NCBI GenBank assembly: GCA_965237375.1
Contig: CBDEFI010000006.1
Location: forward strand, 418,407-482,406
Direction of reading: 5' to 3'
Source of the DNA: Acidimicrobiales bacterium
Lineage (GTDB): Bacteria; Actinomycetota; Acidimicrobiia; Acidimicrobiales; CATQHL01
Length of the DNA stretch: 64,000 nt
Shown here: positions 1-64,000 of the stretch, piece by piece
Position numbering within the stretch: position 1 is the first letter of the stretch
Layout: every line of letters starts with the position of its first letter
The notes under the pieces: generated by a model
Told to the model about the DNA's origin: nothing
Seen by the model: only the letters and a program-made list of their open reading frames with translations
The model's database searches: none
Position numbers and translations under genes: made by a program

Positions 1-2
1 CG

Positions 3-893
3 CCCGAGGGACTCGACGGGATCTTCGACGAAGAGTGGTTCCGGCGCCATTCCCAGACCGGCACTTCAGCGCCGGACGCGCTTTCCCGCCCGACACTGTG
101 GGGCGCCGAACTCCAGAGCACACTCAGTTTCGAGGACTACCCGTCATTGGTCGGCGACCCGACCAGGCTGCACGACTGGCTTGTCCAGGTCCGCGACTTC
201 GGGTTCGGGCTCGTGGAGAACGTTCCGACCGCGCCGGGATCGGTCGTCAAGGTGGTGGAACTGTTCGGCTATGTGCGTGAGACGAACTATGGGCAAATAT
301 TCGACGTGCGGGTGGAAGCCGATCCGGCGAACCTGGCGTTCACGAAGCTCGGGATCGGGATGCATACCGACAACCCCTATCGCGACCCGGTTCCTGGCCT
401 CCAGATCATCCATTGTCTCGTCAACGAATCCGACGGCGGAGCCAACCAACTCTGTGATGGTTTTGCAGTCGCGGAGAGGGTCCGCCCGCGTCACCCCGCA
501 GCGTTCGAGCTGCTCACCAGCCATCTCGTCCGATTCCGATTCCTCGAAGGGGGATCAGCCGACCTGCAGTCGCACGTTCCCCTCATCGAGCTGGACGTGA
601 GCGGGAATGTCAGTAGCATTCGCTACAACAGTCGGTCGGTCCAGGCCTTCGACATGCACACCGCCGTCCTGGCCGACTACTACGACGCTTACCGAATACT
701 CGGAGAGTCGTTGCATGACCCGGCGGCGATCATTGAGATCAGGCTGGAGCCCGGCCAGCTCATGATGTTCGACAACCAGCGAGTGCTGCACGGCCGCTCC
801 GTCTATCACCACGGCAAGCGCCACGTTCAGGGGTGCTACGCCGACAAAGACTCGATGCACTCCCGGATCCGGGTCTTGGAGGCGGCGCCATGA
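3..893 (+). CDS. Fe(II)/2-oxoglutarate dioxygenase, gamma-butyrobetaine hydroxylase / TmpA-like (5' end off-window)
   Basis: The frame is open from position 3 (PEGLDGIFDEEWF...), so the gene starts upstream of the window. Motif GIGMHTDNPYRDPVPGLQIIHCL plus ...QRVLHGR is typical of the TauD/BBOX clade. The stop overlaps the next start as ATGA. Confidence 0.8.
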   Translation, partial: PEGLDGIFDEEWFRRHSQTGTSAPDALSRPTLWGAELQSTLSFEDYPSLVGDPTRLHDWLVQVRDFGFGLVENVPTAPGSVVKVVELFGYVRETNYGQIFDVRVEADPANLAFTKLGIGMHTDNPYRDPVPGLQIIHCLVNESDGGANQLCDGFAVAERVRPRHPAAFELLTSHLVRFRFLEGGSADLQSHVPLIELDVSGNVSSIRYNSRSVQAFDMHTAVLADYYDAYRILGESLHDPAAIIEIRLEPGQLMMFDNQRVLHGRSVYHHGKRHVQGCYADKDSMHSRIRVLEAAP

Positions 894-1435
894 GCGCTAT
901 CTGCGAACTTGGGGTTCTGATGGCTGATCGCGGTCGCCATAACTACGGCGAGCAGATCACGATCGCCGAGCACTCTCTTCTGACCGCGGCAGCCGCGGAG
1001 CGTCACGGCGAGCCCGACACCCTCATCGCCGCCTGCCTTCTGCACGATGTCGGTCACTTCCTGGATGAGCCCGACGATGCGTACGGCGTCCACTCCCACG
1101 GTGACCGGGGCGGCGATTGGGCAGCCATTCGGTTTGGTCTCGCCGTTGCCGAACCGGTGCGGATGCACGTGGAGGCCAAGCGCTACCTATGTGCTCGCGA
1201 GCCCCACTATTACGACCGTCTCTCCCCGGCGTCGCAGTACACGCTGACCAAACAGGGCGGACCGATGACCGAGGACGAAGCGAGACAATTCGTCGCCCGT
1301 CCCTATGCCGGCGACTCGTTGCGGCTGCGTCGCTACGAGGACGATTACGGCAAACGGGCCGGAGCGCAGATCCCCATGCTCTCGCATTTTGCGCCCTTGT
1401 TGAAACGCCTGCAGGTCGGGGAGGGCCGACCATGA
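890..1435 (+). CDS. HD-domain metal-dependent oxygenase/phosphohydrolase, PhnZ/TmpB-like
   Basis: ATG at 890 overlaps the upstream TGA (ATGA). Motifs: ITIAEHSLLTAAAAERHG, LLHDVGHF, VRMHVEAKRYL. It sits directly next to a BBOX-like dioxygenase. Confidence 0.75.
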   Translation: MSAICELGVLMADRGRHNYGEQITIAEHSLLTAAAAERHGEPDTLIAACLLHDVGHFLDEPDDAYGVHSHGDRGGDWAAIRFGLAVAEPVRMHVEAKRYLCAREPHYYDRLSPASQYTLTKQGGPMTEDEARQFVARPYAGDSLRLRRYEDDYGKRAGAQIPMLSHFAPLLKRLQVGEGRP

Positions 1436-2205
1436 GCTTGCCGAGAATCCCTATCTACATGCAGATCGTCGACGCCCTGATGGAGCGAATCGAGCAGGGC
1501 GACCCCGCTCCGGGCGACCGGATGGCCCCCGAGCGGACACTGGCTGAAGAGTTCGCCGTGAATCGTCGAACCGTCCGTCAGGCTCTCGACATCCTCGAGC
1601 GACGCGGTCTGGTGGAGAGACGCCGAGGATCGGGAACATTCATCTCCCTGCCACGGCTCGAACGCGACGCAGCCGAGTTTTTTCACTTCACCGAACGGGT
1701 CCGTCAGCGGGGATCCACCGCCGGGTCGCTGGTGTTGAACCTCGAACGGGCGGTGCCGTCGCCGCTCGTCGCCCACGAGCTGGAGCTCTCACCCTTAGCT
1801 GAGATCTATCGGTGTCATCGACTTCGAACGGTGAACGGGCTACCGGTTCTGATCGAGACCTTCGCGCTGCCGGCCGATCTGGTGCCGAACTTCGAATCAT
1901 TCGACTTCGGCGTGAGGTCGGTCTATGAGATCATGCGCGCCGAGTACGGCATCGAGGTCGAGTACGCTCGACAGAGCCTAGAAGCGGTGGCCCTCAGCGA
2001 GATCGAGGCCCAATGGCTGGGCGCCACACCCGGCGCGCCGGCCATGCTCGAACGCCGCCTCGCCTTCGACGACAGGGGGCGACCGGTCGACTTCGGTACG
2101 GACCTCTACCGCGGTGACCGGGTCCGCTTCGTCACCAACGCCGCCACCGAGGCCGCCCCTATCAGCGATGACGGCTTCGCCGCAGACTGGAGGAGGGCCC
2201 GATGA
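1432..2205 (+). CDS. GntR/HutC-family transcriptional regulator (wHTH + UTRA-like C-domain)
   Basis: MSLPRIPIYMQIVDALMERIEQG...PERTLAEEFAVNRRTVRQALDILERRGLVERRRGSGTFI. ATG at 1432 overlaps the upstream stop (ATGA). Confidence 0.85.
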   Translation: MSLPRIPIYMQIVDALMERIEQGDPAPGDRMAPERTLAEEFAVNRRTVRQALDILERRGLVERRRGSGTFISLPRLERDAAEFFHFTERVRQRGSTAGSLVLNLERAVPSPLVAHELELSPLAEIYRCHRLRTVNGLPVLIETFALPADLVPNFESFDFGVRSVYEIMRAEYGIEVEYARQSLEAVALSEIEAQWLGATPGAPAMLERRLAFDDRGRPVDFGTDLYRGDRVRFVTNAATEAAPISDDGFAADWRRAR

Positions 2206-3302
2206 CACAATTGAGCGCGACGGGTCGCAACTACGACGTGTTCAAGGCTGGCGACGAGATGCTCAGACAGGCCTTCGCCAAAGGCGAGGTGCCCGAGCGA
2301 GTGCCCGTGTTCGCCCAACATCACGAGTTTGCGGCCCGACGATTCGGCCTCAAGCACAGCGACTTCTACCGCGATCCAGAATTGTTGGTTCAGGCCCAGC
2401 TCGACACCTGCGCCGACTTCGGCATCAACGTGGCCACCGTCGACTTCGACATCTATAACATCGAAGCCGAGGCAGTCGGCCAGATCATCGTGTTCGATGA
2501 CGACAACATGCCCGACGTCGATCGCAGCCACCCTCTCATCGCCGAACCGCCCGACATCGACGCGCTGGTCACCCCCGACTTCGCCACCTCGGGCCGGTGC
2601 CCCGACATTGTCCGGCTGATGGACATGACAGCCGAGCGCACAGGTGTCACACCACCGATTGCGTTCTGTGCCCCCTTCTCGCTCGCCGCCAACATCCGCG
2701 GCATCGAGGCGCTCATCTTCGACATCTTGCTGAATCCCGACTTCGCGGCCGAGCTCTTCCGGCGAGTGGTCGACAACCTGGTCGCACCATGGATCAGGCA
2801 CCTCATGGATCTGTTCCCCGACGCCACGACAATCTCGGGGGCCGATGCCACCGCCTCGGTGCCGATCCTGTCGCCGACCATGATCGAGGAGTGGGTGATG
2901 CCCTATATCGCCCGCCTCCGCGACGCCACCCACCCCGACCTCAGCGTGCCCAACTGGATCGGCGAAGCCGGGCTGAAAGAACCGCTCGACCTGATGGACC
3001 GCAAGCTCACGGTGACCCAGCACTTCATCGAAGGCCAAGACCCCGACGTCGAGAAACTCGGCCCCGACTACTACGTCGAATACGCCGACCGAAACGATGT
3101 CCCCCTAGTCCTCGGCGTCGGTGCGTCGTTTCTAGCCCTCTCGAGTCCCAGCAAGGTCTTCGACCGTGTGAAGCACTATGTCCGGACCGGCATGCAACAC
3201 GACCGTTTCGCGCTCTTGCTATGCAACCTGGGCGCCACCACCCCCGAAGACAATGTCCGCGCCGCCGTCGCCGCCGTCCACGAACACGGCACGTACCAGT
3301 AG
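2202..3302 (+). CDS. Uroporphyrinogen-decarboxylase-family protein (MtaA/CmuA-type methyltransferase-like)
   Basis: 366 aa. It has a URO-D-like pattern (DFDIYNIEAEAVGQ..., CAPFSLAANIRGIEALIFDIL). The start overlaps the GntR stop (ATGA). Confidence 0.65.
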   Translation: MTQLSATGRNYDVFKAGDEMLRQAFAKGEVPERVPVFAQHHEFAARRFGLKHSDFYRDPELLVQAQLDTCADFGINVATVDFDIYNIEAEAVGQIIVFDDDNMPDVDRSHPLIAEPPDIDALVTPDFATSGRCPDIVRLMDMTAERTGVTPPIAFCAPFSLAANIRGIEALIFDILLNPDFAAELFRRVVDNLVAPWIRHLMDLFPDATTISGADATASVPILSPTMIEEWVMPYIARLRDATHPDLSVPNWIGEAGLKEPLDLMDRKLTVTQHFIEGQDPDVEKLGPDYYVEYADRNDVPLVLGVGASFLALSSPSKVFDRVKHYVRTGMQHDRFALLLCNLGATTPEDNVRAAVAAVHEHGTYQ

Positions 3303-3495
3303 GTTCGAGCGAACAGACCACGCGCCGCCGACGAGTCAGCGCGGTTCGGCGACGCCTTCGGACTGGCGTCGGCGCTGTGGTTCCAGGAGGAGGGGCTCAA
3401 GCCGGTGGAGGAGCCGGGCTGCCTCTGGGACTCAGACGGCGACCAGATGAGATCCTGAGCACACGCGCCACATCAATGAGTTTCATGCTGTTGAG

Positions 3496-3524
3496 TTGCA
3501 AAATGATGTGAATTCTGCTAGCTT
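3496..3524 (+). promoter_or_regulatory. Putative promoter for a leaderless small ORF
   Basis: Local AT-rich patch: TTGCAA (3496-3501), 17-nt spacer, TAGCTT (3519-3524). GTG at 3531 lies 7 nt after the -10 box. Confidence 0.3.
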
Positions 3525-3530
3525 CAAGGC

Positions 3531-3731
3531 GTGGATGCGGACACGGTCACCCAGATAGCCACGGTGGCGCTGGCCGTGCTGGCCATCATCTGGCACCAGC
3601 AGCGATCCACCGACAAGCTGCGCGACAGATTGGACGCATCTGACCGTGAGCACCGAGCCGGGTTGGACGAGGTGAAGCAGCGGTTATCCCGCATCGAGGG
3701 CTTCCTGGGCATCGGCATGCCGCCAACATAG
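3531..3731 (+). CDS. Small hypothetical membrane-anchored protein (one TM helix + coiled-coil tail)
   Basis: 66 aa with a hydrophobic N-terminus (IATVALAVLAIIW) followed by a charged helix. I recognised no family. Confidence 0.4.
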   Translation: MDADTVTQIATVALAVLAIIWHQQRSTDKLRDRLDASDREHRAGLDEVKQRLSRIEGFLGIGMPPT

Positions 3732-3742
3732 GGTCCAACTCC

Positions 3743-3797
3743 ACGAGGGCTCTCCATTCTGAAGGCGGCAGAATCGTCAGAATCGCAGAGCCCTCGT
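3743..3797 (+). terminator. Stem-loop downstream of the small ORF
   Basis: acgagggctct (3743-3753) pairs with agagccctcgt (3787-3797), with an inner attctg/cagaat hairpin. There is no U-tract. Confidence 0.3.
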
Positions 3798-3822
3798 ACC
3801 CCACCGCGGACCTACACCCCGC

Positions 3823-4197
3823 TCAAATCCGAAGAGCCGCTATGGCGCTTCGGAAATTAGCGGGGTGTGATGGTGGCCAAGCGAGCACTGTGCGGACCCG
3901 TTGTCGGGTCCGTCTAGCGGTTTCGGGTTTCGCAGTCCAGATCGGCTCAAGGACGCGCAGCACGTCGGCTTGCTGGATGCGGTGCACGGGCATGGCACCG
4001 AGCACCCCGAACGCGTGACGCTCGAGAGTCTGCATCCACGAGGCGTTGCGCCACCGTGGGCGGTTCGCCTTGTGGACCGCTTCGGCGGCTTGCCGGAAGG
4101 TGGGCGTCGTGCGCCTGCGGCTCTCAGCGAACGGGTCACGCCCCTGCGCAACGGCGCCGCGGTTCTCCATGGCCCTCAATACCTGCGAAAGCACCAT
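3823..4197 (-). pseudogene. Tyrosine integrase fragment (core-binding/SAM-like middle region only)
   Basis: ...TFRQAAEAVHKANRPRWRNASWMQTLERHAFGVLGAMPVHRIQQADVLRVLEPIWTAKPETARRTRQRVRTVLAW matches the P4-type integrase N-proximal domain. Both the arm-binding N-terminus and the catalytic C-terminal domain are absent. Confidence 0.6.
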
Positions 4198-4561
4198 TGA
4201 TGGTCCGAACTCTCGTTTTCGCAAGCTCAGGACCGTCCAGGATAGCCGCGGTGAAGGATGGACTCGTCGGAAACGGTCGGGCGGCGGGTCCGTGAACGGC
4301 GGGGGGCTCCAGAATCGGGTGTAGCACAAACCAACGCGTGGAGGCTCCCGGCGGCGGAGAACCCTACGCGTACCTGTGGGTTGATCGTCGGCCTGGGCGA
4401 GTTCGCCGACCTCGGCTCTGACGGGGCTGTGCGCGCCGGCACTGGTCTGCGCGACAAGCTCAGTGTGAGCGACGGCCACGTCGCCGAGCCGGCTGTCGGC
4501 GAAGTTCCCGGGTACCGCTGCGCCGCTGCCGCAACGGTGGTCTCGACGCGCCTGGTTATCG

Positions 4562-5326
4562 CTACTCGTCTCCCGCCGGGCGCATGTGCGCGGCGGCGAG
4601 GGTGGCGTTGTCGTCGAGTCCGACGTTCTCGGCTGCTTCGAGGATGGCGCTGGCCGCTTCGTCGGCCGCCGCGGCGGCCGCGATGAGCGGCACGAGGTAG
4701 TGCTCGAACATGTCGTGGTCCATTTGGCGCTCGCGGGATGCCGGTAGCCGGGCGAGGGGCTCCCAGGCTCCGTCGCTGGCGAGGATGATCGTGTGGTTGC
4801 TGTCGCCGCCGAGGCGGTGGCGTTCCCAGAGCCCGTCGCGGCCGAGGTCCATGGTGGGTAGGCCGAGGCAGGCCGAGATCTCGCCCCATGTGCCGCGTTG
4901 GGGCTTCGTGATGAACGCGGCCTCCGGGTAGCCGCCCGGCGGGCGGCTGAAGAGCACAGCGAGCGTGTCGCCCGTCTGGGCGACGAGCAGCCCGCCTTGG
5001 GGTGTCCACGCGGCGACGCACAGCGTGCTCATCGGGATCGTCGGTAGGGGCCGCCGCGTCCGCGGCTCGGGTGCAAGCGCTGCGACGCGTCGGTTCGCGC
5101 CGGCGAAGGCCGCCTTGAGTTCTGCCAGGGACTCGATGCGGCCTGGGAACCCGTTGATGGCCACTGCGGCGGCTTCGGCGCCGCGGTCGTGGCCGCCGAG
5201 CCCGTCGGCGACAGCGATCACCCACGACCCGTCCGCTGACAGCGCCGTGGAGGAGCGGTCCTGATTCTCGTCGCGGCCACCGATATGAGTGGCCTCCGCG
5301 ACGGTGGCCTCAAAGGGCCCGCTCAT
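4562..5326 (-). CDS. PP2C-family Ser/Thr protein phosphatase
   Basis: ATG at 5326 (MSGPFEATVAEATHIGGRDENQDR...AVADGLGGH...ILASDGAWE...DDNATLAAAHM). The ORF-track extension to 6481 is read-through antisense to an IS. Confidence 0.8.
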   Translation of the reverse strand: MSGPFEATVAEATHIGGRDENQDRSSTALSADGSWVIAVADGLGGHDRGAEAAAVAINGFPGRIESLAELKAAFAGANRRVAALAPEPRTRRPLPTIPMSTLCVAAWTPQGGLLVAQTGDTLAVLFSRPPGGYPEAAFITKPQRGTWGEISACLGLPTMDLGRDGLWERHRLGGDSNHTIILASDGAWEPLARLPASRERQMDHDMFEHYLVPLIAAAAAADEAASAILEAAENVGLDDNATLAAAHMRPAGDE

Positions 5327-5465
5327 CGCTGGTCGCTCCACCGGTGGACGTAGCCGGCGTCCAGCGTCGTCGCGTCGAGGACGGCGAGATGGCCCCGTGG
5401 GTGAGGTGCTTCTGAGTGAATGTCCGCTTTGGGCGGTTTGATTAGCCCACGTTCGGGGTGGGGGG

Positions 5466-6509
5466 TCATGGCTGGGTTGGTTTGTTTTTGCGATGGTAGG
5501 CGATGCGGTCGCGGCGGGCTCGGGTGAGGCCGTCGCGGCGGGCCTGGCGGATGGTGTCGCCACGTCCTTGGTGTTCGTCGTCGGGGGTGACGTAGCGGAG
5601 GGAGGCGTGCAGGCGTCGGGTGTTGTAGTCGTCGCGGACGGTGTCGAGTTCGGTGCGCAGCGTGTTGGGGTCGGTGATTTGTTCGAGGTGGGGCCATTCG
5701 GTTTTGATGTGGCCGAAGAGCGTTTCGATCCATGCTTGGTCAGTCGGGGTGCCGGGGCGGCCGTAGTGCGCGGCGATGGAGCACATGGCGAAGAACTCTC
5801 GTGTGGTGCCGGCGCGCATCTGCGGGCCGTTGTCGGAGAGGGCCAGCAGGATCGGCTCGGCGTCGTCGCTGTTGGCTTGGCGGGCCTCGATGTGTTCCCA
5901 GAGTCCTTCGGCGTCGAGCGCGTCGCAGAAGACGACTTCGACCTGTGTGGCGGTCTCCTCGACGCTGACGAGGGTGGCGAGCCATTTGCGGGTAACGACG
6001 TCCAAGATGGCGTAGGCGACCCGGTTCGCGCGGGGGAAGTGGGTGATGTCATAGATCCAGATCTGGTGGCGTTCCCAGCGCACCCAGTCCGGCATCGGGC
6101 GCGCCGCAGCGGGACTGCGCTGAGGCCGGGCGGGTAGAACGAGCCCTTCACCTGCCAGGGTGCGGTACACCGTCGACGGTGACACCCACACGAGCCCCTC
6201 ATAGGAGGCGCGGTGCGCGAGCTTGCGGTAGCCGCCGTCGATGTCGCCCCACGCGTCGAACAGCTCCAAGATCGCCTGGCGTTCGGCGGGCGTGATGGCG
6301 TGCACAGCGCCGCCGCCGGCGGCGCTGTCGTCGAGGCGGCCAGCCGCCTGGCGGTGCCGCCACCGCCGCCAGCGGCGGGAATCCAACTCCAACACAGCGC
6401 ACGCCCGAGACGCCGCCCAACCCTCGCCCACGGCACCATCGACGAGGTCCAACAAGGCGGCCTTGACACCGGCATCGACACGCGGGGGCACGCCGGCGTT
6501 CACCCCCAA
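5466..6509 (-). CDS. IS3-family transposase OrfB (DDE/rve integrase core)
   Basis: 347 aa: ...WIYDITHF...LSDNGPQM...RPGTPTDQAWIETLFGHIKTEW...YNTRRLHASLRYVTP. It overlaps the orfA 3' end. Confidence 0.9.
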   Translation of the reverse strand: MGVNAGVPPRVDAGVKAALLDLVDGAVGEGWAASRACAVLELDSRRWRRWRHRQAAGRLDDSAAGGGAVHAITPAERQAILELFDAWGDIDGGYRKLAHRASYEGLVWVSPSTVYRTLAGEGLVLPARPQRSPAAARPMPDWVRWERHQIWIYDITHFPRANRVAYAILDVVTRKWLATLVSVEETATQVEVVFCDALDAEGLWEHIEARQANSDDAEPILLALSDNGPQMRAGTTREFFAMCSIAAHYGRPGTPTDQAWIETLFGHIKTEWPHLEQITDPNTLRTELDTVRDDYNTRRLHASLRYVTPDDEHQGRGDTIRQARRDGLTRARRDRIAYHRKNKPTQP

Positions 6510-6841
6510 CGCTCTTTTCCCTCCAACAACGTGACCTTCACCGCCATCTCCTTGAGCGCCTCACCCAGCCGCGCCACCTCACCGCGGGCCATTGCCAACT
6601 CGGGATCCTCACCGCCCGCGCGCACCCCCGGCCGCGACGACGCCAACGCCTCCAGGGCGCCCCGCTTGGCCACCTCGCGGGCCTTCATGATCGTCGAACG
6701 ATCCACCCCCCAATGATCCGCGCACGCAGCGACGGTCATCTCACCGGTCAGCACCTGCACGAACGCCTCATACTTCTCCGCCGGCGACAAGAACCGCCGA
6801 CGGCGCCTGCCACGCTCACCGGACTTCGAAGAACTGCTCAT
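6500..6841 (-). CDS. IS3-family transposase OrfA (HTH)
   Basis: 113 aa: RRRRFLSPAEKYEAFVQVLTGEMTVAACADHWGVDRSTIMKAREV, followed by a leucine-zipper-like tail. Confidence 0.9.
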   Translation of the reverse strand: MSSSSKSGERGRRRRRFLSPAEKYEAFVQVLTGEMTVAACADHWGVDRSTIMKAREVAKRGALEALASSRPGVRAGGEDPELAMARGEVARLGEALKEMAVKVTLLEGKERWG

Positions 6842-7939
6842 CTGACGCTCCCTTCACAACGCCACGCTCCCACCCCCAATGTGGGCTAATCAACCACCCA
6901 AAACCGGACACGAACTCAGAACCAGAACAGGGGAGGTTGCGGATGTTGGTGAGGGTGGTGTGGAAGGTGGGCGCCCAGGGCCAGTGGGCGGGTAGGCGCA
7001 AGATGGTGCGTCCGGCGTGGTTGACGAGGCGTCCGGGGAGGGCGAGGAGTTGGTTGCGGACGGTTTGCCCGGCGGTGAGTCGGCCGCGGCGGTTGGGGGT
7101 GTGGTGGTTGATCCAGCGGTAGAGGTTGTGGGCCAGGGTGGCGCAGGTCAGCCAGGCGGCGTTGGCGGCGAAGCGTCCCGACGGCAGGTGGGCGAGGCCG
7201 GTGGAGTTCTTGAGGTCGCGAATGGCGAGTTCGACGGTGGCGTGTTGGCGGTGGAACACGTCGGCGGCGACGGTGTCAGATGTGGTGTTGGTGACGAAGG
7301 CGTGGTAGCGCCAGTCGGGCCATAACGCCGCTTGTGTTTCGTCGGTGAGGCGGCTGCGGCGCACCACGAGGCGCAGCTTGCGCCCCTCGCCGCGGGCGCC
7401 GGCGACGAGGGTGGTCGCCGCCACGTGCGCTTCGCCGCCGAGCCGATAGTCGATCGGCGTCCAGTCCGCGTCGGCAATGGCATCAATGGCGGCTTTGACG
7501 TGGGCGTACAGCGGCATCGTGATCGACCAGCGCACCTTGAGGCGCTCCAGAGTGTCGAGGAGGTCATAGGACCAGAACCCCGCGTCGGCGCGCACGGTCA
7601 GTTCGCCGGTCGCGCCGGCGCGTCGGGCGCGGTGGACGGTTTCGGCGACGAAATGGGCGTTGCCGCTCTGGCCGACCCCTTGCGCAGGCGGGCATGCAGC
7701 ACCTCGCCGGTCTCGCCGCGGGTCGCCACCAACGGGCAATAGCCCAACTCGGCGGTGTAGCCGTAGGCGGCGCCGGCCTTGGCCTTGCCGACCACTTCAC
7801 AGATCGTCGAGTCCACGTCGATGGTCATCGCATCCTCCCCGGGGCCGCCGATGACCAACCACGCCGCGCGCAGCACCTCGCCGGCCGCCTTGTCCAACTG
7901 AGGTGTGTCTGAGTCTTCCGCGGAGATTGGGGTTGGTAA

Positions 7940-9013
7940 TTAACCAAGTTGGGGGGTGTTCTCGGGTGTGGTTGTTGTTGTCTGGCGGTTGTGGTCGAGG
8001 CGTTGTTGGTGGGCTCGTTTCAGGCCTTGGCGTCGGGCCTCGCGGATGTGTTCTCCTCGGTGGTGGTGTTCGTCGTCGGGGGTAACGTAGCCGATTGCCT
8101 GGTGGAGGCGGACGGTGTTGTACTCGACGCGGACGCGGGCCAGCTCGACGTCGAGCTGTTCGGCGTCGGTGATCGTTGCGAGGTGGGGCCATTCGTGTTT
8201 GATGTGTCCGAAGAACGACTCGATCCACGCCTGGTCGGTGGGGGTGTGTGGTCGGCCGTGGTGCTGGGCGATGGCCATGAGTGTCATGTAGGCGCGGGTG
8301 GCTGTTGAGGTCATGGCCGGGCCGTTGTCGGACACGGCGAGCAGGATCGGCCGGTCGGGGTCGTCGGCGTCGAGGTCGAGGCGTTCGTCGGTGAGCAACT
8401 CGTCGAGACCTTCGGTGAGCAGGGCGGCGTCGAAGACGACGCGGACCTGTGTGGAGGTCTCTTCGGTGGAGACCAGCGTCGCGATCCAGCGTCGCGAGAC
8501 CATGTCGACGATCGCGAACACGACCCGTCGGGCGGCGCCGAAGTGGGTGACGTCCCAGATCCAGATCCGGTTGGGTTCCCACACCAGCCAGGGCGGCCAC
8601 GGTGTGCGAACTCGCCGTGGCTGCGCCGGCTGTTGGGCCAGGACGAGGCCGTGAGCAGCGAGAACACGCCGAAACGTTGACGGCGAGACCCACACCTTGG
8701 ACTGGTAGGAGCCGCGGTGCGCGAGCTTGCGATGCGACCGGTCCACCGGACCCCACTCCTCGGCGGTCTCCAAGATCGCCTCCACCTCACCGTCCAACAG
8801 GCGATGCACGGCCGTCGCGCCGGCGCTGCGGTCCTCCAGATCGCCGTCGCTGCGCCGGGCGCGCCAGCGGTGCACCCGATCATCGGAGACCTGCCACAGG
8901 CCGGTTGCCCAGCGGTGCGCGAACCCGCCGGCGACCGCGTCGTCGACAGTGCAAAGAACCAGTTCCTTCACCTCGGCGGGGACTCGCGCCGGGACCGGTC
9001 CGCTCAGCCCCAT
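7940..9013 (-). CDS. IS3-family transposase OrfB
   Basis: ATG at 9013 overlaps the orfA end. Motifs: ...WIWDVTHF...VSDNGPAM...RPHTPTDQAWIESFFGHIKHEW...YNTVRLHQAIGYVTP. Confidence 0.85.
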   Translation of the reverse strand: MGLSGPVPARVPAEVKELVLCTVDDAVAGGFAHRWATGLWQVSDDRVHRWRARRSDGDLEDRSAGATAVHRLLDGEVEAILETAEEWGPVDRSHRKLAHRGSYQSKVWVSPSTFRRVLAAHGLVLAQQPAQPRRVRTPWPPWLVWEPNRIWIWDVTHFGAARRVVFAIVDMVSRRWIATLVSTEETSTQVRVVFDAALLTEGLDELLTDERLDLDADDPDRPILLAVSDNGPAMTSTATRAYMTLMAIAQHHGRPHTPTDQAWIESFFGHIKHEWPHLATITDAEQLDVELARVRVEYNTVRLHQAIGYVTPDDEHHHRGEHIREARRQGLKRAHQQRLDHNRQTTTTTPENTPQLG

Positions 9014-9327
9014 CCCGATTTTCCCCGGATGATCGCCAACTCGATCGCTTGCGCCTTGACCGCCTCGGTCAGCTGACCAATCTCGTTGCGTGCCGCCTCG
9101 AGCTCCCAGTTGCGTTGGCTCGCCGGCCGACCAGGCCGGCGAGCCAACGCCGCCAACGCCGCGTCCTTCACCGTGCGGCGGATCGTGATGATCGTCGACA
9201 CGTCCACCGTCCACTTACGGGCCGCCTCGGCCTGGGTCACCTCCCCAGAGGTGACCTGCAGGAAAATCTCCCACTTCGCCTCCGCGGACAACTTCGTCGG
9301 CCGACGCCGACCGTCTCCAGTAGTCAT
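9004..9327 (-). CDS. IS3-family transposase OrfA
   Basis: 107 aa: PTKLSAEAKWEIFLQVTSGEVTQAEAARKWTVDVSTIITIRR. Confidence 0.85.
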   Translation of the reverse strand: MTTGDGRRRPTKLSAEAKWEIFLQVTSGEVTQAEAARKWTVDVSTIITIRRTVKDAALAALARRPGRPASQRNWELEAARNEIGQLTEAVKAQAIELAIIRGKSGWG

Positions 9328-9920
9328 CTGATGCTCCTTCGCATATCAGCGAGAAGACCACCAAACTAGGTTAATTATTCAACACCATCTCCGCGGTGAA
9401 CTCAGACGCAGCACACAACTGGCGGACGTGACCCCACGTGAACGAACGCAGGAACGTCCCCAACGTCGACGGCGCCATCACCGTGAACCCCAACACCCGC
9501 CGCGTCGCGCCGGCGCGCAACCGATTCGCGTGATCGATGTGCGTCGCGCCCACCAGCATCGCCGCCACCAACGTCACCACCTTGCGACCCGGACCCGCCC
9601 CACCCGGGCGCCCCGACAGGCACACCACACGGTCAACGATCGCCGCCACACCCAACCGGCTCAGCAGCGTGCCCGCCACCAACAAGCCCGCATCGGCCAC
9701 CAACGACTCGTCGTCGAAAACCACCCCGAACCGATCAATCTTGCGCGATACTTCACTCACAGGAAGTGCCTCCCGAACTCGGGCCGTAGCCGCTGTTGCT
9801 AACGGCTATTCTCCCAGGTCAGCGAGGCACTTCCGCGCACCCCTAGCCCCCACAGACCAGACCCCACCGGTGGATCCAGGCTTAGTTCCTGCTATGGGGC
9901 TATCAGTCTCTGATCGGCTC

Positions 9921-12191
9921 TCATGACCGTGGTTGCCAGCGGCCACAGTCGTCGCTGGAGAACCAGGCGTCAGTAGGCAGGATCTCGACGACGACCCGGT
10001 CGCCGCCCTCATGGAGGCCACTGGCGATGGTGTCGTCGAAATCGCCGCTGGCACCCGAGAGCCGTTCCCAAAGACAGAGATCACCGTCGGGCACAACAGT
10101 TTGGTAGACGCCCGGCGCCACCTCAGCGCCGACCTCCCACACCCCCGAACCGAAACCATCCTCCGCTAGCTCCGCCGAAGCCGCGTGCGGTTGCCAGCGG
10201 CCGCAGTCGTCGCTGGAGAACCAGGCGTCAGTAGGCAGGATCTCGACGACGACCCGGTCGCCGCCCTCATGGAGGCCACTGGCGATGGTGTCGTCGAAAT
10301 CGCCGCTGGCACCCGAGAGCCGTTCCCAAAGACAGAGATCACCGTCGGGCACAACAGTTTGGTAGACGCCCGGCGCCACCTCAGCGCCGACCTCCCACAC
10401 CCCCGAACCGAAACCATCCTCCGCAGGCTCCTCTGGAGTCGTTGGCTCAGCAGTTTCCTCCGGAGCAACCGTGGTCGACGGACCATCATCCTCCGCAGCC
10501 TCCGCCGAGGCCGTGTGCGGTTGCCAGCGGCCGCAGTCGTCGCTGGAGAACCAGGCGTCAGTAGGCAGGATCTCGACGATGACCCGGTCGCCGCCCTCAT
10601 GGAGGCCACTGGCGATGGTGTCGTCGAAATCGCCGCTGGCACCCGAGAGCCGTTCCCAAAGACAGAGATCGCCGTCGGGCACAACAGTTTGGTAGACGCC
10701 CGGCGCCACCTCAGCGCCGACCTCCCACACCCCCGAACCGAAACCATCCTCCGCAATTCCTGCCTGTCGCGCTGGCGACAGTGACCGGCCGAGGCTGGCG
10801 TCGAGTTCGATCACCGAGCGCACGGTGTACCAGCTACCGACGATGTGCATCACGGCGAACGTGGGCGAGACCAGGTTGCCGCTGGCGTTTAGTTCAAGTG
10901 AACTCGACGGGCCGTCGTAATCGATCTCCTCGCCTCGCTCGAGCGCTGCGACGCCGTCGGCGTACGTATACACCTTGGTGCCCGGAGCGTTGACGATGCT
11001 AGGAACCTGCGCGGCGACGGCTGCGCCGTCGGTGGTGCCGGCGGCGGTCATCGCCAACGCCAAGACGATGTACTGGTCGAACTGGTTGGTCTCATAGAAG
11101 CCCGTCGGAGGCGGCCTGTCGGTGAACTCCTGATGCGCCGCGGCGAACGCGGCATAGGCCGGGGAATCGAAGTCGTCGGTGAGCCAGGCGCCCAGAATGC
11201 GACCGGTCGGCAACTCTGCGGCCGTCTCAGCGATGTCGGGAACCTGCAGTTCCGGCGAGACCAGGATTGTGGCGTCGTAACCCGCGGCGATGTACTCCCG
11301 GATGATCGGGATACCCGCCCGGGGACCCGCACCGATGTACACAGCCTCCGGGTCGCCGCTCAACGCCTGGCGCACTTCAGCCTGGTAGCTGCCGCTGCCG
11401 GGAGCGAAGCGCACGTCGGCGATGATCTCGCCACCGACCTTGTTCTCCCAGACATCCCTGAACGCATTCGCCGGGATCTCAGTGGCCTCGGTCTGCTGCA
11501 CCAGCATGGCCACCCGCGAGAAGCCCACGTCGCGGGCTAACTGCGCGGACATGATGCCGTAGGTGGTGTCCGACGCGGTGATGCGCCAGATGAAGTTGCC
11601 GCCCTCGGTGTCCAGCACGGTCGTGCCACAGACCGGGCACATGGTCGGCATCTCGTCCTCTGCCACGGTGCTCAGCAGAGCCACGGCGCCGTCGGACTCG
11701 ACGCCTCCGAGAGCGTCGATCTCCTCGCGGATCCGGTTGTAACCCGTGACCGCGCCCTCGGCGGTGGACAGGTTGTCCTGCACCACGAGTTCCACGCCGC
11801 GACCCAAGATGCCGCCGGCCTCGTTGATCACACCAATAGCGGCCTGCGCGCCATCGAGACTTGGCGGACCCCACGCGGCGTAGTCACCAGAAAGCCCCGC
11901 AAGAAAGCCGAACTTCACCGGCCCCCCATCAGACGCACCCCCCTCCACACTCTCCGCCTGCGCTGAACCGGGCACCTCCTCCGCTACCTCCGGAACCGGT
12001 TCCGGAGCCGCGGAGCCCTCGACAGGGCCACCACTCGCCGCCTGCGTTGAACCGGGCGCCTCCTCCGCTTCCTCCGGAACCGGTTCCGGAGCCGCGGAGC
12101 CCTCGACAGGGCCACCACTTCCGCACGAGAACGCAAACAGCGTCAGTGCAGCAACGGCGATAGCCCAACAGTGTCGCTTGGCTGTCATCAT
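9921..12191 (-). CDS. Lipoprotein: ABC-transporter substrate-binding domain (LivK/Peripla_BP_6-like) fused to three C-terminal Cys-pair repeat domains
   Basis: Lipobox LFAFSCGSG. There are two 28-aa acidic/Pro linker repeats. The SBP core runs VKFGFLAGLSGDYAAWG...IGVINEAGGILGR...YIGAGPRAG. It is followed by 3x EDGFGSGVWEVGAEVAPGVYQTVVPDGDLCLWERLSGASGDFDDTIASGLHEGGDRV.VEILPTDAWFSSDDCGRWQP. Confidence 0.8.
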   Translation of the reverse strand: MMTAKRHCWAIAVAALTLFAFSCGSGGPVEGSAAPEPVPEEAEEAPGSTQAASGGPVEGSAAPEPVPEVAEEVPGSAQAESVEGGASDGGPVKFGFLAGLSGDYAAWGPPSLDGAQAAIGVINEAGGILGRGVELVVQDNLSTAEGAVTGYNRIREEIDALGGVESDGAVALLSTVAEDEMPTMCPVCGTTVLDTEGGNFIWRITASDTTYGIMSAQLARDVGFSRVAMLVQQTEATEIPANAFRDVWENKVGGEIIADVRFAPGSGSYQAEVRQALSGDPEAVYIGAGPRAGIPIIREYIAAGYDATILVSPELQVPDIAETAAELPTGRILGAWLTDDFDSPAYAAFAAAHQEFTDRPPPTGFYETNQFDQYIVLALAMTAAGTTDGAAVAAQVPSIVNAPGTKVYTYADGVAALERGEEIDYDGPSSSLELNASGNLVSPTFAVMHIVGSWYTVRSVIELDASLGRSLSPARQAGIAEDGFGSGVWEVGAEVAPGVYQTVVPDGDLCLWERLSGASGDFDDTIASGLHEGGDRVIVEILPTDAWFSSDDCGRWQPHTASAEAAEDDGPSTTVAPEETAEPTTPEEPAEDGFGSGVWEVGAEVAPGVYQTVVPDGDLCLWERLSGASGDFDDTIASGLHEGGDRVVVEILPTDAWFSSDDCGRWQPHAASAELAEDGFGSGVWEVGAEVAPGVYQTVVPDGDLCLWERLSGASGDFDDTIASGLHEGGDRVVVEILPTDAWFSSDDCGRWQPRS
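9925..10757 (-). repeat. Three near-identical tandem coding repeats (~240 bp units at ~9925-10166, 10185-10427, 10515-10757)
   Basis: The units are almost identical at DNA level; off-frame ORFs 9933-10169 and 10185-10784 give identical peptides. Linkers between units are 18 and ~87 bp. Confidence 0.9.
11950..12120 (-). repeat. 2 x 84-bp tandem coding repeat (GGPVEGSAAPEPVPE.AEE.PGS.QA)
   Basis: A direct nucleotide repeat is visible at ~11960-12040 and ~12044-12120. Confidence 0.8.
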
Positions 12192-12212
12192 TCAGTTGAA
12201 CCTTCCCGGGTG

Positions 12213-12400
12213 TCACGCAGGCTGTTTGGTTTGAGTCGTGGCCGGGTGACCTGAGTGCCGTTGACGGTAGTACCGATCTTCGGCTCCGGCCGACGGGACA
12301 GCGTAGCGACCAATGGAATCGCTCTCAGCATGAAGCGCCTCGGTTGCGCCGCATCTGGTTGGCGGCCCCGAGCTCGCCGCCTCATCCCGACTCCTGCTGT
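12213..12400. repeat. ~190-bp conserved segment, second copy at ~57715-57900
   Basis: ggtttgagtcgtggcc.ggtgacctgagtg.cgttgacggtagtaccgatcttcggc...ctgctgttcagacatcgccgagg is ~85-90% identical in the two loci. Both lie 3' of a truncated doc. Confidence 0.8.
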
Positions 12401-12597
12401 TCAGACATCGCCGAGGTTGCCAAGGCGGCTTTGGCTTCGATTGTGGGGCAGAACTCCTCATCACCGAATCCGCCCTGGGGTCGGGCGACCGCAGAATCGG
12501 CGAGGCCGAGGTCGGTCACCCGCAGGATCTCGTCTGCGTCGAGTTGGAGCACCTCGCAGGCGATGGCGAGGACATCGCCGAGTGCGAGGTAGATCAC
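12382..12597 (-). pseudogene. Doc/Fic-family toxin, N-terminal ~60 aa only
   Basis: VIYLALGDVLAIACEVLQLDADEILRVTDLGLADSAVARPQGGFGDEEFCPTIEAKAALA matches the Doc N-terminus. The catalytic H..DGNKR region is absent in all three frames downstream. Confidence 0.65.
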
Positions 12598-12598
12598 C

Positions 12599-12817
12599 TC
12601 AGGCGTCGGCGAGCATGTTCAGGAGTTGCTGGTGGCGCTGGAGGTTGCGCCGCAGCATCACCTGGAACTCCGGATCGCGGCGTCGCCGCTCGACGTGCTC
12701 GGCGAGCGCATCTCGAATGACGTCACTCACGGTGGATCCATCAACTTCCGCGATGGTCTGGACCTTCTCGGCCAGGCACGCGTCCATACGGAGTGTCATG
12801 TTCTTCGTGTCAGCCAT
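12599..12817 (-). CDS. Ribbon-helix-helix (CopG/Phd-like) antitoxin
   Basis: 72 aa: MTLRMDACLAEKVQTIAEVDGSTVSDVIRDALAEHVERRRRDPEF. It ends 1 nt before the doc remnant. Confidence 0.7.
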   Translation of the reverse strand: MADTKNMTLRMDACLAEKVQTIAEVDGSTVSDVIRDALAEHVERRRRDPEFQVMLRRNLQRHQQLLNMLADA

Positions 12818-12929
12818 CAGGTCCTCCTTCGGCGCCGCGCTATTGGCGATGACAGCAGCGCGCTATTTAGATACCAAGATAACTCGGTATCGCACCGTAA
12901 GCCCCTGACTTGATCTGTGCCATACTAGT

Positions 12930-13205
12930 TGGACTCGGCTCTTGGGCGTCCGCCCGCGCCCTTCCAGCAGCACACTCACGCAGAGAGCACGTCACGGGGG
13001 CATCCTTGCCCTCTCGATCGTTCCCCGCCGGCAAGACAGCAACGACCACCGCCCGTCCGGGCGCCGCATCGACCCCGGAGAACTCCCGGTCATACCCACC
13101 GAGTCGCGTGAGAAGAAGTGTGGGAGATCGTCCAGAGAGAGCTCTCCAAATACACTCTGACCAGGCTGTTCCCGAGATCGTATGATTCCCCCAGCTCCGC
13201 TCTGG
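12930..13205 (+). promoter_or_regulatory. Island-end module: ~230-bp conserved arm + paired GTG(A/G)GA(A/G) boxes + degenerate ssrA-3'-end core
   Basis: Homologous to 63255-63480 (gttggactcggct...ggcaagacagcaacgaccaccgcc...). Boxes lie at 13108-13114 and 13119-13125. The core gattcccccagctccgctctgg (13184-13205) compares with the ssrA end gattccccccagctccactttgg. Confidence 0.55.
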
Positions 13206-13417
13206 CCCGTTCTTTCACGCGGCCTTTGAGTTCTCACGAGACCGCCATAAGGCCGTGAGCCCTGTGCGCGACCGAGTGCTAGGTCGGTTGAGCCGATATT
13301 CCGCCCATGGCCGGTGTTGGCGAATGGTCCGTTTCGGTTCGTTCCAGCGGTCGTGTCGTGCGTGCCTGGTACGTTGGCGATGTTCGTGACGTATTTTCTC
13401 GTCAGGGGAGGGATTCG

Positions 13418-15142
13418 GTGAGGCACCGCTGTTGCCTGATACCCCTTCTGATCGTGCTAGCGGTGCTGGCTGTGGGTTGCGCCGCGCGAGAGCCCCAAAC
13501 CGGGCCGGCTGCTGAGGTTGCATCCGAGTCTGCGCCGGAGACGACGGACGCAGCGACGTCCTCACCTCCGGCCGATTGCGATTTCTCTGACCACGCCGAG
13601 GGTGTGCTGGACTCGGTGTTTCAGGTCGTGACGGATGACGGCATCGGTACTGCGTTCTATCTGGGCGACCGGGAGTGGCTCACTGCTGCTCATGTGGTTG
13701 GCACCGCCAGCAGCATCGCCCTCTCCAACGGCCCGAGCGACGTGTCAGCGTCCGTGAAGGGCATCGACTACAACGCGGACTTGGCGCTGCTGGAGGGTGT
13801 ACCCGCCGGAGGGAAGGCGGTGCAACCGCTCCGCATAGAAGAGGCTACGCCGCAACCCGGCGATGCAGCGATTGTGGTCGGGTATCCGCTCTATCAGGAA
13901 GACTCTGCGTCCGTCAGCCGTGGCGTGGTCTCACGGCTGGAAGATGATGATTTTGGAGAACTCATCGTGTCGGACGCCTCCGTCAATCCCGGCAACAGCG
14001 GTGGCCCCATGCTGAACGAATGCGGCAACGTAATCGGGGTCGTCTTTCAGAAGTACGTTGGATTTGATGTAGAAGGCATCGGGTATGCGATATCAGCCAA
14101 TGACGTAACGTCGGTTCTGCCCCGACTGCGAGATGGATTCAAGGGCACGCCTGGACCAACGACGACGCTCGGTGACTCTTCAACGCCGAGCGGCACAACA
14201 CTGCCTCCGGCCCCAGCAATCTGGACGGTTACTGAGACGGAGCCGGACTTACTGACCGGCGAGACCTTCCCCATTGCATTCATCACTGCATCAGACTACG
14301 AGCGGGACTTCGACCTATATGACCCACCTGTGTTGGGTATTTCCTGCGATGGGACATGGGGACTTTGGTGGGGTGGTGGTTATGTGGCTGCTCCCTATGG
14401 GGGCGGGATTCCGGCAGCGTACCGGGTAGGTGATGGTCAGGTGTTCGCTCTTGAATGGAACGAGTACTCTGACAACGAGTCCATGTCGCTCTCGGGTGCG
14501 GATGCTGAGCAACTGGGAGAGAGTGTATTGCAAGCCTCGCCCACAGAGGAAATCATCATTAGAGCCTGGAACTATGATGACTCTGAGATTGGTACTGCCG
14601 TGTTCAGCCTGGATGGCCTTTCGGAGGCGGTTCTTAAAATGAAGAGACGATGTGTGCCCTTGTTCGCCCAAACGGTAACGGATGAGGTCATTTCAGGATC
14701 GTTCGCTTCGGGTCAGTGGGTCCGGTGGGTTTCAGAACCTGTGAACGGTATGTTCATTCCCGGCACCCGAGGCATGGCCATGGCAGTCGTTTGTGTGGGT
14801 GAGAGTGACAACGGCGTGCTATTCATGCACTCGATTCCATTGGCGACACAGGAGGAATACCAGTTGTGGTACTGGTTGGGTAGCTCATTTGACAAGGGGA
14901 ACCAAACTCTGGCTCAAGTCGACCGTGACGACAATCTGTTGTTTATGCAATGGTACGACGAGAACAGCTTTATTCGAGCACTAGACGCGGACACGACAGG
15001 AACGCTTCAGGTAGAAGTCAAGAATCTAGACGGTTCCGAGACAGTGGGAGGGGCGGCCGAGTTTGATATAAGCAGGTGGCCGGAGGCGAAAGCAGCCTTG
15101 CAGGCCGAATGCTTAACCCGCTGGCACCGTAAGGATCTCTAG
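13418..15142 (+). CDS. Secreted/lipoprotein trypsin-like (S1C/Trypsin_2) serine protease with a large uncharacterised C-terminal region
   Basis: GTG at 13418 follows GGGGAGGG. Signal/lipobox LAVLAVGCA. Catalytic-triad context: WLTAAHVV, DLALLEG, NPGNSGGPMLN. The C-terminal ~330 aa has lower GC and no family I recognise. Confidence 0.75.
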   Translation: MRHRCCLIPLLIVLAVLAVGCAAREPQTGPAAEVASESAPETTDAATSSPPADCDFSDHAEGVLDSVFQVVTDDGIGTAFYLGDREWLTAAHVVGTASSIALSNGPSDVSASVKGIDYNADLALLEGVPAGGKAVQPLRIEEATPQPGDAAIVVGYPLYQEDSASVSRGVVSRLEDDDFGELIVSDASVNPGNSGGPMLNECGNVIGVVFQKYVGFDVEGIGYAISANDVTSVLPRLRDGFKGTPGPTTTLGDSSTPSGTTLPPAPAIWTVTETEPDLLTGETFPIAFITASDYERDFDLYDPPVLGISCDGTWGLWWGGGYVAAPYGGGIPAAYRVGDGQVFALEWNEYSDNESMSLSGADAEQLGESVLQASPTEEIIIRAWNYDDSEIGTAVFSLDGLSEAVLKMKRRCVPLFAQTVTDEVISGSFASGQWVRWVSEPVNGMFIPGTRGMAMAVVCVGESDNGVLFMHSIPLATQEEYQLWYWLGSSFDKGNQTLAQVDRDDNLLFMQWYDENSFIRALDADTTGTLQVEVKNLDGSETVGGAAEFDISRWPEAKAALQAECLTRWHRKDL

Positions 15143-15303
15143 GATCGCGTCGGGGATCTAGCCCAAACCACCTTCCCCCGGTTGCGGCAGATGACGGTGG
15201 CTAACGTGCACTGAAACCACGGGCTTGCTAGCTGTTTCGTTGTGAGCGTCCACAGCGTTACAGGGAGCACTGGCTAGAATTGTAGGCGGATTCCGTTACC
15301 CGC

Positions 15304-16995
15304 CTAGCTATCTCTGGGAAATCTGGCGCTGGTAGTGCCTTCAGTTGTTGAGAGGCTGCTTGCTTCATTGTCGTGATTGACGGCGGTGACCGCGACAGTG
15401 TATGTGGTGCCGAATCGGAGGTTCGGGCTGGTATGTGATGTGCCGGTCGTCCTGTAGAGCCTGCTCTGCCATGGCGGAATATCGCCAATGGCGGGGCGGG
15501 AATACCGCACTAGGTAGTGATCGATCGTCGCACTCCCCGAATCCGACGGCGGCGACCAAGTGACCACAATCTGCCTCACACCGTGCGCCGCCGCGCTCAC
15601 ATTCCGCGGTGACGATGGCAACTCGGCAGGTGGTGTTGTCACGGAGCTAGTGGCCTCGGGACCTGAACCGAATGCGTTCTCAGCGACCACCCGCATCGTA
15701 TAAGTGGTATCAGTACGCGGATTCCTTACCGCAAACCCGCGATCGCTCGCCGACAGAAAGTAAGGACCGAATATCCGCCCGGGTCGTGAGATCGTCAGTG
15801 TATAGCCGGTAGTCGGCGATCCGCCGTCGCCCAAAGGCGGTGACCAAGAGGCAATAACTCGATCTCCATCCGTCGACCTGTCGAACTCAAAACGGGCGTT
15901 CAATGGATTATCGGCGTCGACCGACTCGCCAATCGTGAGCGGCAGTGCTTCATCGGTCGAATCATCAGGGGTGCCGGTCGTCGTGCAGCTGTTCGGCGCG
16001 ACCGCCAGATTGACCTCGTTGTTCCTGATCCGCAGACTGCTGGAGGCGATCTGGCAGGTAGCGCCGGCGTCGTTCACGAACGTGGCGGACAAGTCATATT
16101 CGCAGATGTCATTGACCACCAGGGGGATCTCGACGGGTTCGTCCACGACGGTCCACGACATCGAGCCGCTCGCCCCGCTGGTGCTGATGCCCGGGTCGCA
16201 ACCATGCCGCGTCTGCCAAGACACCGTATAGACACCAGCAACCGTGTCGGTCCTGATAATGATGACCTGCCTGGTGCCGGTAGGGGTGCCGGTCCCCGTG
16301 GGGGTGCCAGTAGGAGTGCAGCTGTTCGGCTCGACCACCAGATCGACCTCGTTGTTGCTGATCCGCAGACTGCTGGGGGAGATCCGGCAAGCGGCGCCGG
16401 CAGCGTTCTCAAACGTGGCGGACAAGTCGTATTCGCAGGTGTCATTGACCACCAGGGGGATCTCGACGGGTTGGCCCACGACGATCCGCCACATTGAGCC
16501 GCTCGCCCCGCTGGTGCTGATGCCCGGGTCGCAACCATGCCGCGTCCGCCAAGACACCCAGTAGGAACCAGCAACCGTGTCGGTCCTGATCGTGATGACC
16601 TGACTGGTGCCAGTAGGAGTGCAGCTGTTCGGCTCGACCACCAGATTGACCTTGTCGTTGCTGATCCGCAGACTGCTGGGGGAGATCCGGCAAGCCGCGC
16701 CGGCGGCGTTCAGGAACGTGGCGGACAAGTCGTATTCGCAGATGTCATTGACCACCAGCGGGATCTCGACGGGTTCGTCCACGACGGTCCACGACATCGA
16801 GCCGCTCGCCCCGCTGGTGCTGATGCCCGGGTCGCAACCATGCCGCGTCTGCCAAGACACCGTATAGACACCAGCGACCGTGTCGCTCCTGACAATGATG
16901 ACCTTCAGATCGGCGGCGGCTGGACTCGAGGCCAGCACCACGGCCGCACCAAGCAGACCGGCGACAGACACGACGCCGAAGACGAACTTTCTCAT
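15304..16995 (-). CDS. Secreted protein: three tandem ~110-aa Cys-containing repeats + two fibronectin type III-like domains
   Basis: Signal peptide MRKFVFGVVSVAGLLGAAVVLASSPAAA. It has 3x (TVAG.Y.VSW.TRHGCDPGISTSGASGSM...VEIPLVVND.CEYDLSATF.NAAGA.C.I..SSLRI.N..V.L.V.PNSCT). FN3-like motifs are GGSPTTGYTLT and SGSATIDHYLVRY...YTVAVTAVN. Confidence 0.75.
   Translation of the reverse strand: MRKFVFGVVSVAGLLGAAVVLASSPAAADLKVIIVRSDTVAGVYTVSWQTRHGCDPGISTSGASGSMSWTVVDEPVEIPLVVNDICEYDLSATFLNAAGAACRISPSSLRISNDKVNLVVEPNSCTPTGTSQVITIRTDTVAGSYWVSWRTRHGCDPGISTSGASGSMWRIVVGQPVEIPLVVNDTCEYDLSATFENAAGAACRISPSSLRISNNEVDLVVEPNSCTPTGTPTGTGTPTGTRQVIIIRTDTVAGVYTVSWQTRHGCDPGISTSGASGSMSWTVVDEPVEIPLVVNDICEYDLSATFVNDAGATCQIASSSLRIRNNEVNLAVAPNSCTTTGTPDDSTDEALPLTIGESVDADNPLNARFEFDRSTDGDRVIASWSPPLGDGGSPTTGYTLTISRPGRIFGPYFLSASDRGFAVRNPRTDTTYTMRVVAENAFGSGPEATSSVTTPPAELPSSPRNVSAAAHGVRQIVVTWSPPSDSGSATIDHYLVRYSRPAIGDIPPWQSRLYRTTGTSHTSPNLRFGTTYTVAVTAVNHDNEASSLSTTEGTTSARFPRDS
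15890..16905 (-). repeat. Three tandem ~330-bp coding repeats inside 15304-16995
   Basis: Nucleotide-level similarity produces repeated off-frame ORFs, for example 16109-16390 versus 16442-16693. Confidence 0.8.
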
Positions 16996-17172
16996 CCCGC
17001 TTCATGTCCCCCTCGATCGTCGGCCCCCACCACCACTCCGGAGCAGTTGCTGGGATCGTAGTCAACCTGGCTCGGGTCAAGGCTCTTACCGTCCGGGAGT
17101 CTGAAGGAGGCGATCTACCCCAGAGTTCTCGCGGCCGGGTGAGTGAACCTCCCCGGGACGTTTCTATAGATG

Positions 17173-17879
17173 TCAAGTGCGGGTTGTGAGGGTGGCGAGG
17201 TCGGCTCGGAGGGTGCGGTAGAGCTCGCGGGGCGACGAAGCGTTTGAGGCAGCGGATGACTTCTTTCTTGGTCTTGCCTTCGGCGAGGCGGCGGTCCATG
17301 TAGCCGCGAGTTCGTTCGCAGTAGCGCAATCGGACGAGGACGATCATGTGCAGGGCTCGGTTGGCTGCGCGGTTGCCTGGGTAGTTGAGCCGGTGACGGC
17401 TGGTGCGCCCGCTCGACGCGGGGACCGGCGCGGTTGCGCACAGGTGAGCGAAGGACGCCTCGGAGCCGAGCCGGTCGATGTTCTCGCCCGCGGCGACGAG
17501 CAGGGTCGCGGTGTGGTGAGTGCCGCATCCGAGACGGGACACCGTCGAGGGCGCCGCGGCGGCGACCAGCCGGTCGAGCCGGCGCTCCAGATCGGCGGCC
17601 TCGGAGCCGAGCCGGGCGATGCGACGCCCCAGACTGCGCAACGCCGTCTTGGCGGCCTGGGCGGGATCGGCGAGGCGGTCGGTGTCGGGGCGCAGTCGGG
17701 CGCACACGGCAGCCTTGGCCTCGAGGGTCCGACGGCCGTCGAGCTGGTGGCGCAACGCGGCAGGGGCCGTGACGAGCAGGTCGCCGAGCTGGCACAACGC
17801 GGCGGCGCGGGCCTTGATAGCGCTGTTTCGGGCGACGCTGAGCTGGCGGATCGCCTCGACGATTCCGGTGGTGTCCTTA
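17173..17879 (-). pseudogene. IS110-family transposase, C-terminal half (truncated by IS1380 copy B, plus a frameshift)
   Basis: ...AIRQLSVARNSAIKARAAALCQLGDLLV...LGCGTHHTATLLVAAGENIDRLGSEASFAHLCATAPVPASSGRTSRHRLNYPGNRAANRALHMIV...KTKKEVIRCLKRFVA. An extra C near 17232 breaks ...RELYRTLRADL...*. The DEDD N-domain is missing. Confidence 0.8.
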
Positions 17880-19310
17880 GCCTGGATCCACCGGTGGGGT
17901 CTGGTCTGTGGGGGCTAGGGGTGCGCGGAAGTGCCTCGCTGACCTGGGAGAATAGCCGTTAGCAACAGCGGCTACGGCCCGAGTTCGGGAGGCACTTCCT
18001 GTGAGTGAAGTATCGCGCAAGATTGATCGGTTCGGGGTGGTTTTCGACGACGAGTCGTTGGTGGCCGATGCGGGCTTGTTGGCGGCGGGCACGCTGCTGA
18101 GCCGGTTGGGTGTGGCGGCGATCGTTGACCGTGTGGTGTGCCTGTCGGGGCGCGCGGGTGGGGCGGGTCCGGGTCGCAAGGTGGTGACGTTGGTGGCGGC
18201 GATGCTGGTGGGCGCGACGCACATCGATCACGCGAATCGGTTGCGCGCCGGCGCGACGCGGCGGGTGTTGGGGTTCACGGTGATGGCGCCGTCGACGTTG
18301 GGGACGTTCCTGCGTTCGTTCACGTGGGGTCACGTCCGCCAGTTGGACAAGGCGGCCGGCGAGGTGCTGCGCGCGGCGTGGTTGGTCAGCGGCGGCCCCG
18401 GGGAGGATGCGATGACCATCGACGTGGACTCGACGATCTGTGAAGTGGTCGGCAAGGCGAAGGCCGGCGCCGCCTACGGCTACACCGCCGAGTTGGGCTA
18501 TTGCCCGTTGGTGGCGACCCGCGGCGAGACCGGCGAGGTGCTGCATGCCCGCCTGCGCAAGGGGTCGGCCAGAGCGGCAACGCCCATTTCGTCGCCGAAA
18601 CCGTCCACCGCGCCCGACGCGCCGGCGCGACCGGCGAACTGACCGTGCGCGCCGACGCGGGGTTCTGGTCCTATGACCTCCTCGACACTCTGGAGCGCCT
18701 CAAGGTGCGCTGGTCGATCACGATGCCGCTGTACGCCCACGTCAAAGCCGCCATTGATGCCATTGCCGACGCGGACTGGACGCCGATCGACTATCGGCTC
18801 GGCGGCGAAGCGCACGTGGCGGCGACCACCCTCGTCGCCGGCGCCCGCGGCGAGGGGCGCAAGCTGCGCCTCGTGGTGCGCCGCAGCCGCCTCACCGACG
18901 AAACACAAGCGGCGTTATGGCCCGACTGGCGCTACCACGCCTTCGTCACCAACACCACATCTGACACCGTCGCCGCCGACGTGTTCCACCGCCAACACGC
19001 CACCGTCGAACTCGCCATTCGCGACCTCAAGAACTCCACCGGCCTCGCCCACCTGCCGTCGGGACGCTTCGCCGCCAACGCCGCCTGGCTGACCTGCGCC
19101 ACCCTGGCCCACAACCTCTACCGCTGGATCAACCACCACACCCCCAACCGCCGCGGCCGACTCACCGCCGGGCAAACCGTCCGCAACCAACTCCTCGCCC
19201 TCCCCGGACGCCTCGTCAACCACGCCGGACGCACCATCTTGCGCCTACCCGCCCACTGGCCCTGGGCGCCCACCTTCCACACCACCCTCACCAACATCCG
19301 CAACCTCCCC
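17880..19310 (+). mobile_element. IS1380-family element, copy B (abutted at its 3' end by IS3 type 1)
   Basis: Same sequence as copy A but without the nested IS3 type 2. The junction with IS3 type 1 (…caacctcccc|tgttctgg…) is identical in both copies. Confidence 0.8.
18001..19310 (+). pseudogene. IS1380-family transposase with an internal frameshift (~18560)
   Basis: ORFs 18001-18642 and 18501-19424 join into one IS1380-type protein only after a frame change following LHARLRKGSA. The C-terminal read-through enters IS3. Confidence 0.8.
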
Positions 19311-19398
19311 TGTTCTGGTTCTGAGTTCGTGTCCGGTTTTGGGTGGTTGATTAGCCCACATTGGGGGTGGGAGCGTGGCGTTGTGAAGGGAGCGTCAG

Positions 19399-19740
19399 AT
19401 GAGCAGTTCTTCGAAGTCCGGTGAGCGTGGCAGGCGCCGTCGGCGGTTCTTGTCGCCGGCGGAGAAGTATGAGGCGTTCGTGCAGGTGCTGACCGGTGAG
19501 ATGACCGTCGCTGCGTGCGCGGATCATTGGGGGGTGGATCGTTCGACGATCATGAAGGCCCGCGAGGTGGCCAAGCGGGGCGCCCTGGAGGCGTTGGCGT
19601 CGTCGCGGCCGGGGGTGCGCGCGGGCGGTGAGGATCCCGAGTTGGCAATGGCCCGCGGTGAGGTGGCGCGGCTGGGTGAGGCGCTCAAGGAGATGGCGGT
19701 GAAGGTCACGTTGTTGGAGGGAAAAGAGCGTTGGGGGTGA
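19399..19740 (+). CDS. IS3-family transposase OrfA
   Basis: Identical to the 6500-6841 product. Confidence 0.9.
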   Translation: MSSSSKSGERGRRRRRFLSPAEKYEAFVQVLTGEMTVAACADHWGVDRSTIMKAREVAKRGALEALASSRPGVRAGGEDPELAMARGEVARLGEALKEMAVKVTLLEGKERWG

Positions 19741-20774
19741 ACGCCGGCGTGCCCCCGCGTGTCGATGCCGGTGTCAAGGCCGCCTTGTTGGACCTCGTCG
19801 ATGGTGCCGTGGGCGAGGGTTGGGCGGCGTCTCGGGCGTGCGCTGTGTTGGAGTTGGATTCCCGCCGCTGGCGGCGGTGGCGGCACCGCCAGGCGGCCGG
19901 CCGCCTCGACGACAGCGCCGCCGGCGGCGGCGCTGTGCACGCCATCACGCCCGCCGAGCAGCAGGCGATCTTGGAGCTGTTCGACGCGTGGGGCGACATC
20001 GACGGCGGCTACCGCAAGCTCGCGCACCGCGCCTCCTATGAGGGGCTCGTGTGGGTGTCACCGTCGACGGTGTACCGCACCCTGGCAGGTCAGGGCCTTG
20101 TCCTACCCGCCCGGCCTCAGCGCAGTCCCGCTGCGGCGCGCCCGATGCCGGACTGGGTGCGCTGGGAACGCCACCAGATCTGGATCTATGACATCACCCA
20201 CTTCCCCCGCGCGAACCAGGTCGCCTACGCCATCTTGGACGTCGTTACCCGCAAATGGCTCGCCACCCTCGTCAGCGTCGAGGAGACCGCCACACAGGTC
20301 GAAGTCGTCTTCTGCGACGCGCTCGACGCCGAAGGACTCTGGGAACACATCGAGGCCCGCCAAGCCAACAGCGACGACGCCGAGCCGATCCTGCTGGCCA
20401 TGAGCGACAACGGCCCTCAAATGCGCGCCGGCACCACACGAGAGTTCTTCGCCATGTGCTCCATCGCCGCGCACTACGGCCGCCCCGGCACCCCGACTGA
20501 CCAAGCATGGATCGAAACGCTCTTCGGCCACATCAAAACCGAATGGCCCCACCTCGAACAAATCACCGACCCCAACACGCTGCGCACCGAACTCGACACC
20601 GTCCGCGACGACTACAACACCCGACGCCTGCACGCCTCCCTCCGCTACGTCACCCCCGACGACGAACACCAAGGACGTGGCGACACCATCCGCCAGGCCC
20701 GCCGCGACGGCCTCACCCGAGCCCGCCGCGACCGCATCGCCTACCATCGCAAAAACAAACCAACCCAGCCATGA
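19731..20774 (+). CDS. IS3-family transposase OrfB
   Basis: 347 aa, near-identical to the 5466-6509 product. Confidence 0.9.
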   Translation: MGVNAGVPPRVDAGVKAALLDLVDGAVGEGWAASRACAVLELDSRRWRRWRHRQAAGRLDDSAAGGGAVHAITPAEQQAILELFDAWGDIDGGYRKLAHRASYEGLVWVSPSTVYRTLAGQGLVLPARPQRSPAAARPMPDWVRWERHQIWIYDITHFPRANQVAYAILDVVTRKWLATLVSVEETATQVEVVFCDALDAEGLWEHIEARQANSDDAEPILLAMSDNGPQMRAGTTREFFAMCSIAAHYGRPGTPTDQAWIETLFGHIKTEWPHLEQITDPNTLRTELDTVRDDYNTRRLHASLRYVTPDDEHQGRGDTIRQARRDGLTRARRDRIAYHRKNKPTQP

Positions 20775-21107
20775 CCCCCCACCCCGAACGTGGGCTAATC
20801 AAACCGCCCAAAGCGGACATTCACTCAGAAGCACCTCACGTTCAGGGGGCGGTACGCCTAAGTTGCCGCCAGGTTGTTGGCGTCGGCCAGAATCCGTAGT
20901 CGATGACGGTGATGACCTCGCAGTCGGTGCTCATGTCGGCCCAGGCATCGGCACGGCCCATGCCGCCAAGGTGACGGACCAGTGATCCTCCCCGGGTCTT
21001 GCGCAGGCTGTGGTGTGCCCCGTGTTCCGCGCGGTCGGAGGTGAGCCCCGGGTTTCGCGCGGTCAGGTCATTTGATCGGTGGCGGAGGCGAGGGCACCCC
21101 TGAGACG

Positions 21108-21365
21108 CAGTTCCCACACTTGTTCCCACGCGGCGTGGCGGGAAACCTGACGCACAGCAGGCACGGGTAAGACCGCGTCAAGTCAAGCGCCGCTGTGACC
21201 TCGGAGTTCTGAGGCGTCATGGTGGCTCATGAGTCCGCATGGGGTCGCATGAGCGTCCAAAGTGGAGCTGGGGGGAATCACATCATCACGACAAAGACCT
21301 GGTCAGAGGGTATTCGGAGAGCAATCTCTGGACGACTTCCCACGCTTGTTCCCACGTGGTCTGGG
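21108..21365 (-). promoter_or_regulatory. attP-like / island-junction module (arm boxes - exact ssrA core - conserved arm - arm boxes)
   Basis: TTCCCAC pairs lie at 21111-21117/21123-21129 and 21337-21343/21349-21355, either side of the core at 21257-21279. The ~125 bp between core and left boxes is conserved with 27710-27830, 57460-57590 and 61470-61600. Confidence 0.6.
21257..21279 (-). repeat. Exact 23-nt inverted copy of the ssrA 3' end/flank (43692-43714)
   Basis: ccaaagtggagctggggggaatc is the reverse complement of gattccccccagctccactttgg. Confidence 0.95.
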
Positions 21366-21451
21366 TAGCTTGGTCGCGGATCCCGGGGCACGCCTCAGCG
21401 GGCGCAATACCCGGGGAGAGTCACCGACCGCCGCGTGGGTAGCGTGGGGCT

Positions 21452-21772
21452 GTGAGTACCGGGACTCGCCCACTGGGGCGCATGACCGTCTCCATTCCCG
21501 AGGAGCTACTCGACCGGTCCTTGCCCAAAGCGACCGGCGTCGTGCGGCTCCCCGGCCACATCGCGTGGAGCCCTCCCTACCAGTACGACCTGGCGGATCG
21601 TCGGGACCGCCGCGACGCCTACCAGCGGGTGATGACCGAGGGCCTCGCCGAGGACGTCGTGCACTTCATCGATGTTGACCAGGTCGTCGACATGTGGGAC
21701 GAACTGCATCTCTCGCCCCATGTCCGCGAGCCGTGGGAGCGCTGGCTGCGGGCCCGAGGGTTGCTTGACTAG
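21452..21772 (+). CDS. Small conserved hypothetical protein, paralog 1 of 3 (NTase-associated)
   Basis: 106 aa: IPEELLDRSLPKATGVVRLPGHIAWSPPYQYDLADRRDRRDAYQRVMTEGLAEDVVHFIDVDQVVDMWDELHLSPHVREPWERWLRARGLLD. Paralogs lie at 27097-27486 and 60534-60923. Confidence 0.7.
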   Translation: MSTGTRPLGRMTVSIPEELLDRSLPKATGVVRLPGHIAWSPPYQYDLADRRDRRDAYQRVMTEGLAEDVVHFIDVDQVVDMWDELHLSPHVREPWERWLRARGLLD

Positions 21773-22090
21773 CCGGACGGGGCTCGCTGCCCTGCAGCGG
21801 CGGATCTGGCGGATCGTCGGGGAACTCCCGCCTGGCACGAATCTCGCTCTCGTCGGTGGCGGCGCCCTCATCGTCTGCGAGGTCCTCGACCGGCCCACCA
21901 CCGACCTCGACTTCTTCGCCCCGTACCCCCGGCGGATCGACGAGGTGATCGGTCTCGTCCAGGGTGCCCTTGAGGCCGACGGGCTGCAGGTCACCCGCCT
22001 CGACGACAAACCCAGCTTCGCCAGACTCCGGATCGAGTCCGCGGAGGACACCACCACCGTCGATCTCGCCACCGACGCTCGTCTGATGGG
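21765..22090 (+). pseudogene. AbiEii-like nucleotidyltransferase, N-terminal fragment
   Basis: The TTG start overlaps the upstream stop. LQRRIWRIVGELPPGTNLALVGGGALIVCEVLDRPTTDLDFFAP...LEADGLQVTRLDD...TTVDLATDARL aligns with the 60530-59878 product. Similarity ends near 22090. Confidence 0.6.
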
Positions 22091-22166
22091 ATTTCTCCGA
22101 TCAGCGGAGGGATCATCGCCATCTGATCGGACCTCGCCGCCGAGCGCTATTCACGCTATTCATATG

Positions 22167-22904
22167 TCAAGGGATCCCGGGCTGTTCGGGAGTCGTGGGA
22201 GGTTCGGGCGGTATGCCGGCAGCGGCGCGCTGGCGGTGCAGTTCCTCCTCCACGTCGTGTGCCCGCCGCTTGAGGTAGGCGACGGTGACGTCGCGGGCGT
22301 CATCGAACAGCGGGTCGGCCTCACCGCCCGCAGGGAACCGCAATTTGAAGATCAGGTTGTCGAGGATTCCGCTGTCCAACTCGGGGCCGAAGCGCTGCCG
22401 GTAGTACCGGATGCCGTCTTCGAGGCGGTGCGCGGTGAGGCTGTCGATGGATGCGAGGTCCAGCAGGTCTCTGAGGTTGCTGCGCCAAAGCAGCGTGTCG
22501 AGTTTGAGGGCGAGGAGGTCCTCCAGTGACGCCACGGGCATTCCGCCGACGGTCGGCCCCCGTTGAATCGTTCGCGGTTCCTGCAACCGGTGTTCGGCCT
22601 GGGGATCTTCGAAGACGTGGACGCGCACGTCGTCGAGCAGCACCAGCACTTCGTGGCGGCTACGTGCCAGGGCGACGAAGGACGATTCCGCCGCCGCTTC
22701 GAGCCGGTCCCTGATCTCTGCGGTGTCGAACGGGCCGGGGGTCAGGATGTCGATGTCCTCGCTGCGGCGATGCCGCAGGTGGATGGCGATGGCTGTGCCG
22801 CCCACCAAGACGCCGCCGGTCCGGGAGGCGATTCGACCGGCTTTGGGCCACGCGGCACGCAGTCGGGCGTCGAGAACTTCCTCCCAGGCGTCGATGTCAG
22901 CCAC
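22167..22904 (-). CDS. Nucleotidyltransferase, AbiEii/AbiGii toxin-like
   Basis: GTG at 22904. Motifs: VLVGGTAIAIHLRHRRSEDIDILT and ...ASLEDLLALKLDTLLWRSNLRDLLDL. The 584-aa ORF-track version is an upstream read-through. Confidence 0.7.
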   Translation of the reverse strand: MADIDAWEEVLDARLRAAWPKAGRIASRTGGVLVGGTAIAIHLRHRRSEDIDILTPGPFDTAEIRDRLEAAAESSFVALARSRHEVLVLLDDVRVHVFEDPQAEHRLQEPRTIQRGPTVGGMPVASLEDLLALKLDTLLWRSNLRDLLDLASIDSLTAHRLEDGIRYYRQRFGPELDSGILDNLIFKLRFPAGGEADPLFDDARDVTVAYLKRRAHDVEEELHRQRAAAGIPPEPPTTPEQPGIP

Positions 22905-24163
22905 GGTGCGCCGCGGTGAGTTCTTGCACCGCCCTCTCCACGTCGGGGCCGCAGCCGGGTATGGCCGTCTGTGCCCCGAGGGGCGTCCAGCGGCAGGTGC
23001 CGCAGCGCCCAGCGCTTGGCATCGGGGTCCAGGAACCGGCCGTTCAGCAGCCGGTTGGCAACGAGGAGGGCATCGCGTGGCAGCCGGATGTCGGCGGGGT
23101 CGGGTCCCGACCAGAACAGGTGCCATAGATCCGCCGGCAGCCTCTCGGGACAGACGGCCCGGGGGGCGTGGCGCAGGCGGGGCAGATAGGGGCTCAACGC
23201 GTTGGCGCGTTCGGTGAGGCTCCAGATGCGTACCTGGCGGGTGCGGTGCCGCCACGGGATCGTCCGCACAGCCGACGCCACATAGCCGTCGCATGCCAAC
23301 CCGGCCAGGACGCGCTGGGAGTGACGGCGCGTAATCCCCGCGGTCTCGGCCAGCACCGCCGAGTCGGCGCCGTCCAGATAGGTGTGCAGCACCGTCAGCA
23401 CCAGCACTTCGGACTCGGTGATGTCCGGGCGCGGATGCGGCGGCGGCGCGACGGCCAGCTCCCACACCGGTCGCGGGGGTGTGAGCCACCGGTTCCGCCC
23501 AGCGGGCCTCGCCGGCAACCCGTCGTCGAGCCTCCGCCACCAATCCCCCAGGAGGCCGCCCCCAGCCTCCGACGGCGCTGCCTGTCCCGAGGGCAGCCCA
23601 CCCGCTCCGGGCGGCCGGCCGGGCAGCGATCCATCGCCTGAGCGGCCGCCCTGCCGCAGAATCCCCAGCACGCGCCCGGCAAGACGCTCTGGACGGTCGT
23701 AGGGACAGACGATCCCGCCGCAAGCCGCACGGAGACCCTCGGCTACGTCCCGGCTCGCCCCGGTGGTGATGCCGCAGGTCTCCCGCAGCGCCTCGGGTCG
23801 CACGACGAACGGTCCGTTGGTCGACAGCGCCACCCCCACAGCCCACGCCCGCAGCGGCGCCCGCCTCCTCTCCAGAGCGGTGCCGGTGCGTACGTTGAAG
23901 CGGCGCCGACACGACCCGCACCAGTAGCGGCCGTCAGGATCGGCCGCGCCACCGCGCGACGGTGTCGCGCACCTCGGGCAACCTGGCCCGTCCGGCCAGC
24001 GAACCCCCTCGAGCCACACCCGCGCCGCTCGCTCGTCGCCGAACGCGATCGCAGCATCCTCAACGGCAAACGGATAGCGAAGCGGCGCGGACTCCCGAAT
24101 GACCGGATCATACACGCGGTGCGCCATCAACCGCCAAGTCATGTCGCCTCGAAGCCGCAGCAC
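22742..24163 (-). CDS. Zn-ribbon (IS1595-transposase-type) + wHTH protein, putative AbiEi-like partner (3' end uncertain)
   Basis: N-terminus: ERAARVWLEGVRWPDGPGCPRCATPS...RYWCGSCRRRFNVRTGTALERRRAPLRAW. Middle: LTVLHTYLDGADSAVLAETAGITRRHSQRVLAGLACDGYV. The ORF overlaps the downstream NTase start by ~160 nt, so the true stop may be hidden by a frame error. Confidence 0.55.
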   Translation of the reverse strand: MLRLRGDMTWRLMAHRVYDPVIRESAPLRYPFAVEDAAIAFGDERAARVWLEGVRWPDGPGCPRCATPSRGGAADPDGRYWCGSCRRRFNVRTGTALERRRAPLRAWAVGVALSTNGPFVVRPEALRETCGITTGASRDVAEGLRAACGGIVCPYDRPERLAGRVLGILRQGGRSGDGSLPGRPPGAGGLPSGQAAPSEAGGGLLGDWWRRLDDGLPARPAGRNRWLTPPRPVWELAVAPPPHPRPDITESEVLVLTVLHTYLDGADSAVLAETAGITRRHSQRVLAGLACDGYVASAVRTIPWRHRTRQVRIWSLTERANALSPYLPRLRHAPRAVCPERLPADLWHLFWSGPDPADIRLPRDALLVANRLLNGRFLDPDAKRWALRHLPLDAPRGTDGHTRLRPRRGEGGARTHRGAPWLTSTPGRKFSTPDCVPRGPKPVESPPGPAASWWAAQPSPSTCGIAAARTSTS

Positions 24164-24776
24164 AGTTCTGCGGGATCACCGAATGCGGCCGAGTGCGGCG
24201 AGCACGATGTCGGTCGCGTGCAGCGTTTGCCACGCCGCCAGGGAGATGTCGCGGCGCTGCCGAAATCCAGAACAGGGCACGATTCGGGCGAGGCGCGGCG
24301 AGATGGTTTGAATCACCCGGGCCTGGTTGAGGCGCCGGTGTGCTCTGGTTTCGCGCGATCAGCTTGCTCGATCTCGGGCGGTGGTCCCGGTGTGACGAAG
24401 CGCGTACGCAACGACATCGAGCCAGCCCCGCCGGCGGCCCCACCCGCAGTTTCTCCTCGGGGCTCTTCTTCGATGCCTTCGCCATGCTCATCTCCTTACG
24501 TCAGACTCAAACCACCGCCTGAGCAAGAAACGATGACACGCGACAGGCTCAACCCTGACGCGACTGAACCCCGACTGATCGAAAGGCGCCGCCGGGCGGA
24601 GTTGAACGTTCCCCCTGCGCCCCGGTTCCCACGCGTCTTCCCACACAGGTCACCAGCCCTTGTGGGAGCGGGTCGAGTGGGCCTTGCCACCCCGCCCCAG
24701 CGCTCAGGCGAGGGGGCCGAGACCGAAACCGCCCAGCCGCCGCGAATCCTGGGGAGGTTGGCCGCGTTGGGGGTCG

Positions 24777-25184
24777 TCAGTTGTCCGAGGAGGGGTGTGA
24801 GGGTGGGGACAGCTCGCGCAGCAGGTTGGCGATCTCCTCGACGGCAAGGTCCTCGGCCGCCACGCGCATGACGAGTTCGTACACGTCGTGGTTGTGAGCC
24901 GCTGTCACGGAGGCTCCGTTGAGTTCGAGGAACACCGCTGTTGCGAGCCATCCCAGGCGCTTGTTGCCGTCGATGAGGGCGTGGTTGTTGACGACGGACT
25001 GCAACAACGCGGCCGACTTCGTCCAGGTGTCGGGATAGGCGTCGGTGCCGAACGCGTTGGCCTGCGGGCGCGCCGCCGCGGCGGTGAGCAGTCCGACATC
25101 GCGGACCGGGGGTGGATCTCCGAGCAGGCGGCGGGCGAGTTCGATCAGGTCGTCGGTGTCGAGGAACTCGACCGAACCGGTCAC
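24777..25184 (-). CDS. doc: Doc (death-on-curing) / Fic-family toxin
   Basis: 135 aa: VRDVGLLTAAAARPQANAFGTDAYPDTWTKSAALLQSVVNNHALIDGNKRLGWLATAVFLELNG. Confidence 0.85.
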   Translation of the reverse strand: MTGSVEFLDTDDLIELARRLLGDPPPVRDVGLLTAAAARPQANAFGTDAYPDTWTKSAALLQSVVNNHALIDGNKRLGWLATAVFLELNGASVTAAHNHDVYELVMRVAAEDLAVEEIANLLRELSPPSHPSSDN

Positions 25185-25390
25185 TCTCCCAGACGCCGCA
25201 GCGCCTCACCGTGGCGGCGCATCACCGACTCGGCCGCAGCGCCGACGCGGTCCTGATGATCGCGGCGCGCCACGAATTCGCGCACGGCGCGGCGGGCCGC
25301 CTCCTGCATCGATACGCCGTCGAGGGCGGCGCGCTCGCGCAGGGCATGGCGCTCCTCATCGGTCAGCCGCAACGTCATCGCCACACTCAT
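25181..25390 (-). CDS. RHH (Phd/CopG-like) antitoxin of Doc
   Basis: 69 aa: MTLRLTDEERHALRERAALDGVSMQEAARRAVREFV. It has a 4-nt overlap with doc. Confidence 0.8.
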   Translation of the reverse strand: MSVAMTLRLTDEERHALRERAALDGVSMQEAARRAVREFVARRDHQDRVGAAAESVMRRHGEALRRLGE

Positions 25391-25547
25391 GTGGTATCAC
25401 AGCGATACCGCCCAAGCTCCGCCACGCCACTACCCCGAGATCCAACAAGCTCACCGCGCGAAACCTGGAGGACACCACAGCCTCCACAAAAGCCAGTGCG
25501 ATTCTGTTGACGACGCGGCTGCCAGACCCCTGGGAGGGGCGAGACTC

Positions 25548-26384
25548 CTAGATGTCGAGGCCGGATACCGCAGGGCCGGCAGCGGGGGAGTCCGGAGGTT
25601 CAACACCGCGGCCGAAGGCGGGCTCCTCGGACAGAGGCGCCCCTGGGAGCAGCGTGCGCAGCGTCAGCCTCGCCGCCCTTGAGGCCAGCGGGTCGAGGTC
25701 TTGCCAGACAGCGTGGTCGGGCGCCGCGATTTCCGCCACGCTCTGCAGCCGCGCCCGGTCTTTCCTCAAGAGCTGCGGCGCCAGCTCCGACGGGTCCGCT
25801 ACGAGGCTCAGCAGCAGGCCGAGATCGCCGAGTTGCACCTGCCGGTCGCGGTGCACGGGCACCGCGGCGGCCTTGCAGATGATCGCCCCCAACAACGAGG
25901 GCCGCGGTATGTGCCCCTGTGTGCCCGCGCACTCCACCGGGAGCAGCTCGGTGCGCGCAAGCGCCTGAGTCCCCCCGGGTACTTGAATCGTGCGGCCCGG
26001 CGGAGTGGTTGTCAGGTCGGCGCGGGCGCCGAGGCCTTCGGGCGCCAGCACGTCGATGACCGAGTGCCCGCGGGCGTAGCGATGAGCGATCCCGTCAGGG
26101 GATTCTCCCGCCAGTGTGAACCCGAGCGCCTCGACGAGGGCGACGAAGTCGCCCACAGCGCCGGCGACAATCCGAGCGTTGACGAGGATGTCGAGATCGG
26201 TCGACACGCGAGACGGCTCGGCGTCGTGCTCGAGGGCGTGCAGCAGGACCATCTGGCCGCCAATCAGGGTCCAGCCGTCGGGCTTGACGGCGGCGAGTTC
26301 GCACAACGTGGTCCAGATCTCGCCGGCCGGGCCGGGAGAAGCTGGCAACCGTAGAGGTGGGCCCGGGAGCCGCGGGACGTTCAC
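25548..26384 (-). CDS. Nucleotidyltransferase-fold protein (AbiEii-related, divergent)
   Basis: GTG at 26384 overlaps the upstream TGA (GTGA). Motif: WTLIGGQMVLLHALEHDAEPSRVSTDLDILVNA. Confidence 0.55.
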   Translation of the reverse strand: MNVPRLPGPPLRLPASPGPAGEIWTTLCELAAVKPDGWTLIGGQMVLLHALEHDAEPSRVSTDLDILVNARIVAGAVGDFVALVEALGFTLAGESPDGIAHRYARGHSVIDVLAPEGLGARADLTTTPPGRTIQVPGGTQALARTELLPVECAGTQGHIPRPSLLGAIICKAAAVPVHRDRQVQLGDLGLLLSLVADPSELAPQLLRKDRARLQSVAEIAAPDHAVWQDLDPLASRAARLTLRTLLPGAPLSEEPAFGRGVEPPDSPAAGPAVSGLDI

Positions 26385-27046
26385 AGGCGACCCAGCAGCT
26401 CGCCGCCAACCCGGCGCTCGCGAGCGTTGGGGGAATCTGCGAGATCCACGGCGACCACAGGCAGCGACGCAGCAGCGACCCCGGCCGGGAACGGCCAGCA
26501 GTCGTCCTGCACACTTCGCAGGCACACGTTGAAGGTGTCCGCACCTTCCTCCATCGGCACCTGCCTGAGCAGGTGTTCCAGCTCGCCGGCGCGGACATAG
26601 GCCTCGAGGGGCCCTGACCCGGCGAGGGCCAGGCCGTGTTCGGGAGCGGCGCTGGCCGCCGTGCGGACCACTCCGGGGCGGTCCGCTATCCGCGGGACCG
26701 CCGACGGGTGGGCGTAGAACCAGCGGATATGCGCGCGCTCCCTGAGTTGGTCGCGCAGCTCAGGCAGCCCGCGGGCGTAGCGCTCGCGGGCCCGAGAGCG
26801 CACAGCGGCAGTGCCGGCGGGATCCTCGCCGGCCGCCAATGCGAGGACCGCCCAAGCCGACGCGGCGCTCCAGGGTCGATGAGCAGGACGCCGCGTCCGG
26901 CCGGCCACGCGCACCGAATGCTCGTCGAGCACCCACACACCGCCGACACGCTGACCCGCCAACATGCCATTGGAGAGCATCTGCCGCACACGGCGCGGAC
27001 TCACCCCAAGCTCGGCGGCCGCCGACGTCACGCTCAGCAACACCAT
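26381..27046 (-). CDS. Excisionase-type HTH protein with AbiEi-like C-terminal domain (putative antitoxin)
   Basis: ATG at 27046. Motif: LSVTSAAAELGVSPRRVRQMLSNGMLAGQRVGGVWVLDEHSV. It is translationally coupled to the NTase gene. Confidence 0.55.
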   Translation of the reverse strand: MVLLSVTSAAAELGVSPRRVRQMLSNGMLAGQRVGGVWVLDEHSVRVAGRTRRPAHRPWSAASAWAVLALAAGEDPAGTAAVRSRARERYARGLPELRDQLRERAHIRWFYAHPSAVPRIADRPGVVRTAASAAPEHGLALAGSGPLEAYVRAGELEHLLRQVPMEEGADTFNVCLRSVQDDCWPFPAGVAAASLPVVAVDLADSPNARERRVGGELLGRL

Positions 27047-27096
27047 GTCTAAAGCATACCGATAGCGGTCGCGTTCCGCGACCTCAACAGCGGCCT

Positions 27097-27486
27097 CTAG
27101 TCGAGCAGCTTGTGGGTCCGCAGCCAGCGCTCCCACGGCGCTCGGATGTGCGGCGACAGATGCAGCTCGCCCCACATGGCCCCGACCTCGTCGACGTCGA
27201 TGAACCACAGAACGTCCTCGTCGAGGCCCTCAGTCATCACCCGCTCATAGGCGCGGCCGCGCTGCTGGCGGTCCCCCAGGTCGTACTCCCACGGCGGCGA
27301 CCAGACGACGTGGGGCGGCAGGCGCACCACCCCGGAGGCCTTCGGGCGCGAACGGTCCAACAGGCCCTCGGGGATCTTCGCCGGCGACCGTGTCAACATG
27401 CGCGTCGGCGACACCGTCGACGGATGCGGCCCACCCTCGGGGAACCATTCCTCTGGGGTCATGCTCGGCGGCGCCGGGAGTTCCAT
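27097..27486 (-). CDS. Small conserved hypothetical protein, paralog 2 of 3
   Basis: MTPEEWFPEGGPHPSTVSPTRMLTRSPAKIPEGLLDRSRPKASGVVRLPPHVVWSPPWEYDLGDRQQRGRAYERVMTEGLDEDVLWFIDVDEVGAMWGELHLSPHIRAPWERWLRTHKLLD. It lies 50 nt upstream of the HTH gene. Confidence 0.7.
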   Translation of the reverse strand: MELPAPPSMTPEEWFPEGGPHPSTVSPTRMLTRSPAKIPEGLLDRSRPKASGVVRLPPHVVWSPPWEYDLGDRQQRGRAYERVMTEGLDEDVLWFIDVDEVGAMWGELHLSPHIRAPWERWLRTHKLLD

Positions 27487-27684
27487 GCACGGAGGGTACC
27501 CACCGGCCCTGACAGGCGGCCTAGACCTCTGCGTCAGACGCTCGACCTCGGCGGCACCTCACCCGCGGCTAGCTTGCTCGATACCGGGCAGTGGTTGAGG
27601 ATCGCACGAGATTGGTGTGCCCTGGGTTTCGCGCTGTCAGGTCGCTTGATTTTGGACGGCGCTGAGCCCTACGACGAAACGCAC

Positions 27685-27922
27685 TTCCCACATCTCTACC
27701 CACACGGGATGGCGTGATGGCTGACGCACAGCAGGCACGGATGCAACCGTGTCAAATGAAGCGCCGCTATGACCTCGTAGTTCTGGGTCTTCACGGCAAC
27801 TCATGAGTGCCCATGGGGTCGCATGAGCGCTCGGAGTGGGGTGTTAGCGAGTACCTCTGACCAGCACCTTCGCCGCAGCGGCTGGAGACCTCCACATTTT
27901 GAAGGGGTAGGTCTCCACATTT
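27685..27922 (-). promoter_or_regulatory. Island-junction module (degenerate core, two kinds of arm repeats)
   Basis: TTCCCAC/TACCCAC lie at 27685-27691/27697-27703. Conserved arm: ...gcgccgctatgacctcg...catggggtcgcatgagcgctcggagtggggtgttagc. CTCCACATTT lies at 27890-27899 and 27913-27922 (23-nt period). Confidence 0.5.
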
Positions 27923-28144
27923 CCGAAGAGCCGCTCTTCACGCTGCTCGCGATGGGCGGACACACCTTGCCAGCAGCACGCTACTGGGGGTACCTGGCGA
28001 ACTCGCAGATTCTGGCGTTGCTGGCTCAGGCGCGGCGCTGGGGGTTGGTTTGATCCGTGGTTTCGACGTATTCGTCCCGCATGGTGAAATGGCCGTCCAG
28101 CACCCAGACCTCGCCTCGCTCGGGGGCCAACTTCCGGCCTCACG

Positions 28145-28999
28145 ATGTATACTGCTCGTATGCACGCTGCCTCGATACTCGACTCGTTGCCTGCCGCCTT
28201 CGCGACCACTCAGTACCGCGACTTGGCAGGAGTCTCCGCATCATCGGCCTCACGTGCGTTGCGGCACCTCGCAGAGCGAGGAGTGGTGCGGAGCGCGGGA
28301 CGCGGTTGGTGGTACAGGTCACGCTCAGGCGTTAAGCCAGCCGAGGTTCTTCTCGGGACTCCCGCGGGAATGTGGACTCCAGATCTTGAGTGCATTCTTG
28401 ATGCGCTGTTCGGTGCCAGCGACCGTCGTATTGCGTACCTCAGCGGGCTGGACGCAGCGGGGATCCCCCTTACCTTCCCCCTGACGGTTGCGACCAGCAC
28501 ACGAGCCAGTGAGCGCGCAGCGACGGTAGGGATCACACATGTGCGGGAGCCAGCGAACTCCCTTCATAGCGGCGTGCGACGCTTTACTGCGCGGACCTTG
28601 GTGTCTGAGCCACAACGCGCACTGTTGGAGTGTGCACAATTCCCTCACCACGCGCCCCGCTGCGAAGAGTACATCGGCTACGCCGTCTGCTGGGGTGCCC
28701 CGGAGTTTAACCCCGACGCAGTACGTGCCCTAGGTGTGGAATTGGGTTGGTGGGCCGGTATGCGCCGCATATCGTCCATCGCGGCCGGCCTCTCGCAAAG
28801 CGAGGTGACAAGCGATATTGACGTGAGCCCGGCACGCGGATGGGCAGAACTGATGCCGACAGCTCGCAGGGGTGACCGGTGGATCAACGTCAACAGCAGG
28901 CATGCGCAGCGGTACGCTGGCACCAACTGGACTGACGCCGCGAGGCGAGTCAATTGGTGGACGACCCCAGGTGCTCTTGCACGTCAGATACTCGGCTGA
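28145..28999 (+). CDS. AbiEi-family type IV antitoxin (wHTH N-domain)
   Basis: ILDSLPAAFATTQYRDLAGVSASSASRALRHLAERGVVRSAGRGWWY... Positioned immediately 5' of an AbiEii gene with a TGATG junction. Confidence 0.7.
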   Translation: MYTARMHAASILDSLPAAFATTQYRDLAGVSASSASRALRHLAERGVVRSAGRGWWYRSRSGVKPAEVLLGTPAGMWTPDLECILDALFGASDRRIAYLSGLDAAGIPLTFPLTVATSTRASERAATVGITHVREPANSLHSGVRRFTARTLVSEPQRALLECAQFPHHAPRCEEYIGYAVCWGAPEFNPDAVRALGVELGWWAGMRRISSIAAGLSQSEVTSDIDVSPARGWAELMPTARRGDRWINVNSRHAQRYAGTNWTDAARRVNWWTTPGALARQILG

Positions 29000-29859
29000 T
29001 GCGACCAGAAGAACTCACCCCTGTCGCGGTGTTAGCGCGTGATCGTGTCCAGCATTTCATCGTGACGGCGATCGCAGACCGTCAAGCGGCGCGCAGGCGG
29101 CTGGTATTCAAAGGGGGCACCTTGTTGCGCTCATGCTGGCACCTGGACTACCGCTACTCCGAAGACCTCGACTTCGACTGGGTTACCAACCCAGAGGAGA
29201 CTAGGGAAGACCTCGGGCTGTTCCTGCGATCTGTACTCAGGGACGCATCTCGAGCCTCAGGGGTTGATCTTGCATTTCGCGACCGCCGTGGGCGGCTAGC
29301 GGTCACATGGGCAGCACCTGATGGGCCGTCAGGTGTCATCAGTCTGGACGTGAACCGGCGGATCCACGAGAACTACACCCCCGCGATCCGTGACTGGCAC
29401 GTCTACCAGCGGTATCCGGATCTAACCACAGACACACCGATTAGCGGTTACACGCTGGAAGCCGTTATGGCGGGCAAACTGGACTGCCTTGCTGAGCCCG
29501 CCCGCTTGGCCCCACGCGACTTCTTTGATGTACACGAGTTGCTCAAGTCGAGGCAGGTAGACACCTCGGGGGCCATAGAAGCGTTCATGCAGCTACGGCA
29601 TCCAAGCACAGATACTAGGCCGGGCCTAGATGAGCTTCACGAGCACCTCCTGACGCCCGGCTACGAGCATTACGCCGACCTAGTGTCGGAGTGGTCGAAG
29701 AGCGTCGCCAAAGGTCTAGTGAGTTCGACCCATCGCGATTTCAGCCCCATCTTTGACGCTGTCGATACGATGCTCGGCGAGGTGATTACGCAGGCGATCG
29801 AACGTCCTCCGGAGCCGGAACCCCCTAAACGGCCAGTTCTAGTGGTCACTGCACGGTGA
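28999..29859 (+). CDS. AbiEii-family nucleotidyltransferase toxin (C-terminus altered by IS30 insertion)
   Basis: LVFKGGTLLRSCWHLDYRYSEDLDFDW...GYTLEAVMAGKLDCLAEPARLAPRDFFDVHELL. The last ~10 codons and the stop lie inside the IS30 terminal repeat (from 29830). Confidence 0.8.
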   Translation: MRPEELTPVAVLARDRVQHFIVTAIADRQAARRRLVFKGGTLLRSCWHLDYRYSEDLDFDWVTNPEETREDLGLFLRSVLRDASRASGVDLAFRDRRGRLAVTWAAPDGPSGVISLDVNRRIHENYTPAIRDWHVYQRYPDLTTDTPISGYTLEAVMAGKLDCLAEPARLAPRDFFDVHELLKSRQVDTSGAIEAFMQLRHPSTDTRPGLDELHEHLLTPGYEHYADLVSEWSKSVAKGLVSSTHRDFSPIFDAVDTMLGEVITQAIERPPEPEPPKRPVLVVTAR

Positions 29860-30892
29860 GGGCATGGTACAGCTCTGCTGGGCTGTGGTAGTGGAGGCTG
29901 CGTCGGCGTTGGTTGTTGATGATGGCGGCGGCGTGTTCTGCTTGTGCGGGGGTGATGAGGCGCAGGTCGGTGCCGCGGGGGAACCACCAGCGCCATTGGC
30001 GGTTGAGGTTCTCGATCTGGCCGCGTTGCCACGGCGAGTGCGGGTCGCAGAACCACACGTCGAGGTCGTAGTGGTCGGCGAGGCGGCGCCAGTGCGCCCA
30101 TTCGGGTCCCTGGTCGAACGTGAGGCTGCGGCGCAGGTGGGCGGGGATGCCGTCGAGGCCTTCGACGAGGCCGGCGAAGGCCGCGTCGGCGGTGTAGCCG
30201 TCGGGCATGGTGACCGGTATGGAGAACCTCGTGGTGCGTTCGGTGAGCCAGATCATCGAGGACCGGTTGTTGGCGCCGATGATCTGGTCTGCTTCCCAGT
30301 GACCGGCCTCGGCGCGGTCGTTCACCGCCGCCGGGCGCAGCGATATGTTCGGCCCGCCGGGCCGCGACCGGGGGTTTCGCCGCTGTCGGCAGCGCCGGCG
30401 CCGGCGGCGGCTGCGCAGACACGCAGCGGGGCGCACGTCGAGGACCCCGGCGTAGAGCGCCTGGTAGATGGTCTCGACGCACGGCCGGCCGGCGACGCCG
30501 TCCGCGTCGAGGTCGGCGCGGATCGCCTCGGGGGAGCGCCCCTGGCGCAACTCGGCGCAGATACGGTCGCGCAGCTCGCCGGGAACCTCCAGGCGCCGCC
30601 GCCGCGGCCGCCGACGCGACCGCTCGGCGCGCCGCTGCGCCGTCGCCGGGCGGTACCGGTCACGGTCGCCGCCCGCTGTGACCTCCCGGGCGACCGTCGA
30701 CCGATGACGGCCAACCCGCCGGGCGATCGCCGCCCAACTCGCCGCCGGATCCTCAATCAACGCAACAGCGATCTCCTCGCGTTCGTGCAACGCCAGCGGT
30801 GCGCCTGGCATGCTGGTACCTCCATCGGTCGGTGCTTGTGTTGGCACCGGTCATCATGACCGGAACCGTGCACCGACCGATGGAACTGGCCG
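29830..30892 (-). mobile_element. IS30-family element, copy 1 (1063 bp)
   Basis: IRs are CGGCCAGTTCTAGTGGTCACTGCACGG / CGGCCAGTTCCATCGGTCGGTGCACGG. A second copy lies at 53962-55024. Confidence 0.9.
29846..30847 (-). CDS. IS30-family transposase
   Basis: 333 aa: HEREEIAVALIED...GHWEADQIIG...LTFDQGPEWAHW...VWFCDPHSPWQRGQIENLNRQWRWWFPRGTDL. Confidence 0.9.
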   Translation of the reverse strand: MPTQAPTDGGTSMPGAPLALHEREEIAVALIEDPAASWAAIARRVGRHRSTVAREVTAGGDRDRYRPATAQRRAERSRRRPRRRRLEVPGELRDRICAELRQGRSPEAIRADLDADGVAGRPCVETIYQALYAGVLDVRPAACLRSRRRRRRCRQRRNPRSRPGGPNISLRPAAVNDRAEAGHWEADQIIGANNRSSMIWLTERTTRFSIPVTMPDGYTADAAFAGLVEGLDGIPAHLRRSLTFDQGPEWAHWRRLADHYDLDVWFCDPHSPWQRGQIENLNRQWRWWFPRGTDLRLITPAQAEHAAAIINNQRRRSLHYHSPAELYHALTVQ

Positions 30893-31283
30893 AGGGCGCT
30901 ATCTCGTTGGAGATGGTGATCACGCAGTCATGACCCTCGGTCCGGGCTAAGTCCAGGTACGCGTTGATCTGATCGGCATCAAGCTTCGCGAGTCCCGTCT
31001 TGACTTCGACGAGCGCTTCAAATGTCGCCCGGTTACCAACGCTGACCCTTATGAGGCCGTCCGGCCGAAGGGTCTTGTCCCCAGCATCGTAGGAAGGCTC
31101 CACAAACGCCTCCACGCGAGCGGTCTTGGCGCGTGTGCAGCCCAACGGCGCGAGCAACGTCGCACTGAGTGGCCTGACAATGCTCAGAACGGCTAGCAGC
31201 GCCGAGGTGGCCCGCTTCTCCGCCTCCCGTTGTCCTGTGATACCCGACACCGGTATCAGTCGTGCGGCCTCAGGTTCGCTCAT
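30893..31283 (-). pseudogene. PD-(D/E)xK-like protein, N-terminal 130 aa, truncated by IS30
   Basis: MSEPEAARLIPVSGITGQREAEKRATSALLAVLSIV...RPDGLIRVSVGNRATFEALVEVKTGLAKLDADQINAYLDLARTEGHDCVITISNEIAP. The reading frame runs into the IS30 end at 30892. Confidence 0.55.
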
Positions 31284-31705
31284 GTCGATCCCCTCGTGTG
31301 CTCTGTGCAGCCCGTCACCAAAGTCGAATGCGGTTTCGTGCTTCCACTGCGCTGAGCCCTTGAACATGGCCGCAGTGCAACCGGCAGAAACAGACTATGG
31401 CAGGAGCTTCGCAGAAGCAGGTCGAGATTTGGGCAGGTATCCCGACAACATGTGAGAGCGTGCGCCGTGCACGACCACACCGCCCTGCGGCGCTGCCGAT
31501 GGGTCCCCCAGAGGACATCGGTGCTATCCCGCCGCATTGCCCAGTTGAGGGCGACTCGCGAACCCTCTGGGCTGGCGAAGCGAGTCGTTAAGGTCTCCCC
31601 TAATCTCGTGGAAGTGCCCCGCCGGAGAGAGGGCGGCCACGGGTCGCGGGCACCGTATTGGCGAAGGTAGGTCGGCCACCCGATCGCGGGCTCCGGTTGC
31701 GTCTG

Positions 31706-32677
31706 CTAGTTGTGCATGCTGGGGACGTTGTCCCCGAGGGTTGAGGCTGGTGTTTTCCAGCCGAGCGCTCCGTGGGTTCGGTGGCAATTGTAGTAGTGGA
31801 GGAAGCCCTGGTAGGCGTTGGCGCGTTCGGTTTCGCTTCCCCAGGGGCGGATGTAGGCCCATTCCTCGAGGAGGATGCGGTGGAAGCGTTCGACTTTGCC
31901 GTTGGTCTGGGGCCGGTAGGGGCGGGTTTTCTTGACCTTCGTTGCGGTGCGTTTGCAGGCTTTGTGCCAGTCTTTGGACCGGTAGCAGCCGCCGTTGTCG
32001 GTGAGCACGCGTTCGCAGGTCACGCCCCAGGTGGCGAACCAGGCGTGGGCGCGCAACCAGAATTCTGCGGCCGTTGGGCCACACTCGTCGTCGAGGTGCT
32101 CGCTGTAGACCAGGCGGCTGCGGTCGTCGAGGGCGGTGTGCAGGTAGCGGTAGCCGACCTTGGCGCCCGGCGTGGGGGCGTTGCCGCGTCCGTGGACCCT
32201 CCAGCCGCCGCCGGGAGGGATGGCGGGCAGCTTCTTGATGTCCACATGGACGAGTTCACCAGGCCTTTCGCGCTGATAGCGCACCGGCGCCGGTTTGGTG
32301 GCGCGGTCGCCGCGGTCGAGGCGCCCCAGGCCGGCGTCGGCGAGGATCTTCTGCGCCGTGGACGGCGCCACGCCGACCCTGTGGGCGATCCAGCCGGCGC
32401 CGCGGCGCCGACAGCGACGCAGGCGGATCACCTCGGCGCGCACCTCCGGCGGTGTACGCCCCGGGCTGCGGCGCGGCCGGCTGGAGCGGTCCAACAGACC
32501 GTCGGGTCCTTCCGCGAGGTAGCGGTCGCGCCACTTGCGCACCGTCTTGGGGTCCACCTGGAACCGCTCCGCGGTCGCCGCGACACCCCAGCCCTCCACA
32601 ATCAGCACATCAACCATCCGCCGCCGCATCGCCGGCGTCAGCTTCGCGTTCAGATGCTGGGTCCTAACCTGTGCCAT
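31706..32677 (-). CDS. IS481-family transposase
   Basis: 323 aa: HVDIKKL...YLHTALDDRSRLVYSE...LTDNGGCY...RPYRPQTNGKVERFHRILLEEW. The last codon and the stop lie in the flanking CTAG. Confidence 0.9.
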   Translation of the reverse strand: MAQVRTQHLNAKLTPAMRRRMVDVLIVEGWGVAATAERFQVDPKTVRKWRDRYLAEGPDGLLDRSSRPRRSPGRTPPEVRAEVIRLRRCRRRGAGWIAHRVGVAPSTAQKILADAGLGRLDRGDRATKPAPVRYQRERPGELVHVDIKKLPAIPPGGGWRVHGRGNAPTPGAKVGYRYLHTALDDRSRLVYSEHLDDECGPTAAEFWLRAHAWFATWGVTCERVLTDNGGCYRSKDWHKACKRTATKVKKTRPYRPQTNGKVERFHRILLEEWAYIRPWGSETERANAYQGFLHYYNCHRTHGALGWKTPASTLGDNVPSMHN

Positions 32678-32792
32678 GAGCCCTCCTTGCGGGGTGTGAG
32701 CTGGTTACTTGCCCACAGCATCGCCGGAGGGCTCACCTCAACGGTGAACCCTCAATCCCATCCACCCAGGGACAACCTCCCCGGTTGTCACA
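31711..32792 (-). mobile_element. IS481-family element, copy 1 (1082 bp)
   Basis: IRs are TGTGCATGCTGGGGACGTTGTCCCC / TGTGACAACCGGGGAGGTTGTCCC. The left flank is CTAG-type (ctgCTAGt). There is no matching repeat on the right flank. Confidence 0.9.
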
Positions 32793-32812
32793 GCGACGAA
32801 GCCGCATATGTG

Positions 32813-32818
32813 TATAGT
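32813..32818 (+). promoter_or_regulatory. Putative -10 box (TATAGT) for leaderless vapB
   Basis: tgtgTATAGTaggcgtATG: the ATG at 32825 lies 7 nt after the hexamer. Confidence 0.3.
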
Positions 32819-32824
32819 AGGCGT

Positions 32825-33067
32825 ATGCCCAGGATGCAGGTTTACCTGCCCGACGAGCTCTACGAGGCTGCGAAGGTATATGACCTCCCCGCGTCAAGGC
32901 TGCTCCAGGAAGCCATGCGGGCGGAATTGCGGCGCAGAGAGTTGATCGAGGAGGCCGAGCGCTACATCGAGGAGTTGATCGCCGAGGTCGGCGAGCCGTC
33001 AGCCGACGCACTAGCACGCGCCGAGGATCTGACGCGTGTCGCCCGCCGTGCCGATGCCGGCGGATGA
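32825..33067 (+). CDS. vapB: RHH-type antitoxin (VapB-like)
   Basis: MPRMQVYLPDELYEAAKVYDLPASRLLQEAMRAELRRRE... It has an ATGA overlap with the PIN gene. Confidence 0.75.
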   Translation: MPRMQVYLPDELYEAAKVYDLPASRLLQEAMRAELRRRELIEEAERYIEELIAEVGEPSADALARAEDLTRVARRADAGG

Positions 33068-33450
33068 GCTTGCTGGTCCTCGACTCCGGAGGAATCACCC
33101 GGCTAGCGCAGCGGCGACAGGACACAGCGGCTCTGATCACCACCTTCATCCGTGCCGGGGTCTGGCCACCGATCGTGCCATCGGTCGTCATCGCTGAGTG
33201 CACCTCGGGCCGGCCACAAGCCGACGTGGCCGTCAACCGGCTCCTCAAGACCTGCGACATCATCGAGGCGTTTCCCGAGCGGGTCGCGCGACGCGCCGGA
33301 GCGCTGCGCGCTCTGGCCGGGCGAGGCTCCGCGGTGGACGCGCTGGTGGTCGCCATCGCGGAGCCCGGCGGGACGGTGCTCAGCGGCGACATGGACGACT
33401 TGCGGGCGCTCGCCGAACACGCCCAGGATGTCGAGGTGCGTCGAACCTGA
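33064..33450 (+). CDS. vapC: PIN-domain ribonuclease toxin (VapC-like)
   Basis: 128 aa: MSLLVLDSGGI...VVIAECTSG...SAVDALVVAIAEPGGTVLSGDMDDL. Confidence 0.8.
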   Translation: MSLLVLDSGGITRLAQRRQDTAALITTFIRAGVWPPIVPSVVIAECTSGRPQADVAVNRLLKTCDIIEAFPERVARRAGALRALAGRGSAVDALVVAIAEPGGTVLSGDMDDLRALAEHAQDVEVRRT

Positions 33451-33486
33451 CCGGTCGCGGTTCGAGTATCAGGGGGGTACGAAACG

Positions 33487-34176
33487 TTGAAGACCCGGCC
33501 CGAACCCCCGCACGACGCCCGGCGGGCGGAGATGGTGCGGCGGCAACTGGCCCGCCGGGGCATCTCCGACCTGCGCCTTCTGGAAGCGATGGGGGCGGTG
33601 CCGCGCGAGGAGTTCGTCCCCCGCACCCAGCGGCGCAGCGCCTACGCCGATCGTGCCCTGCCCCTCGGGTGCGGCCAGACCGTGTCGCAGCCATACGTGG
33701 TGGCGGCCACCTTGCAGGCTCTGCGACTGGCGCCCACCGACCGCGTCCTGGAGGTCGGTGCGGGCTCGGGGTACGCGGCCGCCGTGGCGGGCCGGCTGGC
33801 GGCCACCGTCGTCGCCCTCGAGCGGATCGAGTCGCTCGCCGGCAACGCCCGTGAGCGTCTGGACTCCCTCGGCTACACCAACGTGACGGTTGTCTGGGCC
33901 GACGGCACGCAGGGCCACCCGCCGCGCGCCCCCTACGACGCCATCTTCCTTTCCGCCGCTGCTGCGACGGTCCCCGAGGTGCTGTTCACCCAACTCGCCC
34001 CCGGTGGACGGCTCGTGGCACCCGTCGGTCCCGCCGGCGGCGAGCAACAGTTGGCCCTGTACGAGCGGGGCGCGCCCGGCGACGAAGCCTCGTCCGCACC
34101 CGACACGCACCGCACCCACCTGCTGCCCGTGGCGTTCGTACCGCTGCTCCCCGGTGTGCGGCGGTCGGACAAGTAG
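33487..34176 (+). CDS. pcm: Protein-L-isoaspartate O-methyltransferase
   Basis: LLEAMGAVPREEFVP...GQTVSQPYVVAATLQAL...VLEVGAGSGYAAAV...ERIESLA...APYDAIFLSAAA..VPEVLFTQLAPGGRLVAPVG. Confidence 0.9.
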   Translation: MKTRPEPPHDARRAEMVRRQLARRGISDLRLLEAMGAVPREEFVPRTQRRSAYADRALPLGCGQTVSQPYVVAATLQALRLAPTDRVLEVGAGSGYAAAVAGRLAATVVALERIESLAGNARERLDSLGYTNVTVVWADGTQGHPPRAPYDAIFLSAAAATVPEVLFTQLAPGGRLVAPVGPAGGEQQLALYERGAPGDEASSAPDTHRTHLLPVAFVPLLPGVRRSDK

Positions 34177-34232
34177 CCTGTCGGCGCCCAACGGCCCGTT
34201 CCGACACGCCGCAACCCCACCGTGACCCCACC

Positions 34233-34931
34233 ATGACATCTTCCCGACCTGTTCAGATCGTCCCCTCCACTCTCTCCGCGGATTTCAGCCGGCTCGGCGA
34301 GGAGTGCGCCGCCTTGGAGGACGCGGGTGCCGACCGCATCCAGTGGGACGCGATGGACGGGGTCTTCGTGCCCAACCTCACGTTCGGCCCCGACGTCATC
34401 GCAGCCGCCCGCCCGCACACCTCGCTGCCGTTCGAGGTCCACCTCATGGTGCAGGCCCCGGAGGCGCTGGCGGAGCGCTACGCGGCGGCCGGTTGCGAGT
34501 TGCTGATCGTGCACGCCGAGGCCTGCGTGCACCTGCACCGCACCCTGGAGCAGATCAGGGGACTCGGGGTCGCTGCCGGGGTGGCGCTGAACCCGGCCAC
34601 TCCGTCGGCGGCCGTGGCACACGTGCTGGACCTGCTGGACATGGTGCTGGTGATGACGGTGAACCCGGGCTTCGGTGGCCAGAAGTACATAGCCACGATG
34701 GAGCCCAAGATCACCGAGGTGCGCCGGCTGGCCGATGCCGCGGGGCGGGACATCGACATCGAGGTGGACGGCGGGATCGGCCCCGGCACGATCGCGGGAG
34801 CGGCCGCTGCAGGTGCCAACCTGTTCGTGGCAGGCAGCGCCGTGTTCGGCAATCCCGCTGGATTGACCGCCGCCGTGGACGATCTGCGCCGACGGGCCGA
34901 GGCGGCCCGTATGCCGGGCGCCTCTACCTAG
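34233..34931 (+). CDS. rpe: Ribulose-phosphate 3-epimerase
   Basis: IVPSTLSADFSRLGEE...DAMDGVFVPNLTFGP...FEVHLMV...VALNPATP...VLVMTVNPGFGGQKYI...IEVDGGI. Confidence 0.92.
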   Translation: MTSSRPVQIVPSTLSADFSRLGEECAALEDAGADRIQWDAMDGVFVPNLTFGPDVIAAARPHTSLPFEVHLMVQAPEALAERYAAAGCELLIVHAEACVHLHRTLEQIRGLGVAAGVALNPATPSAAVAHVLDLLDMVLVMTVNPGFGGQKYIATMEPKITEVRRLADAAGRDIDIEVDGGIGPGTIAGAAAAGANLFVAGSAVFGNPAGLTAAVDDLRRRAEAARMPGAST

Positions 34932-35551
34932 CCGATCTCGCCGCGGTTGGCGATGACCTCGTCGATGATGCCGTAGTCCTTGGCCTGCTCGGCGGTGAAC
35001 CAGCGGTCGCGGTCGAAGTCCTCCTCCACCTGGGCGACCGGCTGGCCGGTGTGGGAGGAGATGCGCTCGGCGAGGATCTTCTTGATGTAGATCATCTGCT
35101 CGGCCTGAATGGCGATGTCGGACGCCTGACCCTGCACGCCGCCGTGGGGCTGGTGCATGAGGATGCGTGCGTGCGGCAGGGCGTAGCGCTTGCCCGGAGC
35201 GCCGGCACAGAGCAGGAACTGCGCCATCGAGGCGCCGAGGCCCATGCAGACGGTGCCCACGTCGGGGGTGACGAACTGCATGGTGTCGTAGATGGCCATT
35301 CCCGAGGTGATCGACCCGCCGGGGGAGTTCACGTACAACCAGATGTCCCGGTTGCGGTCCTGGCCCTCGAGGTACAGCAACTGCGCCGTGATGTAGTTGG
35401 CCAGCTCGTCGTCCACGGTGCGGCCGAGGAACACGATCCGCTGGCGCAGCAGTTGGTGGAAGATGTCCTGCGCCGGGTCGCGTCCCGATCCGTCACCGTC
35501 CCGCAACACGGGGGGCCCGCCCGACAGGTCCACAGTCGACAACTCCACCAC
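34928..35551 (-). CDS. clpP: ATP-dependent Clp protease proteolytic subunit
   Basis: LLRQRIVFLG..VDDELANYITAQLLYLE...IWLYVNSPGGSITSGMAIYDTMQF...VCMGLGASMAQFLL...LMHQP. The GTG start follows GGAGG. The upstream ORF extension is tRNA antisense. Confidence 0.9.
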   Translation of the reverse strand: MVELSTVDLSGGPPVLRDGDGSGRDPAQDIFHQLLRQRIVFLGRTVDDELANYITAQLLYLEGQDRNRDIWLYVNSPGGSITSGMAIYDTMQFVTPDVGTVCMGLGASMAQFLLCAGAPGKRYALPHARILMHQPHGGVQGQASDIAIQAEQMIYIKKILAERISSHTGQPVAQVEEDFDRDRWFTAEQAKDYGIIDEVIANRGEIG

Positions 35552-35609
35552 TACACCTCCAGAACGTCCTGCGCGCAGGCTACCGATAATCTGAACGTCG
35601 GCCACGCCC

Positions 35610-35694
35610 GCGCCAGTGGCGGAATCTGGCAGACGTGCAGGGTTTAGGTCCCTGTGAGCTTCGGCTCGTGTGGGTTCGAATCCCACCTGGCGCA
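35610..35694 (+). tRNA. tRNA-Leu (anticodon TAG), class II with long variable arm
   Basis: Acceptor GCGCCAG/CTGGCGC+A. D region GTGGCGGAATCTGGCAGAC. Anticodon stem-loop CAGGG-TTTAGGT-CCCTG. Variable arm TGAGCTTCGGCTCGT. T arm GTGGGTTCGAATCCCAC. CCA is not encoded. Confidence 0.9.
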
Positions 35695-35734
35695 CGGCGG
35701 GCGCCGCGGACGGTTGGACGGGGCGCCGCAGGGG

Positions 35735-36328
35735 TCAGGACGGCTCGGCCAGCAGCTGCGCCAGACGCCGCAGGGCACGGCCTCGGTGGCCGATCTCGCT
35801 CTTGGCGGCGAGGCTCATCTCGGCGAACGTGACGTCGCCGGGCGACGGCACGAAGACCGGGTCGTAGCCGAAGCCCCTCTCACCGCGCCGCCGCGTGGCG
35901 ATGTACCCCTCCACGACGCCGTGGGCCGGCACGTCCCGCCCGTCGGGCCAGCGCGCCACGACCACGGTGCGGAATCGGGCGGTGCGCTCGCCCGGCGGCA
36001 CCCCGGCGAGGGCGTCGAGGAGCTTGGCGACGTTGGCGGCGTCGCCGGCGGAAGCGCCGGCGTAGCGAGCCGAATGCACGCCGGGAGCGCCGGCGAGGGC
36101 GTCGACCTCCAGGCCGGTGTCGTCGGCCAGGGCAGCGGCACCGGCGAAGTCGGCGACGGCCACCGCTTTGGCGCGGGCGTTGGCCTCCAGCGTGGCACCC
36201 ACCTCGGGAACCTCGGCCAACCCCTCCGGGCGTGCCAGCAGGATCGCCACCCCCTCCAGCGCGACCCGCATCTCCACCAGCTTGTGCGGGTTGGCCGTGG
36301 CGGCCACAAAGGTGATCGTCGGGTTCAC
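35735..36328 (-). CDS. rdgB: Non-canonical purine NTP pyrophosphatase (RdgB/HAM1 family)
   Basis: [16 protein letters not shown]...LEANARAKA...[25 protein letters not shown]...RTARFRTVV...[14 protein letters not shown]...[20 protein letters not shown]. Confidence 0.9.
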
Positions 36329-37065
36329 GCCCCCGGGCGCGACGGCGGCGGCCGGCGCAGGATCTCCCGCTGGTGGCGCACGATCTCGGCGATGCCGCCG
36401 GCGGCGAGGTCCAGCATCCGGTCCAGTTCGTGGCGGTCGAAGGGCACCTGCTCGGCGGTGCCCTGGATCTCGATCAGCCTCCCGGCGGCGGTGGTGACGA
36501 TGTTCATGTCCACGTCGGCTCCCGCGTCCTCGCTGTAGTCGGGGTCCAGCACCACGTGACCGCCCACGACGGCAACCGACACGCCTGCGCAGGCATCCAC
36601 AAGAGGATGCGCCCGTAGCTTGCCGTCGGCCAGCAGCCGGCTGAGAGCATCATGCAGCGCCACGTACCCGCCGCAGATCGACGCCACCCGCGTGCCGGCG
36701 TCGGCCTGCAGCACGTCGCAGTCCACGATCACCTGCCGCTCACCGAGGAGGCTCAGGTCGCAGACGGCCCGCAACGAGCGGCCCACCAGACGCTGGATCT
36801 CCTGGGTGCGTCCGGACTGGCGGCCGCTGCGAGCCTCCCGGTTGACGCGCTCGGGCGAACTGCCGGGCAGCATGGAGTACTCGGCGGTCACCCAGCCGCT
36901 GCCCCGGCCCCGCATCCAGCGGGGCACGTCCTCGCTCACCGAAGCGGTGCAGAGAACCCGGGTGCGTCCCATGTCCACGAGCACCGAGCCGTCGGCCATG
37001 GCTGTGTAGTCGCGCGTGAAGTGCAGGGGGCGCAGTTCGTGCGGCGCGCGTCCGTCGGGTCTCAC
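36325..37065 (-). CDS. rph: Ribonuclease PH
   Basis: GTG at 37065 follows GAGGAG. Motifs: [13 protein letters not shown]...[18 protein letters not shown]...[15 protein letters not shown]...[17 protein letters not shown]...[21 protein letters not shown]. It overlaps the rdgB start. Confidence 0.92.
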
Positions 37066-37261
37066 CTGTGGTCTCCTCGCTTCGGGATCGACAACCCCGC
37101 CACGTTGGTGCGCCCGGGGTGCGATCAGGTTAGGGGGTGCCCCTGCCGGCGAACTCCGGCCTCTCCTCGGCGCCGGCGGCATCGCCTGTGAGGCCATTCC
37201 CACCCCAACGTGCCACGTGCCGCGCAAGCACAGTTCACGCGTCGGTCCTATAGTGCTCGCC

Positions 37262-39130
37262 ATGACAAAGAAACCTCTCCCCACAAGGGGAAAGACCCAT
37301 CGAATCGGCCTGAGAAGGCTCGCAGTCGCCCTGGCGGCTACCGGCCTTCTGGTCTCGGCGGTGGCACTCGTGCCAACCGCGCTCAACGCACAGGACAACG
37401 CGGACTTCACGCTCACCATCCTGCACAACAACGACGGCGAGTCGAAGCTGCTGCCCAATGCGGACAGGGGCTTCCCCGGCATCGCCCGGTTCGTGACCGC
37501 TCTGCGGAACCTGCAGTCCGGCGCCACCACCGACGGGGTGGTCACCTTCACGTCGGGCGACAACTTCCTGGCCTCCAAGGAGTTCAACATCAGCCTCGAG
37601 CAGGGAGTCCCGTTCTATGACTCCATCGCCCTGAGCGGCCTGTACGACGCCATGGCGGTCGGGAACCACGACATGGACTTCGGCCCCGACGTGGCCGCGG
37701 ACTTCTTCAGGGGCTTCGACCCGCCGGTGGTGTTCCTCTCGGCCAACATGGACGTGTCCGCTGAGCCGGTGCTCGTGGCCATGGTCGAGCAAGGTCGCCT
37801 CGCCCGCAGCACCGTCGTGGAAACCGGCGGCGAGAGGATCGGCGTCATCGGCGCCATCACCCCGATGCTGATAGCGATCTCCACGCCACGCGACACCATC
37901 ATCTCCGACGTTGCCACGGCGGTCAACGCCGAGGTCGCGGCCCTCACCGCCGACGGCGTCAACAAGATCATCCTCATCAGCCACCTCCAAGCGGTGCGCG
38001 AGGACGTGGAGGCGCTCGCCTCCATATCGGGGGTGGACGTGGCCATCGCGGGCGGCGGCGACGAGATGCTGCGCAGCGACACGAGTACCTGCCTGCCCGA
38101 GGAGGAGGCGAGGGGTCCGTACCCGACGGAAGCCACCGACGCCGACGGCAACACCGTGCCGGTCATCACAGCGCCCGGCGGCTATCGCTGCATCGGCGAA
38201 CTCATCGCCACGTTCGACGCCGACGGGAACCTGCTCTCCGCTGAGGGTCGCTCCATCGGCGTGAGCCTCGACGAGACCCCCGACCCCGACGTCCTGGCGT
38301 CGGTGGAGGAGCCCCTGATCGCAGCTCTGGTAGCGCTGGATTCCAACATCCTGGCCACCACCGAGGTGGACCTGGATGGTCGGCGCTCCCAGATCCGCAC
38401 GCGCGAGACCAACGAGGGCAACCTGGTCGCCGACGCCTCGCTCTGGGTGGGCACCCAGCGGGCCGAGGCCTACGGCGCGCCGGTCCCGGACATCGGGCTG
38501 CAGGGCGGCGGCGGCATCCGCAACGACTCGATCCTGCCCGCCGGCAGCGACCTCACCGAGTCCACCACCTGGGACATCTCGCCGTTCAACAACTACATGG
38601 CCACCATCGTGCTGACGCGCGAACGGCTGAAGGAGGCGCTGGAGGTCTCCTACGACTGCATCCCGGGCGGCTGCGGGCAGTACTCGCAGGTGGCAGGCAT
38701 GAGCGTGGTGGTCGACATCGGCATGCCGGCCCGCGAGACCGACCGCGAAGGCGACTGCTCCAACAACGGCCACGAAGGGGCCCGTGTGCGCAGCGTCGTC
38801 CTCGATGACGGCACGGTCATCGTCGAAGACGGCGAGGTCGTCCCGGGCGATACGGTCGTCCTGACGACGGTGAGCTGGTTCGCCAACGGCGGGGACTGCT
38901 TCCCGGCTGCCGATCTGGACCACACCCGCCTGGGCATCTCCGACCAGCGCGCTCTGGCCGAGTACATCGTCGATGGCCTCGGCGGCGTCGTGACGGCCGA
39001 GCAGTACCCGGTCGGCGGCGAGGGCCGCGTCACCATCATCGACTCGTCCGCGGACGAGATGGGTGACATGGACGACGGCGCGGGAGCCGAGGAGGAGACG
39101 GGACCGCCTCCGGAAGAGCCCACCGGCTAG
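37262..39130 (+). CDS. Secreted 5'-nucleotidase / metallophosphoesterase family protein
   Basis: Signal peptide. Motifs: [25 protein letters not shown], and a C-terminal 5'-nucleotidase substrate-binding-like region ([11 protein letters not shown]...). Confidence 0.8.
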
Positions 39131-39204
39131 TTCATCACCAGCCGCTGAACCGAGTCCGGCCCCGGGTGTTGAGCCCGGGGCCGGCCCCTTCCCGGAGCCG
39201 CACT

Positions 39205-39339
39205 CGTCATTCCGGCGAAGGCCGGAATCCATGCGTACTGAGATTCCCCCCAGCACCATCCGTCGATGTCCACACGCGTCATTCCGGCGAAGGCCGGAAT
39301 CCATGCGTGCTGAGATTCCCCCCGGCACCATCCGTCGAT
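39205..39339. repeat. Two tandem 63-bp hairpin-containing intergenic repeats (period 72 bp) between convergent genes
   Basis: cgtcattccggcgaaggccggaatccatgcgt.ctgagattcccccc.gcaccatccgtcgat occurs twice (39205-39267 and 39277-39339). The stem is TTCCGGC-GAAG-GCCGGAA. This is a likely REP-like or bidirectional terminator element. Confidence 0.7.
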
Positions 39340-39353
39340 TGTGCCGGAGCCGG

Positions 39354-40304
39354 TCAGAAGTAGATGATCCGCTCGGCGCGGGCGACGACCTCGTCGATGG
39401 GGTCGGTCCACGCCCGCGTCGAGAGGTACTTCCAGCCACCGTCGGCGGCCACGAAGACGATCACGCCTGATTCGATGCGCTCCGCCACCCGGCAGGCCCC
39501 GGCCAGGGCCGCCCCGCTGGAGATGCCAGCGAACACCGACACCTCGGCGGCCAGGCGCCTCGTGTAGTCGATTGCCTCGCGGGTGCGGATAATGCGCTTG
39601 CCGTCGAGCAGCTCGTCACCGCCCCAGTTCTCGTAGACGGGCGGGATGTAGCCGTCGTCCAGGCTGCGCAGCCCCTCCACCTTCTCCCCCGCCGGCGGCT
39701 CCACGGCATACAGCAGCACGTCCGGCTTGTTCTCCTTCAGGTACCGGCCGCAGCCCATGAGCGTCCCGGCGGTGCCCAGGCCGGCCACGAAGTGCGTGAT
39801 GTCGGGGCAGTCGGCGAGGATCTCCGGGCCGGTCGTCTCGTAGTGCGCCCGTGGGTTGGCCTCGTTGGCGTACTGGCACAGGTACGCCCATTCGGGATGC
39901 TCGGCGGCGAGGCGCTCGGCGCGGCGCACCGCCCCGTTGGAGCCCTCGGCGCCCGGCGAGTCGATCACCTCTGCGCCGTAGATGGCCAGCAGGTCGCGCC
40001 GCTCGCTGGACACGTTCTCCGGCAGGACGATCTTCACCGGGTAGCCACGCAGCCGGGCGATCAGCGCCAGGGCGATGCCGGTGTTGCCAGACGAGGGCTC
40101 CAGGATGATGGTCCCCGGCTGCAGCGTCCCGTCGGCCTCCGCGGCGTCGATCATCGAGCGGGCGACGCGATCCTTCACCGAACCGCCGGGGTTCTGACCC
40201 TCCAGCTTGGCGAGGATGCGCACCGCCGGGTTGGGGCTCAGCACGCTCACGTCCACGACGGGCGTGTTGCCTATGCAATCGATAACGGAGGCGTGGACGG
40301 GCAT
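39354..40304 (-). CDS. cysM: PLP-dependent cysteine synthase (CysM/CysK family)
   Basis: IGNTPVV...AKLEGQNPGGSVKDRVA...EPSSGNTGIALA...GLGTAGTLMG...GISSGAAL. It is adjacent to a Mec-like JAMM gene, as in the actinobacterial mec-cysO-cysM cluster. Confidence 0.85.
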   Translation of the reverse strand: MPVHASVIDCIGNTPVVDVSVLSPNPAVRILAKLEGQNPGGSVKDRVARSMIDAAEADGTLQPGTIILEPSSGNTGIALALIARLRGYPVKIVLPENVSSERRDLLAIYGAEVIDSPGAEGSNGAVRRAERLAAEHPEWAYLCQYANEANPRAHYETTGPEILADCPDITHFVAGLGTAGTLMGCGRYLKENKPDVLLYAVEPPAGEKVEGLRSLDDGYIPPVYENWGGDELLDGKRIIRTREAIDYTRRLAAEVSVFAGISSGAALAGACRVAERIESGVIVFVAADGGWKYLSTRAWTDPIDEVVARAERIIYF

Positions 40305-40429
40305 GGCAGGCTGCCGGCAATTGTTGACTGAATCGCTGGGGATTCTACCGGGTGGTTCTCACGCCCATGCCTTCGCCTGGACGCCGCCTCTCGCACCGAC
40401 ACGCCCCGGGCGACCTCGCAGCACCGGCC

Positions 40430-40846
40430 TCACGCCCCAACCTGCACCTGCTCCTCGCTGATCACCCCGGCGAGAATGCGGTAGCTGCGCAGCACCGGCT
40501 CGGGATGCTTTAACGAGACGATCACGTGGTGCCACACGCCGAGAGGGTCGAAGCGGGCGGCCTGGGCCACGTCGGTGGGCGAGGGATAGGCCGTCGTGCG
40601 GGAGTGGGAGTGCATGACACCCACGACCACCAGATCCGCCGCCTCGGCCCGGTTCTCGACCGCGAGATGTTCGGCACCGTCGAGTTCGTAGATGCGTTCG
40701 GAGGCGGCGGCGTTGGTCATCGGGTAGAAGGCTGCCACGTCGTCGCTGCCCGAAGCGGCGGCGAACAGCCCGCAGGCCTCCAGCGGCATGCCCGCCACGG
40801 CATGGGCCAACATCCGGTGGTACACGTCGCTGTTCAACGTCAGCAC
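40430..40846 (-). CDS. mec: JAMM/MPN+ metalloprotease (Mec-like)
   Basis: PLEACGLF...VGVMHSHSRTTAYPSPTDV, i.e. an E...HSH...S..D JAMM motif. Confidence 0.8.
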   Translation of the reverse strand: MLTLNSDVYHRMLAHAVAGMPLEACGLFAAASGSDDVAAFYPMTNAAASERIYELDGAEHLAVENRAEAADLVVVGVMHSHSRTTAYPSPTDVAQAARFDPLGVWHHVIVSLKHPEPVLRSYRILAGVISEEQVQVGA

Positions 40847-40914
40847 AGCGCCCAGCGTACGGCCACCCGATCCCTCCGCCGCCCCCGTCGGCGACCGCTC
40901 GCTACCCTGCGGAC

Positions 40915-41403
40915 ATGACCGATCGGGACGTCAAGGTTGTCGCCACCAACCGGCGCGCCCGGCGCGACTACGAGATCATCGCCACCTACGAATGCGGTCT
41001 GGTGCTCCGTGGCAGCGAGGTGAAATCGCTGCGCGACGGAACGGTGACGCTGGCCGAGGCCTACGGCAGGGTGAGCCGTGGTGAGGTCTGGCTGCACTCG
41101 ATGCACGTGCCGCCTCATGCCAACACCGGCGGTGCGTTCGCGCTCGACGCCGACCGGCCACGCAAGCTGCTGCTGCACCGCACGGAGATCAACCGGATCC
41201 GTGTCCGGGTCGAGCAGGACGGACTGCTGCTCATCCCCCTGGCGGTGTACTTCAGCGATGGGCGCGCCAAGGTGGAGATGGCCGTAGCGCGGCGGCAGCG
41301 CAAGGTGGATCGCCGGACCGTTCTGGCCCGCCGCGAGGCCGAGTTGGAAGCGCGCCGGGCGCTCGCCCAAGCCAACCGCGACCACGACCGCTACAGGCGC
41401 TGA
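40915..41403 (+). CDS. smpB: SsrA-binding protein
   Basis: ATNRRARRDYEI..TYECGLVLRGSEVKSLR...W L..MHV.P...........DRPRKLLLHR.EI. Confidence 0.92.
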   Translation: MTDRDVKVVATNRRARRDYEIIATYECGLVLRGSEVKSLRDGTVTLAEAYGRVSRGEVWLHSMHVPPHANTGGAFALDADRPRKLLLHRTEINRIRVRVEQDGLLLIPLAVYFSDGRAKVEMAVARRQRKVDRRTVLARREAELEARRALAQANRDHDRYRR

Positions 41404-41462
41404 GCGTGCCACGGGCGAGAGTCGACTCTCGTATCCGGAGATCACCTGCTAGCATTCCGGCG

Positions 41463-43265
41463 ATGGGCGTCGCCCGTATCTCCCGAATGATTGGCGAATG
41501 CCCATGCCCCGGTCGGCAGGCAGTGCTCGCCGCGTTCGCGCTGGTGGCTCTGCTGACGGCCTGGCCCTCCGGACCCGCCAGCGGCCAGACCGTCGAGGGC
41601 AGCGGCTCGACTCCCTCCTTCACCGCCGTGAGCGCCGGCAGCCTGCACACGTGTGCGCTGCAGATCGGCGGCGCCGTCGCCTGCTGGGGATATAACGAAC
41701 ACGGCCAGAGCGACGCCCCGTCGGGAATCTTCACCGCCGTCAGTGCGGGCGTCCTGCACTCCTGCGGTCTGCGCGCCGACGGCTCCATAGCCTGCTGGGG
41801 CGAGGACATCCGAGCCGAATCCACCCCGCCCGTCGGCACCTTCCGCGCCGTCAGCGCCAGCGACCTGCACACGTGCGCCATCCGCACCGACAACACCGTC
41901 AACTGCTGGGGCGACCCCACAAACGGCCGGACGAGCGCGCCGGGCGGCACCTTCACGACTGTCAGCGCCGGCGGAGCACACACGTGCGGCATCCGCACCG
42001 ACGGCACCGTCACCTGCTGGGGCGACAACGCCAACGGCCAGACCGATGTACCCACCGGTAGCTTCACCGCCGTCAGCGCGGGCAGCCGGCACACCTGCGG
42101 CCTCCATACCGACGGCACCGTCACCTGCTGGGGCGACAACGCCAACGGCCAGGCCACCCCTCCGACCGGTAGCTTCACCACTGTCAGTGCCGACTACCGG
42201 CACACCTGCGCGGTCAGCACCGACAACGCCATCACCTGCTGGGGCCGCAACACTTCCGGCCAGAGCGACGCCCCCTCGGGGGCCTTCATCAAGGTGTCCG
42301 CCGGCGGTTCGCACTCCTGCGCCGTAAGCACCTCCTACACGGTCACGTGCTGGGGCCACGATGGTCACGGCCAGACCAGCCTCGCCGCCGTGGGCGCCCC
42401 GGCGCCGGCCGCAGCAGCCAGCGTTCGAACCTTCACCGCCATCAGCGCCGGCGGTGCGCACACCTGCGCCATCGGCGCCGCGAACGTCGTCACTTGCTGG
42501 GGCGACAGCCGGTTCGAACAGTTCGTGACCCAGTCCCCCGCTCTCTCGACCGCGCCCAGCGGGGCTTTCACCGCCATCAGCGCCGGCGGTGCGTACACCT
42601 GCGCCATCGGCGCCGCGAACGTCGTCACCTGCTGGAGCCCAGGCGACGACAGGATCGACGCACCCTCGGGCACGTTCACGGCCATGAGCGCCGGCAGCAG
42701 GCACACCTGCGGCATCCGCACCAACAACACCGTCGCGTGCTGGGGCGACAATGGCAACGGCCAAGCCTCGCCGCCCACCGGCACCTTCACCGCCATCAGC
42801 GCGGGCAGCCTGTACACCTGCGGCATCCGCACCGCCGGCACGGTCACTTGCTGGGGCCGTGACGTTCTCGACAACATCGGCACGCCCGGCGACACCTTCA
42901 CCGCTGTCAGCGTCGGCTGGCTCCACGCCTGCGGCATCCGCACCGACGGCAGGGTCGACTGCTGGGGCCGCGACGACAACGGCCAGACCGACGCACCCTC
43001 CGGTACCTACACCGCCATCAGCGCCGGCAGCCGGCACACCTGCGCCATCCACACCAACGGCACCATCGCCTGCTGGGGCGACAACGGCTACGGCCAGATC
43101 GACACACCCTCCGGCACGTTCACCGCCATCAGCGCCGGCAACCTGCACTCCTGCGCCATCACCACCGACAGTGCCGCGTTCTGCTGGGGTGACGACCGAT
43201 TCAAACAGTCCAGCGTGCCGACGACGGTCTCTCCGGGACCAGCGCTGGACATCCCGGCGATCTGA
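41463..43265 (+). CDS. Secreted RCC1-repeat (beta-propeller) protein
   Basis: Signal peptide, then ~11-12 repeats of F(T/R)A(V/I)SAG..HTC(A/G)(I/L)..(D/N)(G/N).(V/I).CWG.(N/D)..GQ...P.G. Confidence 0.85.
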   Translation: MGVARISRMIGECPCPGRQAVLAAFALVALLTAWPSGPASGQTVEGSGSTPSFTAVSAGSLHTCALQIGGAVACWGYNEHGQSDAPSGIFTAVSAGVLHSCGLRADGSIACWGEDIRAESTPPVGTFRAVSASDLHTCAIRTDNTVNCWGDPTNGRTSAPGGTFTTVSAGGAHTCGIRTDGTVTCWGDNANGQTDVPTGSFTAVSAGSRHTCGLHTDGTVTCWGDNANGQATPPTGSFTTVSADYRHTCAVSTDNAITCWGRNTSGQSDAPSGAFIKVSAGGSHSCAVSTSYTVTCWGHDGHGQTSLAAVGAPAPAAAASVRTFTAISAGGAHTCAIGAANVVTCWGDSRFEQFVTQSPALSTAPSGAFTAISAGGAYTCAIGAANVVTCWSPGDDRIDAPSGTFTAMSAGSRHTCGIRTNNTVACWGDNGNGQASPPTGTFTAISAGSLYTCGIRTAGTVTCWGRDVLDNIGTPGDTFTAVSVGWLHACGIRTDGRVDCWGRDDNGQTDAPSGTYTAISAGSRHTCAIHTNGTIACWGDNGYGQIDTPSGTFTAISAGNLHSCAITTDSAAFCWGDDRFKQSSVPTTVSPGPALDIPAI

Positions 43266-43324
43266 GCCCTACACCGCGGCATTGTCACAGCGGTCGCTAA
43301 GGTGAGCGATGCGCACATTGAAAA

Positions 43325-43708
43325 GGGGCTGATCGGTTTCGACGTCGAGACCGGGAACCGTGCTACGCGACCGGAGTTGCTCAGACTCCAAAAACGGGGC
43401 ACCAAAGACACGGCAATGATGAACCCGTGCTCCTCGCCGCCTGATCACCTGATCGGACAGTGAGGTAACTGCGACCCCTACGGGGGCACGCGGGGCCCGT
43501 CCGCTGCAGCCTGGCAACAGAAGCAGGGGAGGACAGCAGGGAAAGACCGCTGACGGTGGGAAAGACCGCTGACATCGGAGAAAGATCCGACGGAGCCCTC
43601 ACGGGCAACCGACCCGGCGGTGAGCAACCCGCAAAGCTGTAACCGGGAATGGTCGTATCGGAGACGGCAACCGCTCGACGGACGGGGGTTCGATTCCCCC
43701 CAGCTCCA
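43325..43708 (+). ncRNA. ssrA: tmRNA (SsrA)
   Basis: The 5' GGGGCTGATCGGTTTCGAC pairs with the 3' ...GGACGGGGGTTCGATTCCCCCCAGCTCCA (tRNA-Ala-like acceptor and T arm). The tag ORF is GGC AAT GAT GAA CCC GTG CTC CTC GCC GCC TGA (43412-43444), giving GNDEPVLLAA. It lies downstream of smpB. Confidence 0.9.
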
Positions 43709-43806
43709 CTTTGGGCTCTTAGCGAGTTAGGGCTCGCTGAGTTGTCCAGTTATGCGTTGGCGCGCCGGTTCGGCGCTGGTTTGGGCTGTTTGCGCGCGTT
43801 GGGGGG

Positions 43807-45690
43807 CTAGTTGGTGGTGCCTTCGGCGTCGCTGGGAGCGGCCCGCGTGCTGGTTGTTGGTTTCCGGGCGCGGCGAGGCCAGCGGTGTTGATCCGCTGGC
43901 TGTGGGGGTGTCGGCGTGGGGCGGCTAGGGCGGCGCGCGGCCTGTGGCGGGCCTTGGTGCGGGGTGACGGTCAGGTTCGCCGCCGGAGTCTTGTGGTGTG
44001 TGCGGTGTTGTTGTCGGCGTGTGCGTGTCTGCGGCCTCGGTTTGGGCGCTGAGGTTGAGGTTGTAGATGACTGCTTGGGCGAGCGCTGCGATGGCGCGGG
44101 GAATTCTGCTGAGCGACCGGCACGTTCCGGCGAGGAGTGCTCCTTTGTGGCGTAGCCGGGAGTTGGTGTTTTCGATTTGGTTTCGTCTCCCGAAGCTGCT
44201 TCGCCACGCCGTTGTGCCGTAGGGGACGTTCTGGTAGTTGGCGAGTTGGCTGCTGTTGAGGGTGATGAGCCCGTCGCAGCAGTGTTCGGTGGTGACGCCG
44301 GCGAGGTAGGGCACGGGACCGCCGCCGCATCGTTGGCGAGGGTTGCGGGTACGGGCGTTGGTGTTGACGCGTCCGGCGCATTGGGGGCAGCGCATCTGGA
44401 TTGCGCCGTCGCGCAGGTGCTGGTGGGGCGAGTAGCGCCAGCGGCTGCGCTGGTCGTAGAAGTCGGTGCATTGTGGCTGGTCGGCCCTTCGGGTGGTGTG
44501 TGGAGCGCTTCGGGCACCCAGGAGGGCAGGAGGGTGCCGCAGTGGTCGATGACGGGTTGTTGGTGGCGGCCAGCGGTGACGGCTTTGGGGCGGGCGACTT
44601 CGGTGCTGCGATAGTCCATGACCACGTCGAGGCCGCGTTCGCGCAGGTGCCGCACGAAGTTGGTTCGTTTGAGGGTGTAGCCGAGATCGGCGACGACCTC
44701 TTGGAGGTTGGGTGCGTGGCGGGTCGTGTCTTCGATGGCTTCGCGGCCGACGGGTCCGGGGTTCGTGGAGGCGGCGACGAACGCCAACGCGCAGATGTAG
44801 GCGGGTGGGAGGTCTGTGAGCGTGAGTCGGGTCGGGTCGCCGCTCCAGTGCGCGCCGCGCACCGCCACGGCGACGTGGAAGTCGTAGCCGAGGCCGAGGC
44901 CGGCGGGGCGCTTGGAGGTCGCGGAGTGGTAGCCGGGCCGCGCGTCGGTATCGGCGCTGCGTATGAGGCGACCGTCGGGGCCGATCGTGCCGATGGCTCC
45001 GGAGCCGTCGGGGCGTAGCGGTTCGGGTTCGGGCAGGTCGGGGATCTGTCGGGCGGCGAGGCGGTGCTGCGCGACAGCGTCGGGGGTGAAGTCCCGGGTG
45101 ACGGCCCACGTCTCCACGAAGGTGCTGTCGAGCGCCACGGCGGTGATGGAGCGGCGTTGGTCGCGGGGGATGGTCGCGTCGAGGAGTGTGCGCGTGAGCC
45201 ACGCCAGGTCTCGTTTCTTCCCGCACGGCGATGTCCACCCGTCACGCACCGCTAGTTCCAAGCGGCGGAGCTGCTTTTGGGTCGTGTGGTAGGAGACGGG
45301 CCGTCGGGTGTGTTCGTCGCAGAGCCCGAGCGTGTAGGCGAGCGTGGCGTCGAAGCTGTTGATCACAGCGCAGATGTCGCTGCGCAGATAGTTCTTCTTC
45401 TCCTCGCCCGCCAACAGCACCGCCACGAGCAGCGCCTCGACATTCAGACGCGACTTCGGCCCGGGGTGCGCTCCGAGCCATCGTTGCAGCTCCTCGCCGA
45501 CCCCGGATCGCCGCACCACGTCCAGGTAGCGGTGTGCGCGGCGCGGGTCGGTGTACGTCGGTGTCGCAGTGGTGGCGCTCGGATGGTCCTCGGGGAGGCG
45601 GCGTGCCGCGTTCAGGAGGCGCCGCGCGTCGCCGTCGAGGCGCCCCTTGCGCTTCGCGTGTTCGCGTCGTCGATGCTCGGCCCGGTTCAC
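43807..45690 (-). pseudogene. Large DDE transposase-like protein (IS4/IS1182-like catalytic signatures), frameshifted near 44480-44520
   Basis: GTG at 45690 overlaps the upstream stop (GTGA). Motifs: ALDSTFVETWA, GYDFHVAV, VVADLGYT. After the frame change: RCPQCAGRV...FGRRNQIENTNSRLRHKG...AIAALAQAVIYNLNL. Confidence 0.6.
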
Positions 45691-46610
45691 GCTCCGAGCC
45701 CCCCAACGGCCGCGTCCTCCTCTGACCTCGCTGCGGCGATGTGGCCGGCGAGCGCATCTAGCGTGTTCGCCGACAGCGGTCCCGCGATGCGCCTCAGCGC
45801 GCCGAGCGGCGTGCCGGCGGTGAGGTGGGCGCACAACCAGGTGGCACGGGCCCGCCGCAGCGACAAACCGTCACGGTCCCTGTCGCCGAGGCTTTCCAGC
45901 AGCTTGTGCACGGCGTTGCGGCCGTGGCCGTTCACCAGCGGCCCACAGGATGCGCCCCGCTGGAGGCGCACTGCCAAGGCGGTGTAGGACGAGCGAACGG
46001 GCACGAGCCGTGCGTGCGGCCCCCGGACACGTACCGCTATGCGCTCCCCGGCGAGCGCGACGAGATCCTCACCCTGTGCGTCGGCGAGTTCGGGACCGCG
46101 CAGGCCCGCACCGAGCGCGCCGCACACCACCCAGCCCCGGCGAGTGTCGCTGCGCCGGACACCGAGGCTCACCGCCAACCGCCACGTGGCCTCCTCGCCG
46201 CACGAGTACGGCTCTGCGGCGCCCTGCCGGCCGAACCGTTGCGTCGCCTCGGCCCAGCCCGCCGGGTTCGCGGCCCGACCGACGACCCGCAAACACCACC
46301 GCGTGTCGCTGCGCCAGGTGGCTGCCCGGTCCGCGCAGGCGACCATCGTGTAGTACTCCACGTTCGCCGGCGCCAGCACGGTCTCCGCGTCGGTGGTGCC
46401 CAAGGACCGTGACGCCCACAGTGCGATCCCCGCGGTGGCGCGCACGAAACGGCGCGCCATGACAGCCGTCGCCGGCTCCGCGGCGACGACCCAGCCGTGC
46501 ACCAGCGGCAAGAGAACCTCCACGGCCTCGACATCCCCCAAAGGCCACCCGATCGGGCACCAGTCCTCGATGGCCCGAGCCGCCTCGACGCCGACAGTGG
46601 GGCTCATCAC
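45687..46610 (-). CDS. Hypothetical protein, weakly tyrosine-recombinase-like C-terminus
   Basis: 307 aa: ...LSLRRARATWLCAHLTAGTPLGALRRIAGPLSANTLDAL. It is translationally coupled to the DDE-like gene. I could not confirm a catalytic Tyr. Confidence 0.4.
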   Translation of the reverse strand: MMSPTVGVEAARAIEDWCPIGWPLGDVEAVEVLLPLVHGWVVAAEPATAVMARRFVRATAGIALWASRSLGTTDAETVLAPANVEYYTMVACADRAATWRSDTRWCLRVVGRAANPAGWAEATQRFGRQGAAEPYSCGEEATWRLAVSLGVRRSDTRRGWVVCGALGAGLRGPELADAQGEDLVALAGERIAVRVRGPHARLVPVRSSYTALAVRLQRGASCGPLVNGHGRNAVHKLLESLGDRDRDGLSLRRARATWLCAHLTAGTPLGALRRIAGPLSANTLDALAGHIAAARSEEDAAVGGLGA

Positions 46611-47106
46611 GATGCCCTAGCGGTACCGTTGGGACGGGGTTCGGAATTTGTGCGAAGCGCGCTCTGGGCGCTAGTGTTCCGCATAGTTGTTGGAGCCGCA
46701 GCACCCCTCCGTCGGCCAAGACATTCGGGGTGTTGCGGCTCTTTCCCTTCCTTCTGTTCCTAGCGCTCTCGCGCCCTTCTAGATCCGTACAACACAGCGC
46801 GTCCCGCTCCGGCCGCCAGGACCACGCCGGCAACACGCGACACGACCGAAACGTCGCCTAGCTCGATAAACGCCCCCTCACCGTGAGGCATCAAGCACCC
46901 TCCAACCCCCTCGTCGCCGATTTTGCGCATTGTCCAACTACTTAGACAGTTGTACCCAGCAAGGGCCGCCGGTGGGTGCGGTGGGGCCCGTTATCGAACC
47001 GTTCTGTTACCCGCCCACAACACTCACGTCGAGCGCCACTGCACCCGCCATGGCACCTGGCACGCGGTCGGGCACGCGCACCCGCCACGCACTACCGTCA
47101 CCGCCA

Positions 47107-47454
47107 ATGGGAGACCCGGGAGAACACGTCCCGGTGCCCCGCGACTACCTCGTCGGCGGGGCGCAATGGCCCGACGGCCTACTACGAGCCGTCGCGCCAC
47201 CCGAAGCACGCCTCCTAAAAGCAATCGCCAGCAGGCTCAAACAAGCCGTCGGCGACAAGTCGCTACGTGACGTGGCCAACGAATGCGGCGTCGCCCCACA
47301 AACCGTGCACAACATCCTCGCAGGCACAACATGGGCACACGTACTCAGCATCGCCCGCCTCGAACGAGGCCTCAACATCGGACTCTGGGGCCAAGAACAC
47401 CGAAAGAAACCCACGCACTCCGGCCGACCCACAACAACGCGGCGTACTCGGTAA
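47107..47454 (+). CDS. XRE-family HTH protein (start uncertain; ORF opens at 46930)
   Basis: LKQAVGDKSLRDVANECGVAPQTVHNILAGTTWAHVLSIARLERGLNIGLWGQEH. Confidence 0.6.
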   Translation: MGDPGEHVPVPRDYLVGGAQWPDGLLRAVAPPEARLLKAIASRLKQAVGDKSLRDVANECGVAPQTVHNILAGTTWAHVLSIARLERGLNIGLWGQEHRKKPTHSGRPTTTRRTR

Positions 47455-47596
47455 ATCGCCCGGCACGGACGCGGGACATCGCTCTAGCGTCATGCTTTGG
47501 GCTCGCTACTGCTACCGCGGTTGCCGTACTGGGCGAAGTGTGGGTCACTACCCCTCCAGAACGTGGAACGCTCTATGGGCGCGGGAGAACGTGCAG

Positions 47597-47830
47597 ATCA
47601 GCGTTTGTGGGCTCTGCGCGTTTGATGGGGCTAGTTGGTGGTGCCTTCGGCGTCGCTGGGAGCGGTTCGCGTGCTGGTCACTGGTTTCCGGGCGCTGCGA
47701 GGCCAGCGGCGTTGGTCCGGTGGCTGTGGGGGGGCACATCACCACCCTTGCCCTCATCGAGCAGGGGCTCAACGTCTGCCTCTGGGGCCACGAGCACCGG
47801 GAGAGGCCGCAGCGGCGCCACCGCTAGATA
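47597..47830. repeat. Miniature duplicate joining both ends of the 43.77-47.45 kb element
   Basis: 47597-47735 is ~85% identical to 43765-43910 (ctagttggtggtgccttcggcgtcgctgggagcgg...). 47740-47827 re-encodes the XRE C-terminus (LALIEQGLNVCLWGHEHRE). Confidence 0.75.
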
Positions 47831-47934
47831 ATCGGCAGATCAACTACCACGCTTAGGATCGATCGCTGAGACTGACCGCTATCCGCGCGGCTGCTCAGGT
47901 CCTCGCACCCCGGAGTGCCCCATAGGGGACTCTG

Positions 47935-49329
47935 TCAGCGAGACGGGCCAGCAGTAGGCGCCTCCGTGGGCCAATACTTGCGACTCTGGAGATACTGCGT
48001 CGCCTCGGGTTGTTCGGTGAATTCGAGCAGGGCGCCGAGCTTCTCCGCGAGCACCACGCGAACCTCGATAGGTGTGGCAAAGAAGAACTCACGGCGCGTG
48101 TTCACGCGGTTCACTCGCGCCTCTGCGAATGCGTCATGCAACTCCTGTTCCACAACAACGGCGTCGTCTGCGAAGAACAGTGCGTGCACATCGAATGGGA
48201 AGGGCACCGACGCATCACCAAGTTCCCGCACACGATCCATGGGCTCGAGCCGCCGAGTCATGCCGATCTTCACCATCCGCTTGCCGAAAGAGCCGGGGTT
48301 GCTGATCACGTAGACGTAGCCGGCGCGGATATTCGCCACGCGGTAGTCGTTCTGCGCGATCGCAGTGTCGACATCCAGCAGGCGCCGCTCCATCTCAGCA
48401 ATAGCTTCCTCGTCGGCATTGACACGAAGCGCTTCTAGGGCTGCTAGGTAGTGGGAGCGCTCCTTGTCGAGCCGTTCTCGCTCAGCGGCAAGTTCCTGCT
48501 CCGCACGCCTCTCCTCACGAAGCCGCTCGCGTTCTTCTCGCGCGGCTTCTTTCTCCTCCTGCTTCTTCATGAGATGGTCCGATGTCAGCTCGAGTTCCTC
48601 GAATCGGAGTTCGTGGTAGCGGGGGTTCACGCGCATCTCCATCATTGCCCCGAGTTTGGCGATGGCTTGCACAGCTCTGTCGAGGCGCTTCTTGGCCGTG
48701 ACGATGTTCCCAGCCCGCAGCGCACGGACGCAGTTGTCGGCTTCGGCGTTATAGGCCCGCAGCATCAGTTTCGAGAGGTCGGCGGTCATCTTGCGGCCCT
48801 TGGCCAGCGAGTTGTTGTAGGTGAACATGTCGGAAGCGAGGATCGCGTCCCCGGTCTTCACCATCTCCTTGATTCTCAAATTGAGGGCCACGAGCCTTGA
48901 TCGGTACTGCTCGGCATTCTCGAGGGGGTGGTGGTAGTTGTAGATGCCGACTTCCTGGAGAACGCGCTCGTCGTCAAGGTCGACGAGGTCGTCACCGCCT
49001 TGGGCGGCGCGATCTCGGAGCGACTCCACCTCGGCTTGTAGCAGGCGTACTTCCTCAGCGAGCACCTCGGCGTCGTGCTGGTCGTTGCCAGAGTCCGATG
49101 CGCGTAGAGTCGCCGCCGGCGGGGTAGGCGAGGCGAGGCTGGGAGGCGAATCGGTGGCACCCTGCGGATCTGTGGGCGTAGCAGCAGCGTCGGCGTCAGG
49201 CGTGATCCAGAGTTCCCACCCGTCTGGTGGTGGAGGCCATGACGGATCGGGCTTCCAACCGCTCGGCGGGATCCACCCGTCTGGCGGTTTCGGCCAGTTG
49301 GGGGGAGGGTTGAACACCCCGTCGCCCAT
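47935..49329 (-). CDS. DUF4041-like coiled-coil + T5orf172/GIY-YIG-like C-terminal domain protein (defence-island type)
   Basis: ATG at 49329. The N-terminus has PP.GW repeats (PPNWPKPPDGWIPPSGWKPDPSWPPPPDGWELW). Middle: LQEVGIYNYHHPLENAEQY...MTADLSKLMLRAYNAEADN. C-terminus: GYVYVISNPGSFGKRMVKIGMTRRLEPMDRVRELGDASVPFPFDVHALFF..DAVVVEQELHDAF...RVN..REFF. Confidence 0.7.
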   Translation of the reverse strand: MGDGVFNPPPNWPKPPDGWIPPSGWKPDPSWPPPPDGWELWITPDADAAATPTDPQGATDSPPSLASPTPPAATLRASDSGNDQHDAEVLAEEVRLLQAEVESLRDRAAQGGDDLVDLDDERVLQEVGIYNYHHPLENAEQYRSRLVALNLRIKEMVKTGDAILASDMFTYNNSLAKGRKMTADLSKLMLRAYNAEADNCVRALRAGNIVTAKKRLDRAVQAIAKLGAMMEMRVNPRYHELRFEELELTSDHLMKKQEEKEAAREERERLREERRAEQELAAERERLDKERSHYLAALEALRVNADEEAIAEMERRLLDVDTAIAQNDYRVANIRAGYVYVISNPGSFGKRMVKIGMTRRLEPMDRVRELGDASVPFPFDVHALFFADDAVVVEQELHDAFAEARVNRVNTRREFFFATPIEVRVVLAEKLGALLEFTEQPEATQYLQSRKYWPTEAPTAGPSR

Positions 49330-49336
49330 CTCCGAG

Positions 49337-50608
49337 TTAGCCCCGGACGCCCTTGGCCAGGTCAATCGCCACCAACCCGAACGGGTTCTTCGACACGGCG
49401 GCCTTTAGGTGCGCAAGGGTCGCGGCCGGCACGATGTTCGAGAGGTCGAAGGCCTCGAATGTCGCTCGGTCCGACGCGACCGCAACGAACGGGATGTCAG
49501 TCATGTGACCCGTTCCAGGGTCGATCGTCTGGGTCGCGACCGTTAGGGAGATCGTCTGAATGCGACCCGCCCGGTCGGCCTCGAATATCTCATGCAGCGT
49601 CCGGACGGCGACCTGGGCAACCGCGTGGGCGTAACGTTCCCTCTGTTCCTTCTGGGACTGAGCGGTTTCCGTGATTTCGTCGCGTGCCTTGATGTACTTG
49701 TATTGGCGGATGCTCGGCATTGATGAGGGCGCGGGTACGGCGACCTTCAAGGTCAACTCGCCCTGCGCCGAGTCGAAGGCGAACTCGTGCGAGACAGGGA
49801 ACGAGTCGGGGTACACGGAGCTTCCCAAGACGATCGACACATACTCTTGGACGGCGTCCTCGACGCCGTACCCGAGGTTCGCGATGAGTTCGTCAAGGGC
49901 GCTATTCGACTCAGCAACCTCGGCCTCGCGCTGCTGGCACTCCGCTTCGTAGGTTGCCTTCGCGGCCTCGAGTTGCTGCAGGCGGAGATCCTCCGCAGCC
50001 TCATAAGCGCGATCCTGTTCCTCTTGCCGCGAGGGGATACTTGCGATCTCCGCCTCCCACGCCCGGTTCGCCTCGTCGTGGCCGGCCTGCGCTTGGGCGA
50101 GCAACGCGGCATATCTCTTCTTGGCCCCGAGCGCCAGAGAGAACTTCTTCGGTTCGCCGGGCGGTGCGACGAACTCGGGGCGAAGCGGTGGCTCGATGGG
50201 GTCAGGCCGCGGAGTGGCAGTGGCCAACTGCCCCGGCTCGAACCGTGGATGCTCGACAACCCGGCGCAACGTTTCGAGATCGACGTAGTCGTCGACCGCG
50301 AGCGTGTCGGCGAGAATGCTGTCGATCTCGCTGTAGGTGCCGGAAAGGGCCGCGTTCCGGGCAGATGCCTCGGCCTCCATCGCCTCGATGTGGAGACGTT
50401 TGGCTTCCTGTTCGGCCTTCTTCTGCTCAGCAGCGCGAGCCCTCTCCGCTTGGACCCTGGCCTTCTCCGCCTGCCGCGCGGCTTGCTCAGCTCTTCGCTG
50501 AGCAGCAGCCTGGTCGCGCGCTGTCTGCCGCTGCTCCTGCTCCCGGCGTCTCGCATCCTGTTGCATCTGGCGATTGATCTCCGCCAGCAGTCCCCGATGT
50601 CGAGCCAT
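49337..50608 (-). CDS. Hypothetical protein: N-terminal Q/R/A/E-rich coiled coil + conserved C-terminal globular domain
   Basis: 423 aa. It ends 7 nt before the DUF4041-type gene (TAACTCGGAGATG). The C-domain is ...YVSIVLGSSVYPDSFPVSHEFAFDSAQGELTLKVAVPAPSSMPSIRQYKYIKARDEI...VAVRTLHEIFEADRAGRIQTISLTV. Confidence 0.6.
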   Translation of the reverse strand: MARHRGLLAEINRQMQQDARRREQEQRQTARDQAAAQRRAEQAARQAEKARVQAERARAAEQKKAEQEAKRLHIEAMEAEASARNAALSGTYSEIDSILADTLAVDDYVDLETLRRVVEHPRFEPGQLATATPRPDPIEPPLRPEFVAPPGEPKKFSLALGAKKRYAALLAQAQAGHDEANRAWEAEIASIPSRQEEQDRAYEAAEDLRLQQLEAAKATYEAECQQREAEVAESNSALDELIANLGYGVEDAVQEYVSIVLGSSVYPDSFPVSHEFAFDSAQGELTLKVAVPAPSSMPSIRQYKYIKARDEITETAQSQKEQRERYAHAVAQVAVRTLHEIFEADRAGRIQTISLTVATQTIDPGTGHMTDIPFVAVASDRATFEAFDLSNIVPAATLAHLKAAVSKNPFGLVAIDLAKGVRG

Positions 50609-51789
50609 AACCCGACCCCTTTCCTCTCAGGCAACTTGCTGCTCGCCAGTACTGGCGGGCGAGCACCGGGCGACCTTACTCTGGGTATATTGAGACCCGC
50701 TAGGGCTTAGCGAGGGGCGCAGGTGGCGCGAGGCGGCTGACCTGCACGCTACGTCTAACGAGGGACCTCTCGCACCCAGCCTCAGCAGCCGCTGCGTCAC
50801 GGTTCGCGGAAGCCCGCCCAATCTGTCGGCGCCCCGCTACTGGACAGCGAAGGAAGCTACGTGGTCTTCGGATGAGTGATCGCGAGACGCGATGTTCTCA
50901 AGTACATGCTCGAACGCCAAAGCAACGACCCCGGGAGGCCCTCCCATGCGTACTCACGCCCCTGCTCGTCGCGGCCCCCGCCGTGTCGCCAAACCGCCGT
51001 CTACGTCAATCGGCTGGGGGGTCAGGCTTTCGCAAGCGCTGATCGCCGCCGCCGCGGGCGCCGCTTATGGCCGCGCCGCGGAGGCCGGGTTCGGCGACCC
51101 GGCGCTGCAGGGGCTCGTGGCGCTTCTTGCTGCCGCCAGCGTGGTGGTGGTTCTCGGCCAGGAGCATCTGCGCGAAGCGCTGGATCGCGGAGTCGGTACC
51201 GCGGAGCGGAAGGGTTATGGCATGCGGGCCTTGTTGCTCACCATCGTCCCGCCCCTGGCCATAGCGGGCACGTTGATCTCTCTCGCGAGCTACGAGCATG
51301 GGTGGCCGTTGGGCCGCCTAGAGGATCACACGTTGCAGCGAGGTGTGGTGTTCGGCGCGCTTGTCGCCGTGCTGGTGTGGCTGCTGGCTGCTGCCGCCAG
51401 CACCCCGCTGTTGGCCCTCGCCGCCCGCAAGCGCGCCGGCGCGTCGTCGGTGTCTTGGCCGCCGGTGCCTGCCGATCTAGCTGGCTTGCCGTGGCCGGAC
51501 ACCTTCCAGGCATCGCCCGAGGATCCGTACGAGAACGACGCCTTCGAGCGCGAGGACGATGTGCGCCGCTACTGCGAACTGCTGGTGGCTGGCCGTGCGC
51601 CGGCGGTATGGGCACTATCGGGCCCTTGGGGGTCTGGGAAGTCAGCGTTTGCCCGGATGGCAGCGGCGGAGTGCGAGCGCCAAGACGCCGTCAGCAGGTG
51701 CATCGAGGTGTCCGCCCCGGCGGGCCGACTAGGGGGTGCACCGTTGTTCGATCTCGCGGCGGCGCTGGCGTACGGTCTGGCCCCACTAG

Positions 51790-52819
51790 ATGAGTAGTTC
51801 CAAGGGGTGCGGGGTGCGGGGGGTCCGCTGCTGGGTGGTTGAGGGTGTCCAAAATCTGGGGGTAACAATCCCTGATCTTGGAGGATCTCGGCATGAACCC
51901 GGACTTGGACACCCTCGTGACTGCACTGTATGTGAGGATCGATGATTTGTTGATGGCGCACCCCGAGTGGGCGCCGCGGCGGCCCGCGGTGGGGTTCGTC
52001 CCGAAGCTCACCGACGCGGAGTTGGTGACCTTGGCGGTGCTGCAAGCCTTGTTGGGGTTCGACTCTGAGGCCCGCTTCGTGCGCTACGCCAAAGCGCACC
52101 TGCGGGCGTGGTTCCGGTATCTGCCCCAGCGCCCCGGCTATAACAAGCGTCTGCGCCGCAGCGGCGAACTGCTCCCCCACGTGCTCGCCGCCCTGGCGCG
52201 GGACTGCCCGGCCTGGCACGACGACGTCTGGGTCGTGGACTCCACACCGGTGGAGTGCGGGCGCAGCCGCGAGACCCAAAAACGCTCCGACCTCGCCGGA
52301 TGGGCCGCCTACGGCTACAGCGCCTCGCACGCACGGTACTTCTGGGGGCTGCGCCTGCACCTGCTCGCCACCCCCGCCGGACTGCCTATCGCCTACGCCC
52401 TCGCCGGCGCCAAAGCCGACGAACGCGACATCTGCTTGGACATGATCGCCCACGCCGGCGTGGCCCGGCGGGGCCAGACCCTCATCGCCGACAAGGGCTA
52501 CCGCAGCGCCGCCTTCGAAGCCCAACTCAACGACGCAGGCATCACCTTGATCCGCCCCGCCACCAAATCAGAGCCGCCCCGGCCCGGCCAGCGGTTCCTG
52601 CGCCCGCTGCGCCAGATCATCGAATCCATCAACCAGACCCTCAAAGCCCAACTCGGCCTCGAACGCCACGGCGGCCGCACCCGCCCCGGCGTGGCCGCGC
52701 GCATCCTGCAACGCCTCCTCGCCCTCACCGCCGCCATCTGGCACAACCAAACCACCCAACAACCAGGACCCGCCCGATCCCTCATCGCCTACGACCACTG
52801 ACCCCTTGGAACTACTCAT
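51790..52819 (+). mobile_element. IS982-family element (1030 bp) with CTAG target duplication
   Basis: Perfect 18-bp IRs ATGAGTAGTTCCAAGGGG / CCCCTTGGAACTACTCAT. CTAG lies at 51786-51789 and 52820-52823. Confidence 0.9.
51878..52801 (+). CDS. IS982-family transposase
   Basis: 307 aa: VVDSTPVECG...GYSASHARYFWGLRLHLL...LIADKGYRS...RQIIESINQTLKAQLGLERHGGRT. Confidence 0.88.
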   Translation: MEDLGMNPDLDTLVTALYVRIDDLLMAHPEWAPRRPAVGFVPKLTDAELVTLAVLQALLGFDSEARFVRYAKAHLRAWFRYLPQRPGYNKRLRRSGELLPHVLAALARDCPAWHDDVWVVDSTPVECGRSRETQKRSDLAGWAAYGYSASHARYFWGLRLHLLATPAGLPIAYALAGAKADERDICLDMIAHAGVARRGQTLIADKGYRSAAFEAQLNDAGITLIRPATKSEPPRPGQRFLRPLRQIIESINQTLKAQLGLERHGGRTRPGVAARILQRLLALTAAIWHNQTTQQPGPARSLIAYDH

Positions 52820-53961
52820 CTAGGTGCAGGGGAGCGCCGCGGCGGGATCGAGCGGATGTTCGACATGGCGCGCTCCTACGCGGAACCTGTCCGCTTGGCG
52901 CAAGAGCTGCGTGCCGGCGATGACCCGCGTGGAACCCTCAATGAGTTTGCTGGGGTCGTGGAGGAACTGGTGGGAGAGGCACCGGGCCGGGTGATCCTGT
53001 GGATCGACGACCTTGACCGCTGCCCGCCGGATTACGCGTTGGAGATGCTGCACGCGGTGCGCGCCGTCACTGCGTGCCGCAATTTGTCGACAGTGCTCGT
53101 GGTGAACCACGATGCGCTCGTCGCCGCAGCTGGCCACAGGTGTGGGTTGGGTGCCGAGGCGGGGTCCTACCTCGACCGCTTCATTGATTTCAGGATTGAC
53201 GTGCCGCCGTTGGACCGCGGCGATGTTGGGCGTGGGGGGCTGCGCGAACGGTGGATGGTCCAGCGCGCTGAAACCGTCGGCCTGGCCCAGACGATGAAGG
53301 ACGCCGCCCCCCTCAGTATGCTGACCGGCGCGGCATGGACCGAGGCGCTGTCCTTGCGGGATCTGGAACAGCTTGTGTACCGCGCCTCGGTGGTGCTGCC
53401 AGGCATCCCGAGCCACCTGCCCCCCTTGCTCGGCGAGATGGACCCCCCGACCGACCCCTCTGCTGCCGCCGACCGGGAGGCCATGATCCTCGCCGTGTGT
53501 GCACACGTCCTGCTCAACGTCTGGGACACAGAAACACGGGAGCAGGTTCTCGAACTGGTCACCAGGGAGACGCCACCCCACAAGGGCGAGGTGGGCAACC
53601 TGATCGGGCCCACGCCCTTCATCCCCTGCGTAGGGGCCGGACCCGCGTTTGTCGAGGCTCTAGATCCAGCGCTGGTCGCGCTACGGGCCTGCCACCACGA
53701 GCATCACACCGGGCGTGTGCCCGACCTGGCGATCATCAGAGGATGGGCCAGCGAGATCACGCCACCGCGCGGCGACGTCTAGCCCGGCTAAAGGGCCGTT
53801 GATCGTCACCTGGCCGCCCCACCCTCACCCTCGGCGGGCGGGTAGCCGGACTGCTCGCCGGTTCGGGCGCCGGAGCGGCTATCCGGGCTCTTCGGAGCCT
53901 TCGGCATGGCCGTCGCGTCGCACGGGATCCAAACCGAGAACTGTGTGAGAAACGACGCCGA

Positions 53962-55024
53962 CGGCCAGTTCTAGTGGTCACTGCACGGTGAGGGCATGAT
54001 ACAGCTCTGCGGGGCTGTGGTAGTTGAGGCTGCGTCGGCGCTGGTTGTTGATGATGTGTGCTGCGTGTTCTGCTTGTGCGGGGGTGATGAGGCGGAGGTC
54101 GGTGCCGCGGGGGAACCACCAGCGGCATTGGCGGTTGAGGTTCTCGATCTGGCCGCGTTGCCACGGCGAGTGCGGGTCGCAGAACCACACGTCGAGGTTG
54201 TAGTGGTCGGCGAGGCGGCGCCAGTTGGCCCATTCGGGGCCTTGGTCGAAGGTGAGGCTGCGGCGCAGGTGGGCGGGGATACCGTCGAGGCCTTCGATGA
54301 GGCCGGCGAGGGTCGCGTCGGCGGTGTAGCCGTCGGGCATGGTGACCGGGATGGAGAACCTGGTGGTGCGCTCGGTGAGCCAGATCATGGAGGACCGGTT
54401 GTTGGCGCCGATGATCTGGTCTGCTTCCCAGTGGCCGGCCTCGCTGCGGTCGTTCACCTGCACGGGGCGCAGGGAGATGTTCGCCACGCCGGGGCGCGAC
54501 CTGGGGTTGCGTCTGTGGCGGCAGCGTCGTCGCCGCCGGCGGCTGCGCAGGCACTGCCGGGGTTCCACGTCGAGAACCCCGGCGTAGAGGGCCTGGTAGA
54601 TGGTCTCCACGCACGGCCGGGCGGCCACGCCCGCCGCGGCCAGGTCCGCCCAGATCGCCTCGGGGGAGCGCCCCAGGCGCAACTCGGCGACGATCCGGTC
54701 CCGCAACGGGCCCGGAACCTCCAAGCGGCGCCGCCGCGGCCGACAGCGTGCCCGCTCGGCGCGCCGCTGCGCCATCGCCGGGCGGTAACGGCCACGACCG
54801 CCGCCCGCGGCGACCTCACGGGCGACCGTCGACCGATGCCGGCCGAGCGACCGGGCGATCGCCGCCCAACTCGCCGCCGGATCCTCAATCAGCGCCCGAG
54901 AAATCTCCTCGCGCTCGTGCAACGCCAGCGGTGCGCCTGGCATGCTGGTACCTCCATCGGTCGGTGCTTGTATTGGCACCGGTCATCATGACCGGCACCG
55001 TGCACCGACCGATGGAACTGGCCG
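53962..55024 (-). mobile_element. IS30-family element, copy 2
   Basis: It has the same termini as 29830-30892 and roughly 90% nucleotide identity by eye. Confidence 0.9.
53978..54979 (-). CDS. IS30-family transposase
   Basis: 333 aa, a paralog of the 29846-30847 product. Confidence 0.9.
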   Translation of the reverse strand: MPIQAPTDGGTSMPGAPLALHEREEISRALIEDPAASWAAIARSLGRHRSTVAREVAAGGGRGRYRPAMAQRRAERARCRPRRRRLEVPGPLRDRIVAELRLGRSPEAIWADLAAAGVAARPCVETIYQALYAGVLDVEPRQCLRSRRRRRRCRHRRNPRSRPGVANISLRPVQVNDRSEAGHWEADQIIGANNRSSMIWLTERTTRFSIPVTMPDGYTADATLAGLIEGLDGIPAHLRRSLTFDQGPEWANWRRLADHYNLDVWFCDPHSPWQRGQIENLNRQCRWWFPRGTDLRLITPAQAEHAAHIINNQRRRSLNYHSPAELYHALTVQ

Positions 55025-55108
55025 ACCGGCCCGCGCTCCTTGACCCGGGAGAGAGATCGCGGTCCTTGGGCGGTGGTACCCTCTACCTCACTTGGTAAGG
55101 AATTCAGG

Positions 55109-56182
55109 ATGATCGTAAAGCCATACAAGCAAACTAATGTGCACCAAGACCCCCGTCAGCTAGCAGGCGCGGCCGCCGAGGAGCAAATGGCGCACTACTT
55201 GCACCGAGGTTTCAATGAAGATCAGGGCGTTCACGTACTACACGATGTGAGGCTCGAGGATCGCGCCCAACCGGAGCAGGATGGCTCGACCGGAGTGTGC
55301 CAGGTCGATCATCTGCTTGTGCATCGCTGGGGGCTGTTCATCATCGAGAGCAAATCGGTGACCGAGGAAGTTCGGGTCCGGTCCGACGACTCGGGCGGAG
55401 ATGAGTGGAGCCGCGTGTACCGAGGCAAGGAGAAGGGGATGCCCTCTCCAATTCGGCAGGCGCAGCGCCAATCGGAGTTTCTGCGGGCGTTTCTTCAACG
55501 ACACCGGGAGGAAATGCTCGGGAGACAACCTGTCGGGCTCCGCACTATTTCCAAGCTCGTAGTGGGAACTGATCAGCGTGGGTTCAAGTCGGCGCCGATC
55601 CAACTGGTAATCGCCGTGTCCGACAAGGGCATGATCAAACGGCGTGGTGGTTGGGAAGAGCCCCGCGAACCGTTGCGGGTGTTCGTGACCAAGGCGGATC
55701 TGGTCACCGACAAGATCCGCCAGGAGCTTGAGCGGCATAGAAAAGGCCCGGACGTGGTGAATGCTGAACCTGCTCGCGACTACGGCATGTGGAGCATGAA
55801 AGCGCAGGAAGTTGAGTTGGTGGCTGAGTACCTTGCAGAGCGGCATGTGGATCGCTCGGACGCTTCGCCAGCCCGATCCAAGGGGACTGCCCCTAACCGC
55901 AACCGCAGGTCATCCCCGAACAAGGCCGACGGCGCCGGACACTCGGCGAGAGCGACCTGCAGGCATTGCGGGTCGGAAGACCTCACCGCGCGTTGGGGCA
56001 AATACGGGTACTACTGGCGGTGCGAAATGTGTGAGCAGAATACGGCGATGCCCGTGATTTGCTCTGCATGCGGAACCGAGGGGGTACGGGGCAAAGGGGT
56101 GCGGGTTCGCAAGGCCAAGGCAACGTATTCCCGCGAGTGCGAAGCATGCGGGTATGCCGAAACAATATGGACCGAGGACTGA
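55109..56182 (+). CDS. NERD-domain protein with C-terminal Zn-ribbon cluster (topoisomerase-type fingers)
   Basis: ATG at 55109. Motifs: AEEQMAHYLHRGF...VLHDVRLED...CQVDHLLVHRWGLFIIESKSV. C-terminus: CRHCGSEDL...YWRCEMCEQ...CSACG...CEACG. GC is lower than its surroundings. Confidence 0.7.
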   Translation: MIVKPYKQTNVHQDPRQLAGAAAEEQMAHYLHRGFNEDQGVHVLHDVRLEDRAQPEQDGSTGVCQVDHLLVHRWGLFIIESKSVTEEVRVRSDDSGGDEWSRVYRGKEKGMPSPIRQAQRQSEFLRAFLQRHREEMLGRQPVGLRTISKLVVGTDQRGFKSAPIQLVIAVSDKGMIKRRGGWEEPREPLRVFVTKADLVTDKIRQELERHRKGPDVVNAEPARDYGMWSMKAQEVELVAEYLAERHVDRSDASPARSKGTAPNRNRRSSPNKADGAGHSARATCRHCGSEDLTARWGKYGYYWRCEMCEQNTAMPVICSACGTEGVRGKGVRVRKAKATYSRECEACGYAETIWTED

Positions 56183-56268
56183 ACGCCGCCGGACCCTGCG
56201 CGCCTTTCCGCTTGGACCCTACCCCGCTCCGACTGGCGGACCGCTTGCGGGGCAGTCCGGTACCTACG

Positions 56269-57180
56269 ATGGCCAACATGCCCAACAACGCCTCGCGGCA
56301 TGACGAGGAGGCCGCGGCGGCGGTGATCGCTCGGCTGGTCGATGTCGCCAACACGCGGCGACCGGACCCCGGCAAGGCCAAGGCACCCGACTGGCGCTTG
56401 AAGTTGGCTAGCGGTTCGGTTGTTTACGTAGAGGTGACCACGAATGTCGACGGCGAGACCCGCGCGTTCCATACGGCAGTCACCCAGCGAGACGGTGCTG
56501 CTCGCGAATGGCCCGATGATCGCTTGGCGTACTGGTGGGAAGTATTGCTTGCCGACCACGACCCGGCGTCGAGCCGCGGTGTTCGGCGTGTCAAGGATGT
56601 GGTTCCGGAACTGGGTGGGATACTGGCCGATGTCGAGTCCGCGGGCGGTTCCCCCGCTGAGATGGCAGCACGCGCAGCGGAGGCACTGAGTAGGTCGCCC
56701 CTGTTCACATCACCGCTCTTCGCTGACCCGCGACGATTCAGCCCCTACCCACCAGAATGGCCAGACGACAGTTCATGGCATGCGCAGAATGTCAGACTCG
56801 TGGGAGAACCCGACTTCGTCGGCCCCGGCCCGGGCGGGATCCTCACCATAGGCCTCACCGCGGACGCCAGCGCGGGCCAGGTAGCGCTCGTGACGGACGT
56901 ACGACGCTGCATCGCAGCAAAGAGGGCGTCGGACCAGTTCGCTGGCCACGAAGGGGCGCGTTGGTTGGCGGTGATGCTCAGCGGACTTGCTGCGGACCAA
57001 CTATGCCGCAATGGTGAACGACGCCCGTTGCCACGGTTCCCGCGTCTCGATATCACGTTCGACTACTTCGACGAGGTGTGGGCAATCACCGAGGGGAGGG
57101 CCGGGTACGTGGTTCTGCGCCTCACACAGGGAGGCACAGATCAGCGCCACATCAAGTGCTCCCAATTGTCGTCGCCCTGA
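56269..57180 (+). CDS. Hypothetical protein
   Basis: 303 aa from the ATG at 56269 (MANMPNNASRHDEEAAAAVIARL...). I recognised no family. It lies 87 nt downstream of the NERD gene on the same strand. Confidence 0.45.
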   Translation: MANMPNNASRHDEEAAAAVIARLVDVANTRRPDPGKAKAPDWRLKLASGSVVYVEVTTNVDGETRAFHTAVTQRDGAAREWPDDRLAYWWEVLLADHDPASSRGVRRVKDVVPELGGILADVESAGGSPAEMAARAAEALSRSPLFTSPLFADPRRFSPYPPEWPDDSSWHAQNVRLVGEPDFVGPGPGGILTIGLTADASAGQVALVTDVRRCIAAKRASDQFAGHEGARWLAVMLSGLAADQLCRNGERRPLPRFPRLDITFDYFDEVWAITEGRAGYVVLRLTQGGTDQRHIKCSQLSSP

Positions 57181-57371
57181 CCCAGCGCCTGTCGTGCTGG
57201 GTCAACTCATGTCAGCTGTGTCTCTCGCGGCTGATCTGCCGCCCGCGCGCTCCGAAGTCAAATGCCTCCCGGTCGTACTCGCGAGAGCGCTGCCCGTCGG
57301 GCACTGCGCCAAGAGCGAGAGTCCAGCAGCCGAGGAGCGTGCGCATATGTGGGCGGGTTGAGCCCGGACTC

Positions 57372-57610
57372 AAATGTGGAGACCCCCCTCTTCAAAATGT
57401 GGCGCGCTCCAACGGGTCCTGGGAATCGGCAGGTCAGGTGTGGTGGCTAACACCCCACTTTGGACGCTCATGAGGCCCCATGTGCACCCATGAGCCGCCA
57501 TGACGCCCCAGAACTCCGAGGTCACAGCGCCGCGTGCAGTTGACACTGATTCGCCCGTTCTTGCTGGGTGTCAGCTATCACGCCATCCCGCGTGGGAATA
57601 GACGTGGGAA
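57372..57610 (+). promoter_or_regulatory. Island-junction module
   Basis: AAATGTGG(A/C)G lies at 57372-57381 and 57395-57404. Degenerate core: ctaacaccccactttgg. Conserved arm: acgctcatgaggccccatg...gttgacactgattcgc...tcagctatcacgccatcccgc. GTGGGAA lies at 57592-57598 and 57604-57610. Confidence 0.55.
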
Positions 57611-57714
57611 CTGCGTCGCCTGGGAGCGCTCACCACCGCCACCGATAAAGCAAACTGACCCCGCGCAACCCGAGGCACACCTCAGTGGGGGTCCCTGTGT
57701 TTGGTGGAGGCGTT

Positions 57715-58110
57715 GGTTTGAGTCGTGGCCTGGTGACCTGAGTGTCGTTGACGGTAGTACCGATCTTCGGCTTCGGCCGACGGGACAACGTAGCAACCAA
57801 TGGAATTACGCTCAGTATGAAGCGCCTCGGTGGCGCTGCATCTGGTTGGCGGCCCCAAGTTCGCCGCCTGATCCCGAGATCTGCTGTTCAGACATCGCCG
57901 AGGACGGTCACCCGCAGGATCTCGTCTGCCTCGAGTTGGAGCACCTCGCAGGCGATGGCGAGGACATCGTCGACTTCGAGGTAGATCACCTCACGCGTCG
58001 GCCAGCATGTTCAGGAGTTGCTCGTGGCGCTGGAGGTTTCGCTGCAGCATCGCCTGGAACTCCGGATCGCGGTGGCGCCGCTCGACGTGCGCGGCCAGAG
58101 CATCTCGAAC
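57715..58110 (-). pseudogene. Decayed second copy of the RHH-antitoxin / truncated-doc locus
   Basis: Aligns to 12213-12740 with a ~110-bp internal deletion in doc. The RHH gene is cut after ...ALAAHVERRHRDPEF-type sequence at ~58110. Confidence 0.65.
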
Positions 58111-58116
58111 GACGAC

Positions 58117-58600
58117 GAGACCACCGAGGCGCTGCGCGCCGCAATCGCTGACGCTGCCGGCCGGCGATCGTCAGGCTCCGGAGCGGCGCCGTGCTACAGC
58201 CTCTCCGGCGGGCAGCCGAAGATCGCCCTGGCACGCACCGCTGACGGCTGGCAGTGGCCCACCGGAGCGGCGCCCTCCACCCACATCCTCAAGCCACCGC
58301 CCGGATCGTCAGCCAACGAGCAGCCCATCAACGAGCATCTGTGCCTAGCGACAGCGCGACGCCTCGGCCTCGACGCCGCCGAGAGCACACTCGCCGTCTT
58401 TGACGACATACCCGTCGCCGTGGTGAAGTGCTACGACCGGACCCCGGCCTCGCCGGGCCGGCCCGCGTCCACCAAGAGGACACCGCCCAGGCGCTCGGAC
58501 GGCCGCCGGACACAGATGCCGAAACCCTCGGCGGCGTTTCGACGGTGCACATAGACGACGTGCTCACCCGCCGACACGGGAAACAACGTCGATTCAGGCG
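58117..58600 (+). pseudogene. HipA-family kinase fragment (internal portion, frameshifted)
   Basis: YSLSGGQPKIALARTADGWQWPTGAAPSTHILKPP...NEHLCLATARRLGLDAAES...VKCYDR. It continues in another frame with RVHQEDTAQALGRPPD. Both the N- and C-termini are missing. Confidence 0.65.
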
Positions 58601-58789
58601 GCGCTCCCATGACCTGCAGTCTCCCCGAGGGGTGCGACAACGACAATGGCTACCGGCCCCGTGCGGGGCGGGAGAGGCTGGGAGTATCTGTCGCGCCACG
58701 GCAGCGGGACCCGCCACCGCGGCCGGCGCGCTGGACGAGCGATATAGGGGCCCTAACGGCCATCGGGCACCAGGCGGCGCCCTGGCCTG

Positions 58790-59761
58790 CTAGATGTGCA
58801 TGCTGGGGACGTTGTCCCCGAGGGTTGAGGCTGGTGTTTTCCAGCCGAGCGCTCCGTGGGTTCGGTGGCAATTGTAGTAGTGGAGGAAGCCCTGGTAGGC
58901 GTTGGCGCGTTCGGTTTCGCTTCCCCAGGGGCGGATGTAGGCCCATTCCTCGAGGAGGATGCGGTGGAAGCGTTCGACTTTGCCGTTGGTCTGGGGCCGG
59001 TAGGGGCGGGTCTTCTTGACCTTCGTTGCGGTGCGTTTACAGGCTTTGTGCCAGTCTTTGGACCGGTAGCAGCCGCCGTTGTCGGTAATGACGCGTTCGC
59101 AGGTCACGCCCCAGGTGGCGAACCAGGCGTGGGCGCGCAACCAGAACTCTGCGGCGGTTGGGCCACACTCGTCGTCGAGGTGCTCGCTGTAGACCAGGCG
59201 GCTGCGGTCATCGAGGGCGGTGTGCAGGTAGCGGTAGCCGGCCTTGGCGCCCGGCGTGGGGGCGTTGCCGCGTCCGTGGACCCTCCAGCCGCCGCCGGGA
59301 GGGATGGCGGGCAGCTTCTTGATGTCCACATGGACGAGTTCACCAGGCCTTTCGCGCTGATAGCGCACCGGCGCCGGTTTGGTGGCGCGGTCACCGCGGT
59401 CGAGGCGCCCCAGGCCGGCGTCGGCGAGGATCTTCTGCGCCGTGGACGGCGCCACGCCGACCCTGTGGGCGATCCAGCCAGCGCCGCGGCGCCGACAGCG
59501 ACGCAGGCGGATCACCTCGGCGCGCACCTCCGGCGGTGTACGCCCCGGGCTGCGGCGCGGCCGGCTGGAGCGGTCCAACAGACCGTCGGGTCCTTCCGCG
59601 AGGTAGCGGTCGCGCCACTTGCGCACCGTCTTGGGGTCCACCTGGAACCGCTCCGCGGTCGCCGCGACACCCCAGCCCTCCACAATCAGCACATCAACCA
59701 TCCGCCGCCGCATCGCCGGCGTCAGCTTCGCGTTCAGATGCTGGGTCCTAACCTGTGCCAT
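58790..59761 (-). CDS. IS481-family transposase
   Basis: 323 aa, differing from copy 1 at a few residues. The stop is supplied by the flanking CTAG. Confidence 0.9.
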   Translation of the reverse strand: MAQVRTQHLNAKLTPAMRRRMVDVLIVEGWGVAATAERFQVDPKTVRKWRDRYLAEGPDGLLDRSSRPRRSPGRTPPEVRAEVIRLRRCRRRGAGWIAHRVGVAPSTAQKILADAGLGRLDRGDRATKPAPVRYQRERPGELVHVDIKKLPAIPPGGGWRVHGRGNAPTPGAKAGYRYLHTALDDRSRLVYSEHLDDECGPTAAEFWLRAHAWFATWGVTCERVITDNGGCYRSKDWHKACKRTATKVKKTRPYRPQTNGKVERFHRILLEEWAYIRPWGSETERANAYQGFLHYYNCHRTHGALGWKTPASTLGDNVPSMHI

Positions 59762-59876
59762 GAGCCCTCCTTGCGGGGTGTGAGCTGGTTACTTGCCCAC
59801 AGCATCGCCGGAGGGCTCACCTCAACGGTGAACCCTCAATCCCATCCACCCAGGGACAACCTCCCCGGTTGTCACA
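58795..59876 (-). mobile_element. IS481-family element, copy 2, with CTAGA flanking repeats
   Basis: Same IRs as copy 1. ctaga lies at 58790-58794 and 59878-59882, the right copy offset by 1 nt. Confidence 0.9.
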
Positions 59877-59877
59877 C

Positions 59878-60530
59878 CTAGACGTCGATCCCTGACGACG
59901 GCGACAACGGGAAGAGGCGCCCGATCTCCGCCGCGGCGGCCGCCACGGTCGCGCCCAGATCCTCGTAGTCCACCGGGAACTCGGCATATCGCGACGCCGG
60001 GCGGTTCGGGAAGGCCCGGAGGATCTCGGCCAGGCCGTGCGGTCGAAAGCCGCCGTCCTTCCGTGTGGCGAGGGTGCACAGTTCGCTGACACTGAACCGC
60101 TCGGTGAGCGCCGCGAAATCGACAAAGTCCCGGGGCAGGGCGCACCACACAGGGCGAGCACCTTGTCGGCGGCCAAATCGTCCAACGCCAGGACGGTGCT
60201 CTCCTCGATGCGCACCGGCGCCTCCAGGCGGAAGTCGCTGCCGAGGTCAACGATTGTGGAGTCATCGCTGGAGGTGACCTGCAGGCGAGCGAAGTGATCC
60301 CTCTCCTCCTCGCGGGTGACCTGCAGCCCGTCCGCCTCGAGGGCGGCCTGGACGAGATCCACCACCTCGGCATGCGGCGACGGGAAGCGGGCGAAAAAGT
60401 CGAGATCCCGAGTGCGGCGGTCGACCACACCGGACACGACCAGACCGCCGCCGCCGGCGAGAGCTAGTTCGACGTTGTCACCGACGTCGCCGAGAGTGCG
60501 GCGGATCCGCTCCTGCAGTGCGGTGAGCAC
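59878..60530 (-). pseudogene. AbiEii-like nucleotidyltransferase with one frameshift (~60145)
   Basis: VLTALQERIRRTLGDVGDNVELALAGGGGLVVSGVVDRRTRDLDFFA...ALDDLAADKVLAL, then a +1 shift to ...LPRDFVDFAALTERFSV.... The stop codon lies in the IS481 target CTAG. Confidence 0.7.
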
Positions 60531-60533
60531 CTG

Positions 60534-60923
60534 CTAGTCGAGCAGGTCATGGGCGCGTAGCCAGCGCTCCCACGGCGCACGAATGTGCGGCGACAGATGC
60601 AGTTCCCCCCACATGGCCACGACCTCGTCGACGTCGATGAACCACAGCACGTCCTCGTAGCGACCCTCAGTCATCACCACCTGGTAGGCGTCGAGGCGCT
60701 GACGGCGATCATCCAAGTCGTACTCGAAGGGCGGCGACCAGGCGACGTGGGGCGGCAGGCGCACCACACCGGAGGCCTTCGGCCGCGAACGGTCCAACAG
60801 CCCCTCGGGGATCTTCGCCGGCGGACGCGACAAGACACGCGTCGGCGACACCGTCGTCGGATGCGGCCCACCAAGCGGGAACCACTCCTCCTCGGTCATG
60901 CTCGGCGGGGACGGATGGGCCAT
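60534..60923 (-). CDS. Small conserved hypothetical protein, paralog 3 of 3
   Basis: MAHPSPPSMTEEEWFPLGGPHPTTVSPTRVLSRPPAKIPEGLLDRSRPKASGVVRLPPHVAWSPPFEYDLDDRRQRLDAYQVVMTEGRYEDVLWFIDVDEVVAMWGELHLSPHIRAPWERWLRAHDLLD. It stops 3 nt before the NTase GTG. Confidence 0.7.
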   Translation of the reverse strand: MAHPSPPSMTEEEWFPLGGPHPTTVSPTRVLSRPPAKIPEGLLDRSRPKASGVVRLPPHVAWSPPFEYDLDDRRQRLDAYQVVMTEGRYEDVLWFIDVDEVVAMWGELHLSPHIRAPWERWLRAHDLLD

Positions 60924-61005
60924 GCGCCCAGAGTACCCCCAGGGTGCGCCAAGGGCGCCGGTCATCACATCTAGCCGCAGGTCGTCAAGTCGAGATAGGG
61001 CGGCG

Positions 61006-61140
61006 CTACCGGGCAGCAAGCTGCTCCCCAACACCACCACGGCGGGCGGCCCCCGCCACCGACACCTCACCACGCAACACCGACAACACAACTTGCAACT
61101 CGCGCTCAGGGCTTCCGTGGGACGGTTTGGACATCAGCAT
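61006..61140 (-). pseudogene. Transposase OrfA (HTH) remnant, 44 codons
   Basis: MLMSKPSHGSPERELQVVLSVLRGEVSVAGAARRGGVGEQLAAR* resembles the N-terminal HTH of IS3/IS481-type OrfA proteins. It is below the ORF-track length cut-off. Confidence 0.4.
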
Positions 61141-61444
61141 CTCCATGCATCAGACCCAACCTCGACCTGAGCAAGAAATCCTGACCCGGGACAAAGCCAC
61201 CCGCGCCGGTCGCCCCACCGGCGATCCCAGAATGCGACAGCACCGCGTCATTCGACAAACGCCATCAAGCCTGCCGCCGCCAGATGAACAACCAAGCGCC
61301 GAGAATGAACAGATCCTCCAGAATCCACCTCGACAACGAATCAGCCGCCACGCCCCGCTCCTGCTCGTCGCCAGTACCGACAGTGATACCAACACTCCCC
61401 GCGTTCTGCGTTCGCCCAGCACAAGCTCCGTACGCGGTCCGTCG

Positions 61445-61618
61445 AATCGTGGAGCCCCACTCCACTCGGGAGCGCTCATGCGACCCCATGTGTCCCCATG
61501 AGTCGCCATGACGACCCAGAAATCCGAGGTCACGGCGGCGCTTGCGGTTGACACTGATTCGCTCGTGCTTGCTGGGCGTCAGCTATCACGCCATCCCGCG
61601 TGGGAATAGATGTGGGAA
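61445..61618 (+). promoter_or_regulatory. Island-junction module
   Basis: Degenerate core: gtggagccccactccactcggg. Conserved arm: agcgctcatgcgaccccatgtgtccccatgagtcgccatgacg...gttgacactgattcgc...tcagctatcacgccatcccgc. GTGGGAA lies at 61600-61606 and 61612-61618. Confidence 0.55.
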
Positions 61619-61702
61619 CTGCGTCTCGTGGGAGCCCTCACCTGCGCCTCGGCGGCGTCTCTCGGTCAGTTGGTGTTCAGTCGCGACAGGGTTGAGCCGG
61701 CG

Positions 61703-61963
61703 TCACGCTCGAAACGGATCGGCTTCGACGATCGCTGTGACGGTCTTGCGGCCCAGCCCGGACGCCTCGGCGATCTGGCGAAGTGAGGCGCCGACGCGGT
61801 GCGCCGTGCGAATCATGTCGTCGCGGATGGCGATCTCCTCCTGCGCCCGCTCGGCACTCAGGCCGACCACGGCGAGCGCCGTGCCGATCTCGTAGTCGAG
61901 GCTGCTGCGGTACTTGTCCAATGCCGCGTTCGCGGCGGACACATCAGCGTCGCTGTAGCTCAT
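61703..61963 (-). CDS. Small HTH protein (C-terminal sigma-70 region-4/Hin-like HTH)
   Basis: ATG at 61963 follows GGAGGAG. 86 aa: ...RDDMIRTAHRVGASLRQIAEASGLGRKTVTAIVEADP. Confidence 0.6.
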   Translation of the reverse strand: MSYSDADVSAANAALDKYRSSLDYEIGTALAVVGLSAERAQEEIAIRDDMIRTAHRVGASLRQIAEASGLGRKTVTAIVEADPFRA

Positions 61964-62139
61964 TGCTCCTCCCACAGGCCCGCAGCCAGCTTGTCGCGAA
62001 TAGCGATGAGGGTCGGGATCCGCGGCGACAGCTCGCCCGACGCCTCGGCGACATTGAGATGCGCGACGACCATTCCAAGCAACTCCAACGCTTCGACCCG
62101 CTCCAACCCGAGGCGCACCATTGGCCCGTATCGGACCAT
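61960..62139 (-). CDS. Small ORF (53-59 aa) translationally coupled to the HTH gene; absent from the ORF track
   Basis: (MVRYGP)MVRLGLERVEALELLGMVVAHLNVAEASGELSPRIPTLIAIRDKLAAGLWEEQ*. Its TGA overlaps the downstream ATG (ATGA). GGGGGAGG lies upstream of the ATG at 62139. Confidence 0.45.
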   Translation of the reverse strand: MVRYGPMVRLGLERVEALELLGMVVAHLNVAEASGELSPRIPTLIAIRDKLAAGLWEEQ

Positions 62140-62311
62140 CGGCTCGGACCGAACCTCCCCCGGGGTTCCCCCAAGCTGACCGCGCGAAACCCGGGTTGCA
62201 CCTGAGCCAGCGCGGAGACCCGGGGAGGCTCAGAATAGGCTGGGGATGGTGGGAGGTCGGACGCAGAGGAAATCGGACGCTGATGAATTGCTGTGCTTCC
62301 TCTGAGCTGAG

Positions 62312-63244
62312 TTGACTGCGGACCAGCACACGGCCGGATCGCGGTCGCGGCGGCTGGGCGCGGCTGCCATGCTCGCCTCCGGGCTGGGCTTCGGTATGTC
62401 GGGAGTGTTCACCCGCAGCATCGAGGGCGGTGCCTGGGAGATCGCAAGCTGGCGCGGCCTGACCGCGACCCCAGTCATTGTGGCCTATGTCTGGTGGCGC
62501 CGGCGGCGCGACGCTGATCATGTTCGGGTCCGCCTCAACCCGGTTTCAGCCGCCCAGGCGCTGGTGCTGCTCGCTCTCAACGCTGCGGGCATGGTGCTGC
62601 TGGTCACTGCGCTTCAGAAGACGGCTGTGGCCAACGTGTCGGTGATCATGGCGACCATACCGTTCATGGCAGCGGGGCTCGGGTGGCTGATTCTGCGTGA
62701 GGGTCTGCGGCGATCGACGGTCATCGCTGCGGTGGTGTCGTTCGGAGGTGTGATCCTGACCGTGGCCGGGAGCCTTGGGGCCGGCAATCTGGAGGGGGAT
62801 CTGTTGGCCGTGGCCCTGTCGCTCACGTTGGCTTCGCTGATCGTGCTGATACGCCGCTTCCGAGGCACCGATGCTCTGTTGGCGCAAGCGGGATCAGGAG
62901 TTGTGCTGTTCGCGGTGGCGCTCGTGGTGGCCGACCCGTTCGGGATGGACGCCTCCGAGATGCCTCTGACCGTGGCCTTCGGGCTGGTGTTCGCTGTGTC
63001 GCTGGTGCTGTGGACTGAGGGGGTCCGGCGAATTCGGGCAGCGGAGGCCGCTCTCTTGGCCACGACTGAGACACCCTGCTCGGTTCTGGCGGCGTGGATT
63101 GTGGTGAGCGAGGCGCCACCACTTGCCACGGTGGTCGGCGGGCTGTTGATCGTGGGTGCCGTGGTCACCCACACCCGGGCCGATCTGGTCCACGATCGGG
63201 TCAGTCGTCCATGGCAGCGCCAAGGGACCGGGCCGAAGATCTAG
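62312..63244 (+). CDS. DMT-superfamily (EamA-like) transporter
   Basis: About 10 predicted TM helices in two EamA-like halves (…ALQKTAVANVSVIMATIPFMAAGLGWLILREGL… / …LWTEGVRRIRAAEAALLATTETPCSVLAAWIVVSE…). The start codon is uncertain. Confidence 0.75.
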   Translation: MTADQHTAGSRSRRLGAAAMLASGLGFGMSGVFTRSIEGGAWEIASWRGLTATPVIVAYVWWRRRRDADHVRVRLNPVSAAQALVLLALNAAGMVLLVTALQKTAVANVSVIMATIPFMAAGLGWLILREGLRRSTVIAAVVSFGGVILTVAGSLGAGNLEGDLLAVALSLTLASLIVLIRRFRGTDALLAQAGSGVVLFAVALVVADPFGMDASEMPLTVAFGLVFAVSLVLWTEGVRRIRAAEAALLATTETPCSVLAAWIVVSEAPPLATVVGGLLIVGAVVTHTRADLVHDRVSRPWQRQGTGPKI

Positions 63245-63254
63245 CTTCTGGTCA

Positions 63255-63480
63255 CTCGGACTGATCCGCGCCCCGCTCGTTGGACTCGGCTTGTGGGAGT
63301 CCGGCGGCGACCCTTCAGCAGAACACTCTCGCGGAGAGCAAGTCGCGCGGGTGACCCTGCCCTCCCGATCGTTCCCCGCTGGCAAGACAGCAACGACCAC
63401 CGCCGTACCGACGCCAGATCGACCCCAGAGAACTCCCGGGCACACCTACCGGGACGCGTGGGAAGAAACGTGGGAAACCG
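63255..63480 (+). promoter_or_regulatory. Island-end arm (homolog of 12930-13130) truncated by an IS21 fragment
   Basis: gttggactcggcttgtggg...ggcaagacagcaacgaccaccgcc...cgcGTGGGAAgaaacGTGGGAAaccg (boxes at 63458-63464 and 63469-63475). Similarity ends at 63480, where the core would be expected ~60 nt further on. Confidence 0.5.
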
Positions 63481-63484
63481 AGCG

Positions 63485-63949
63485 TCAGTATGCCGCCAAG
63501 TGCCCTCTGAACTGGCGGTTTGTGTTCGCTTCGATTTCCCGCAGCTCCAACCAGTCCCACTGCAACTCCACCCCCGGCGGATGGTCAAGATCGGTATGTG
63601 CCCGCCCGCCGCCGTGCGAGCAGCCCGCACAGACCGGGCGCAGCCCCCGCAGGCGTATCTGGCGGGTGAACGTCTGATACGACCGCGCATAGCCGCACCC
63701 CAACGCCCGCACCTCGCCGTATAACACCGTCGCCCGCACATGCGGATCATCCGCCAACCGCCGACGCACATACCCCTCGACCGCGTCGAACGGAACACCG
63801 CTGCCGTCGCGCACGCCGACCCGCCGATCACCGGCCAGATACGCCCGCACCGTCTTGCGGTCCCGACCCACATGACGGGCAATGGCCGCAATCGACCAAC
63901 CCTGCTGCCTCAACGCGTGAATCTCCACGTCCTCTCCCTGTGTCATCAT
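63485..63949 (-). pseudogene. IS21-family transposase IstA, N-terminal ~150 aa only
   Basis: MMTQGEDVEIHALRQQGWSIAAIARHVGRDRKTVRAYLAG...VLYGEVRALGCGYARSYQTFTRQIR...VELQWDWLEL. The DDE core is missing. Confidence 0.7.
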
Positions 63950-64000
63950 CAGAGCCGGGCTCCTCTCCCACTGGACCGTCTCGCGACAACCAGTTCAGAG

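What the first reader, a model, noticed from the sequence alone, without database searches (positions are those of the whole stretch)
21257..21279. Exact 23-nt inverted copy of the ssrA 3' end, 22 kb from the tmRNA gene, embedded in an attP-like module
21257-21279 is the perfect reverse complement of 43692-43714, which covers the last 17 nt of tmRNA plus 6 nt of flank. The copy has paired TTCCCAC boxes on both sides (21111-21129 and 21337-21355). It therefore looks like a P-O-P' site, meaning either attP or a junction between tandem islands. It does not look like a simple attR. The two cores are in inverted orientation and bracket 21.28-43.69 kb. That interval holds the whole housekeeping block (pcm to ssrA) plus VapBC, Doc, AbiE and IS copies. 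Recombination between inverted cores would invert this 22-kb segment rather than excise it. It would convert (ssrA-O-flank, P-O-P') into (ssrA-O-P', P-O-flank). So the locus records either a past integrase- or IS-driven inversion of a tmRNA-integrated island, or a still-invertible segment.
Basis: partly seen in the sequence, partly recalled or inferred. Interest (0 to 1): 0.8.

Follow-up and report, generated by a model that had tools for sequence, protein, structure and literature searches.

The report
Inverted attachment-site junction of tmRNA islands
The 23-base inverted copy of the tmRNA gene's end is a real leftover attachment site, sitting where two decayed mobile islands were joined head to tail; it belongs to a cluster of at least eight such sites around the tmRNA gene of an uncultured Acidimicrobiales bacterium, and it looks like a scar rather than a working switch.

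Summary
21257-21279 is the exact reverse complement of 43692-43714, which is the ssrA 3' end plus CTTTGG; chance predicts no such copy. The site is a P-O-P' junction. Its left arm (21040-21256) belongs to a four-copy P' arm family, which also lies directly 3' of ssrA in relative L004. Weaker arm-like sequence precedes a P4-type integrase gene in L005 and L013. Its right arm (21280-~21450) matches P arms at the attR of a canonical 7.4-kb ssrA island in L004 and at two decayed core copies in the window (13.2 kb, 63.5 kb). Paired GTGGGAA-N5-GTGGGAA boxes sit at fixed distances from the core and occur 7 times, against 0.03 expected. A contig from a close strain (L088, 97-98% identical) joins the same P arm and core to a different P' arm, so the junction partner varies between strains. 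No intact integrase lies in the window. The array containing the site is inverted and lies upstream of a housekeeping block (pcm to ssrA) that is collinear in all relatives. Synteny breaks exactly at pcm. How the array became inverted is unresolved, and nothing shows inversion between these two cores. This is a new member of a known kind; interest is modest.

The parts
21257..21279 (-). Core (O): an exact copy of the ssrA 3' end, 17 nt from the mid T-loop to the discriminator plus CTTTGG
21040..21256 (-). P' arm 'A', with paired boxes at 21111-21129 about 132 nt from the core. It is cut off distally by an IS block about 200 nt further on.
   Evidence: Four-copy family, with homology ending at the core. 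The same sequence type and the same box spacing follow ssrA in L004; L005 and L013 show a weaker resemblance.
21280..21450 (-). P arm, with paired boxes at 21337-21355, 57 nt from the core. It is the end of the element unit E_B.
   Evidence: Aligns with the P arms at 13.1 kb and 63.5 kb, at the L004 attR and in L088.
43325..43714 (+). ssrA (tmRNA gene, ending at 43708) with the partner 23-mer at 43692-43714. The downstream flank has no arm (attB-like).
   Evidence: Rfam. The flank is shared with species L001 and with the conspecific contig L082.
21280..27839 (-). Unit E_B, running from P' arm B to the P arm and core. It holds a 129-aa gene, an HTH_17 (excisionase-like) gene, a 278-aa gene, RHH plus Doc, internal P arm P24, IS fragments, AbiEii and a 96-106-aa 'end gene'.
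   Evidence: Its two ends are joined through a core in L088.
27614..27848 (-). P' arm 'B' (boxes at 27685-27703). It is joined not to a tmRNA core but to GCTAACACCCCAC plus flank F_B (junction J_B).
24580..24644 (-). P arm 'P24' (boxes at 24626-24644). Its core is lost; a conserved segment that I read from memory as an IS3-type end follows it.
13054..13200 (+). P arm 'P13' with a decayed core (GATTCCCCCAGCTCCGC). It lies inside a segment flanked by 99% identical inverted IS blocks.
57372..57683 (+). Flank F_C, junction J_C (GCTAACACCCCAC|TTTGG) and P' arm 'C' (boxes at 57592-57610), in the same orientation as ssrA
61440..61648 (+). Junction J_D (a badly decayed core) and P' arm 'D' (boxes at 61600-61618)
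63400..63550 (+). P arm 'P63' (boxes at 63458-63476) with a decayed core, GATTTCCCGCAGCTCCAA, at 63533-63550. It is an attR-like site in direct orientation, 19.8 kb 3' of ssrA.
33487..43265 (+). Housekeeping block: pcm, rpe, clpP, tRNA-Leu, rdgB, rph, 5'-nucleotidase, PALP enzyme, JAB, smpB and an RCC1-repeat protein. It is collinear in all relatives, and synteny ends at 33488.
17876..20839 (.). IS block (a DDE_Tnp_1_4 element plus an rve/IS481-like element), 99% identical and inverted relative to 5401-9885. Together they bracket 9886-17875.
3823..4479 (-). Truncated P4-type integrase. Only the central domain is left and no catalytic domain is detectable.

Best explanation
The 23-mer is the core (O) of a hybrid P-O-P' attachment junction between two neighbouring, decayed, integrase-less members of a family of integrative elements. 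The family's primary target is the 3' end of ssrA in these Acidimicrobiales. The elements carry their own copy of the tmRNA 3' end, from the mid T-loop onward, so that integration rebuilds the gene. Each integration leaves a core copy flanked by a P arm (paired GTGGGAA boxes about 56 nt upstream) and a P' arm (paired boxes about 132 nt downstream). The boxes are most likely arm-type binding sites for a P4/lambda-like tyrosine integrase. Repeated integration into existing att sites (accretion) built tandem arrays, and the internal junctions of such arrays look like attP. Here the junction joins the P end of unit E_B (21280-27839) to the P' end of the next unit, E_A, which is cut by IS elements. 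The array now lies upstream of ssrA and is inverted relative to it. The cause is either a later chromosomal rearrangement in this IS-rich genome or growth of the array at a secondary site that was already inverted (the J-type junction). The perfect 23-nt identity reflects ordinary attP/attB core identity in young elements. The site is probably a relic today. Shown: the sequence identity, the homology of both arms, the box geometry, the variant junction in another strain, and the synteny break. Inferred: integrase binding, the order of events, the cause of the inverted orientation, and present inactivity.
For: The copy is exact and unique. The P' arm is a four-copy family whose homology stops exactly at the tmRNA end. 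L004 carries this arm type, with the boxes, directly 3' of ssrA. L005 and L013 show weaker arm-like sequence there (73-78% over 55-94 nt including the core, no box pair), followed about 170 nt on by a 387-aa integrase with Arm-DNA-bind_3, Phage_int_M and Phage_integrase domains. L004 has a canonical island: the ssrA core, P' boxes 132 nt downstream, P boxes 55 nt before a direct core repeat, 7.4 kb apart. The finding's P arm aligns with the L004 attR, P13 and P63. Paired boxes occur 7 times against 0.03 expected, all at arms. L088, 97-98% identical to the window, joins the same P arm and a core with one mismatch to a B-type P' arm. The array contents and the ssrA flank are documented. Synteny upstream of pcm is conserved among 7 relatives but missing from the window. 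Homologues of 24.7-27.1 kb lie 3' of ssrA in the opposite relative orientation in L004 and L008. Conspecific contigs diverge from the window at 3481/3724.
Against: No element with an intact integrase and GTGGGAA-box arms was found, so the cognate recombinase is unidentified. The elements in L013 and L005 that do carry an integrase have different distal arms. Junctions J_B and J_C carry GCTAACACCCCAC instead of a tmRNA core and are not explained cleanly. The HTH_17 plus 278-aa gene pair inside E_B occurs without arms in chromosomal contexts in five relatives, so part of the 'element' may be captured or native DNA. L088 is a 2.7-kb short-read contig at 4.4x coverage. The window's own contig could not be fetched, so the large-scale orientation rests on a single assembly.
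Confidence: 0.7

Rival explanations
1. The segment is a live integrase-driven invertible segment. The attP-like site (21.27 kb) and the attB-like ssrA end (43.70 kb) are inverted partners. A cognate integrase encoded elsewhere in the genome flips the 22.4 kb between them, switching between an (attP-like, attB) state and an (attL, attR) state.
For: The substrates are formally right: a P-O-P' site with arm boxes on both sides and a perfect 23-nt core, facing an arm-free ssrA end with the identical core. This core is intact while the cores at 13.2 kb, 24.6 kb, 61.5 kb and 63.5 kb have decayed. Conspecific strains do encode intact P4-type integrases. L088 shows that the P-arm/core junction has had different partners in the recent past.
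Against: The window holds no intact integrase, only a fragment limited to the central domain. The one conspecific contig that covers ssrA (L082) is in the same state as the window. No contig with ssrA-core-arm A or P arm-core-F_s was found; the only 3 metagenome hits to the 23-mer are from another taxon. The inverted polarity extends beyond the interval on both sides, so flipping it would not restore a canonical layout. The neighbouring elements are heavily decayed.
Confidence: 0.07
2. The site is the intact attP of one element that entered the chromosome by another route, such as recombination between IS copies or a cointegrate. On this view E_B and E_A are two halves of a single circularly permuted element, not tandem neighbours.
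For: P and P' arms are contiguous across an undamaged core. IS elements crowd both sides: 17876-20839, 29829-30893 and 31703-32700. L088 shows a circular-permutation-like join of the E_B ends.
Against: The stretch contains further internal arm remnants (P24, arm B/J_B, P13), as expected for an array of several units. In L088 the P arm is joined to a different P' arm (B-type, not A-type), so P_A and arm A are not an obligatory pair. No integrase, replication or transfer genes were found.
Confidence: 0.12
3. The layout is an assembly artefact. The inverted placement of the array relative to ssrA comes from a misjoin across repeats in a metagenome-assembled genome.
For: The window is full of repeats at 95-99% identity, including a 2.5-kb inverted pair and two direct IS pairs. 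The source contig could not be retrieved for checking. Relatives are MAGs.
Against: The A junction itself lies in unique sequence. Arms A and B are only about 76% identical and could not be collapsed. An independent sample yields the same type of junction (L088) and the same ssrA flank (L082). No long repeat sits at 21.28 kb or at 43.7 kb.
Confidence: 0.05
4. The match is a chance resemblance or a generic genomic repeat.
For: A 16/18 look-alike (GATTCCCCCCAGCACCAT) occurs in the 70-nt tandem repeats at 39198-39339.
Against: Chance predicts 0.00 matches. The flanking arms are homologous to att arms in relatives. The 23-mer is rare in metagenomes.
Confidence: 0.01

Closest known systems
Genomic islands integrated in tRNA/tmRNA genes by P4-type tyrosine integrases, including tandem arrays (Islander/TIGER framework, PMC4383910)
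   Same: The target is the 3' part of ssrA. The element carries a replacement 3' end, and a displaced fragment marks the island end. The identity block starts in the T-loop region. Relatives have an integrase gene next to ssrA. Several units sit in tandem.
   Different: The fragment is upstream of ssrA and inverted. Islander's configuration and orientation filters reject exactly this layout as a false positive (PMC4383910). No unit in the window has its own integrase.
[quoted passage not shown]
   Same: Units such as 61473-63550 and 24580-27839 are bounded by P' and P arms and have no recombinase. Internal junctions are P-O-P' hybrids. The order or partner of units differs between strains (L088).
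   Different: CIMEs are described mainly for ICESt1-type elements of Firmicutes. Here no helper ICE or IME was identified, and mobilisation is only inferred.
Dehalococcoides ssrA genomic islands (PMC3146451)
   Same: There are many tandem islands at the single-copy ssrA. [quoted passage not shown] Some units lack integration genes.
   Different: Those islands use a serine recombinase (DsiB), and all their repeats are direct and downstream. Here the associated integrases in relatives are tyrosine recombinases, and half of the sites are inverted and upstream.
Lambda/P4-type attP architecture (a core flanked by arm-type integrase binding sites); from general knowledge
   Same: A short core is flanked on both sides by directly repeated short boxes at fixed distances. 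The family's integrases in relatives carry an N-terminal arm-DNA-binding domain.
   Different: Binding is untested. The box sequence GTGGGAA and the spacings of about 56 and 132 nt are particular to this family.

Membership tests
tDNA-integrated genomic island (Islander criteria) | An intact tRNA/tmRNA gene plus a displaced fragment identical to its 3' end | tested here: met
   tmRNA at 43325-43711; exact 23-nt copy at 21257-21279
tDNA-integrated genomic island (Islander criteria) | The 3' fragment lies downstream of the tDNA and in the same orientation | tested here: not met
   The fragment is 22.4 kb upstream and inverted. The criterion is quoted from PMC4383910. Decayed fragments in direct orientation do exist at 63533-63550 and, upstream, at 13183-13200.
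tDNA-integrated genomic island (Islander criteria) | An integrase gene inside the island | tested here: not met
   Pfam and NCBIfam scans of ORFs across 1-64 kb found only a truncated integrase at 3823-4479. The criterion is met in relatives L002, L005 and L013.
attP-type site (P-O-P') of a tyrosine-integrase element | A core identical to the chromosomal target | tested here: met
   23/23 identity with the ssrA end
attP-type site (P-O-P') of a tyrosine-integrase element | Repeated arm-type sites on both sides of the core, conserved in position among family members | tested here: met
   Paired GTGGGAA boxes lie 55-57 nt upstream and about 131-136 nt downstream of the core at A, P13, P63, arms B, C and D, and at the L004 attL and attR. 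Seven box pairs are found against 0.03 expected.
attP-type site (P-O-P') of a tyrosine-integrase element | The site is bound and recombined by a cognate integrase | not testable with these tools
   Only indirect evidence: integrases in relatives have an Arm-DNA-bind_3 domain, and L088 shows a different P' partner on the same P arm.
CIME (cis-mobilizable element) / accretion array | The unit is flanked by att sites and lacks integration and transfer genes | tested here: met
   61473-63550 runs from P' arm D through EamA to P63 and a decayed core. 24580-27839 runs from P' arm B to P24. Neither holds a recombinase.
CIME (cis-mobilizable element) / accretion array | Mobilised in cis by a related functional element | tested here: inconclusive
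   L088 shows an alternative junction in a close strain, but no helper element was identified.
Programmed invertible DNA segment | Inverted recombination sites bracket the segment | tested here: met
   Inverted 23-mers bracket 21280-43691.
Programmed invertible DNA segment | Both orientations occur in a population, and a dedicated recombinase is present | tested here: not met
   No recombinase lies in the window. The only conspecific contig over ssrA (L082) shows the same state. No alternative junction of the predicted kind was found in the metagenome scan. Read-level data were not available.

The most novel reading that the evidence does not exclude
An attP-like junction and the ssrA attB, inverted on one chromosome, could act as a natural integrase-operated switch. 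It would flip a 22-kb block of essential housekeeping genes (ssrA, smpB, clpP, rph, rpe, pcm) whenever a cognate island integrase is expressed. Island traffic would then be coupled to chromosome architecture in a symbiont-like genome rich in IS elements.
Probability: 0.05. Interest if true: 0.75.

Novelty: new member of a known kind. Interest (0 to 1): 0.3.

Why it matters
The finding shows that a tmRNA fragment in the 'wrong' orientation and on the 'wrong' side can be a genuine att relic. Standard island finders discard such fragments as false positives, so arrays that were later rearranged, or that grew at secondary sites, are undercounted. It also defines a previously undescribed family of arms, with GTGGGAA box pairs at fixed spacing, for ssrA-targeting elements in uncultured Acidimicrobiales. 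And it documents how densely att relics, toxin-antitoxin and Abi modules and IS copies pile up around ssrA there. Beyond that it is ordinary mobile-element archaeology. There is no evidence of a new mechanism.

Tried and rejected
- **The arm as a structured RNA.** Folding gives z = 0.28, so there is no structure signal.
- **Protein-coding explanation for J_B and J_C.** The ORFs that end at the two junctions are not homologous.
- **F_B as a paralogue of the ssrA flank F_s.** The match is 14/16 and in register, but 16 of 300 shuffles score as well. I treat it as unproven.
- **Target-site-duplication test for inversion between the IS blocks 5401-9885 and 17876-20839.** No interpretable duplications were found.
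- **Fetching the window's own contig or conspecific contigs around the A site.**
  - Exact-protein look-ups failed for PALP, rpe, pcm (P0121), RHH, the 96-aa gene and the 80-aa antitoxin.
  - Only smpB, URO-D and the homologues of the 278-aa protein gave loci.
- **Upstream neighbours of pcm.** I looked in the window for the genes that lie upstream of pcm in relatives; there are none. The tblastx version of this search was uninformative noise.
- **Collection searches.**
  - The A site has no match in phages or plasmids.
  - The two arm-plus-core patterns have no match in viral contigs.
  - The 18-mer alone hits 47 viral contigs, but none of them matched the window's arm sequences by blastn.
- **The integrase fragment at 3823-4479 as the array's integrase.** Rejected. 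It sits in a different island next to URO-D that is polymorphic among conspecific strains and has no GTGGGAA boxes.
- **A single inversion between any one pair of sites.** I tried A with ssrA, J_B with J_C, and each IS pair. None restores a fully canonical layout.

Full report
**1. The observation**

21257-21279 (CCAAAGTGGAGCTGGGGGGAATC) is the exact reverse complement of 43692-43714. With up to 3 mismatches allowed these are the only two copies in the window, and shuffles predict 0.00. Rfam finds a complete tmRNA at 43325-43711 on the + strand (69.3 bits). ARAGORN misses it. Pairing of GGGGCUG with CAGCUCC, plus a discriminator A, ends the gene at 43708.

**2. Organism and context**

SmpB (40915-41403) finds Acidimicrobiales MAGs; the best is 86% identical. 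The window has 67% G+C.

From pcm (33487) through rpe, clpP, tRNA-Leu, rdgB, rph, a 5'-nucleotidase, a PALP enzyme, a JAB protein, smpB and an RCC1-repeat protein to ssrA, the window is collinear with all close relatives. Homology begins exactly at 33488.

Seven relatives share conserved genes upstream of pcm (80-90% identical to one another). These genes are absent from the whole window.

Conspecific contigs (99.2% identical) match the window only up to 3481 or 3724. They then continue with an intact integrase island, an epimerase and 2-oxoacid dehydrogenase genes. So everything between about 3.5 kb and 33.5 kb is rearranged or mobile DNA relative to relatives. It holds two AbiEii genes, RHH plus Doc, an excisionase-like HTH_17 gene, IS30-like and IS481-like copies, IS110 and other IS copies.

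**3. Both flanks of the 23-mer are att arms**

*The left flank (21040-21256).* It is one of four copies of a roughly 225-nt sequence:
- A at 21040-21256, on the - strand;
- B at 27614-27839, on the - strand;
- C at 57455-57683, on the + strand;
- D at 61473-61648, on the + strand.

Their mutual homology stops exactly at the bases that correspond to the tmRNA end. In L004 the same type of sequence, with the boxes, lies immediately 3' of ssrA. L005 and L013 show a weaker resemblance there: 73-78% identity over 55-94 nt that include the core, with no box pair. In L013, L005 and L002 a 387-aa integrase gene starts about 170 nt after ssrA. It has Arm-DNA-bind_3, Phage_int_M and Phage_integrase domains. 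The left flank is therefore a P' arm, the integrase-proximal end of an element.

*The right flank (21280 to about 21450).* It aligns with:
- the sequence before the direct core repeat (attR) of a canonical 7.4-kb island in L004 (ssrA core at 10934-10951, repeat at 18354-18371);
- two further sites in the window that end in decayed cores: 13054-13200 (GATTCCCCCAGCTCCGC) and 63400-63550 (GATTTCCCGCAGCTCCAA).

The right flank is therefore a P arm.

*The box geometry.* Paired GTGGGAA-N5-GTGGGAA boxes end 55-57 nt before the core in P arms. They begin about 131-136 nt after it in P' arms. All have the same polarity. Seven pairs occur in the window against 0.03 expected, every one in an arm, and an eighth, degenerate pair lies at 13108-13126. 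Arm-type sites for an integrase with an arm-binding domain are the natural reading. That reading is an inference.

**4. The junction partner varies between strains**

A homologue (97% identical) of the 278-aa protein encoded at 25548-26384 led to contig L088 (2.7 kb, from another sample). L088 is 97-98% identical to the window but has a different order. It runs through:
- window 22271->21803, then 21605->21280 (the end gene and this same P arm);
- a core with one mismatch (GATTCCTCCCAGCTCCAC);
- the first ~69 nt of a B-type P' arm;
- after a deletion, window 27191->25318.

So the P arm and core that are joined to arm A in the window are joined to arm B in a close strain. This is what tandem arrays built in a different order, or the closed (attP) form of unit E_B (21280-27839), would give. 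But it is not the junction that inversion between the two cores predicts.

**5. State of ssrA itself**

The DNA 3' of ssrA (GCTCTTAGCGAG..., then a 675-aa gene on the - strand) has no arm. It is shared with the nearest other species, L001 (92% identical; there CAAGG replaces TTTGG). It is identical in the conspecific contig L082. ssrA is thus in an unoccupied, attB-like state.

The extra TTTGG identity needs no recent exchange. Arms A and C both read CAC TTTGG ACGCTCATG. The A/C-type attP therefore matches this species' attB over the full 23 nt.

**6. Layout of the att relics**

*On the - strand, upstream of ssrA:*
- arm A, the core and P_A, at 21.0-21.45 kb;
- P24 at 24.6 kb. Its core is replaced by a ~110-nt segment that is 93-94% identical in L013 and L005 and that I read from memory as an IS3-type end;
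- arm B at 27.6-27.85 kb.

*On the + strand, downstream of ssrA:*
- arm C at 57.5 kb;
- arm D at 61.5 kb;
- P63 with its decayed core at 63.5 kb.

*On the + strand, upstream of ssrA:* P13 with its decayed core. It sits inside 9886-17875, a segment bracketed by 99% identical inverted IS blocks (5401-9885 and 17876-20839). Flipping that segment would place P13 in line with arm A and give a complete unit E_A. This is inferred only; the target-site-duplication test was uninformative.

Arms B and C are joined not to a tmRNA core but to GCTAACACCCCAC followed by a shared ~85-nt flank. These two J-type junctions are mutually inverted and bracket 27.85-57.45 kb.

**7. How the inverted orientation arose is not resolved**

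Homologues of 24.7-27.1 kb lie 3' of ssrA, in the opposite relative orientation, in L004 and L008. This fits an array that once lay downstream of ssrA and was later inverted or moved. However, the HTH_17 plus 278-aa gene pair also occurs without arms at other chromosomal places in five relatives. In L001's genome it is about 870 kb from ssrA.

An alternative is integration of E_B into a resident J-type site that was already inverted. The unsplit form of such a site, F-GCTAACACCCCAC|TTTGG-arm, is what J_C looks like. That would need crossover at CCAC|T.

No single inversion restores a canonical layout, whether between A and ssrA, between J_B and J_C, or between any IS pair. Any integrase-mediated flip between the two 23-mers presupposes an earlier event that put them in inverted orientation.

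**8. Activity**

The window holds no intact integrase. The fragment at 3823-4479 keeps only the central domain. It belongs to a different island next to URO-D, one without GTGGGAA boxes. No contig with the predicted alternative junctions was found. The arms show no RNA structure and have no relatives in phage, plasmid or viral collections.

**9. Comparison with known systems**

This is the familiar biology of tRNA/tmRNA-targeting islands, tandem accretion and integrase-less CIME-like units (PMC4383910, PMC5704250, PMC3146451). Three things are unusual:
- The displaced fragment is inverted and upstream. Islander filters out that configuration as a false positive.
- Relics are very dense here: at least eight arms within 64 kb.
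- The arm family has not been described before.

**Verdict**

It is a relic junction of tandem ssrA-type elements within a rearranged array. An active 22-kb inversion switch is formally possible but unsupported; I put it at about 5-7%.

Noticed in passing
window 39198-39339: Two 70-nt tandem repeats lie between the 5'-nucleotidase and the PALP gene. They contain a hairpin (CATTCCGGCGAAGGCCGGAATC) and a 16/18 look-alike of the tmRNA end (GATTCCCCCCAGCACCAT). They are also present in the conspecific contig L082.
   Followed up: partly
window 43325-43711: ARAGORN does not call this tmRNA gene, although Rfam scores it at 69 bits over the full model. The gene does not encode the terminal CCA; CTT follows the discriminator.
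   Followed up: partly
window 41523-43265: A secreted-looking protein made of about fifteen 37-aa (111-nt) RCC1-like repeats sits between smpB and ssrA. It is present there in some relatives (L001, L005) and elsewhere in others (L002).
   Followed up: no
window 25544-27083; loci L083-L088, L008: A 1.5-kb module encodes an excisionase-like HTH_17 protein (221-275 aa) and a 278-aa protein with no Pfam or NCBIfam match. More than 700 homologues exist. The module is 84-89% identical across species yet sits in at least four different genomic contexts, with homology ending at the module's edges. It may be mobile in its own right.
   Followed up: partly
window 3303-5400; L079-L081: The DNA right of URO-D is a second integration hot spot. 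Conspecific strains carry different islands there, each with an intact 380-aa P4-type integrase (54% identical to the ssrA-adjacent integrase of L013). One island has DpdD, PLD and helicase genes. No tRNA gene or tmRNA-like core is nearby, so the target is unknown.
   Followed up: partly
window 21452-21772 (+), 27097-27486 (-), 60534-61091 (-): Three paralogous small genes (96-185 aa, no family match) share the conserved C-terminus ...HLSPH(I/V)R.PWERWLR...LLD. Each lies next to an att arm. Two of them are inverted copies at opposite ends of unit E_B.
   Followed up: no
window 21026-21066 and 62176-62216; L004 13170-13250 and 19684-19739; L013 17917-17953: A short repeated motif (CTGACCGCGCGAAACCCGGG...) lies just distal to P' arms and recurs in the islands of relatives. 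Its role is unknown.
   Followed up: no
window 27840-27922 and 57372-57454: The flanks of the J-type junctions carry paired AAATGTGG boxes about 55 nt from the junction, and the reverse complement of the P-arm motif CCTCTGACCAG. They may be a second kind of P arm. This is unexplained.
   Followed up: partly
window 43779-43908 and 47603-47732: A 130-nt direct repeat (85% identical) corresponds to the 3' coding end of the 675-aa gene next to ssrA and a second, apparently truncated copy 3.8 kb away.
   Followed up: no
L006 10977-11377; L002 10964: Relatives show other kinds of decay at ssrA. L006 keeps only the 3' third of the integrase gene directly after ssrA. In L002 the last ~7 nt of ssrA and about 80 nt of arm are deleted relative to L013.
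   Followed up: no
window 47935-49365, 55040-56182, 51141-53782: Defence-like genes lie downstream of ssrA: DUF4041 plus T5orf172, a NERD nuclease, and a KAP NTPase split by an IS4-family insertion.
   Followed up: no

What the first reader, a model, noticed from the sequence alone, without database searches (positions are those of the whole stretch)
22167..24163. NTase toxin-like gene paired with an unusual Zn-ribbon + wHTH protein
The upstream partner of the AbiEii-like NTase (22167-22904) begins with a transposase-type zinc ribbon (RWPDGPGCPRC...YWCGSCRRRFNVRTGT). It continues into a wHTH-like segment and then a C-terminal region (PDPADIRLPRDALLVANRLLNGRF). Its ORF overlaps the NTase start by ~160 nt with no stop near the junction. 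This suggests either a genuine long overlap or a frame error. A domesticated IS1595-type Zn-ribbon fused to an AbiEi-like regulator is not a standard AbiE architecture.
Basis: partly seen in the sequence, partly recalled or inferred. Interest (0 to 1): 0.55.

Follow-up and report, generated by a model that had tools for sequence, protein, structure and literature searches.

The report
AbiE-like toxin pair, transposase-derived partner
This is a two-gene nucleotidyltransferase toxin cassette whose partner protein carries a DNA-binding head borrowed from an IS1595 transposase; the odd 160-base gene overlap comes from one extra base, and the partner belongs to a conserved family I found no description of, which databases label 'transposase'.

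Summary
On the minus strand, 22167-22904 encodes an AbiEii/DUF1814 nucleotidyltransferase with all catalytic motifs. The upstream ORF begins with an IS1595-type zinc ribbon and contains a MarR-like winged helix.

The 160-nt overlap is not biological. The window has one extra base near 22974-22985 that six related loci lack. Removing it gives a 414-aa protein ending in a TGA at 22897-22899, which overlaps the NTase GTG by 8 nt, as in the orthologues. Whether this is an assembly error or a real mutation cannot be decided here.

The partner is not an AbiEi (COG5340) homologue: it gives no AbiEi Pfam or PADLOC match, and its C-terminal domain is all-alpha. Its layout is:
- an IS1595 transposase N-terminal module (zinc ribbon plus HTH, no DDE domain)
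- a disordered linker
- a wHTH
- a C-terminal domain distantly related to DUF6922

The wHTH+CTD core has 163 cluster representatives. They occur bare, with an excisionase-type HTH, or with the zinc ribbon. In 19 of the 20 species-representative loci scanned (16 full-length), and in all but one of the other loci inspected, the gene sits directly upstream of an AbiEii gene.

Most likely it is the autorepressor and antitoxin of an AbiE/MenAT-like system. This is a new variant of a known kind and of moderate interest.

The parts
22897..24163 (-). Upstream partner gene (putative antitoxin and autorepressor), read with the frame corrected. Candidate starts are GTG 24163, ATG 24142 (the start called for orthologue P0001), ATG 24127 and GTG 24115. 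The stop is TGA 22897-22899. From 24142, with one base removed, the protein is 414 aa.
   Evidence: Orthologues of 385-421 aa end at the same place with a 4-8 nt overlap onto the NTase start (L001, L002, L009).
23669..24076 (-). N-terminal module homologous to the N-terminus of IS1595-family transposases. It comprises the zinc ribbon (CPRC...CGSC, 23903-24040) and the helical HTH-like segment that follows. There is no DDE catalytic domain.
   Evidence: Pfam PF12760. tblastn against plasmids found 307 records, annotated IS1595 family transposases, E down to 7e-12, covering 76-99% of the 136 aa. The four Cys are invariant. The model shows a ribbon plus helices at pLDDT about 80.
23456..23650 (-). 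G/P/S-rich linker of variable length, predicted disordered. The window is 21 nt (7 aa) shorter here than L001, L014 and L015.
   Evidence: pLDDT below 50 for residues 165-236 of the P0001 model. Alignment gaps. In-frame 21-nt indel at 23617.
23216..23431 (-). MarR/IclR-like winged helix-turn-helix.
   Evidence: MarR_2 or HTH_IclR hits in homologues. Second model pLDDT 94.7. Foldseek top hits are MarR-family regulators: ZitR, Rv1404, PcaV, MepR.
22897..23161 (-). All-alpha C-terminal domain (LPxDLWHLFWSGPDPADIRLPRDALLVANRLLNGR...WALRxLPLDAL...). It is the family signature, is distantly related to Pfam DUF6922, and is interrupted in the window by the frameshift.
   Evidence: Invariant columns. 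Model helices. DUF6922 hits in 8 of 80 relatives, best 3e-9, always on this segment. No PDB fold match beyond the wHTH.
22974..22985 (-). Site of the window-specific single-base insertion. The minus strand reads GCCCCTCGGGGCAC where relatives read GCCCTCCGGGCAC. It causes the frameshift.
   Evidence: Alignments against L001, L002, L009, L014, L015 and L016.
22742..22896 (-). Out-of-frame tail of the 473-aa ORF, lying inside the NTase gene. It is a by-product of the frameshift, not conserved coding sequence.
   Evidence: No homologue shares this tail. The chance of such a stop-free run at this G+C content is about 0.24.
22167..22904 (-). AbiEii/DUF1814-family nucleotidyltransferase (putative toxin), 245 aa as it stands with a GTG start. 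A second window-specific extra G at 22176-22178 changes only the last residues (PGIP* instead of PGSLDI*; 247 aa when corrected).
   Evidence: PF08843 at 51.9 bits. Weak PADLOC AbiEii hits. 47 homologues. Alignment A7. Indels.
22749..22802 (-). NTase motifs I-II: GGTAIAIHLRHRRSEDID. These are G35/G36, R46, S48, D50 and D52. S48 sits at the position of the AbiEii T65 phosphoacceptor.
   Evidence: Invariant in A7. Translation. Motif definitions in PMC3985639. T65 and the R63/D67/D69 context in bioRxiv 10.64898/2026.01.19.700257 and PMC3985639.
22458..22505 (-). NTase motifs III-IV: KLDTLLWRSNLRDLLD (K134, R141, R145-D146-x-x-D149).
   Evidence: Invariant in A7. Translation. Definitions KLxAaxxR and +DxxD.
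24164..24240 (-). 5' flank that travels with the cassette. It is about 96% identical to L001 and L014, and homology stops at about 24240. It is the presumed promoter/operator region and contains a small palindrome, CCGCAG-N7-CTGCGG, at 24155-24173.
   Evidence: The function is inferred only.

Best explanation
The locus is a bicistronic AbiE/MenAT-type cassette.

The downstream gene encodes a DUF1814 (AbiEii-family) nucleotidyltransferase. By analogy with AbiEii and the MenT toxins, it would arrest growth through nucleotidyl transfer (described for tRNA acceptor ends in the MenT toxins).

The upstream gene encodes its cognate partner, which has three DNA-binding or interaction modules on one chain:
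1. An N-terminal zinc ribbon plus HTH taken from an IS1595-family transposase, without the DDE catalytic domain.
2. A disordered linker of about 65 aa, then a MarR-like wHTH.
3. An all-alpha C-terminal domain specific to this family and distantly related to DUF6922.

I infer that the wHTH, helped by the transposase-derived head, represses the cassette's own promoter. I also infer that the C-terminal domain neutralises the NTase, possibly by the antitoxin-induced autophosphorylation shown for AbiEii, MenT1 and MenT3. The acceptor would be the invariant Ser48 in R-x-S-x-D-x-D.

The two genes are translationally coupled: the TGA of the first overlaps the GTG of the second (GTGGCTGA). The 473-aa ORF and its 160-nt overlap arise from one extra base in a short C/G run at about 22974-22985. 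That base is either an assembly error or a recent inactivating mutation.

What is shown: domain content, the frameshift, the conserved pairing and the motif conservation. What is inferred: toxicity, neutralisation, autoregulation and the role of each module.
For: Domains:
- PF12760 and PF08843 hits.
- IS1595 transposase N-terminal homology across the whole 136-aa head.
- MarR-like fold.
- High-confidence wHTH+CTD model, pLDDT 94.7 and pTM 0.83.

Frameshift:
- One extra base relative to six related loci.
- The third frame restores the orthologous C-terminus and an 8-nt stop/start overlap.

Pairing:
- L001, L002, L003/4 and L009/10 all have the partner followed by AbiEii with a 4-8 nt overlap.
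- Of 20 species-representative loci, 16 have a full AbiEii directly downstream.
- A distant AbiEii (37% identity) also follows a Zn_ribbon_IS1595 protein, which is 31% identical to P0001 over wHTH+CTD.
- The HTH_17-headed form P0130 and two short gene calls that hold the CTD (P0229, P0234; not checked for longer upstream ORFs) also sit directly upstream of AbiEii.
- Identities of the two proteins fall in parallel across clades.

Decay pattern typical of toxin-antitoxin pairs:
- The NTase is lost or truncated while the partner gene stays intact in L022/L005, L019 and L025.

NTase integrity:
- All invariant positions of motifs I-IV are kept.

Autonomy:
- In the sister clade, homology begins at a conserved upstream element of about 75 nt. 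This has the inverted repeat GGCGACAC/GTGTCGC and a TAGGGT 7 nt before the GTG. Homology ends at the NTase stop, whatever the flanks.
Against: - No experiment or complex model links the C-terminal domain to the NTase.
- No AbiEi, PADLOC or NCBIfam model matches the partner.
- The C-terminal domain has no solved structural relative in the searches that were available.
- The window protein itself does not reach DUF6922 even at E<=1.
- The inverted repeat of the sister-clade upstream element is degenerate in the window's clade, and part of that element lies inside the window's annotated N-terminus. Start codon and operator are therefore uncertain here.
- If the frameshift is real, this copy has a damaged partner beside an apparently intact toxin. 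That would be unexpected for an active toxin.
- One bare-form relative (L011) is followed only by a 75-aa ORF.
Confidence: 0.72

Rival explanations
1. The frameshift is a real mutation, so this copy is a decaying or pseudogenised cassette rather than a mis-assembled intact one. The partner would lose the last ~26 residues of its C-terminal domain, gain an 80-aa nonsense tail and lose translational coupling.
For: Both single-base indels in the 2.4-kb block are unique to the window. Related copies do decay: L016 has an internal deletion, ATG to ATA, and an NTase frameshift; L019 and L025 have NTase remnants. The locus sits in a zone rich in IS elements and repeats.
Against: Both extra bases are added G's in short G-runs, which is the commonest assembly error. 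Another 1.1-kb block shared with L001 shows no single-base indel. The NTase keeps every invariant residue, which would be hazardous beside a dead antitoxin. No read data are available.
Confidence: 0.45
2. The 160-nt overlap is genuine and functional: a 473-aa protein is made whose C-terminal extension is encoded within the NTase gene.
For: The ORF is open in the sequence as given.
Against: No homologue has this tail. All homologues end 75-80 residues earlier with a conserved C-terminus, which the window still encodes in another frame. The tail has the composition of an off-frame reading, and such a run is expected about 24% of the time at this G+C.
Confidence: 0.03
3. The upstream gene is a remnant of an IS1595 insertion sequence and its position next to the NTase is coincidental.
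For: PF12760 hit, homology to transposase N-termini, and NCBI names of 'transposase' for relatives. The neighbourhood is IS-rich.
Against: There is no DDE domain, and 250 further residues form a conserved wHTH+CTD unrelated to transposases. Pairing with AbiEii holds across clades down to 31-37% identity. The sister clade has no terminal inverted repeat at the far end of the cassette. No plasmid or viral copies were found.
Confidence: 0.02
4. The pair is a regulator plus a regulated nucleotidyltransferase with a non-toxic role, such as a modification or resistance enzyme. The partner would be only a transcription factor, not an antitoxin.
For: Toxicity is untested. The partner has two or three DNA-binding modules. 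Dy et al. note that not all DUF1814 genes are linked to antitoxins.
Against: Stop/start overlaps are tight. The partner survives when the NTase is lost, but the reverse was not seen. All AbiEii toxicity-critical motifs are retained. The cassette lies among other toxin-antitoxin pairs such as Fic/Doc-RHH.
Confidence: 0.12

Closest known systems
AbiE (AbiEi-AbiEii) of Streptococcus agalactiae / Lactococcus, and MenA3-MenT3 and MenA4-MenT4 of M. tuberculosis (COG5340-COG2253 pairs)
   Same: A bicistronic operon in which a wHTH-containing two-function partner sits directly upstream of a DUF1814 NTase. The NTase has motifs I-IV, with a Ser at the phosphoacceptor position in R-x-[ST]-x-D-x-D.
   Different: The partner is not COG5340/AbiEi. 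No AbiEi Pfam or PADLOC model matches. The wHTH is MarR/IclR-like and sits in the middle of the protein. The C-terminal domain is all-alpha, whereas AbiEi is described with a loop joining helix alpha6 to strand beta4. An IS1595-derived zinc-ribbon head and a long disordered linker are added. The spacing between motifs I and II is 13 residues, against 15 in AbiEii.
IS1595-family transposases (N-terminal zinc ribbon plus HTH, Pfam PF12760)
   Same: The first ~136 residues are homologous over nearly their whole length, at 29-37% identity, with four invariant Cys.
   Different: There is no DDE_Tnp_IS1595 domain and no terminal inverted repeats. The rest of the protein is a wHTH plus a toxin-associated domain.
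Pfam DUF6922 (PF21956), an uncharacterised 52-residue family
   Same: The first half of the C-terminal domain (FWxxFWSG...LRLPxDAxxVAxRL) matches DUF6922 in 8 of 80 relatives, best E 3e-9, always at that position.
   Different: The window protein and its close orthologues do not reach the model even at E<=1. Most relatives score below the gathering cut-off. No function or literature exists for DUF6922.
COG4861/AbiEi_2-type and MenA1/SanaA-type partners of DUF1814 toxins
   Same: They are further examples of DUF1814 toxins recruiting unrelated upstream partners, some with a wHTH.
   Different: No AbiEi_2 hit appeared in any Pfam scan. I did not make a direct profile comparison with COG4861.

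Membership tests
AbiEii / DUF1814 nucleotidyltransferase toxin (PF08843) | Pfam PF08843 match above the gathering score | tested here: met
   51.9 bits against a cut-off of 22.5, E 1.3e-13, residues 32-237. PADLOC AbiEii models hit only weakly, E 1e-4.
AbiEii / DUF1814 nucleotidyltransferase toxin (PF08843) | Motifs I-II, hG[G/S]-x(n)-DhD, with an Arg inside motif II (PMC3985639) | tested here: met
   VGG35-36 ... R46-R-S48-E-D50-I-D52, invariant in 19 aligned homologues. The spacing is 13, not 15.
AbiEii / DUF1814 nucleotidyltransferase toxin (PF08843) | Motif III (KLxAaxxR) and motif IV (+DxxD) | tested here: met
   K134-L-D-T-L-L-W-R141 and R145-D146-L-L-D149. K134, R141, R145, D146 and D149 are invariant. 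The inner positions of motif III differ from the consensus.
AbiEii / DUF1814 nucleotidyltransferase toxin (PF08843) | Growth-inhibiting NTase activity relieved by the upstream gene product | not testable with these tools
   Inferred from family membership and gene order only.
AbiEi / COG5340 antitoxin | Match to the AbiEi profiles (Pfam AbiEi_1, AbiEi_3/_3_N, AbiEi_4) or to PADLOC AbiEi models | tested here: not met
   No hit for the window protein or P0001 at E<=1. Only 4 of 80 distant relatives touch AbiEi_4, the wHTH part, at E 2e-3. PADLOC gave 0 families.
AbiEi / COG5340 antitoxin | N-terminal wHTH followed by a C-terminal region containing beta-strands, with an acidic loop between helix alpha6 and strand beta4 that enters the toxin active site (PDB 6Y8Q; bioRxiv 10.64898/2026.01.19.700257) | tested here: not met
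AbiEi / COG5340 antitoxin | Encoded directly upstream of, and co-inherited with, a DUF1814 NTase | tested here: met
   This is a functional analogy, not homology.
IS1595-family transposase | N-terminal zinc ribbon (PF12760) plus the adjacent HTH | tested here: met
IS1595-family transposase | DDE catalytic domain (DDE_Tnp_IS1595) | tested here: not met
   No such hit in the window protein or in the 16 clade homologues at E<=1, nor among the 25 most frequent families listed for 80 wider relatives at E<=0.01.
IS1595-family transposase | Terminal inverted repeats bounding the element | tested here: not met
   In the sister clade, homology ends at the NTase stop and no inverted copy of the left-end motif lies within 400 nt downstream.
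DUF6922 (PF21956) | Match to the Pfam model at or above the gathering score of 27 bits | tested here: inconclusive
   The window protein and P0001 give no hit. Relatives reached by the family profile hit in 8 of 80 cases, best E 3e-9. P0130, P0142 and P0179 score 19-21 bits on the C-terminal domain.

The most novel reading that the evidence does not exclude
The wHTH plus all-alpha C-terminal domain family is a previously unrecognised third class of cognate partner for DUF1814/AbiEii toxins, structurally unrelated to COG5340 and COG4861. In one lineage it has captured the DNA-recognition head of an IS1595 transposase. The cassette's repressor/antitoxin would then read transposase-type DNA sites, coupling toxin control to IS1595 activity or IS-end-like operators. 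That would be a direct regulatory link between a toxin-antitoxin module and a transposon family.
Probability: 0.15. Interest if true: 0.65.

Novelty: new variant of a known kind. Interest (0 to 1): 0.4.

Why it matters
DUF1814/AbiEii/MenT toxins are being re-described as systems in which the antitoxin triggers toxin autophosphorylation. All mechanistic work so far uses COG5340-type partners or MenA1.

This is a conserved, structurally different partner family: 163 cluster representatives, with three alternative N-terminal heads. It offers a test of whether the same neutralisation logic can be reached with a different fold. It is also a clear case of a transposase DNA-binding module being reused as part of a regulator.

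There is a practical consequence too. These genes are named 'transposase' in NCBI records, and PF12760 is used as a transposase marker in at least one pipeline. They are therefore likely to be counted as mobile elements. The cassette may also be missed by AbiE detection, because PADLOC has no model matching the partner.

For this window specifically, the striking feature (the long overlap) is a single-base problem that should be checked in the reads before any annotation.

Tried and rejected
1. AbiEi homology: no profile, PADLOC or fold support.

2. Solved-structure relatives by sequence: none for the NTase. For the partner, only generic wHTH matches and a spurious sarcosine oxidase hit.

4. 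Short 303-323-aa homologues 'lacking' the zinc ribbon: in the one case inspected (P0031) this is a truncated gene call. The ORF in L003 continues upstream in frame through the ribbon.

5. A non-autonomous IS1595-derived mobile element carrying the pair: no right-end inverted repeat, and homology stops at the NTase stop.

6. Plasmid or phage carriage: no relatives of the wHTH+CTD in PLSDB or IMG/VR.

7. Relation of the neighbouring small ORF 21452-21772 and the HTH_17 protein 26381-27208 to this family: hhalign found none beyond a generic HTH.

8. Identifying the source genome: no species-representative locus is identical; the best is 96.7%.

9. Programmed frameshifting: rejected, because all six compared loci (L001, L002, L009, L014, L015, L016) lack the extra base and read straight through this site.

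10. Literature: no paper combines AbiEii with a zinc ribbon, and none mentions DUF6922.
Full report
**What is in the sequence**

Two minus-strand ORFs occupy the interval. The first is 22742-24163 (473 aa). The second is a long ORF whose conserved part starts at GTG 22904 and ends at 22167 (245 aa).
- The downstream protein matches Pfam AbiEii (PF08843) at 51.9 bits against a cut-off of 22.5.
- The upstream protein matches only Zn_ribbon_IS1595 (PF12760), at 27.0 bits against 25.4, residues 42-87. It matches nothing in NCBIfam.
- The Zn-ribbon hit is marginal alone but solid in context. 14 of 16 homologues hit it, best 7e-11, and the four cysteines are invariant in 23 full-length homologues.

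**The overlap is a frameshift**

A search of 5.8 billion proteins found 36 clusters of homologues, mostly 385-421 aa, covering only about 80% of the 473-aa query. In the alignment the window ORF follows them up to '...RHLPLDA' and then diverges. All the others continue 'L(R/V)AQTGIPGCP..VE.AV.EL' and stop.

The window still encodes that C-terminus in the third frame. Positions 22897-22977 translate to GAQTAIPGCGPDVERAVQELTAAHRG*.

DNA alignment with the 96%-identical contig L001 shows one extra base in the window. It reads GACGCCCCTCGGGGCAC where L001 reads GACGCCCTCC-GGGCAC. The same gap appears against L009 and L002 and against L014, L015 and L016.

Removing one base gives a 414-aa protein from ATG 24142. 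Its TGA (22897-22899) overlaps the NTase GTG (22904) as GTGGCTGA. This is the arrangement found in L001 (8-nt overlap), L002 (4 nt) and L009 (8 nt).

Across the 2.4-kb block shared with L001 there are 75 substitutions and only three indels:
- an in-frame 21-nt indel in the linker;
- the frameshifting extra base;
- a second window-specific extra G at 22176-22178, which changes only the last NTase residues (PGIP* against PGSLDI*).

Both single-base events add a G to a G-run. That is typical of assembly error but also of slippage, and I cannot decide between them. At 71% G+C a stop-free 80-codon run in a wrong frame has a chance of about 0.24, so the long tail carries no information.

**Anatomy of the partner**

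AlphaFold on 23 homologues gave these parts:
- a structured head (residues about 25-160);
- a disordered G/P/S-rich linker (165-236);
- a wHTH (245-316);
- a helical C-terminal domain (335-419).

*Head.* The head is more than a zinc ribbon. Its 136 residues align by tblastn with annotated IS1595-family transposases in 307 plasmid records, at 29-37% identity over 76-99% of the query, with E down to 7e-12. No DDE domain is detected.

**The family**

A profile of wHTH plus C-terminal domain, searched against 1.84 billion representatives, found 163 proteins at E<=1e-3. They fall into three architectures:
- with the IS1595 zinc-ribbon head (about 300-345 aa; the window's clade is about 385-420 aa because of the linker);
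- with an excisionase/MerR-type HTH_17 head (about 230-245 aa);
- bare (about 170-215 aa).

Pfam sees generic wHTH families in these proteins, Zn_ribbon_IS1595 in 19 of 80 and HTH_17 in 12 of 80. It sees DUF6922 in 8 of 80 (best 3e-9), always on the first half of the C-terminal domain. AbiEi_4 appears only in 4 of 80, at E 2e-3.

PADLOC has no model for the partner. NCBI names members 'transposase' or 'MarR family'. I found no paper on DUF6922 or on an AbiEii partner with a zinc ribbon.

**Association with the NTase**

- The NTase has its own set of 47 homologues, whose identities fall in parallel with those of the partner.
- A scan of one genome per species found 20 loci, all in Acidimicrobiia MAGs such as Ca. 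Poriferisocius and Ca. Aldehydirespiratoraceae.
- With HMMs of both proteins, 16 of the 20 have a full-length AbiEii homologue starting within a few bases of the partner's stop. One is cut by a contig end.
- In L019 and L025 only an NTase remnant is left, and in L022 (the same locus as L005) none is left, while the partner is intact. In L016 both genes are damaged. I did not see an intact NTase beside a lost partner. That asymmetry is what toxin-antitoxin logic predicts.
- The link holds at greater distance. An AbiEii 37% identical to the window's is preceded by a 329-aa Zn_ribbon_IS1595 protein that is 31% identical over wHTH plus C-terminal domain.
- An HTH_17-headed member is followed by AbiEii with an 8-nt overlap. 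Two short gene calls holding only the C-terminal domain abut AbiEii genes.
- One bare member is followed only by a 75-aa ORF.
- The 306-aa homologue P0031, which seemed to lack the ribbon, is a truncated gene call.

**The NTase**

The window protein keeps every invariant column of a 19-sequence alignment: G35, G36, R46, S48, D50, K134, R141, R145, D146 and D149. D52 completes the DID triplet. These correspond to motifs I-IV, whose mutation abolishes AbiEii toxicity (PMC3985639).

S48 occupies the position of T65 in R63-x-T65-x-D67-x-D69 of AbiEii. T65 is the residue autophosphorylated on AbiEi binding and is equivalent to MenT3 S78 (bioRxiv 10.64898/2026.01.19.700257). A phosphorylation-based neutralisation is therefore plausible, but it is pure inference here.

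**Regulatory region**

In the sister clade, unrelated flanks give way to a conserved element of about 75 nt. It reads TTGGCGACAC-N-AGTTTGCGGCGCA-N-GTGTCGC...GGGGGTAGGGT, followed 7 nt later by the GTG start. This looks like an operator plus a -10 box for a leaderless transcript. Homology ends at the NTase stop and there is no downstream inverted copy. The cassette is therefore a self-contained two-gene unit and not an IS.

In the window's clade the equivalent sequence is degenerate and partly lies inside the annotated N-terminus. The true start (24163, 24142, 24127 or 24115) is therefore uncertain. The 77 nt upstream of 24163 are shared with L001 and L014, and homology then stops.

**Verdict**

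The puzzling overlap is a one-base frame problem.

The interesting residue is the partner. It belongs to a conserved family that is not AbiEi and that I found no description of. It combines a MarR-like wHTH and a DUF6922-like helical domain, and in this lineage it carries a domesticated IS1595 transposase DNA-binding head.

By context it is the regulator and antitoxin of an AbiE/MenAT-like NTase toxin, which makes it a new variant of a known kind. A specialist would find it a useful addition rather than a surprise, because antitoxins are known to be modular.

The neighbourhood is a patchwork of other toxin-antitoxin-like pairs, IS copies and repeats.

Noticed in passing
window 24777-25390 (-): A Fic/Doc-family protein (24777-25184, PF02661, E 1e-13) is preceded by a 69-aa ribbon-helix-helix protein (25181-25390) with a 4-nt overlap. 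This is a second toxin-antitoxin-type pair immediately upstream of the cassette. A related pair lies on L001 and L016.
   Followed up: partly
window 25548-27208 (-): A 325-aa ORF has an NTase-like GG...S.D.D signature but no Pfam hit. It overlaps a 275-aa HTH_17 protein by about 145 nt. This is another long overlap, so it may also reflect a mis-called start or a frame problem. hhalign shows no relation to the family studied beyond the HTH.
   Followed up: partly
window 21452-22110 (+); paralogous DNA at 27097-27501 and 60312-60938: A 106-aa ORF is followed by an N-terminal AbiEii-like fragment (weak PF08843, E 1.4e-3), convergent with and abutting the AbiEii gene's 3' end. Its DNA has two diverged paralogues (73-85%) elsewhere in the window. 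L001 calls a 139-aa gene at the matching place.
   Followed up: partly
window 5401-7900 and 18340-20839: A 2.5-kb inverted duplication at 99.3% identity carries an integrase-core-like transposase ORF (19731-20774). It lies just beside the toxin-antitoxin cluster.
   Followed up: no
window 29829-30893 / 53961-55025, and 31703-32792 / 58787-59876: There are two further repeated blocks. The first (90% identity) matches a gene with HTH_38 and rve domains (IS30-like, my reading) on L009. The second is 98.9% identical between its copies.
   Followed up: no
window 41617-43196: A degenerate tandem array with a period of about 111 nt, 63-72% identity between units, spans about 1.6 kb. It may encode a repeat protein.
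   Followed up: no
window 21038-21273, 27614-27922, 57372-57683, 61455-61648; L001 8451-8757: A dispersed element of about 200-300 nt, 76-87% identical between copies, is also present on the related contig L001. Its nature is unknown.
   Followed up: no
L018-L033, about 80 nt upstream of the partner gene: A conserved upstream element has the inverted repeat GGCGACAC/GTGTCGC, and a TAGGGT 7 nt before the GTG start, which suggests a leaderless transcript and an operator. Homology begins exactly there whatever the flanks.
   Followed up: partly
L005/L022, L019, L025, L016: Related genomes show a decay series of the cassette: an orphan partner gene with no NTase (L022), NTase remnants (L019, L025), and a copy with an internal deletion, a lost start codon and an NTase frameshift (L016).
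   Followed up: yes
L006 5040-6631; L034 361-5199: Near distant AbiEii homologues there is a DarT-Macro (DarTG-like) pair (L006). One 6-kb stretch holds three AbiEii genes (L034), suggesting NTase-toxin islands in these MAGs.
   Followed up: no

What the first reader, a model, noticed from the sequence alone, without database searches (positions are those of the whole stretch)
43709..47830. Element immediately 3' of ssrA: recombinase-like gene + frameshifted large DDE gene + XRE gene, followed by a miniature copy of its two ends
Directly after the tmRNA lie a translationally coupled pair (a 307-aa protein with a weak tyrosine-recombinase-like tail, and a ~620-aa DDE-like protein broken by one frameshift) and a divergent XRE gene. 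At 47597-47830 the left ~140 bp of this unit is fused to a second, diverged copy of the XRE 3' end. That left portion includes the 3' end of the DDE gene. The structure looks like an internally deleted mini-element in tandem with the full one. The decamer CTTTGGGCTC follows the tmRNA (43709-43718) and recurs at 47494-47503, which could mark a second att-like boundary. I could not find terminal inverted repeats, so the mobility mechanism is unclear.
Basis: partly seen in the sequence, partly recalled or inferred. Interest (0 to 1): 0.55.

Follow-up and report, generated by a model that had tools for sequence, protein, structure and literature searches.

The report
tRNA-end-homing DDE transposon carrying defence genes
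The genes next to the tmRNA gene are the (decaying) transposition module of a 13.7-kb transposon from an apparently undescribed family that always inserts, in one orientation, exactly at the 3' end of a tRNA or tmRNA gene, using a Tn5-like transposase paired with a degenerate tyrosine-recombinase-like protein.

Summary
In detail: tmRNA, a GTGA-coupled 307-aa/588-aa gene pair, one frameshift, a divergent HTH gene, and a downstream partial copy.

The 588-aa protein (B) is a Tn5-fold DDE transposase. The 307-aa protein (A) has a tyrosine-recombinase fold but lacks the nucleophile Tyr and a conserved Arg-I.

The element is not 3.8 kb and does have inverted ends. It runs 43713-57456: L end GGGCTCTTAGCGAG, R end (reverse complement) GGGGTGTTAGCCAC, flanked by ACTTT, which starts at the tmRNA discriminator. 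Its cargo is defence genes (PD-Lambda-1, type IV restriction-like, NERD, KAP fragment) plus two IS.

The "mini-element" at 47495-47830 has no R end. I read it as the relic left end of an older tandem insertion.

In 24 of 36 related genome loci, mostly Acidimicrobiia plus one Streptomyces, the same module lies 190-520 bp from a tRNA or tmRNA 3' end. Orientation is always the same and spacing from the T-loop is fixed. Arrays repeat the same 5-nt junction.

I found no description of this family. The window's copy looks inactive. Mechanism is inferred, not shown.

The parts
43325..43708 (+). tmRNA gene (ssrA), the insertion target. The T-arm is CGGGGGTTCGATTCCCCC. The acceptor 3' strand CAGCTCC ends at 43707 and the discriminator A is at 43708. 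No CCA is encoded (CTT follows).
   Evidence: Rfam RF00023, 69.3 bits, full length. Sequence read. The tag reading frame ...NDEPVLLAA* was read by eye.
43708..43712 (.). Junction pentamer ACTTT, copy 1 (discriminator plus 4 nt). The exact repeat can be extended to CCACTTTGG, 43706-43714.
43713..43924 (+). Left (tRNA-proximal) end. TIR GGGCTCTTAGCGAG at 43713-43726. Two direct 12-nt sites: TTAGCGAGTTAG at 43719-43730 and TTGTCCAGTTAT at 43742-43753.
   Evidence: The same architecture sits at the same distance (31 nt from the T-loop GTTC to site 1) in about 20 loci. Coordinates.
43925..45690 (-). Gene B: Tn5-like DDE transposase, 588 aa once a 1-nt deletion at about 44486 is repaired. D188, D335 and E507 are present. 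G112S and Y500F changes fall at highly conserved positions. It ends in RAPP.
45687..46610 (-). Gene A: 307-aa protein with a tyrosine-recombinase fold and no canonical catalytic Tyr. Translationally coupled to B by a GTGA overlap.
46930..47454 (+). Divergent HTH (XRE-like) regulator gene. The real start is probably the ATG at 47107, giving about 115 aa.
   Evidence: Weak HTH_3 and PHROG regulator matches. Homologues are 106-107 aa in L001 and in pSCL3, where it is annotated 'transcriptional regulator'. Present in most related loci.
47495..47504 (+). Relic junction: CTTT (4 of the 5 pentamer bases) plus GGGCTC (start of a left TIR).
47603..47830 (+). Relic of an older copy. Left-end non-coding DNA (47603-47732, 85-90% to 43779-43908) is fused directly to the last about 35 codons of an XRE gene (47730-47830). 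Genes B, A and most of XRE are deleted. No right end lies upstream of it.
47935..49365 (-). Cargo: PD-Lambda-1-type defence protein (DUF4041 + T5orf172/GIY-YIG-like).
   Evidence: PADLOC PDLC03976, 358 bits. Pfam.
49337..50608 (-). Cargo: type IV methyl-directed restriction enzyme-like protein.
   Evidence: PADLOC mREase_IV, 133 bits.
51784..52824 (+). IS5-like insertion sequence inside the cargo (transposase 51878-52801).
   Evidence: PF01609, 60 bits. The same IS occurs twice in L003.
52856..53782 (+). KAP-family NTPase fragment (PDC-S20/PifA-like), lying between the two IS.
53961..55025 (-). IS30-like insertion sequence (transposase 53978-54979). A second copy lies in the window at 29829-30893 (90%).
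55040..56182 (+). Cargo: NERD-domain protein. Also carried by the L001 copy.
57372..57456 (+). Right (distal) end, 'X'. Two direct AAATGTGG(A/C)G sites (57372, 57395), the core CAGGTCAGGTGTGGTGGCTAAC (57430-57451), and the terminal TIR GTGGCTAACACCCC (57443-57456).
   Evidence: Conserved in the same orientation in more than 15 loci, including relatives only 37% identical in B. No Rfam family matches.
57457..57461 (.). Junction pentamer ACTTT, copy 2. The exact repeat CCACTTTGG is at 57455-57463.

Best explanation
Window 43713-57456 is a composite, now probably immobile copy of a DDE transposon family. The family homes to the 3' end of tRNA and tmRNA genes.

Shown here:
- The anatomy of the element.
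- The association with tRNA/tmRNA genes, the fixed spacing and orientation, the inverted repeats, the repeated junction pentamers, and the protein folds.

Inferred:
- B (Tn5-like fold, invariant D-D-E) is the catalytic enzyme. It acts on the imperfect inverted ends (GGGNTN-TTAGCSA).
- It inserts with a short staggered cut, most simply 5 bp, covering tRNA positions 73-77 (discriminator + CCA + 1). The RNA gene stays intact and the pentamer is duplicated.
- A is a tyrosine-recombinase-derived DNA-binding protein that has lost its nucleophile. It is the sequence-specific partner, most likely the target selector that reads the T-arm of one particular RNA gene and fixes orientation and distance. 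Alternatively it is an end-binding architectural subunit.
- The divergent XRE protein represses the A-B operon.
- Repeated insertion at the same site pushes older copies outward. That gives tandem arrays whose inner copies decay.

In this window the older copy has lost B, A and most of XRE. That remnant is the 47495-47830 relic, and the older copy keeps the defence cargo and the right end. The newer copy has kept its module but lost its own right end. B is frameshifted and carries two substitutions at highly conserved positions.
For: Protein identities:
- B: intact 588-aa homologues pass the PF01609 gathering score (P0001 26.6 against 23; 14 of 27 members match at E <= 0.01).
- B: the best solved-structure match is Tn5 transposase 1muh over about 560 columns. 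The model has mean pLDDT 86.
- B: D188, D335 and E507 are invariant, and the Y-x2-R-x3-E-x6-K signature is present.
- A: model pLDDT 88.6. Top matches are XerA, Cre, XerH and Tn1549 Int across both domains.
- A: the column aligned to Arg-I is Arg in only 15 of 34 sequences. Pro occupies the His-III position (30 of 34) and Leu the Tyr position (31 of 34).

Targeting:
- In 24 of 36 genome loci, plus L001, L002 and the window, the 3' end of B is 190-520 bp from a tRNA or tmRNA gene on the opposite strand. At least 12 different RNA genes are used.
- The distance from the T-loop GTTC to the first 12-nt site is 31 nt in nearly all.

Ends:
- The right-end module is conserved in more than 15 loci.
- The inverted repeats are in register: window GGGCTCTTAGCGAG / GGGGTGTTAGCCAC, L034 CCTATGGTCCAT / CCTGTGGGCCAC, L014 GGGCAGTCTGCGA / GGGCAGTTAGCCA.

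Junction pentamers, identical within arrays:
- L035: ACCCT three times.
- L016: ACCAT twice.
- L034: ACCAG twice.
- Window: ACTTT twice, plus CTTT in the relic.

Mobility:
- Several copies per genome sit at different tRNAs.
- The A and B trees track target identity.
- L001 and L002 are 92-94% identical elements that sit at tRNA-Gly(ccc) and tmRNA. Those two genes share the 18-nt T-arm ACGGGGGTTCGATTCCCC.
- Syntenic relatives have a plain terminator after the tmRNA, for example L073.

Decay of the window copy.
Against: - No experiment and no read-level evidence supports any of this. No empty site from a close relative was found.
- A short direct repeat flanked by inverted protein-binding sites is also what a tyrosine-recombinase core site would leave.
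- The junction pentamers do not always match: L002 ACTCA/ACTAA, L003 ACCAA/ACGCC.
- L014 has an 11-15-nt repeat, and its ends pair in an unexpected way.
- In L001 the internal junctions carry the tmRNA-type pentamer rather than the tRNA-Gly one. This needs an extra assumption, namely transposition of a whole array.
- The repeat length is ambiguous (5 to 9 nt), because GG follows it on both sides in the window and in L034.
- A has an invariant Tyr135 and invariant R255/T257/W258, so a non-canonical active site is not excluded.
- The role of A as target selector is pure inference.
- The newer copy lacks a right end before 47495, so the two-copy history of the window is a reconstruction.
Confidence: 0.6

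Rival explanations
1. The element is an integrase-type island. A is an unusual but active site-specific recombinase. It recombines an attP (right end - 5 nt - left end) with the tRNA 3' end. B is a passenger or an accessory factor.
For: - A has a full two-domain tyrosine-recombinase fold.
- The location, orientation and tandem accretion at tRNA and tmRNA genes are classic for integrases.
- Inverted binding sites flanking a short identical spacer look like a core site.
- Imperfect matches between successive junctions (L002, L003) resemble coupling-sequence behaviour.
- Tyr135 is invariant in A.
Against: - The canonical Tyr position is Leu in 31 of 34 sequences, Arg-I is variable and His-III is Pro.
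- No member reaches the Phage_integrase threshold.
- B keeps an invariant D-D-E and is coupled to A in nearly every locus.
- The repeat is only 5-9 nt and lies outside the mature RNA body. Integrase att repeats are about 15-40 nt and lie inside the gene.
- A 5-nt spacer is shorter than the usual 6-8.
Confidence: 0.17
2. One reading: a 3.8-kb autonomous element (43709-47494) followed in tandem by an internally deleted mini-element made of its two ends.
For: - The decamer recurs at 47495.
- The left-end DNA and the XRE tail are duplicated there.
- Minimal A+B-only units and true miniature derivatives exist in relatives: L014 about 2.7 kb, L034 about 390 bp.
Against: - No right-end module or inverted repeat lies upstream of 47495 or at 47830.
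- The only right end downstream of the tmRNA is at 57372-57456, and it carries the matching ACTTT.
- The homology of L001 and L002 to the window stops at 47411, inside XRE, and their right ends lie kilobases further on.
- The XRE tail is not an element end in any relative.
Confidence: 0.08
3. It is not a mobile element. A, B and XRE are a vertically inherited chromosomal cluster that happens to lie beside ssrA, and the repeats are local duplications.
For: The same arrangement beside ssrA is seen in the related L002 and L003.
Against: - The module sits beside at least 12 different tRNA genes, with several copies per genome.
- The ends are conserved and the junction repeats are target-specific.
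- Syntenic relatives lack it.
- It is also present in Streptomyces and on plasmid pSCL3.
Confidence: 0.02

Closest known systems
Tn7 and Tn7-like elements, including type V-K CRISPR-associated transposons that home downstream of tRNA genes (from established knowledge)
   Same: - A DDE transposon with a dedicated, separately encoded partner.
- Insertion in one orientation at a fixed distance downstream of a conserved gene, without disrupting it.
- A 5-bp duplication.
- Asymmetric ends with several subterminal binding sites.
- Cargo rich in defence genes.
   Different: - No TnsA, TnsB (rve), TnsC or TniQ/TnsD was found in the Pfam scans of the ORFs tested here.
- The enzyme has a Tn5/IS4-IS1182-type fold.
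- The partner has a tyrosine-recombinase fold.
- No ATPase and no guide RNA were found.
IS4 / IS5 / IS1182-type (PF01609, Tn5-like) insertion sequences
   Same: - DDE triad and Y-R-E-K signature.
- Tn5-like predicted fold.
- Terminal inverted repeats and a short duplication.
   Different: - The NCBIfam IS1182 model scores 29-48 bits against a cut-off of 270.
- B carries a CPQCAGR / CC Zn-like insert and a C-terminal RAPP.
- It has an obligate 300-aa partner gene plus a regulator.
- It carries kilobases of cargo.
- It has strict target and orientation specificity.
Tycheposons and classical tRNA/tmRNA-integrating islands (Hackl et al., bioRxiv 10.1101/2020.12.28.424599; Williams 2002, as cited there)
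   Same: - Cargo-carrying elements at the 3' ends of specific tRNA genes and the tmRNA gene.
- Lineage-specific target choice.
- Tandem accretion, with partial relics building an island.
   Different: - Those use active tyrosine recombinases and about 40-nt att sites that overlap the RNA gene.
- Here the recombinase-like protein lacks the nucleophile.
- A DDE enzyme is always present.
- The repeat is 5-9 nt, starting at the discriminator.
DDE-driven integrative elements (TnGBS, ICE6013, Mycoplasma ICEs; reviewed in PMC4701971 and PMC5704250, listed)
   Same: Large cargo-carrying elements that are moved by a DDE enzyme rather than an integrase.
   Different: - Those target promoter-upstream or AT-rich sites, not tRNA 3' ends.
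- They belong to different transposase families.
- They have no recombinase-fold partner.

Membership tests
PF01609-type (IS4/IS5/IS1182, Tn5-like) DDE transposases | Profile match above the curated threshold | tested here: met
   P0001 (83% identical, intact) scores 26.6 bits against a cut-off of 23. 14 of 27 family members match PF01609 at E <= 0.01. The window's own broken ORFs give no hit.
PF01609-type (IS4/IS5/IS1182, Tn5-like) DDE transposases | Conserved D, D, E triad and the Y-x2-R-x3-E-x6-K signature | tested here: met
   D188, D335 and E507 are invariant in 27 sequences, with Y500, R503 and K514 in the consensus. The window copy has Y500F and G112S.
PF01609-type (IS4/IS5/IS1182, Tn5-like) DDE transposases | Tn5-like three-dimensional fold | tested here: met
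   Foldseek best hits are 1muh, 1mus and 1mm8, E 3e-4 to 1e-3, probability 1.0, about 560 aligned columns, TM 0.32-0.40.
PF01609-type (IS4/IS5/IS1182, Tn5-like) DDE transposases | Terminal inverted repeats and a target-site duplication | tested here: met
   10 of 14 positions match in the window's inverted repeats. ACTTT flanks both ends. The pentamer is repeated within arrays in L035, L016 and L034.
IS1182 family (NCBIfam NF033551) | Score above the family cut-off | tested here: not met
   48 and 29 bits against a cut-off of 270 for 2 of the 5 B homologues tested, and no hit for the other three.
Tyrosine recombinases (Phage_integrase, PF00589) | Two-domain core-binding plus catalytic fold | tested here: met
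   XerA 5hxy, Cre, XerH and Tn1549 Int match at E 1e-6 to 1e-4 over 290-340 columns.
Tyrosine recombinases (Phage_integrase, PF00589) | Catalytic R-K-H-R-H/W-Y, in particular the nucleophile Tyr | tested here: not met
   The Arg-I column is Arg in 15 of 34. The His-III position is Pro in 30 of 34. The Tyr position is Leu in 31 of 34. Positions were mapped from the XerA alignment and from the Arg-II spacing. The mapping of the last two is an inference from spacing, not a structural superposition.
Tyrosine recombinases (Phage_integrase, PF00589) | Profile match above threshold | tested here: not met
   No hit for the window protein. 2 of 34 homologues match at E 0.014 or worse.
Integrase-type tRNA/tmRNA genomic islands | att direct repeats of about 15-40 nt or more that include the 3' part of the RNA gene | tested here: not met
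   The only exact repeat is CCACTTTGG (9 nt), of which 3 nt lie in the tmRNA body.
Tn7-like transposons | TnsA/TnsB (rve)/TnsC/TniQ-TnsD gene set | tested here: not met
   Pfam scans of the larger ORFs examined between 43.7 and 57.5 kb gave none. The only rve match is the IS30-like transposase.
Tn7-like transposons | Orientation-specific insertion at a fixed distance downstream of a conserved gene, with a 5-bp duplication | tested here: met
   This is a resemblance in behaviour, not membership.
XRE-family HTH regulators | HTH_3 profile match | tested here: inconclusive
   HTH_3 at E 0.0026, 18 bits against a cut-off of 23. The homologue is annotated 'transcriptional regulator' in pSCL3.
RAPP-type ribosome arrest peptides | C-terminal R-A/G/D-P-P that stalls the ribosome | not testable with these tools
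   The motif is at the extreme C-terminus in 17 of 27 B proteins. Its arrest activity in known peptides is described in PMC10951233 and PMC12992588. Stalling of B itself was not tested.

The most novel reading that the evidence does not exclude
A previously unrecognised family of bacterial transposons has recruited a catalytically dead tyrosine recombinase as the sequence-specific target selector for a Tn5-like DDE transposase. This gives safe-harbour insertion exactly at the CCA end of a chosen tRNA or tmRNA gene. The transposase ORF ends in a RAPP ribosome-arrest motif that may tether or throttle the enzyme co-translationally. The elements build defence islands by stacking at the same site.
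Probability: 0.4. Interest if true: 0.85.

Novelty: new variant of a known kind. Interest (0 to 1): 0.74.

Why it matters
- tRNA- and tmRNA-linked genomic islands are normally attributed to tyrosine or serine integrases. A DDE transposon family that homes to the same sites would be a separate route to island formation, and integrase-based island finders would miss it.
- Protein A belongs to an unannotated family: 1,918 cluster representatives at E <= 1e-10, with no Pfam or NCBIfam model. Protein B is annotated 'hypothetical' even in a finished Streptomyces plasmid.
- A compact system of two proteins plus short ends that inserts in one orientation at a programmable, non-disruptive site would interest genome engineers.
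- A recombinase fold reused without its nucleophile, and a transposase ending in an arrest motif, are each testable mechanistic questions.

Tried and rejected
- ARAGORN on the window found no tmRNA. Rfam was needed.
- Pfam, NCBIfam and PHROGs on the window's own A and B ORFs gave nothing. Only intact homologues and structure prediction identified them.
- A search for a downstream copy of the tmRNA 3' end, as an integrase att site would leave, found none. The one other 3-mismatch hit, at 21262, is upstream and on the other strand.
- I first considered a 9-bp (Tn5-like) duplication, CCACTTTGG. Arrays in L035 and L016 fit a 5-nt junction better, but 5-9 nt remains open.
- I considered that the right-end module might be a small RNA or a tRNA mimic. 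No Rfam family matches it, and I did not pursue folding.
It gave no empty site from a close relative. It did give generic empty sites and four more lineages with left-end architecture (L082/L101, L106, L078/L108, L109).
- A first attempt to scan genomes with the 27-sequence alignment failed for lack of a conserved stretch. A 13-sequence alignment worked.
- Six literature searches found no description of the family.
- L017, L018, L027, L028 and L030 have no tRNA or tmRNA within 10 kb. Two of them, L018 and L028, carry tandem copies, so the RNA gene may lie further away. This is unresolved.

Full report
**1. What is in the window**

Rfam places a full-length tmRNA at 43325-43711 (69 bits). ARAGORN misses it.

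Three genes follow.
- Gene A runs 46610..45687 on the minus strand and encodes 307 aa.
- Gene B starts at the GTG at 45690, which overlaps A's TGA (GTGA).
- B changes frame once. Aligned with three relatives, the only indel is a missing G in a G run at about 44486.
- Repaired, B is 588 aa and stops at 43925-43927. The intact homologues P0001 and P0002 have the same length and are 83% identical.
- A divergent HTH gene ends at 47454. Judging by its homologues, it probably starts at 47107.

- 43779-43908 matches 47603-47732 (85-90%, E 9e-39).
- 47333-47407 matches 47730-47804 (71%).
- The decamer is at 43709 and 47495, with 0.09 matches expected by chance.

**2. What the proteins are**

Neither large protein hits Pfam, NCBIfam or PHROGs directly.

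Protein B:
- Intact homologues reach PF01609's threshold, and some give a weak IS1182 hit far below that family's cut-off.
- An AlphaFold model of P0001 (pLDDT 86) matches Tn5 transposase best.
- D188, D335 and E507 are invariant in 27 sequences, and the Y-R-E-K signature is present.

Protein A:
- Its model (pLDDT 88.6) matches XerA, Cre, XerH and Tn1549 integrase across both domains.
- A profile search aligns its GAGLR...RLVPIR segment to XerA's Arg-I/beta-hairpin segment.
- That Arg is present in only 15 of 34 sequences.
- Counting from the invariant Arg-II (R255), the His-III position is Pro and the nucleophile position is Leu in about 90% of sequences.
- So A is a recombinase-fold protein that has most likely lost catalysis.
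- Its family is large and unnamed: 2,744 cluster representatives at E <= 1e-3 and 1,918 at E <= 1e-10.

**3. The module always sits at a tRNA or tmRNA 3' end**

A genome scan with a B alignment returned 36 loci. Most are Acidimicrobiia metagenome-assembled genomes, several of them sponge-associated lineages, and one is a Streptomyces.
- In 24 of them, plus L001, L002 and the window, the order is XRE (reverse), A, B.
- In those loci the 3' end of B is 190-520 bp from a tRNA or tmRNA gene on the opposite strand.
- The RNA genes used are Gly-ccc, Ser-tga, Ser-gct, Leu-cag, Leu-caa, Leu-gag, Lys-ttt, Val-tac, Val-gac, Cys-gca, Pro-cgg and tmRNA.

Read base by base, the geometry is constant:
- T-arm, then the 7-nt acceptor strand, then the discriminator;
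- 3 nt (CCA or a variant);
- 7 nt of the form NGGGNTN;
- a 12-nt site (TTRGCSANTTA);
- about 11 nt of spacer, then the 12-nt site again.

The T-loop GTTC is 31 nt from the first site in nearly every locus.

Clades of A and B track the identity of the target. One informative exception is L001 and L002. They come from the same sample and are 92-94% identical, yet they sit at tRNA-Gly(ccc) and at tmRNA. Those two genes share the 18-nt T-arm ACGGGGGTTCGATTCCCC but differ in the acceptor strand. This points to the T-arm as the recognised sequence.

**4. The other end, and the true size**

L001, L002 and L003 all match window 57372-57459. This module is called X here. It contains:
- two direct AAATGTGGAG sites;
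- the core CAGGTCAGGNGTGGTGGCTAAC;
- a terminal NNCCC.

X is found in more than 15 loci, always in the same orientation, including relatives whose B is only 37% identical. Its tip is an inverted copy of the left-end site.
- Window left end: GGGCTCTTAGCGAG (43713-43726).
- Window right end, reverse complement: GGGGTGTTAGCCAC (57456-57443).
- L034 and L014 show the same in-register pairing.

ACTTT flanks both ends, at 43708-43712 and 57457-57461. The exact repeat extends to CCACTTTGG. The element is therefore 43713-57456, or 13,744 bp.

In arrays the 5 nt between a right end and the next left end repeat the pentamer at the RNA gene:
- L035: ACCCT three times.
- L016: ACCAT twice.
- L034: ACCAG twice.

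That is what successive insertions at one site with a 5-bp duplication would give.

The exceptions are L002, L003, L014 and L001. They are listed under evidence against.

**5. The "mini-element"**

47495-47830 starts with CTTT + GGGCTC, a junction plus the start of a left end. It then diverges for about 100 nt, resumes left-end homology at 47603-47732, and runs straight into the last about 35 codons of an XRE gene.
- There is no right-end module before it or after it.
- In relatives, a right end abutting an older left end is the rule (L001 twice, L002, L003, L016, L026, L028, L033, L035).
- I therefore read it as the left end of an older insertion. That older copy has lost B, A and most of XRE but keeps its cargo and right end.
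- The newer copy has lost its own right end. This history is a reconstruction.

**6. Cargo and state**

Between 47.9 and 57.2 kb lie:
- a PD-Lambda-1 homologue (358 bits);
- a type IV restriction-like gene;
- a KAP NTPase fragment;
- a NERD protein;
- an IS5-like and an IS30-like element.

B carries the frameshift plus G112S and Y500F, at positions that are invariant or 25 of 27 conserved. The frameshift lies in a homopolymer and could be an assembly error. The substitutions could not.

**7. Mechanism and rivals**

The best-supported reading is a DDE transposition catalysed by B and directed by A. The insertion duplicates tRNA positions 73-77.

The main rival is that A is a non-canonical active recombinase, because inverted sites around a short spacer also look like a core site. 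The missing Tyr, the invariant DDE triad and the very short repeat argue against it. Only an experiment can decide.

**8. Comparison and novelty**
- In behaviour the element resembles Tn7-like homing. It lacks every Tn7 protein in the ORFs scanned here.
- In ecology it resembles tycheposons and integrase-type islands. It lacks an active integrase and long att sites.
- Its enzyme belongs to the PF01609 superfamily, but to no named IS family by NCBIfam.
- PGAP calls the homologous trio on S. clavuligerus pSCL3 'hypothetical protein' twice, plus 'transcriptional regulator'. The left-end architecture is recognisable there as well.
- Six literature searches found no description.

**9. Extra support from the metagenome scan**

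The scan used the tmRNA 3' end as a pattern.
- Most tmRNA genes with the same 3' end are followed by ordinary sequence, for example a terminator in the syntenic L073.
- About 8 of 80 show the left-end architecture.
- One of them, L106, also encodes A and B homologues (32% and 27% identical).

Noticed in passing
window 43925-43939 (C-terminus of B); alignment A1: B-family transposases end in R-A/G/D-P-P at the extreme C-terminus, at or within a few residues of the stop codon (17 of 27; exact RAPP in 12, window included). The motif follows a non-conserved, low-confidence tail. RAPP and RGPP are known ribosome-arrest motifs and are among the most avoided tetrapeptides in bacterial proteomes (PMC10951233, PMC12992588). 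This may be a translational arrest that tethers or limits the transposase about 200 bp from its own left end.
   Followed up: partly
L034 (reverse strand, about 390 bp between two right-end modules); L035 and L033 (2.0 kb); L016 (1.5 kb); L001 197-1632: True non-autonomous derivatives with both ends exist in relatives. One is a MITE-like about 390-bp unit with no credible ORF. Another is a 2.0-kb unit carrying one membrane-protein gene, found in two different genomes in tRNA-Leu(cag) arrays.
   Followed up: partly
window 29829-30893 and 53961-55025: Two copies of an IS30-like element (HTH_38 + rve), 90% identical, one of them inside the island cargo. L002 702-1401 matches both.
   Followed up: partly
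window 41406-43265: The gene just upstream of the tmRNA encodes a 619-aa protein made of about 37-aa RCC1-like repeats (...CWG.N..GQ...). It produces many internal DNA repeats. It is conserved in L002 between smpB and ssrA.
   Followed up: no
window 43720-43739; L001/L002 9950-9975: The first left-end site and its neighbour form a 6-bp hairpin, with a compensatory difference between lineages (AGCGAG..CTCGCT against GGCGAG..CTCGCC). It lies directly after the tmRNA 3' end. It could be a terminator or processing signal for the RNA gene, or a protein-binding feature.
   Followed up: no
window 46930-46960; L001 1823-1936: The A-XRE intergenic region contains TTGTCCAACTA, close to the second left-end site TTGTCCAGTTA. 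A 115-bp piece of this intergenic region is duplicated near the right end in L001. It may be an operator shared with the ends.
   Followed up: no
L014 (tRNA-Val-tac array): The end sequences pair outer with outer and inner with inner (L_a with X_a, L_b with X_b), although the order is L_a...X_b|L_b...X_a. The outer direct repeat is 11-15 nt rather than 5. Simple tandem insertion does not explain this.
   Followed up: partly
window 43709-43711 compared with L003 and L002: The three bases at the CCA position of the tmRNA gene differ among close relatives that carry the element: CTT in the window, CTC in L002, CCA in L003. That is more variation than the flanking divergence predicts. It suggests independent or repeated insertion events at this site.
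   Followed up: no
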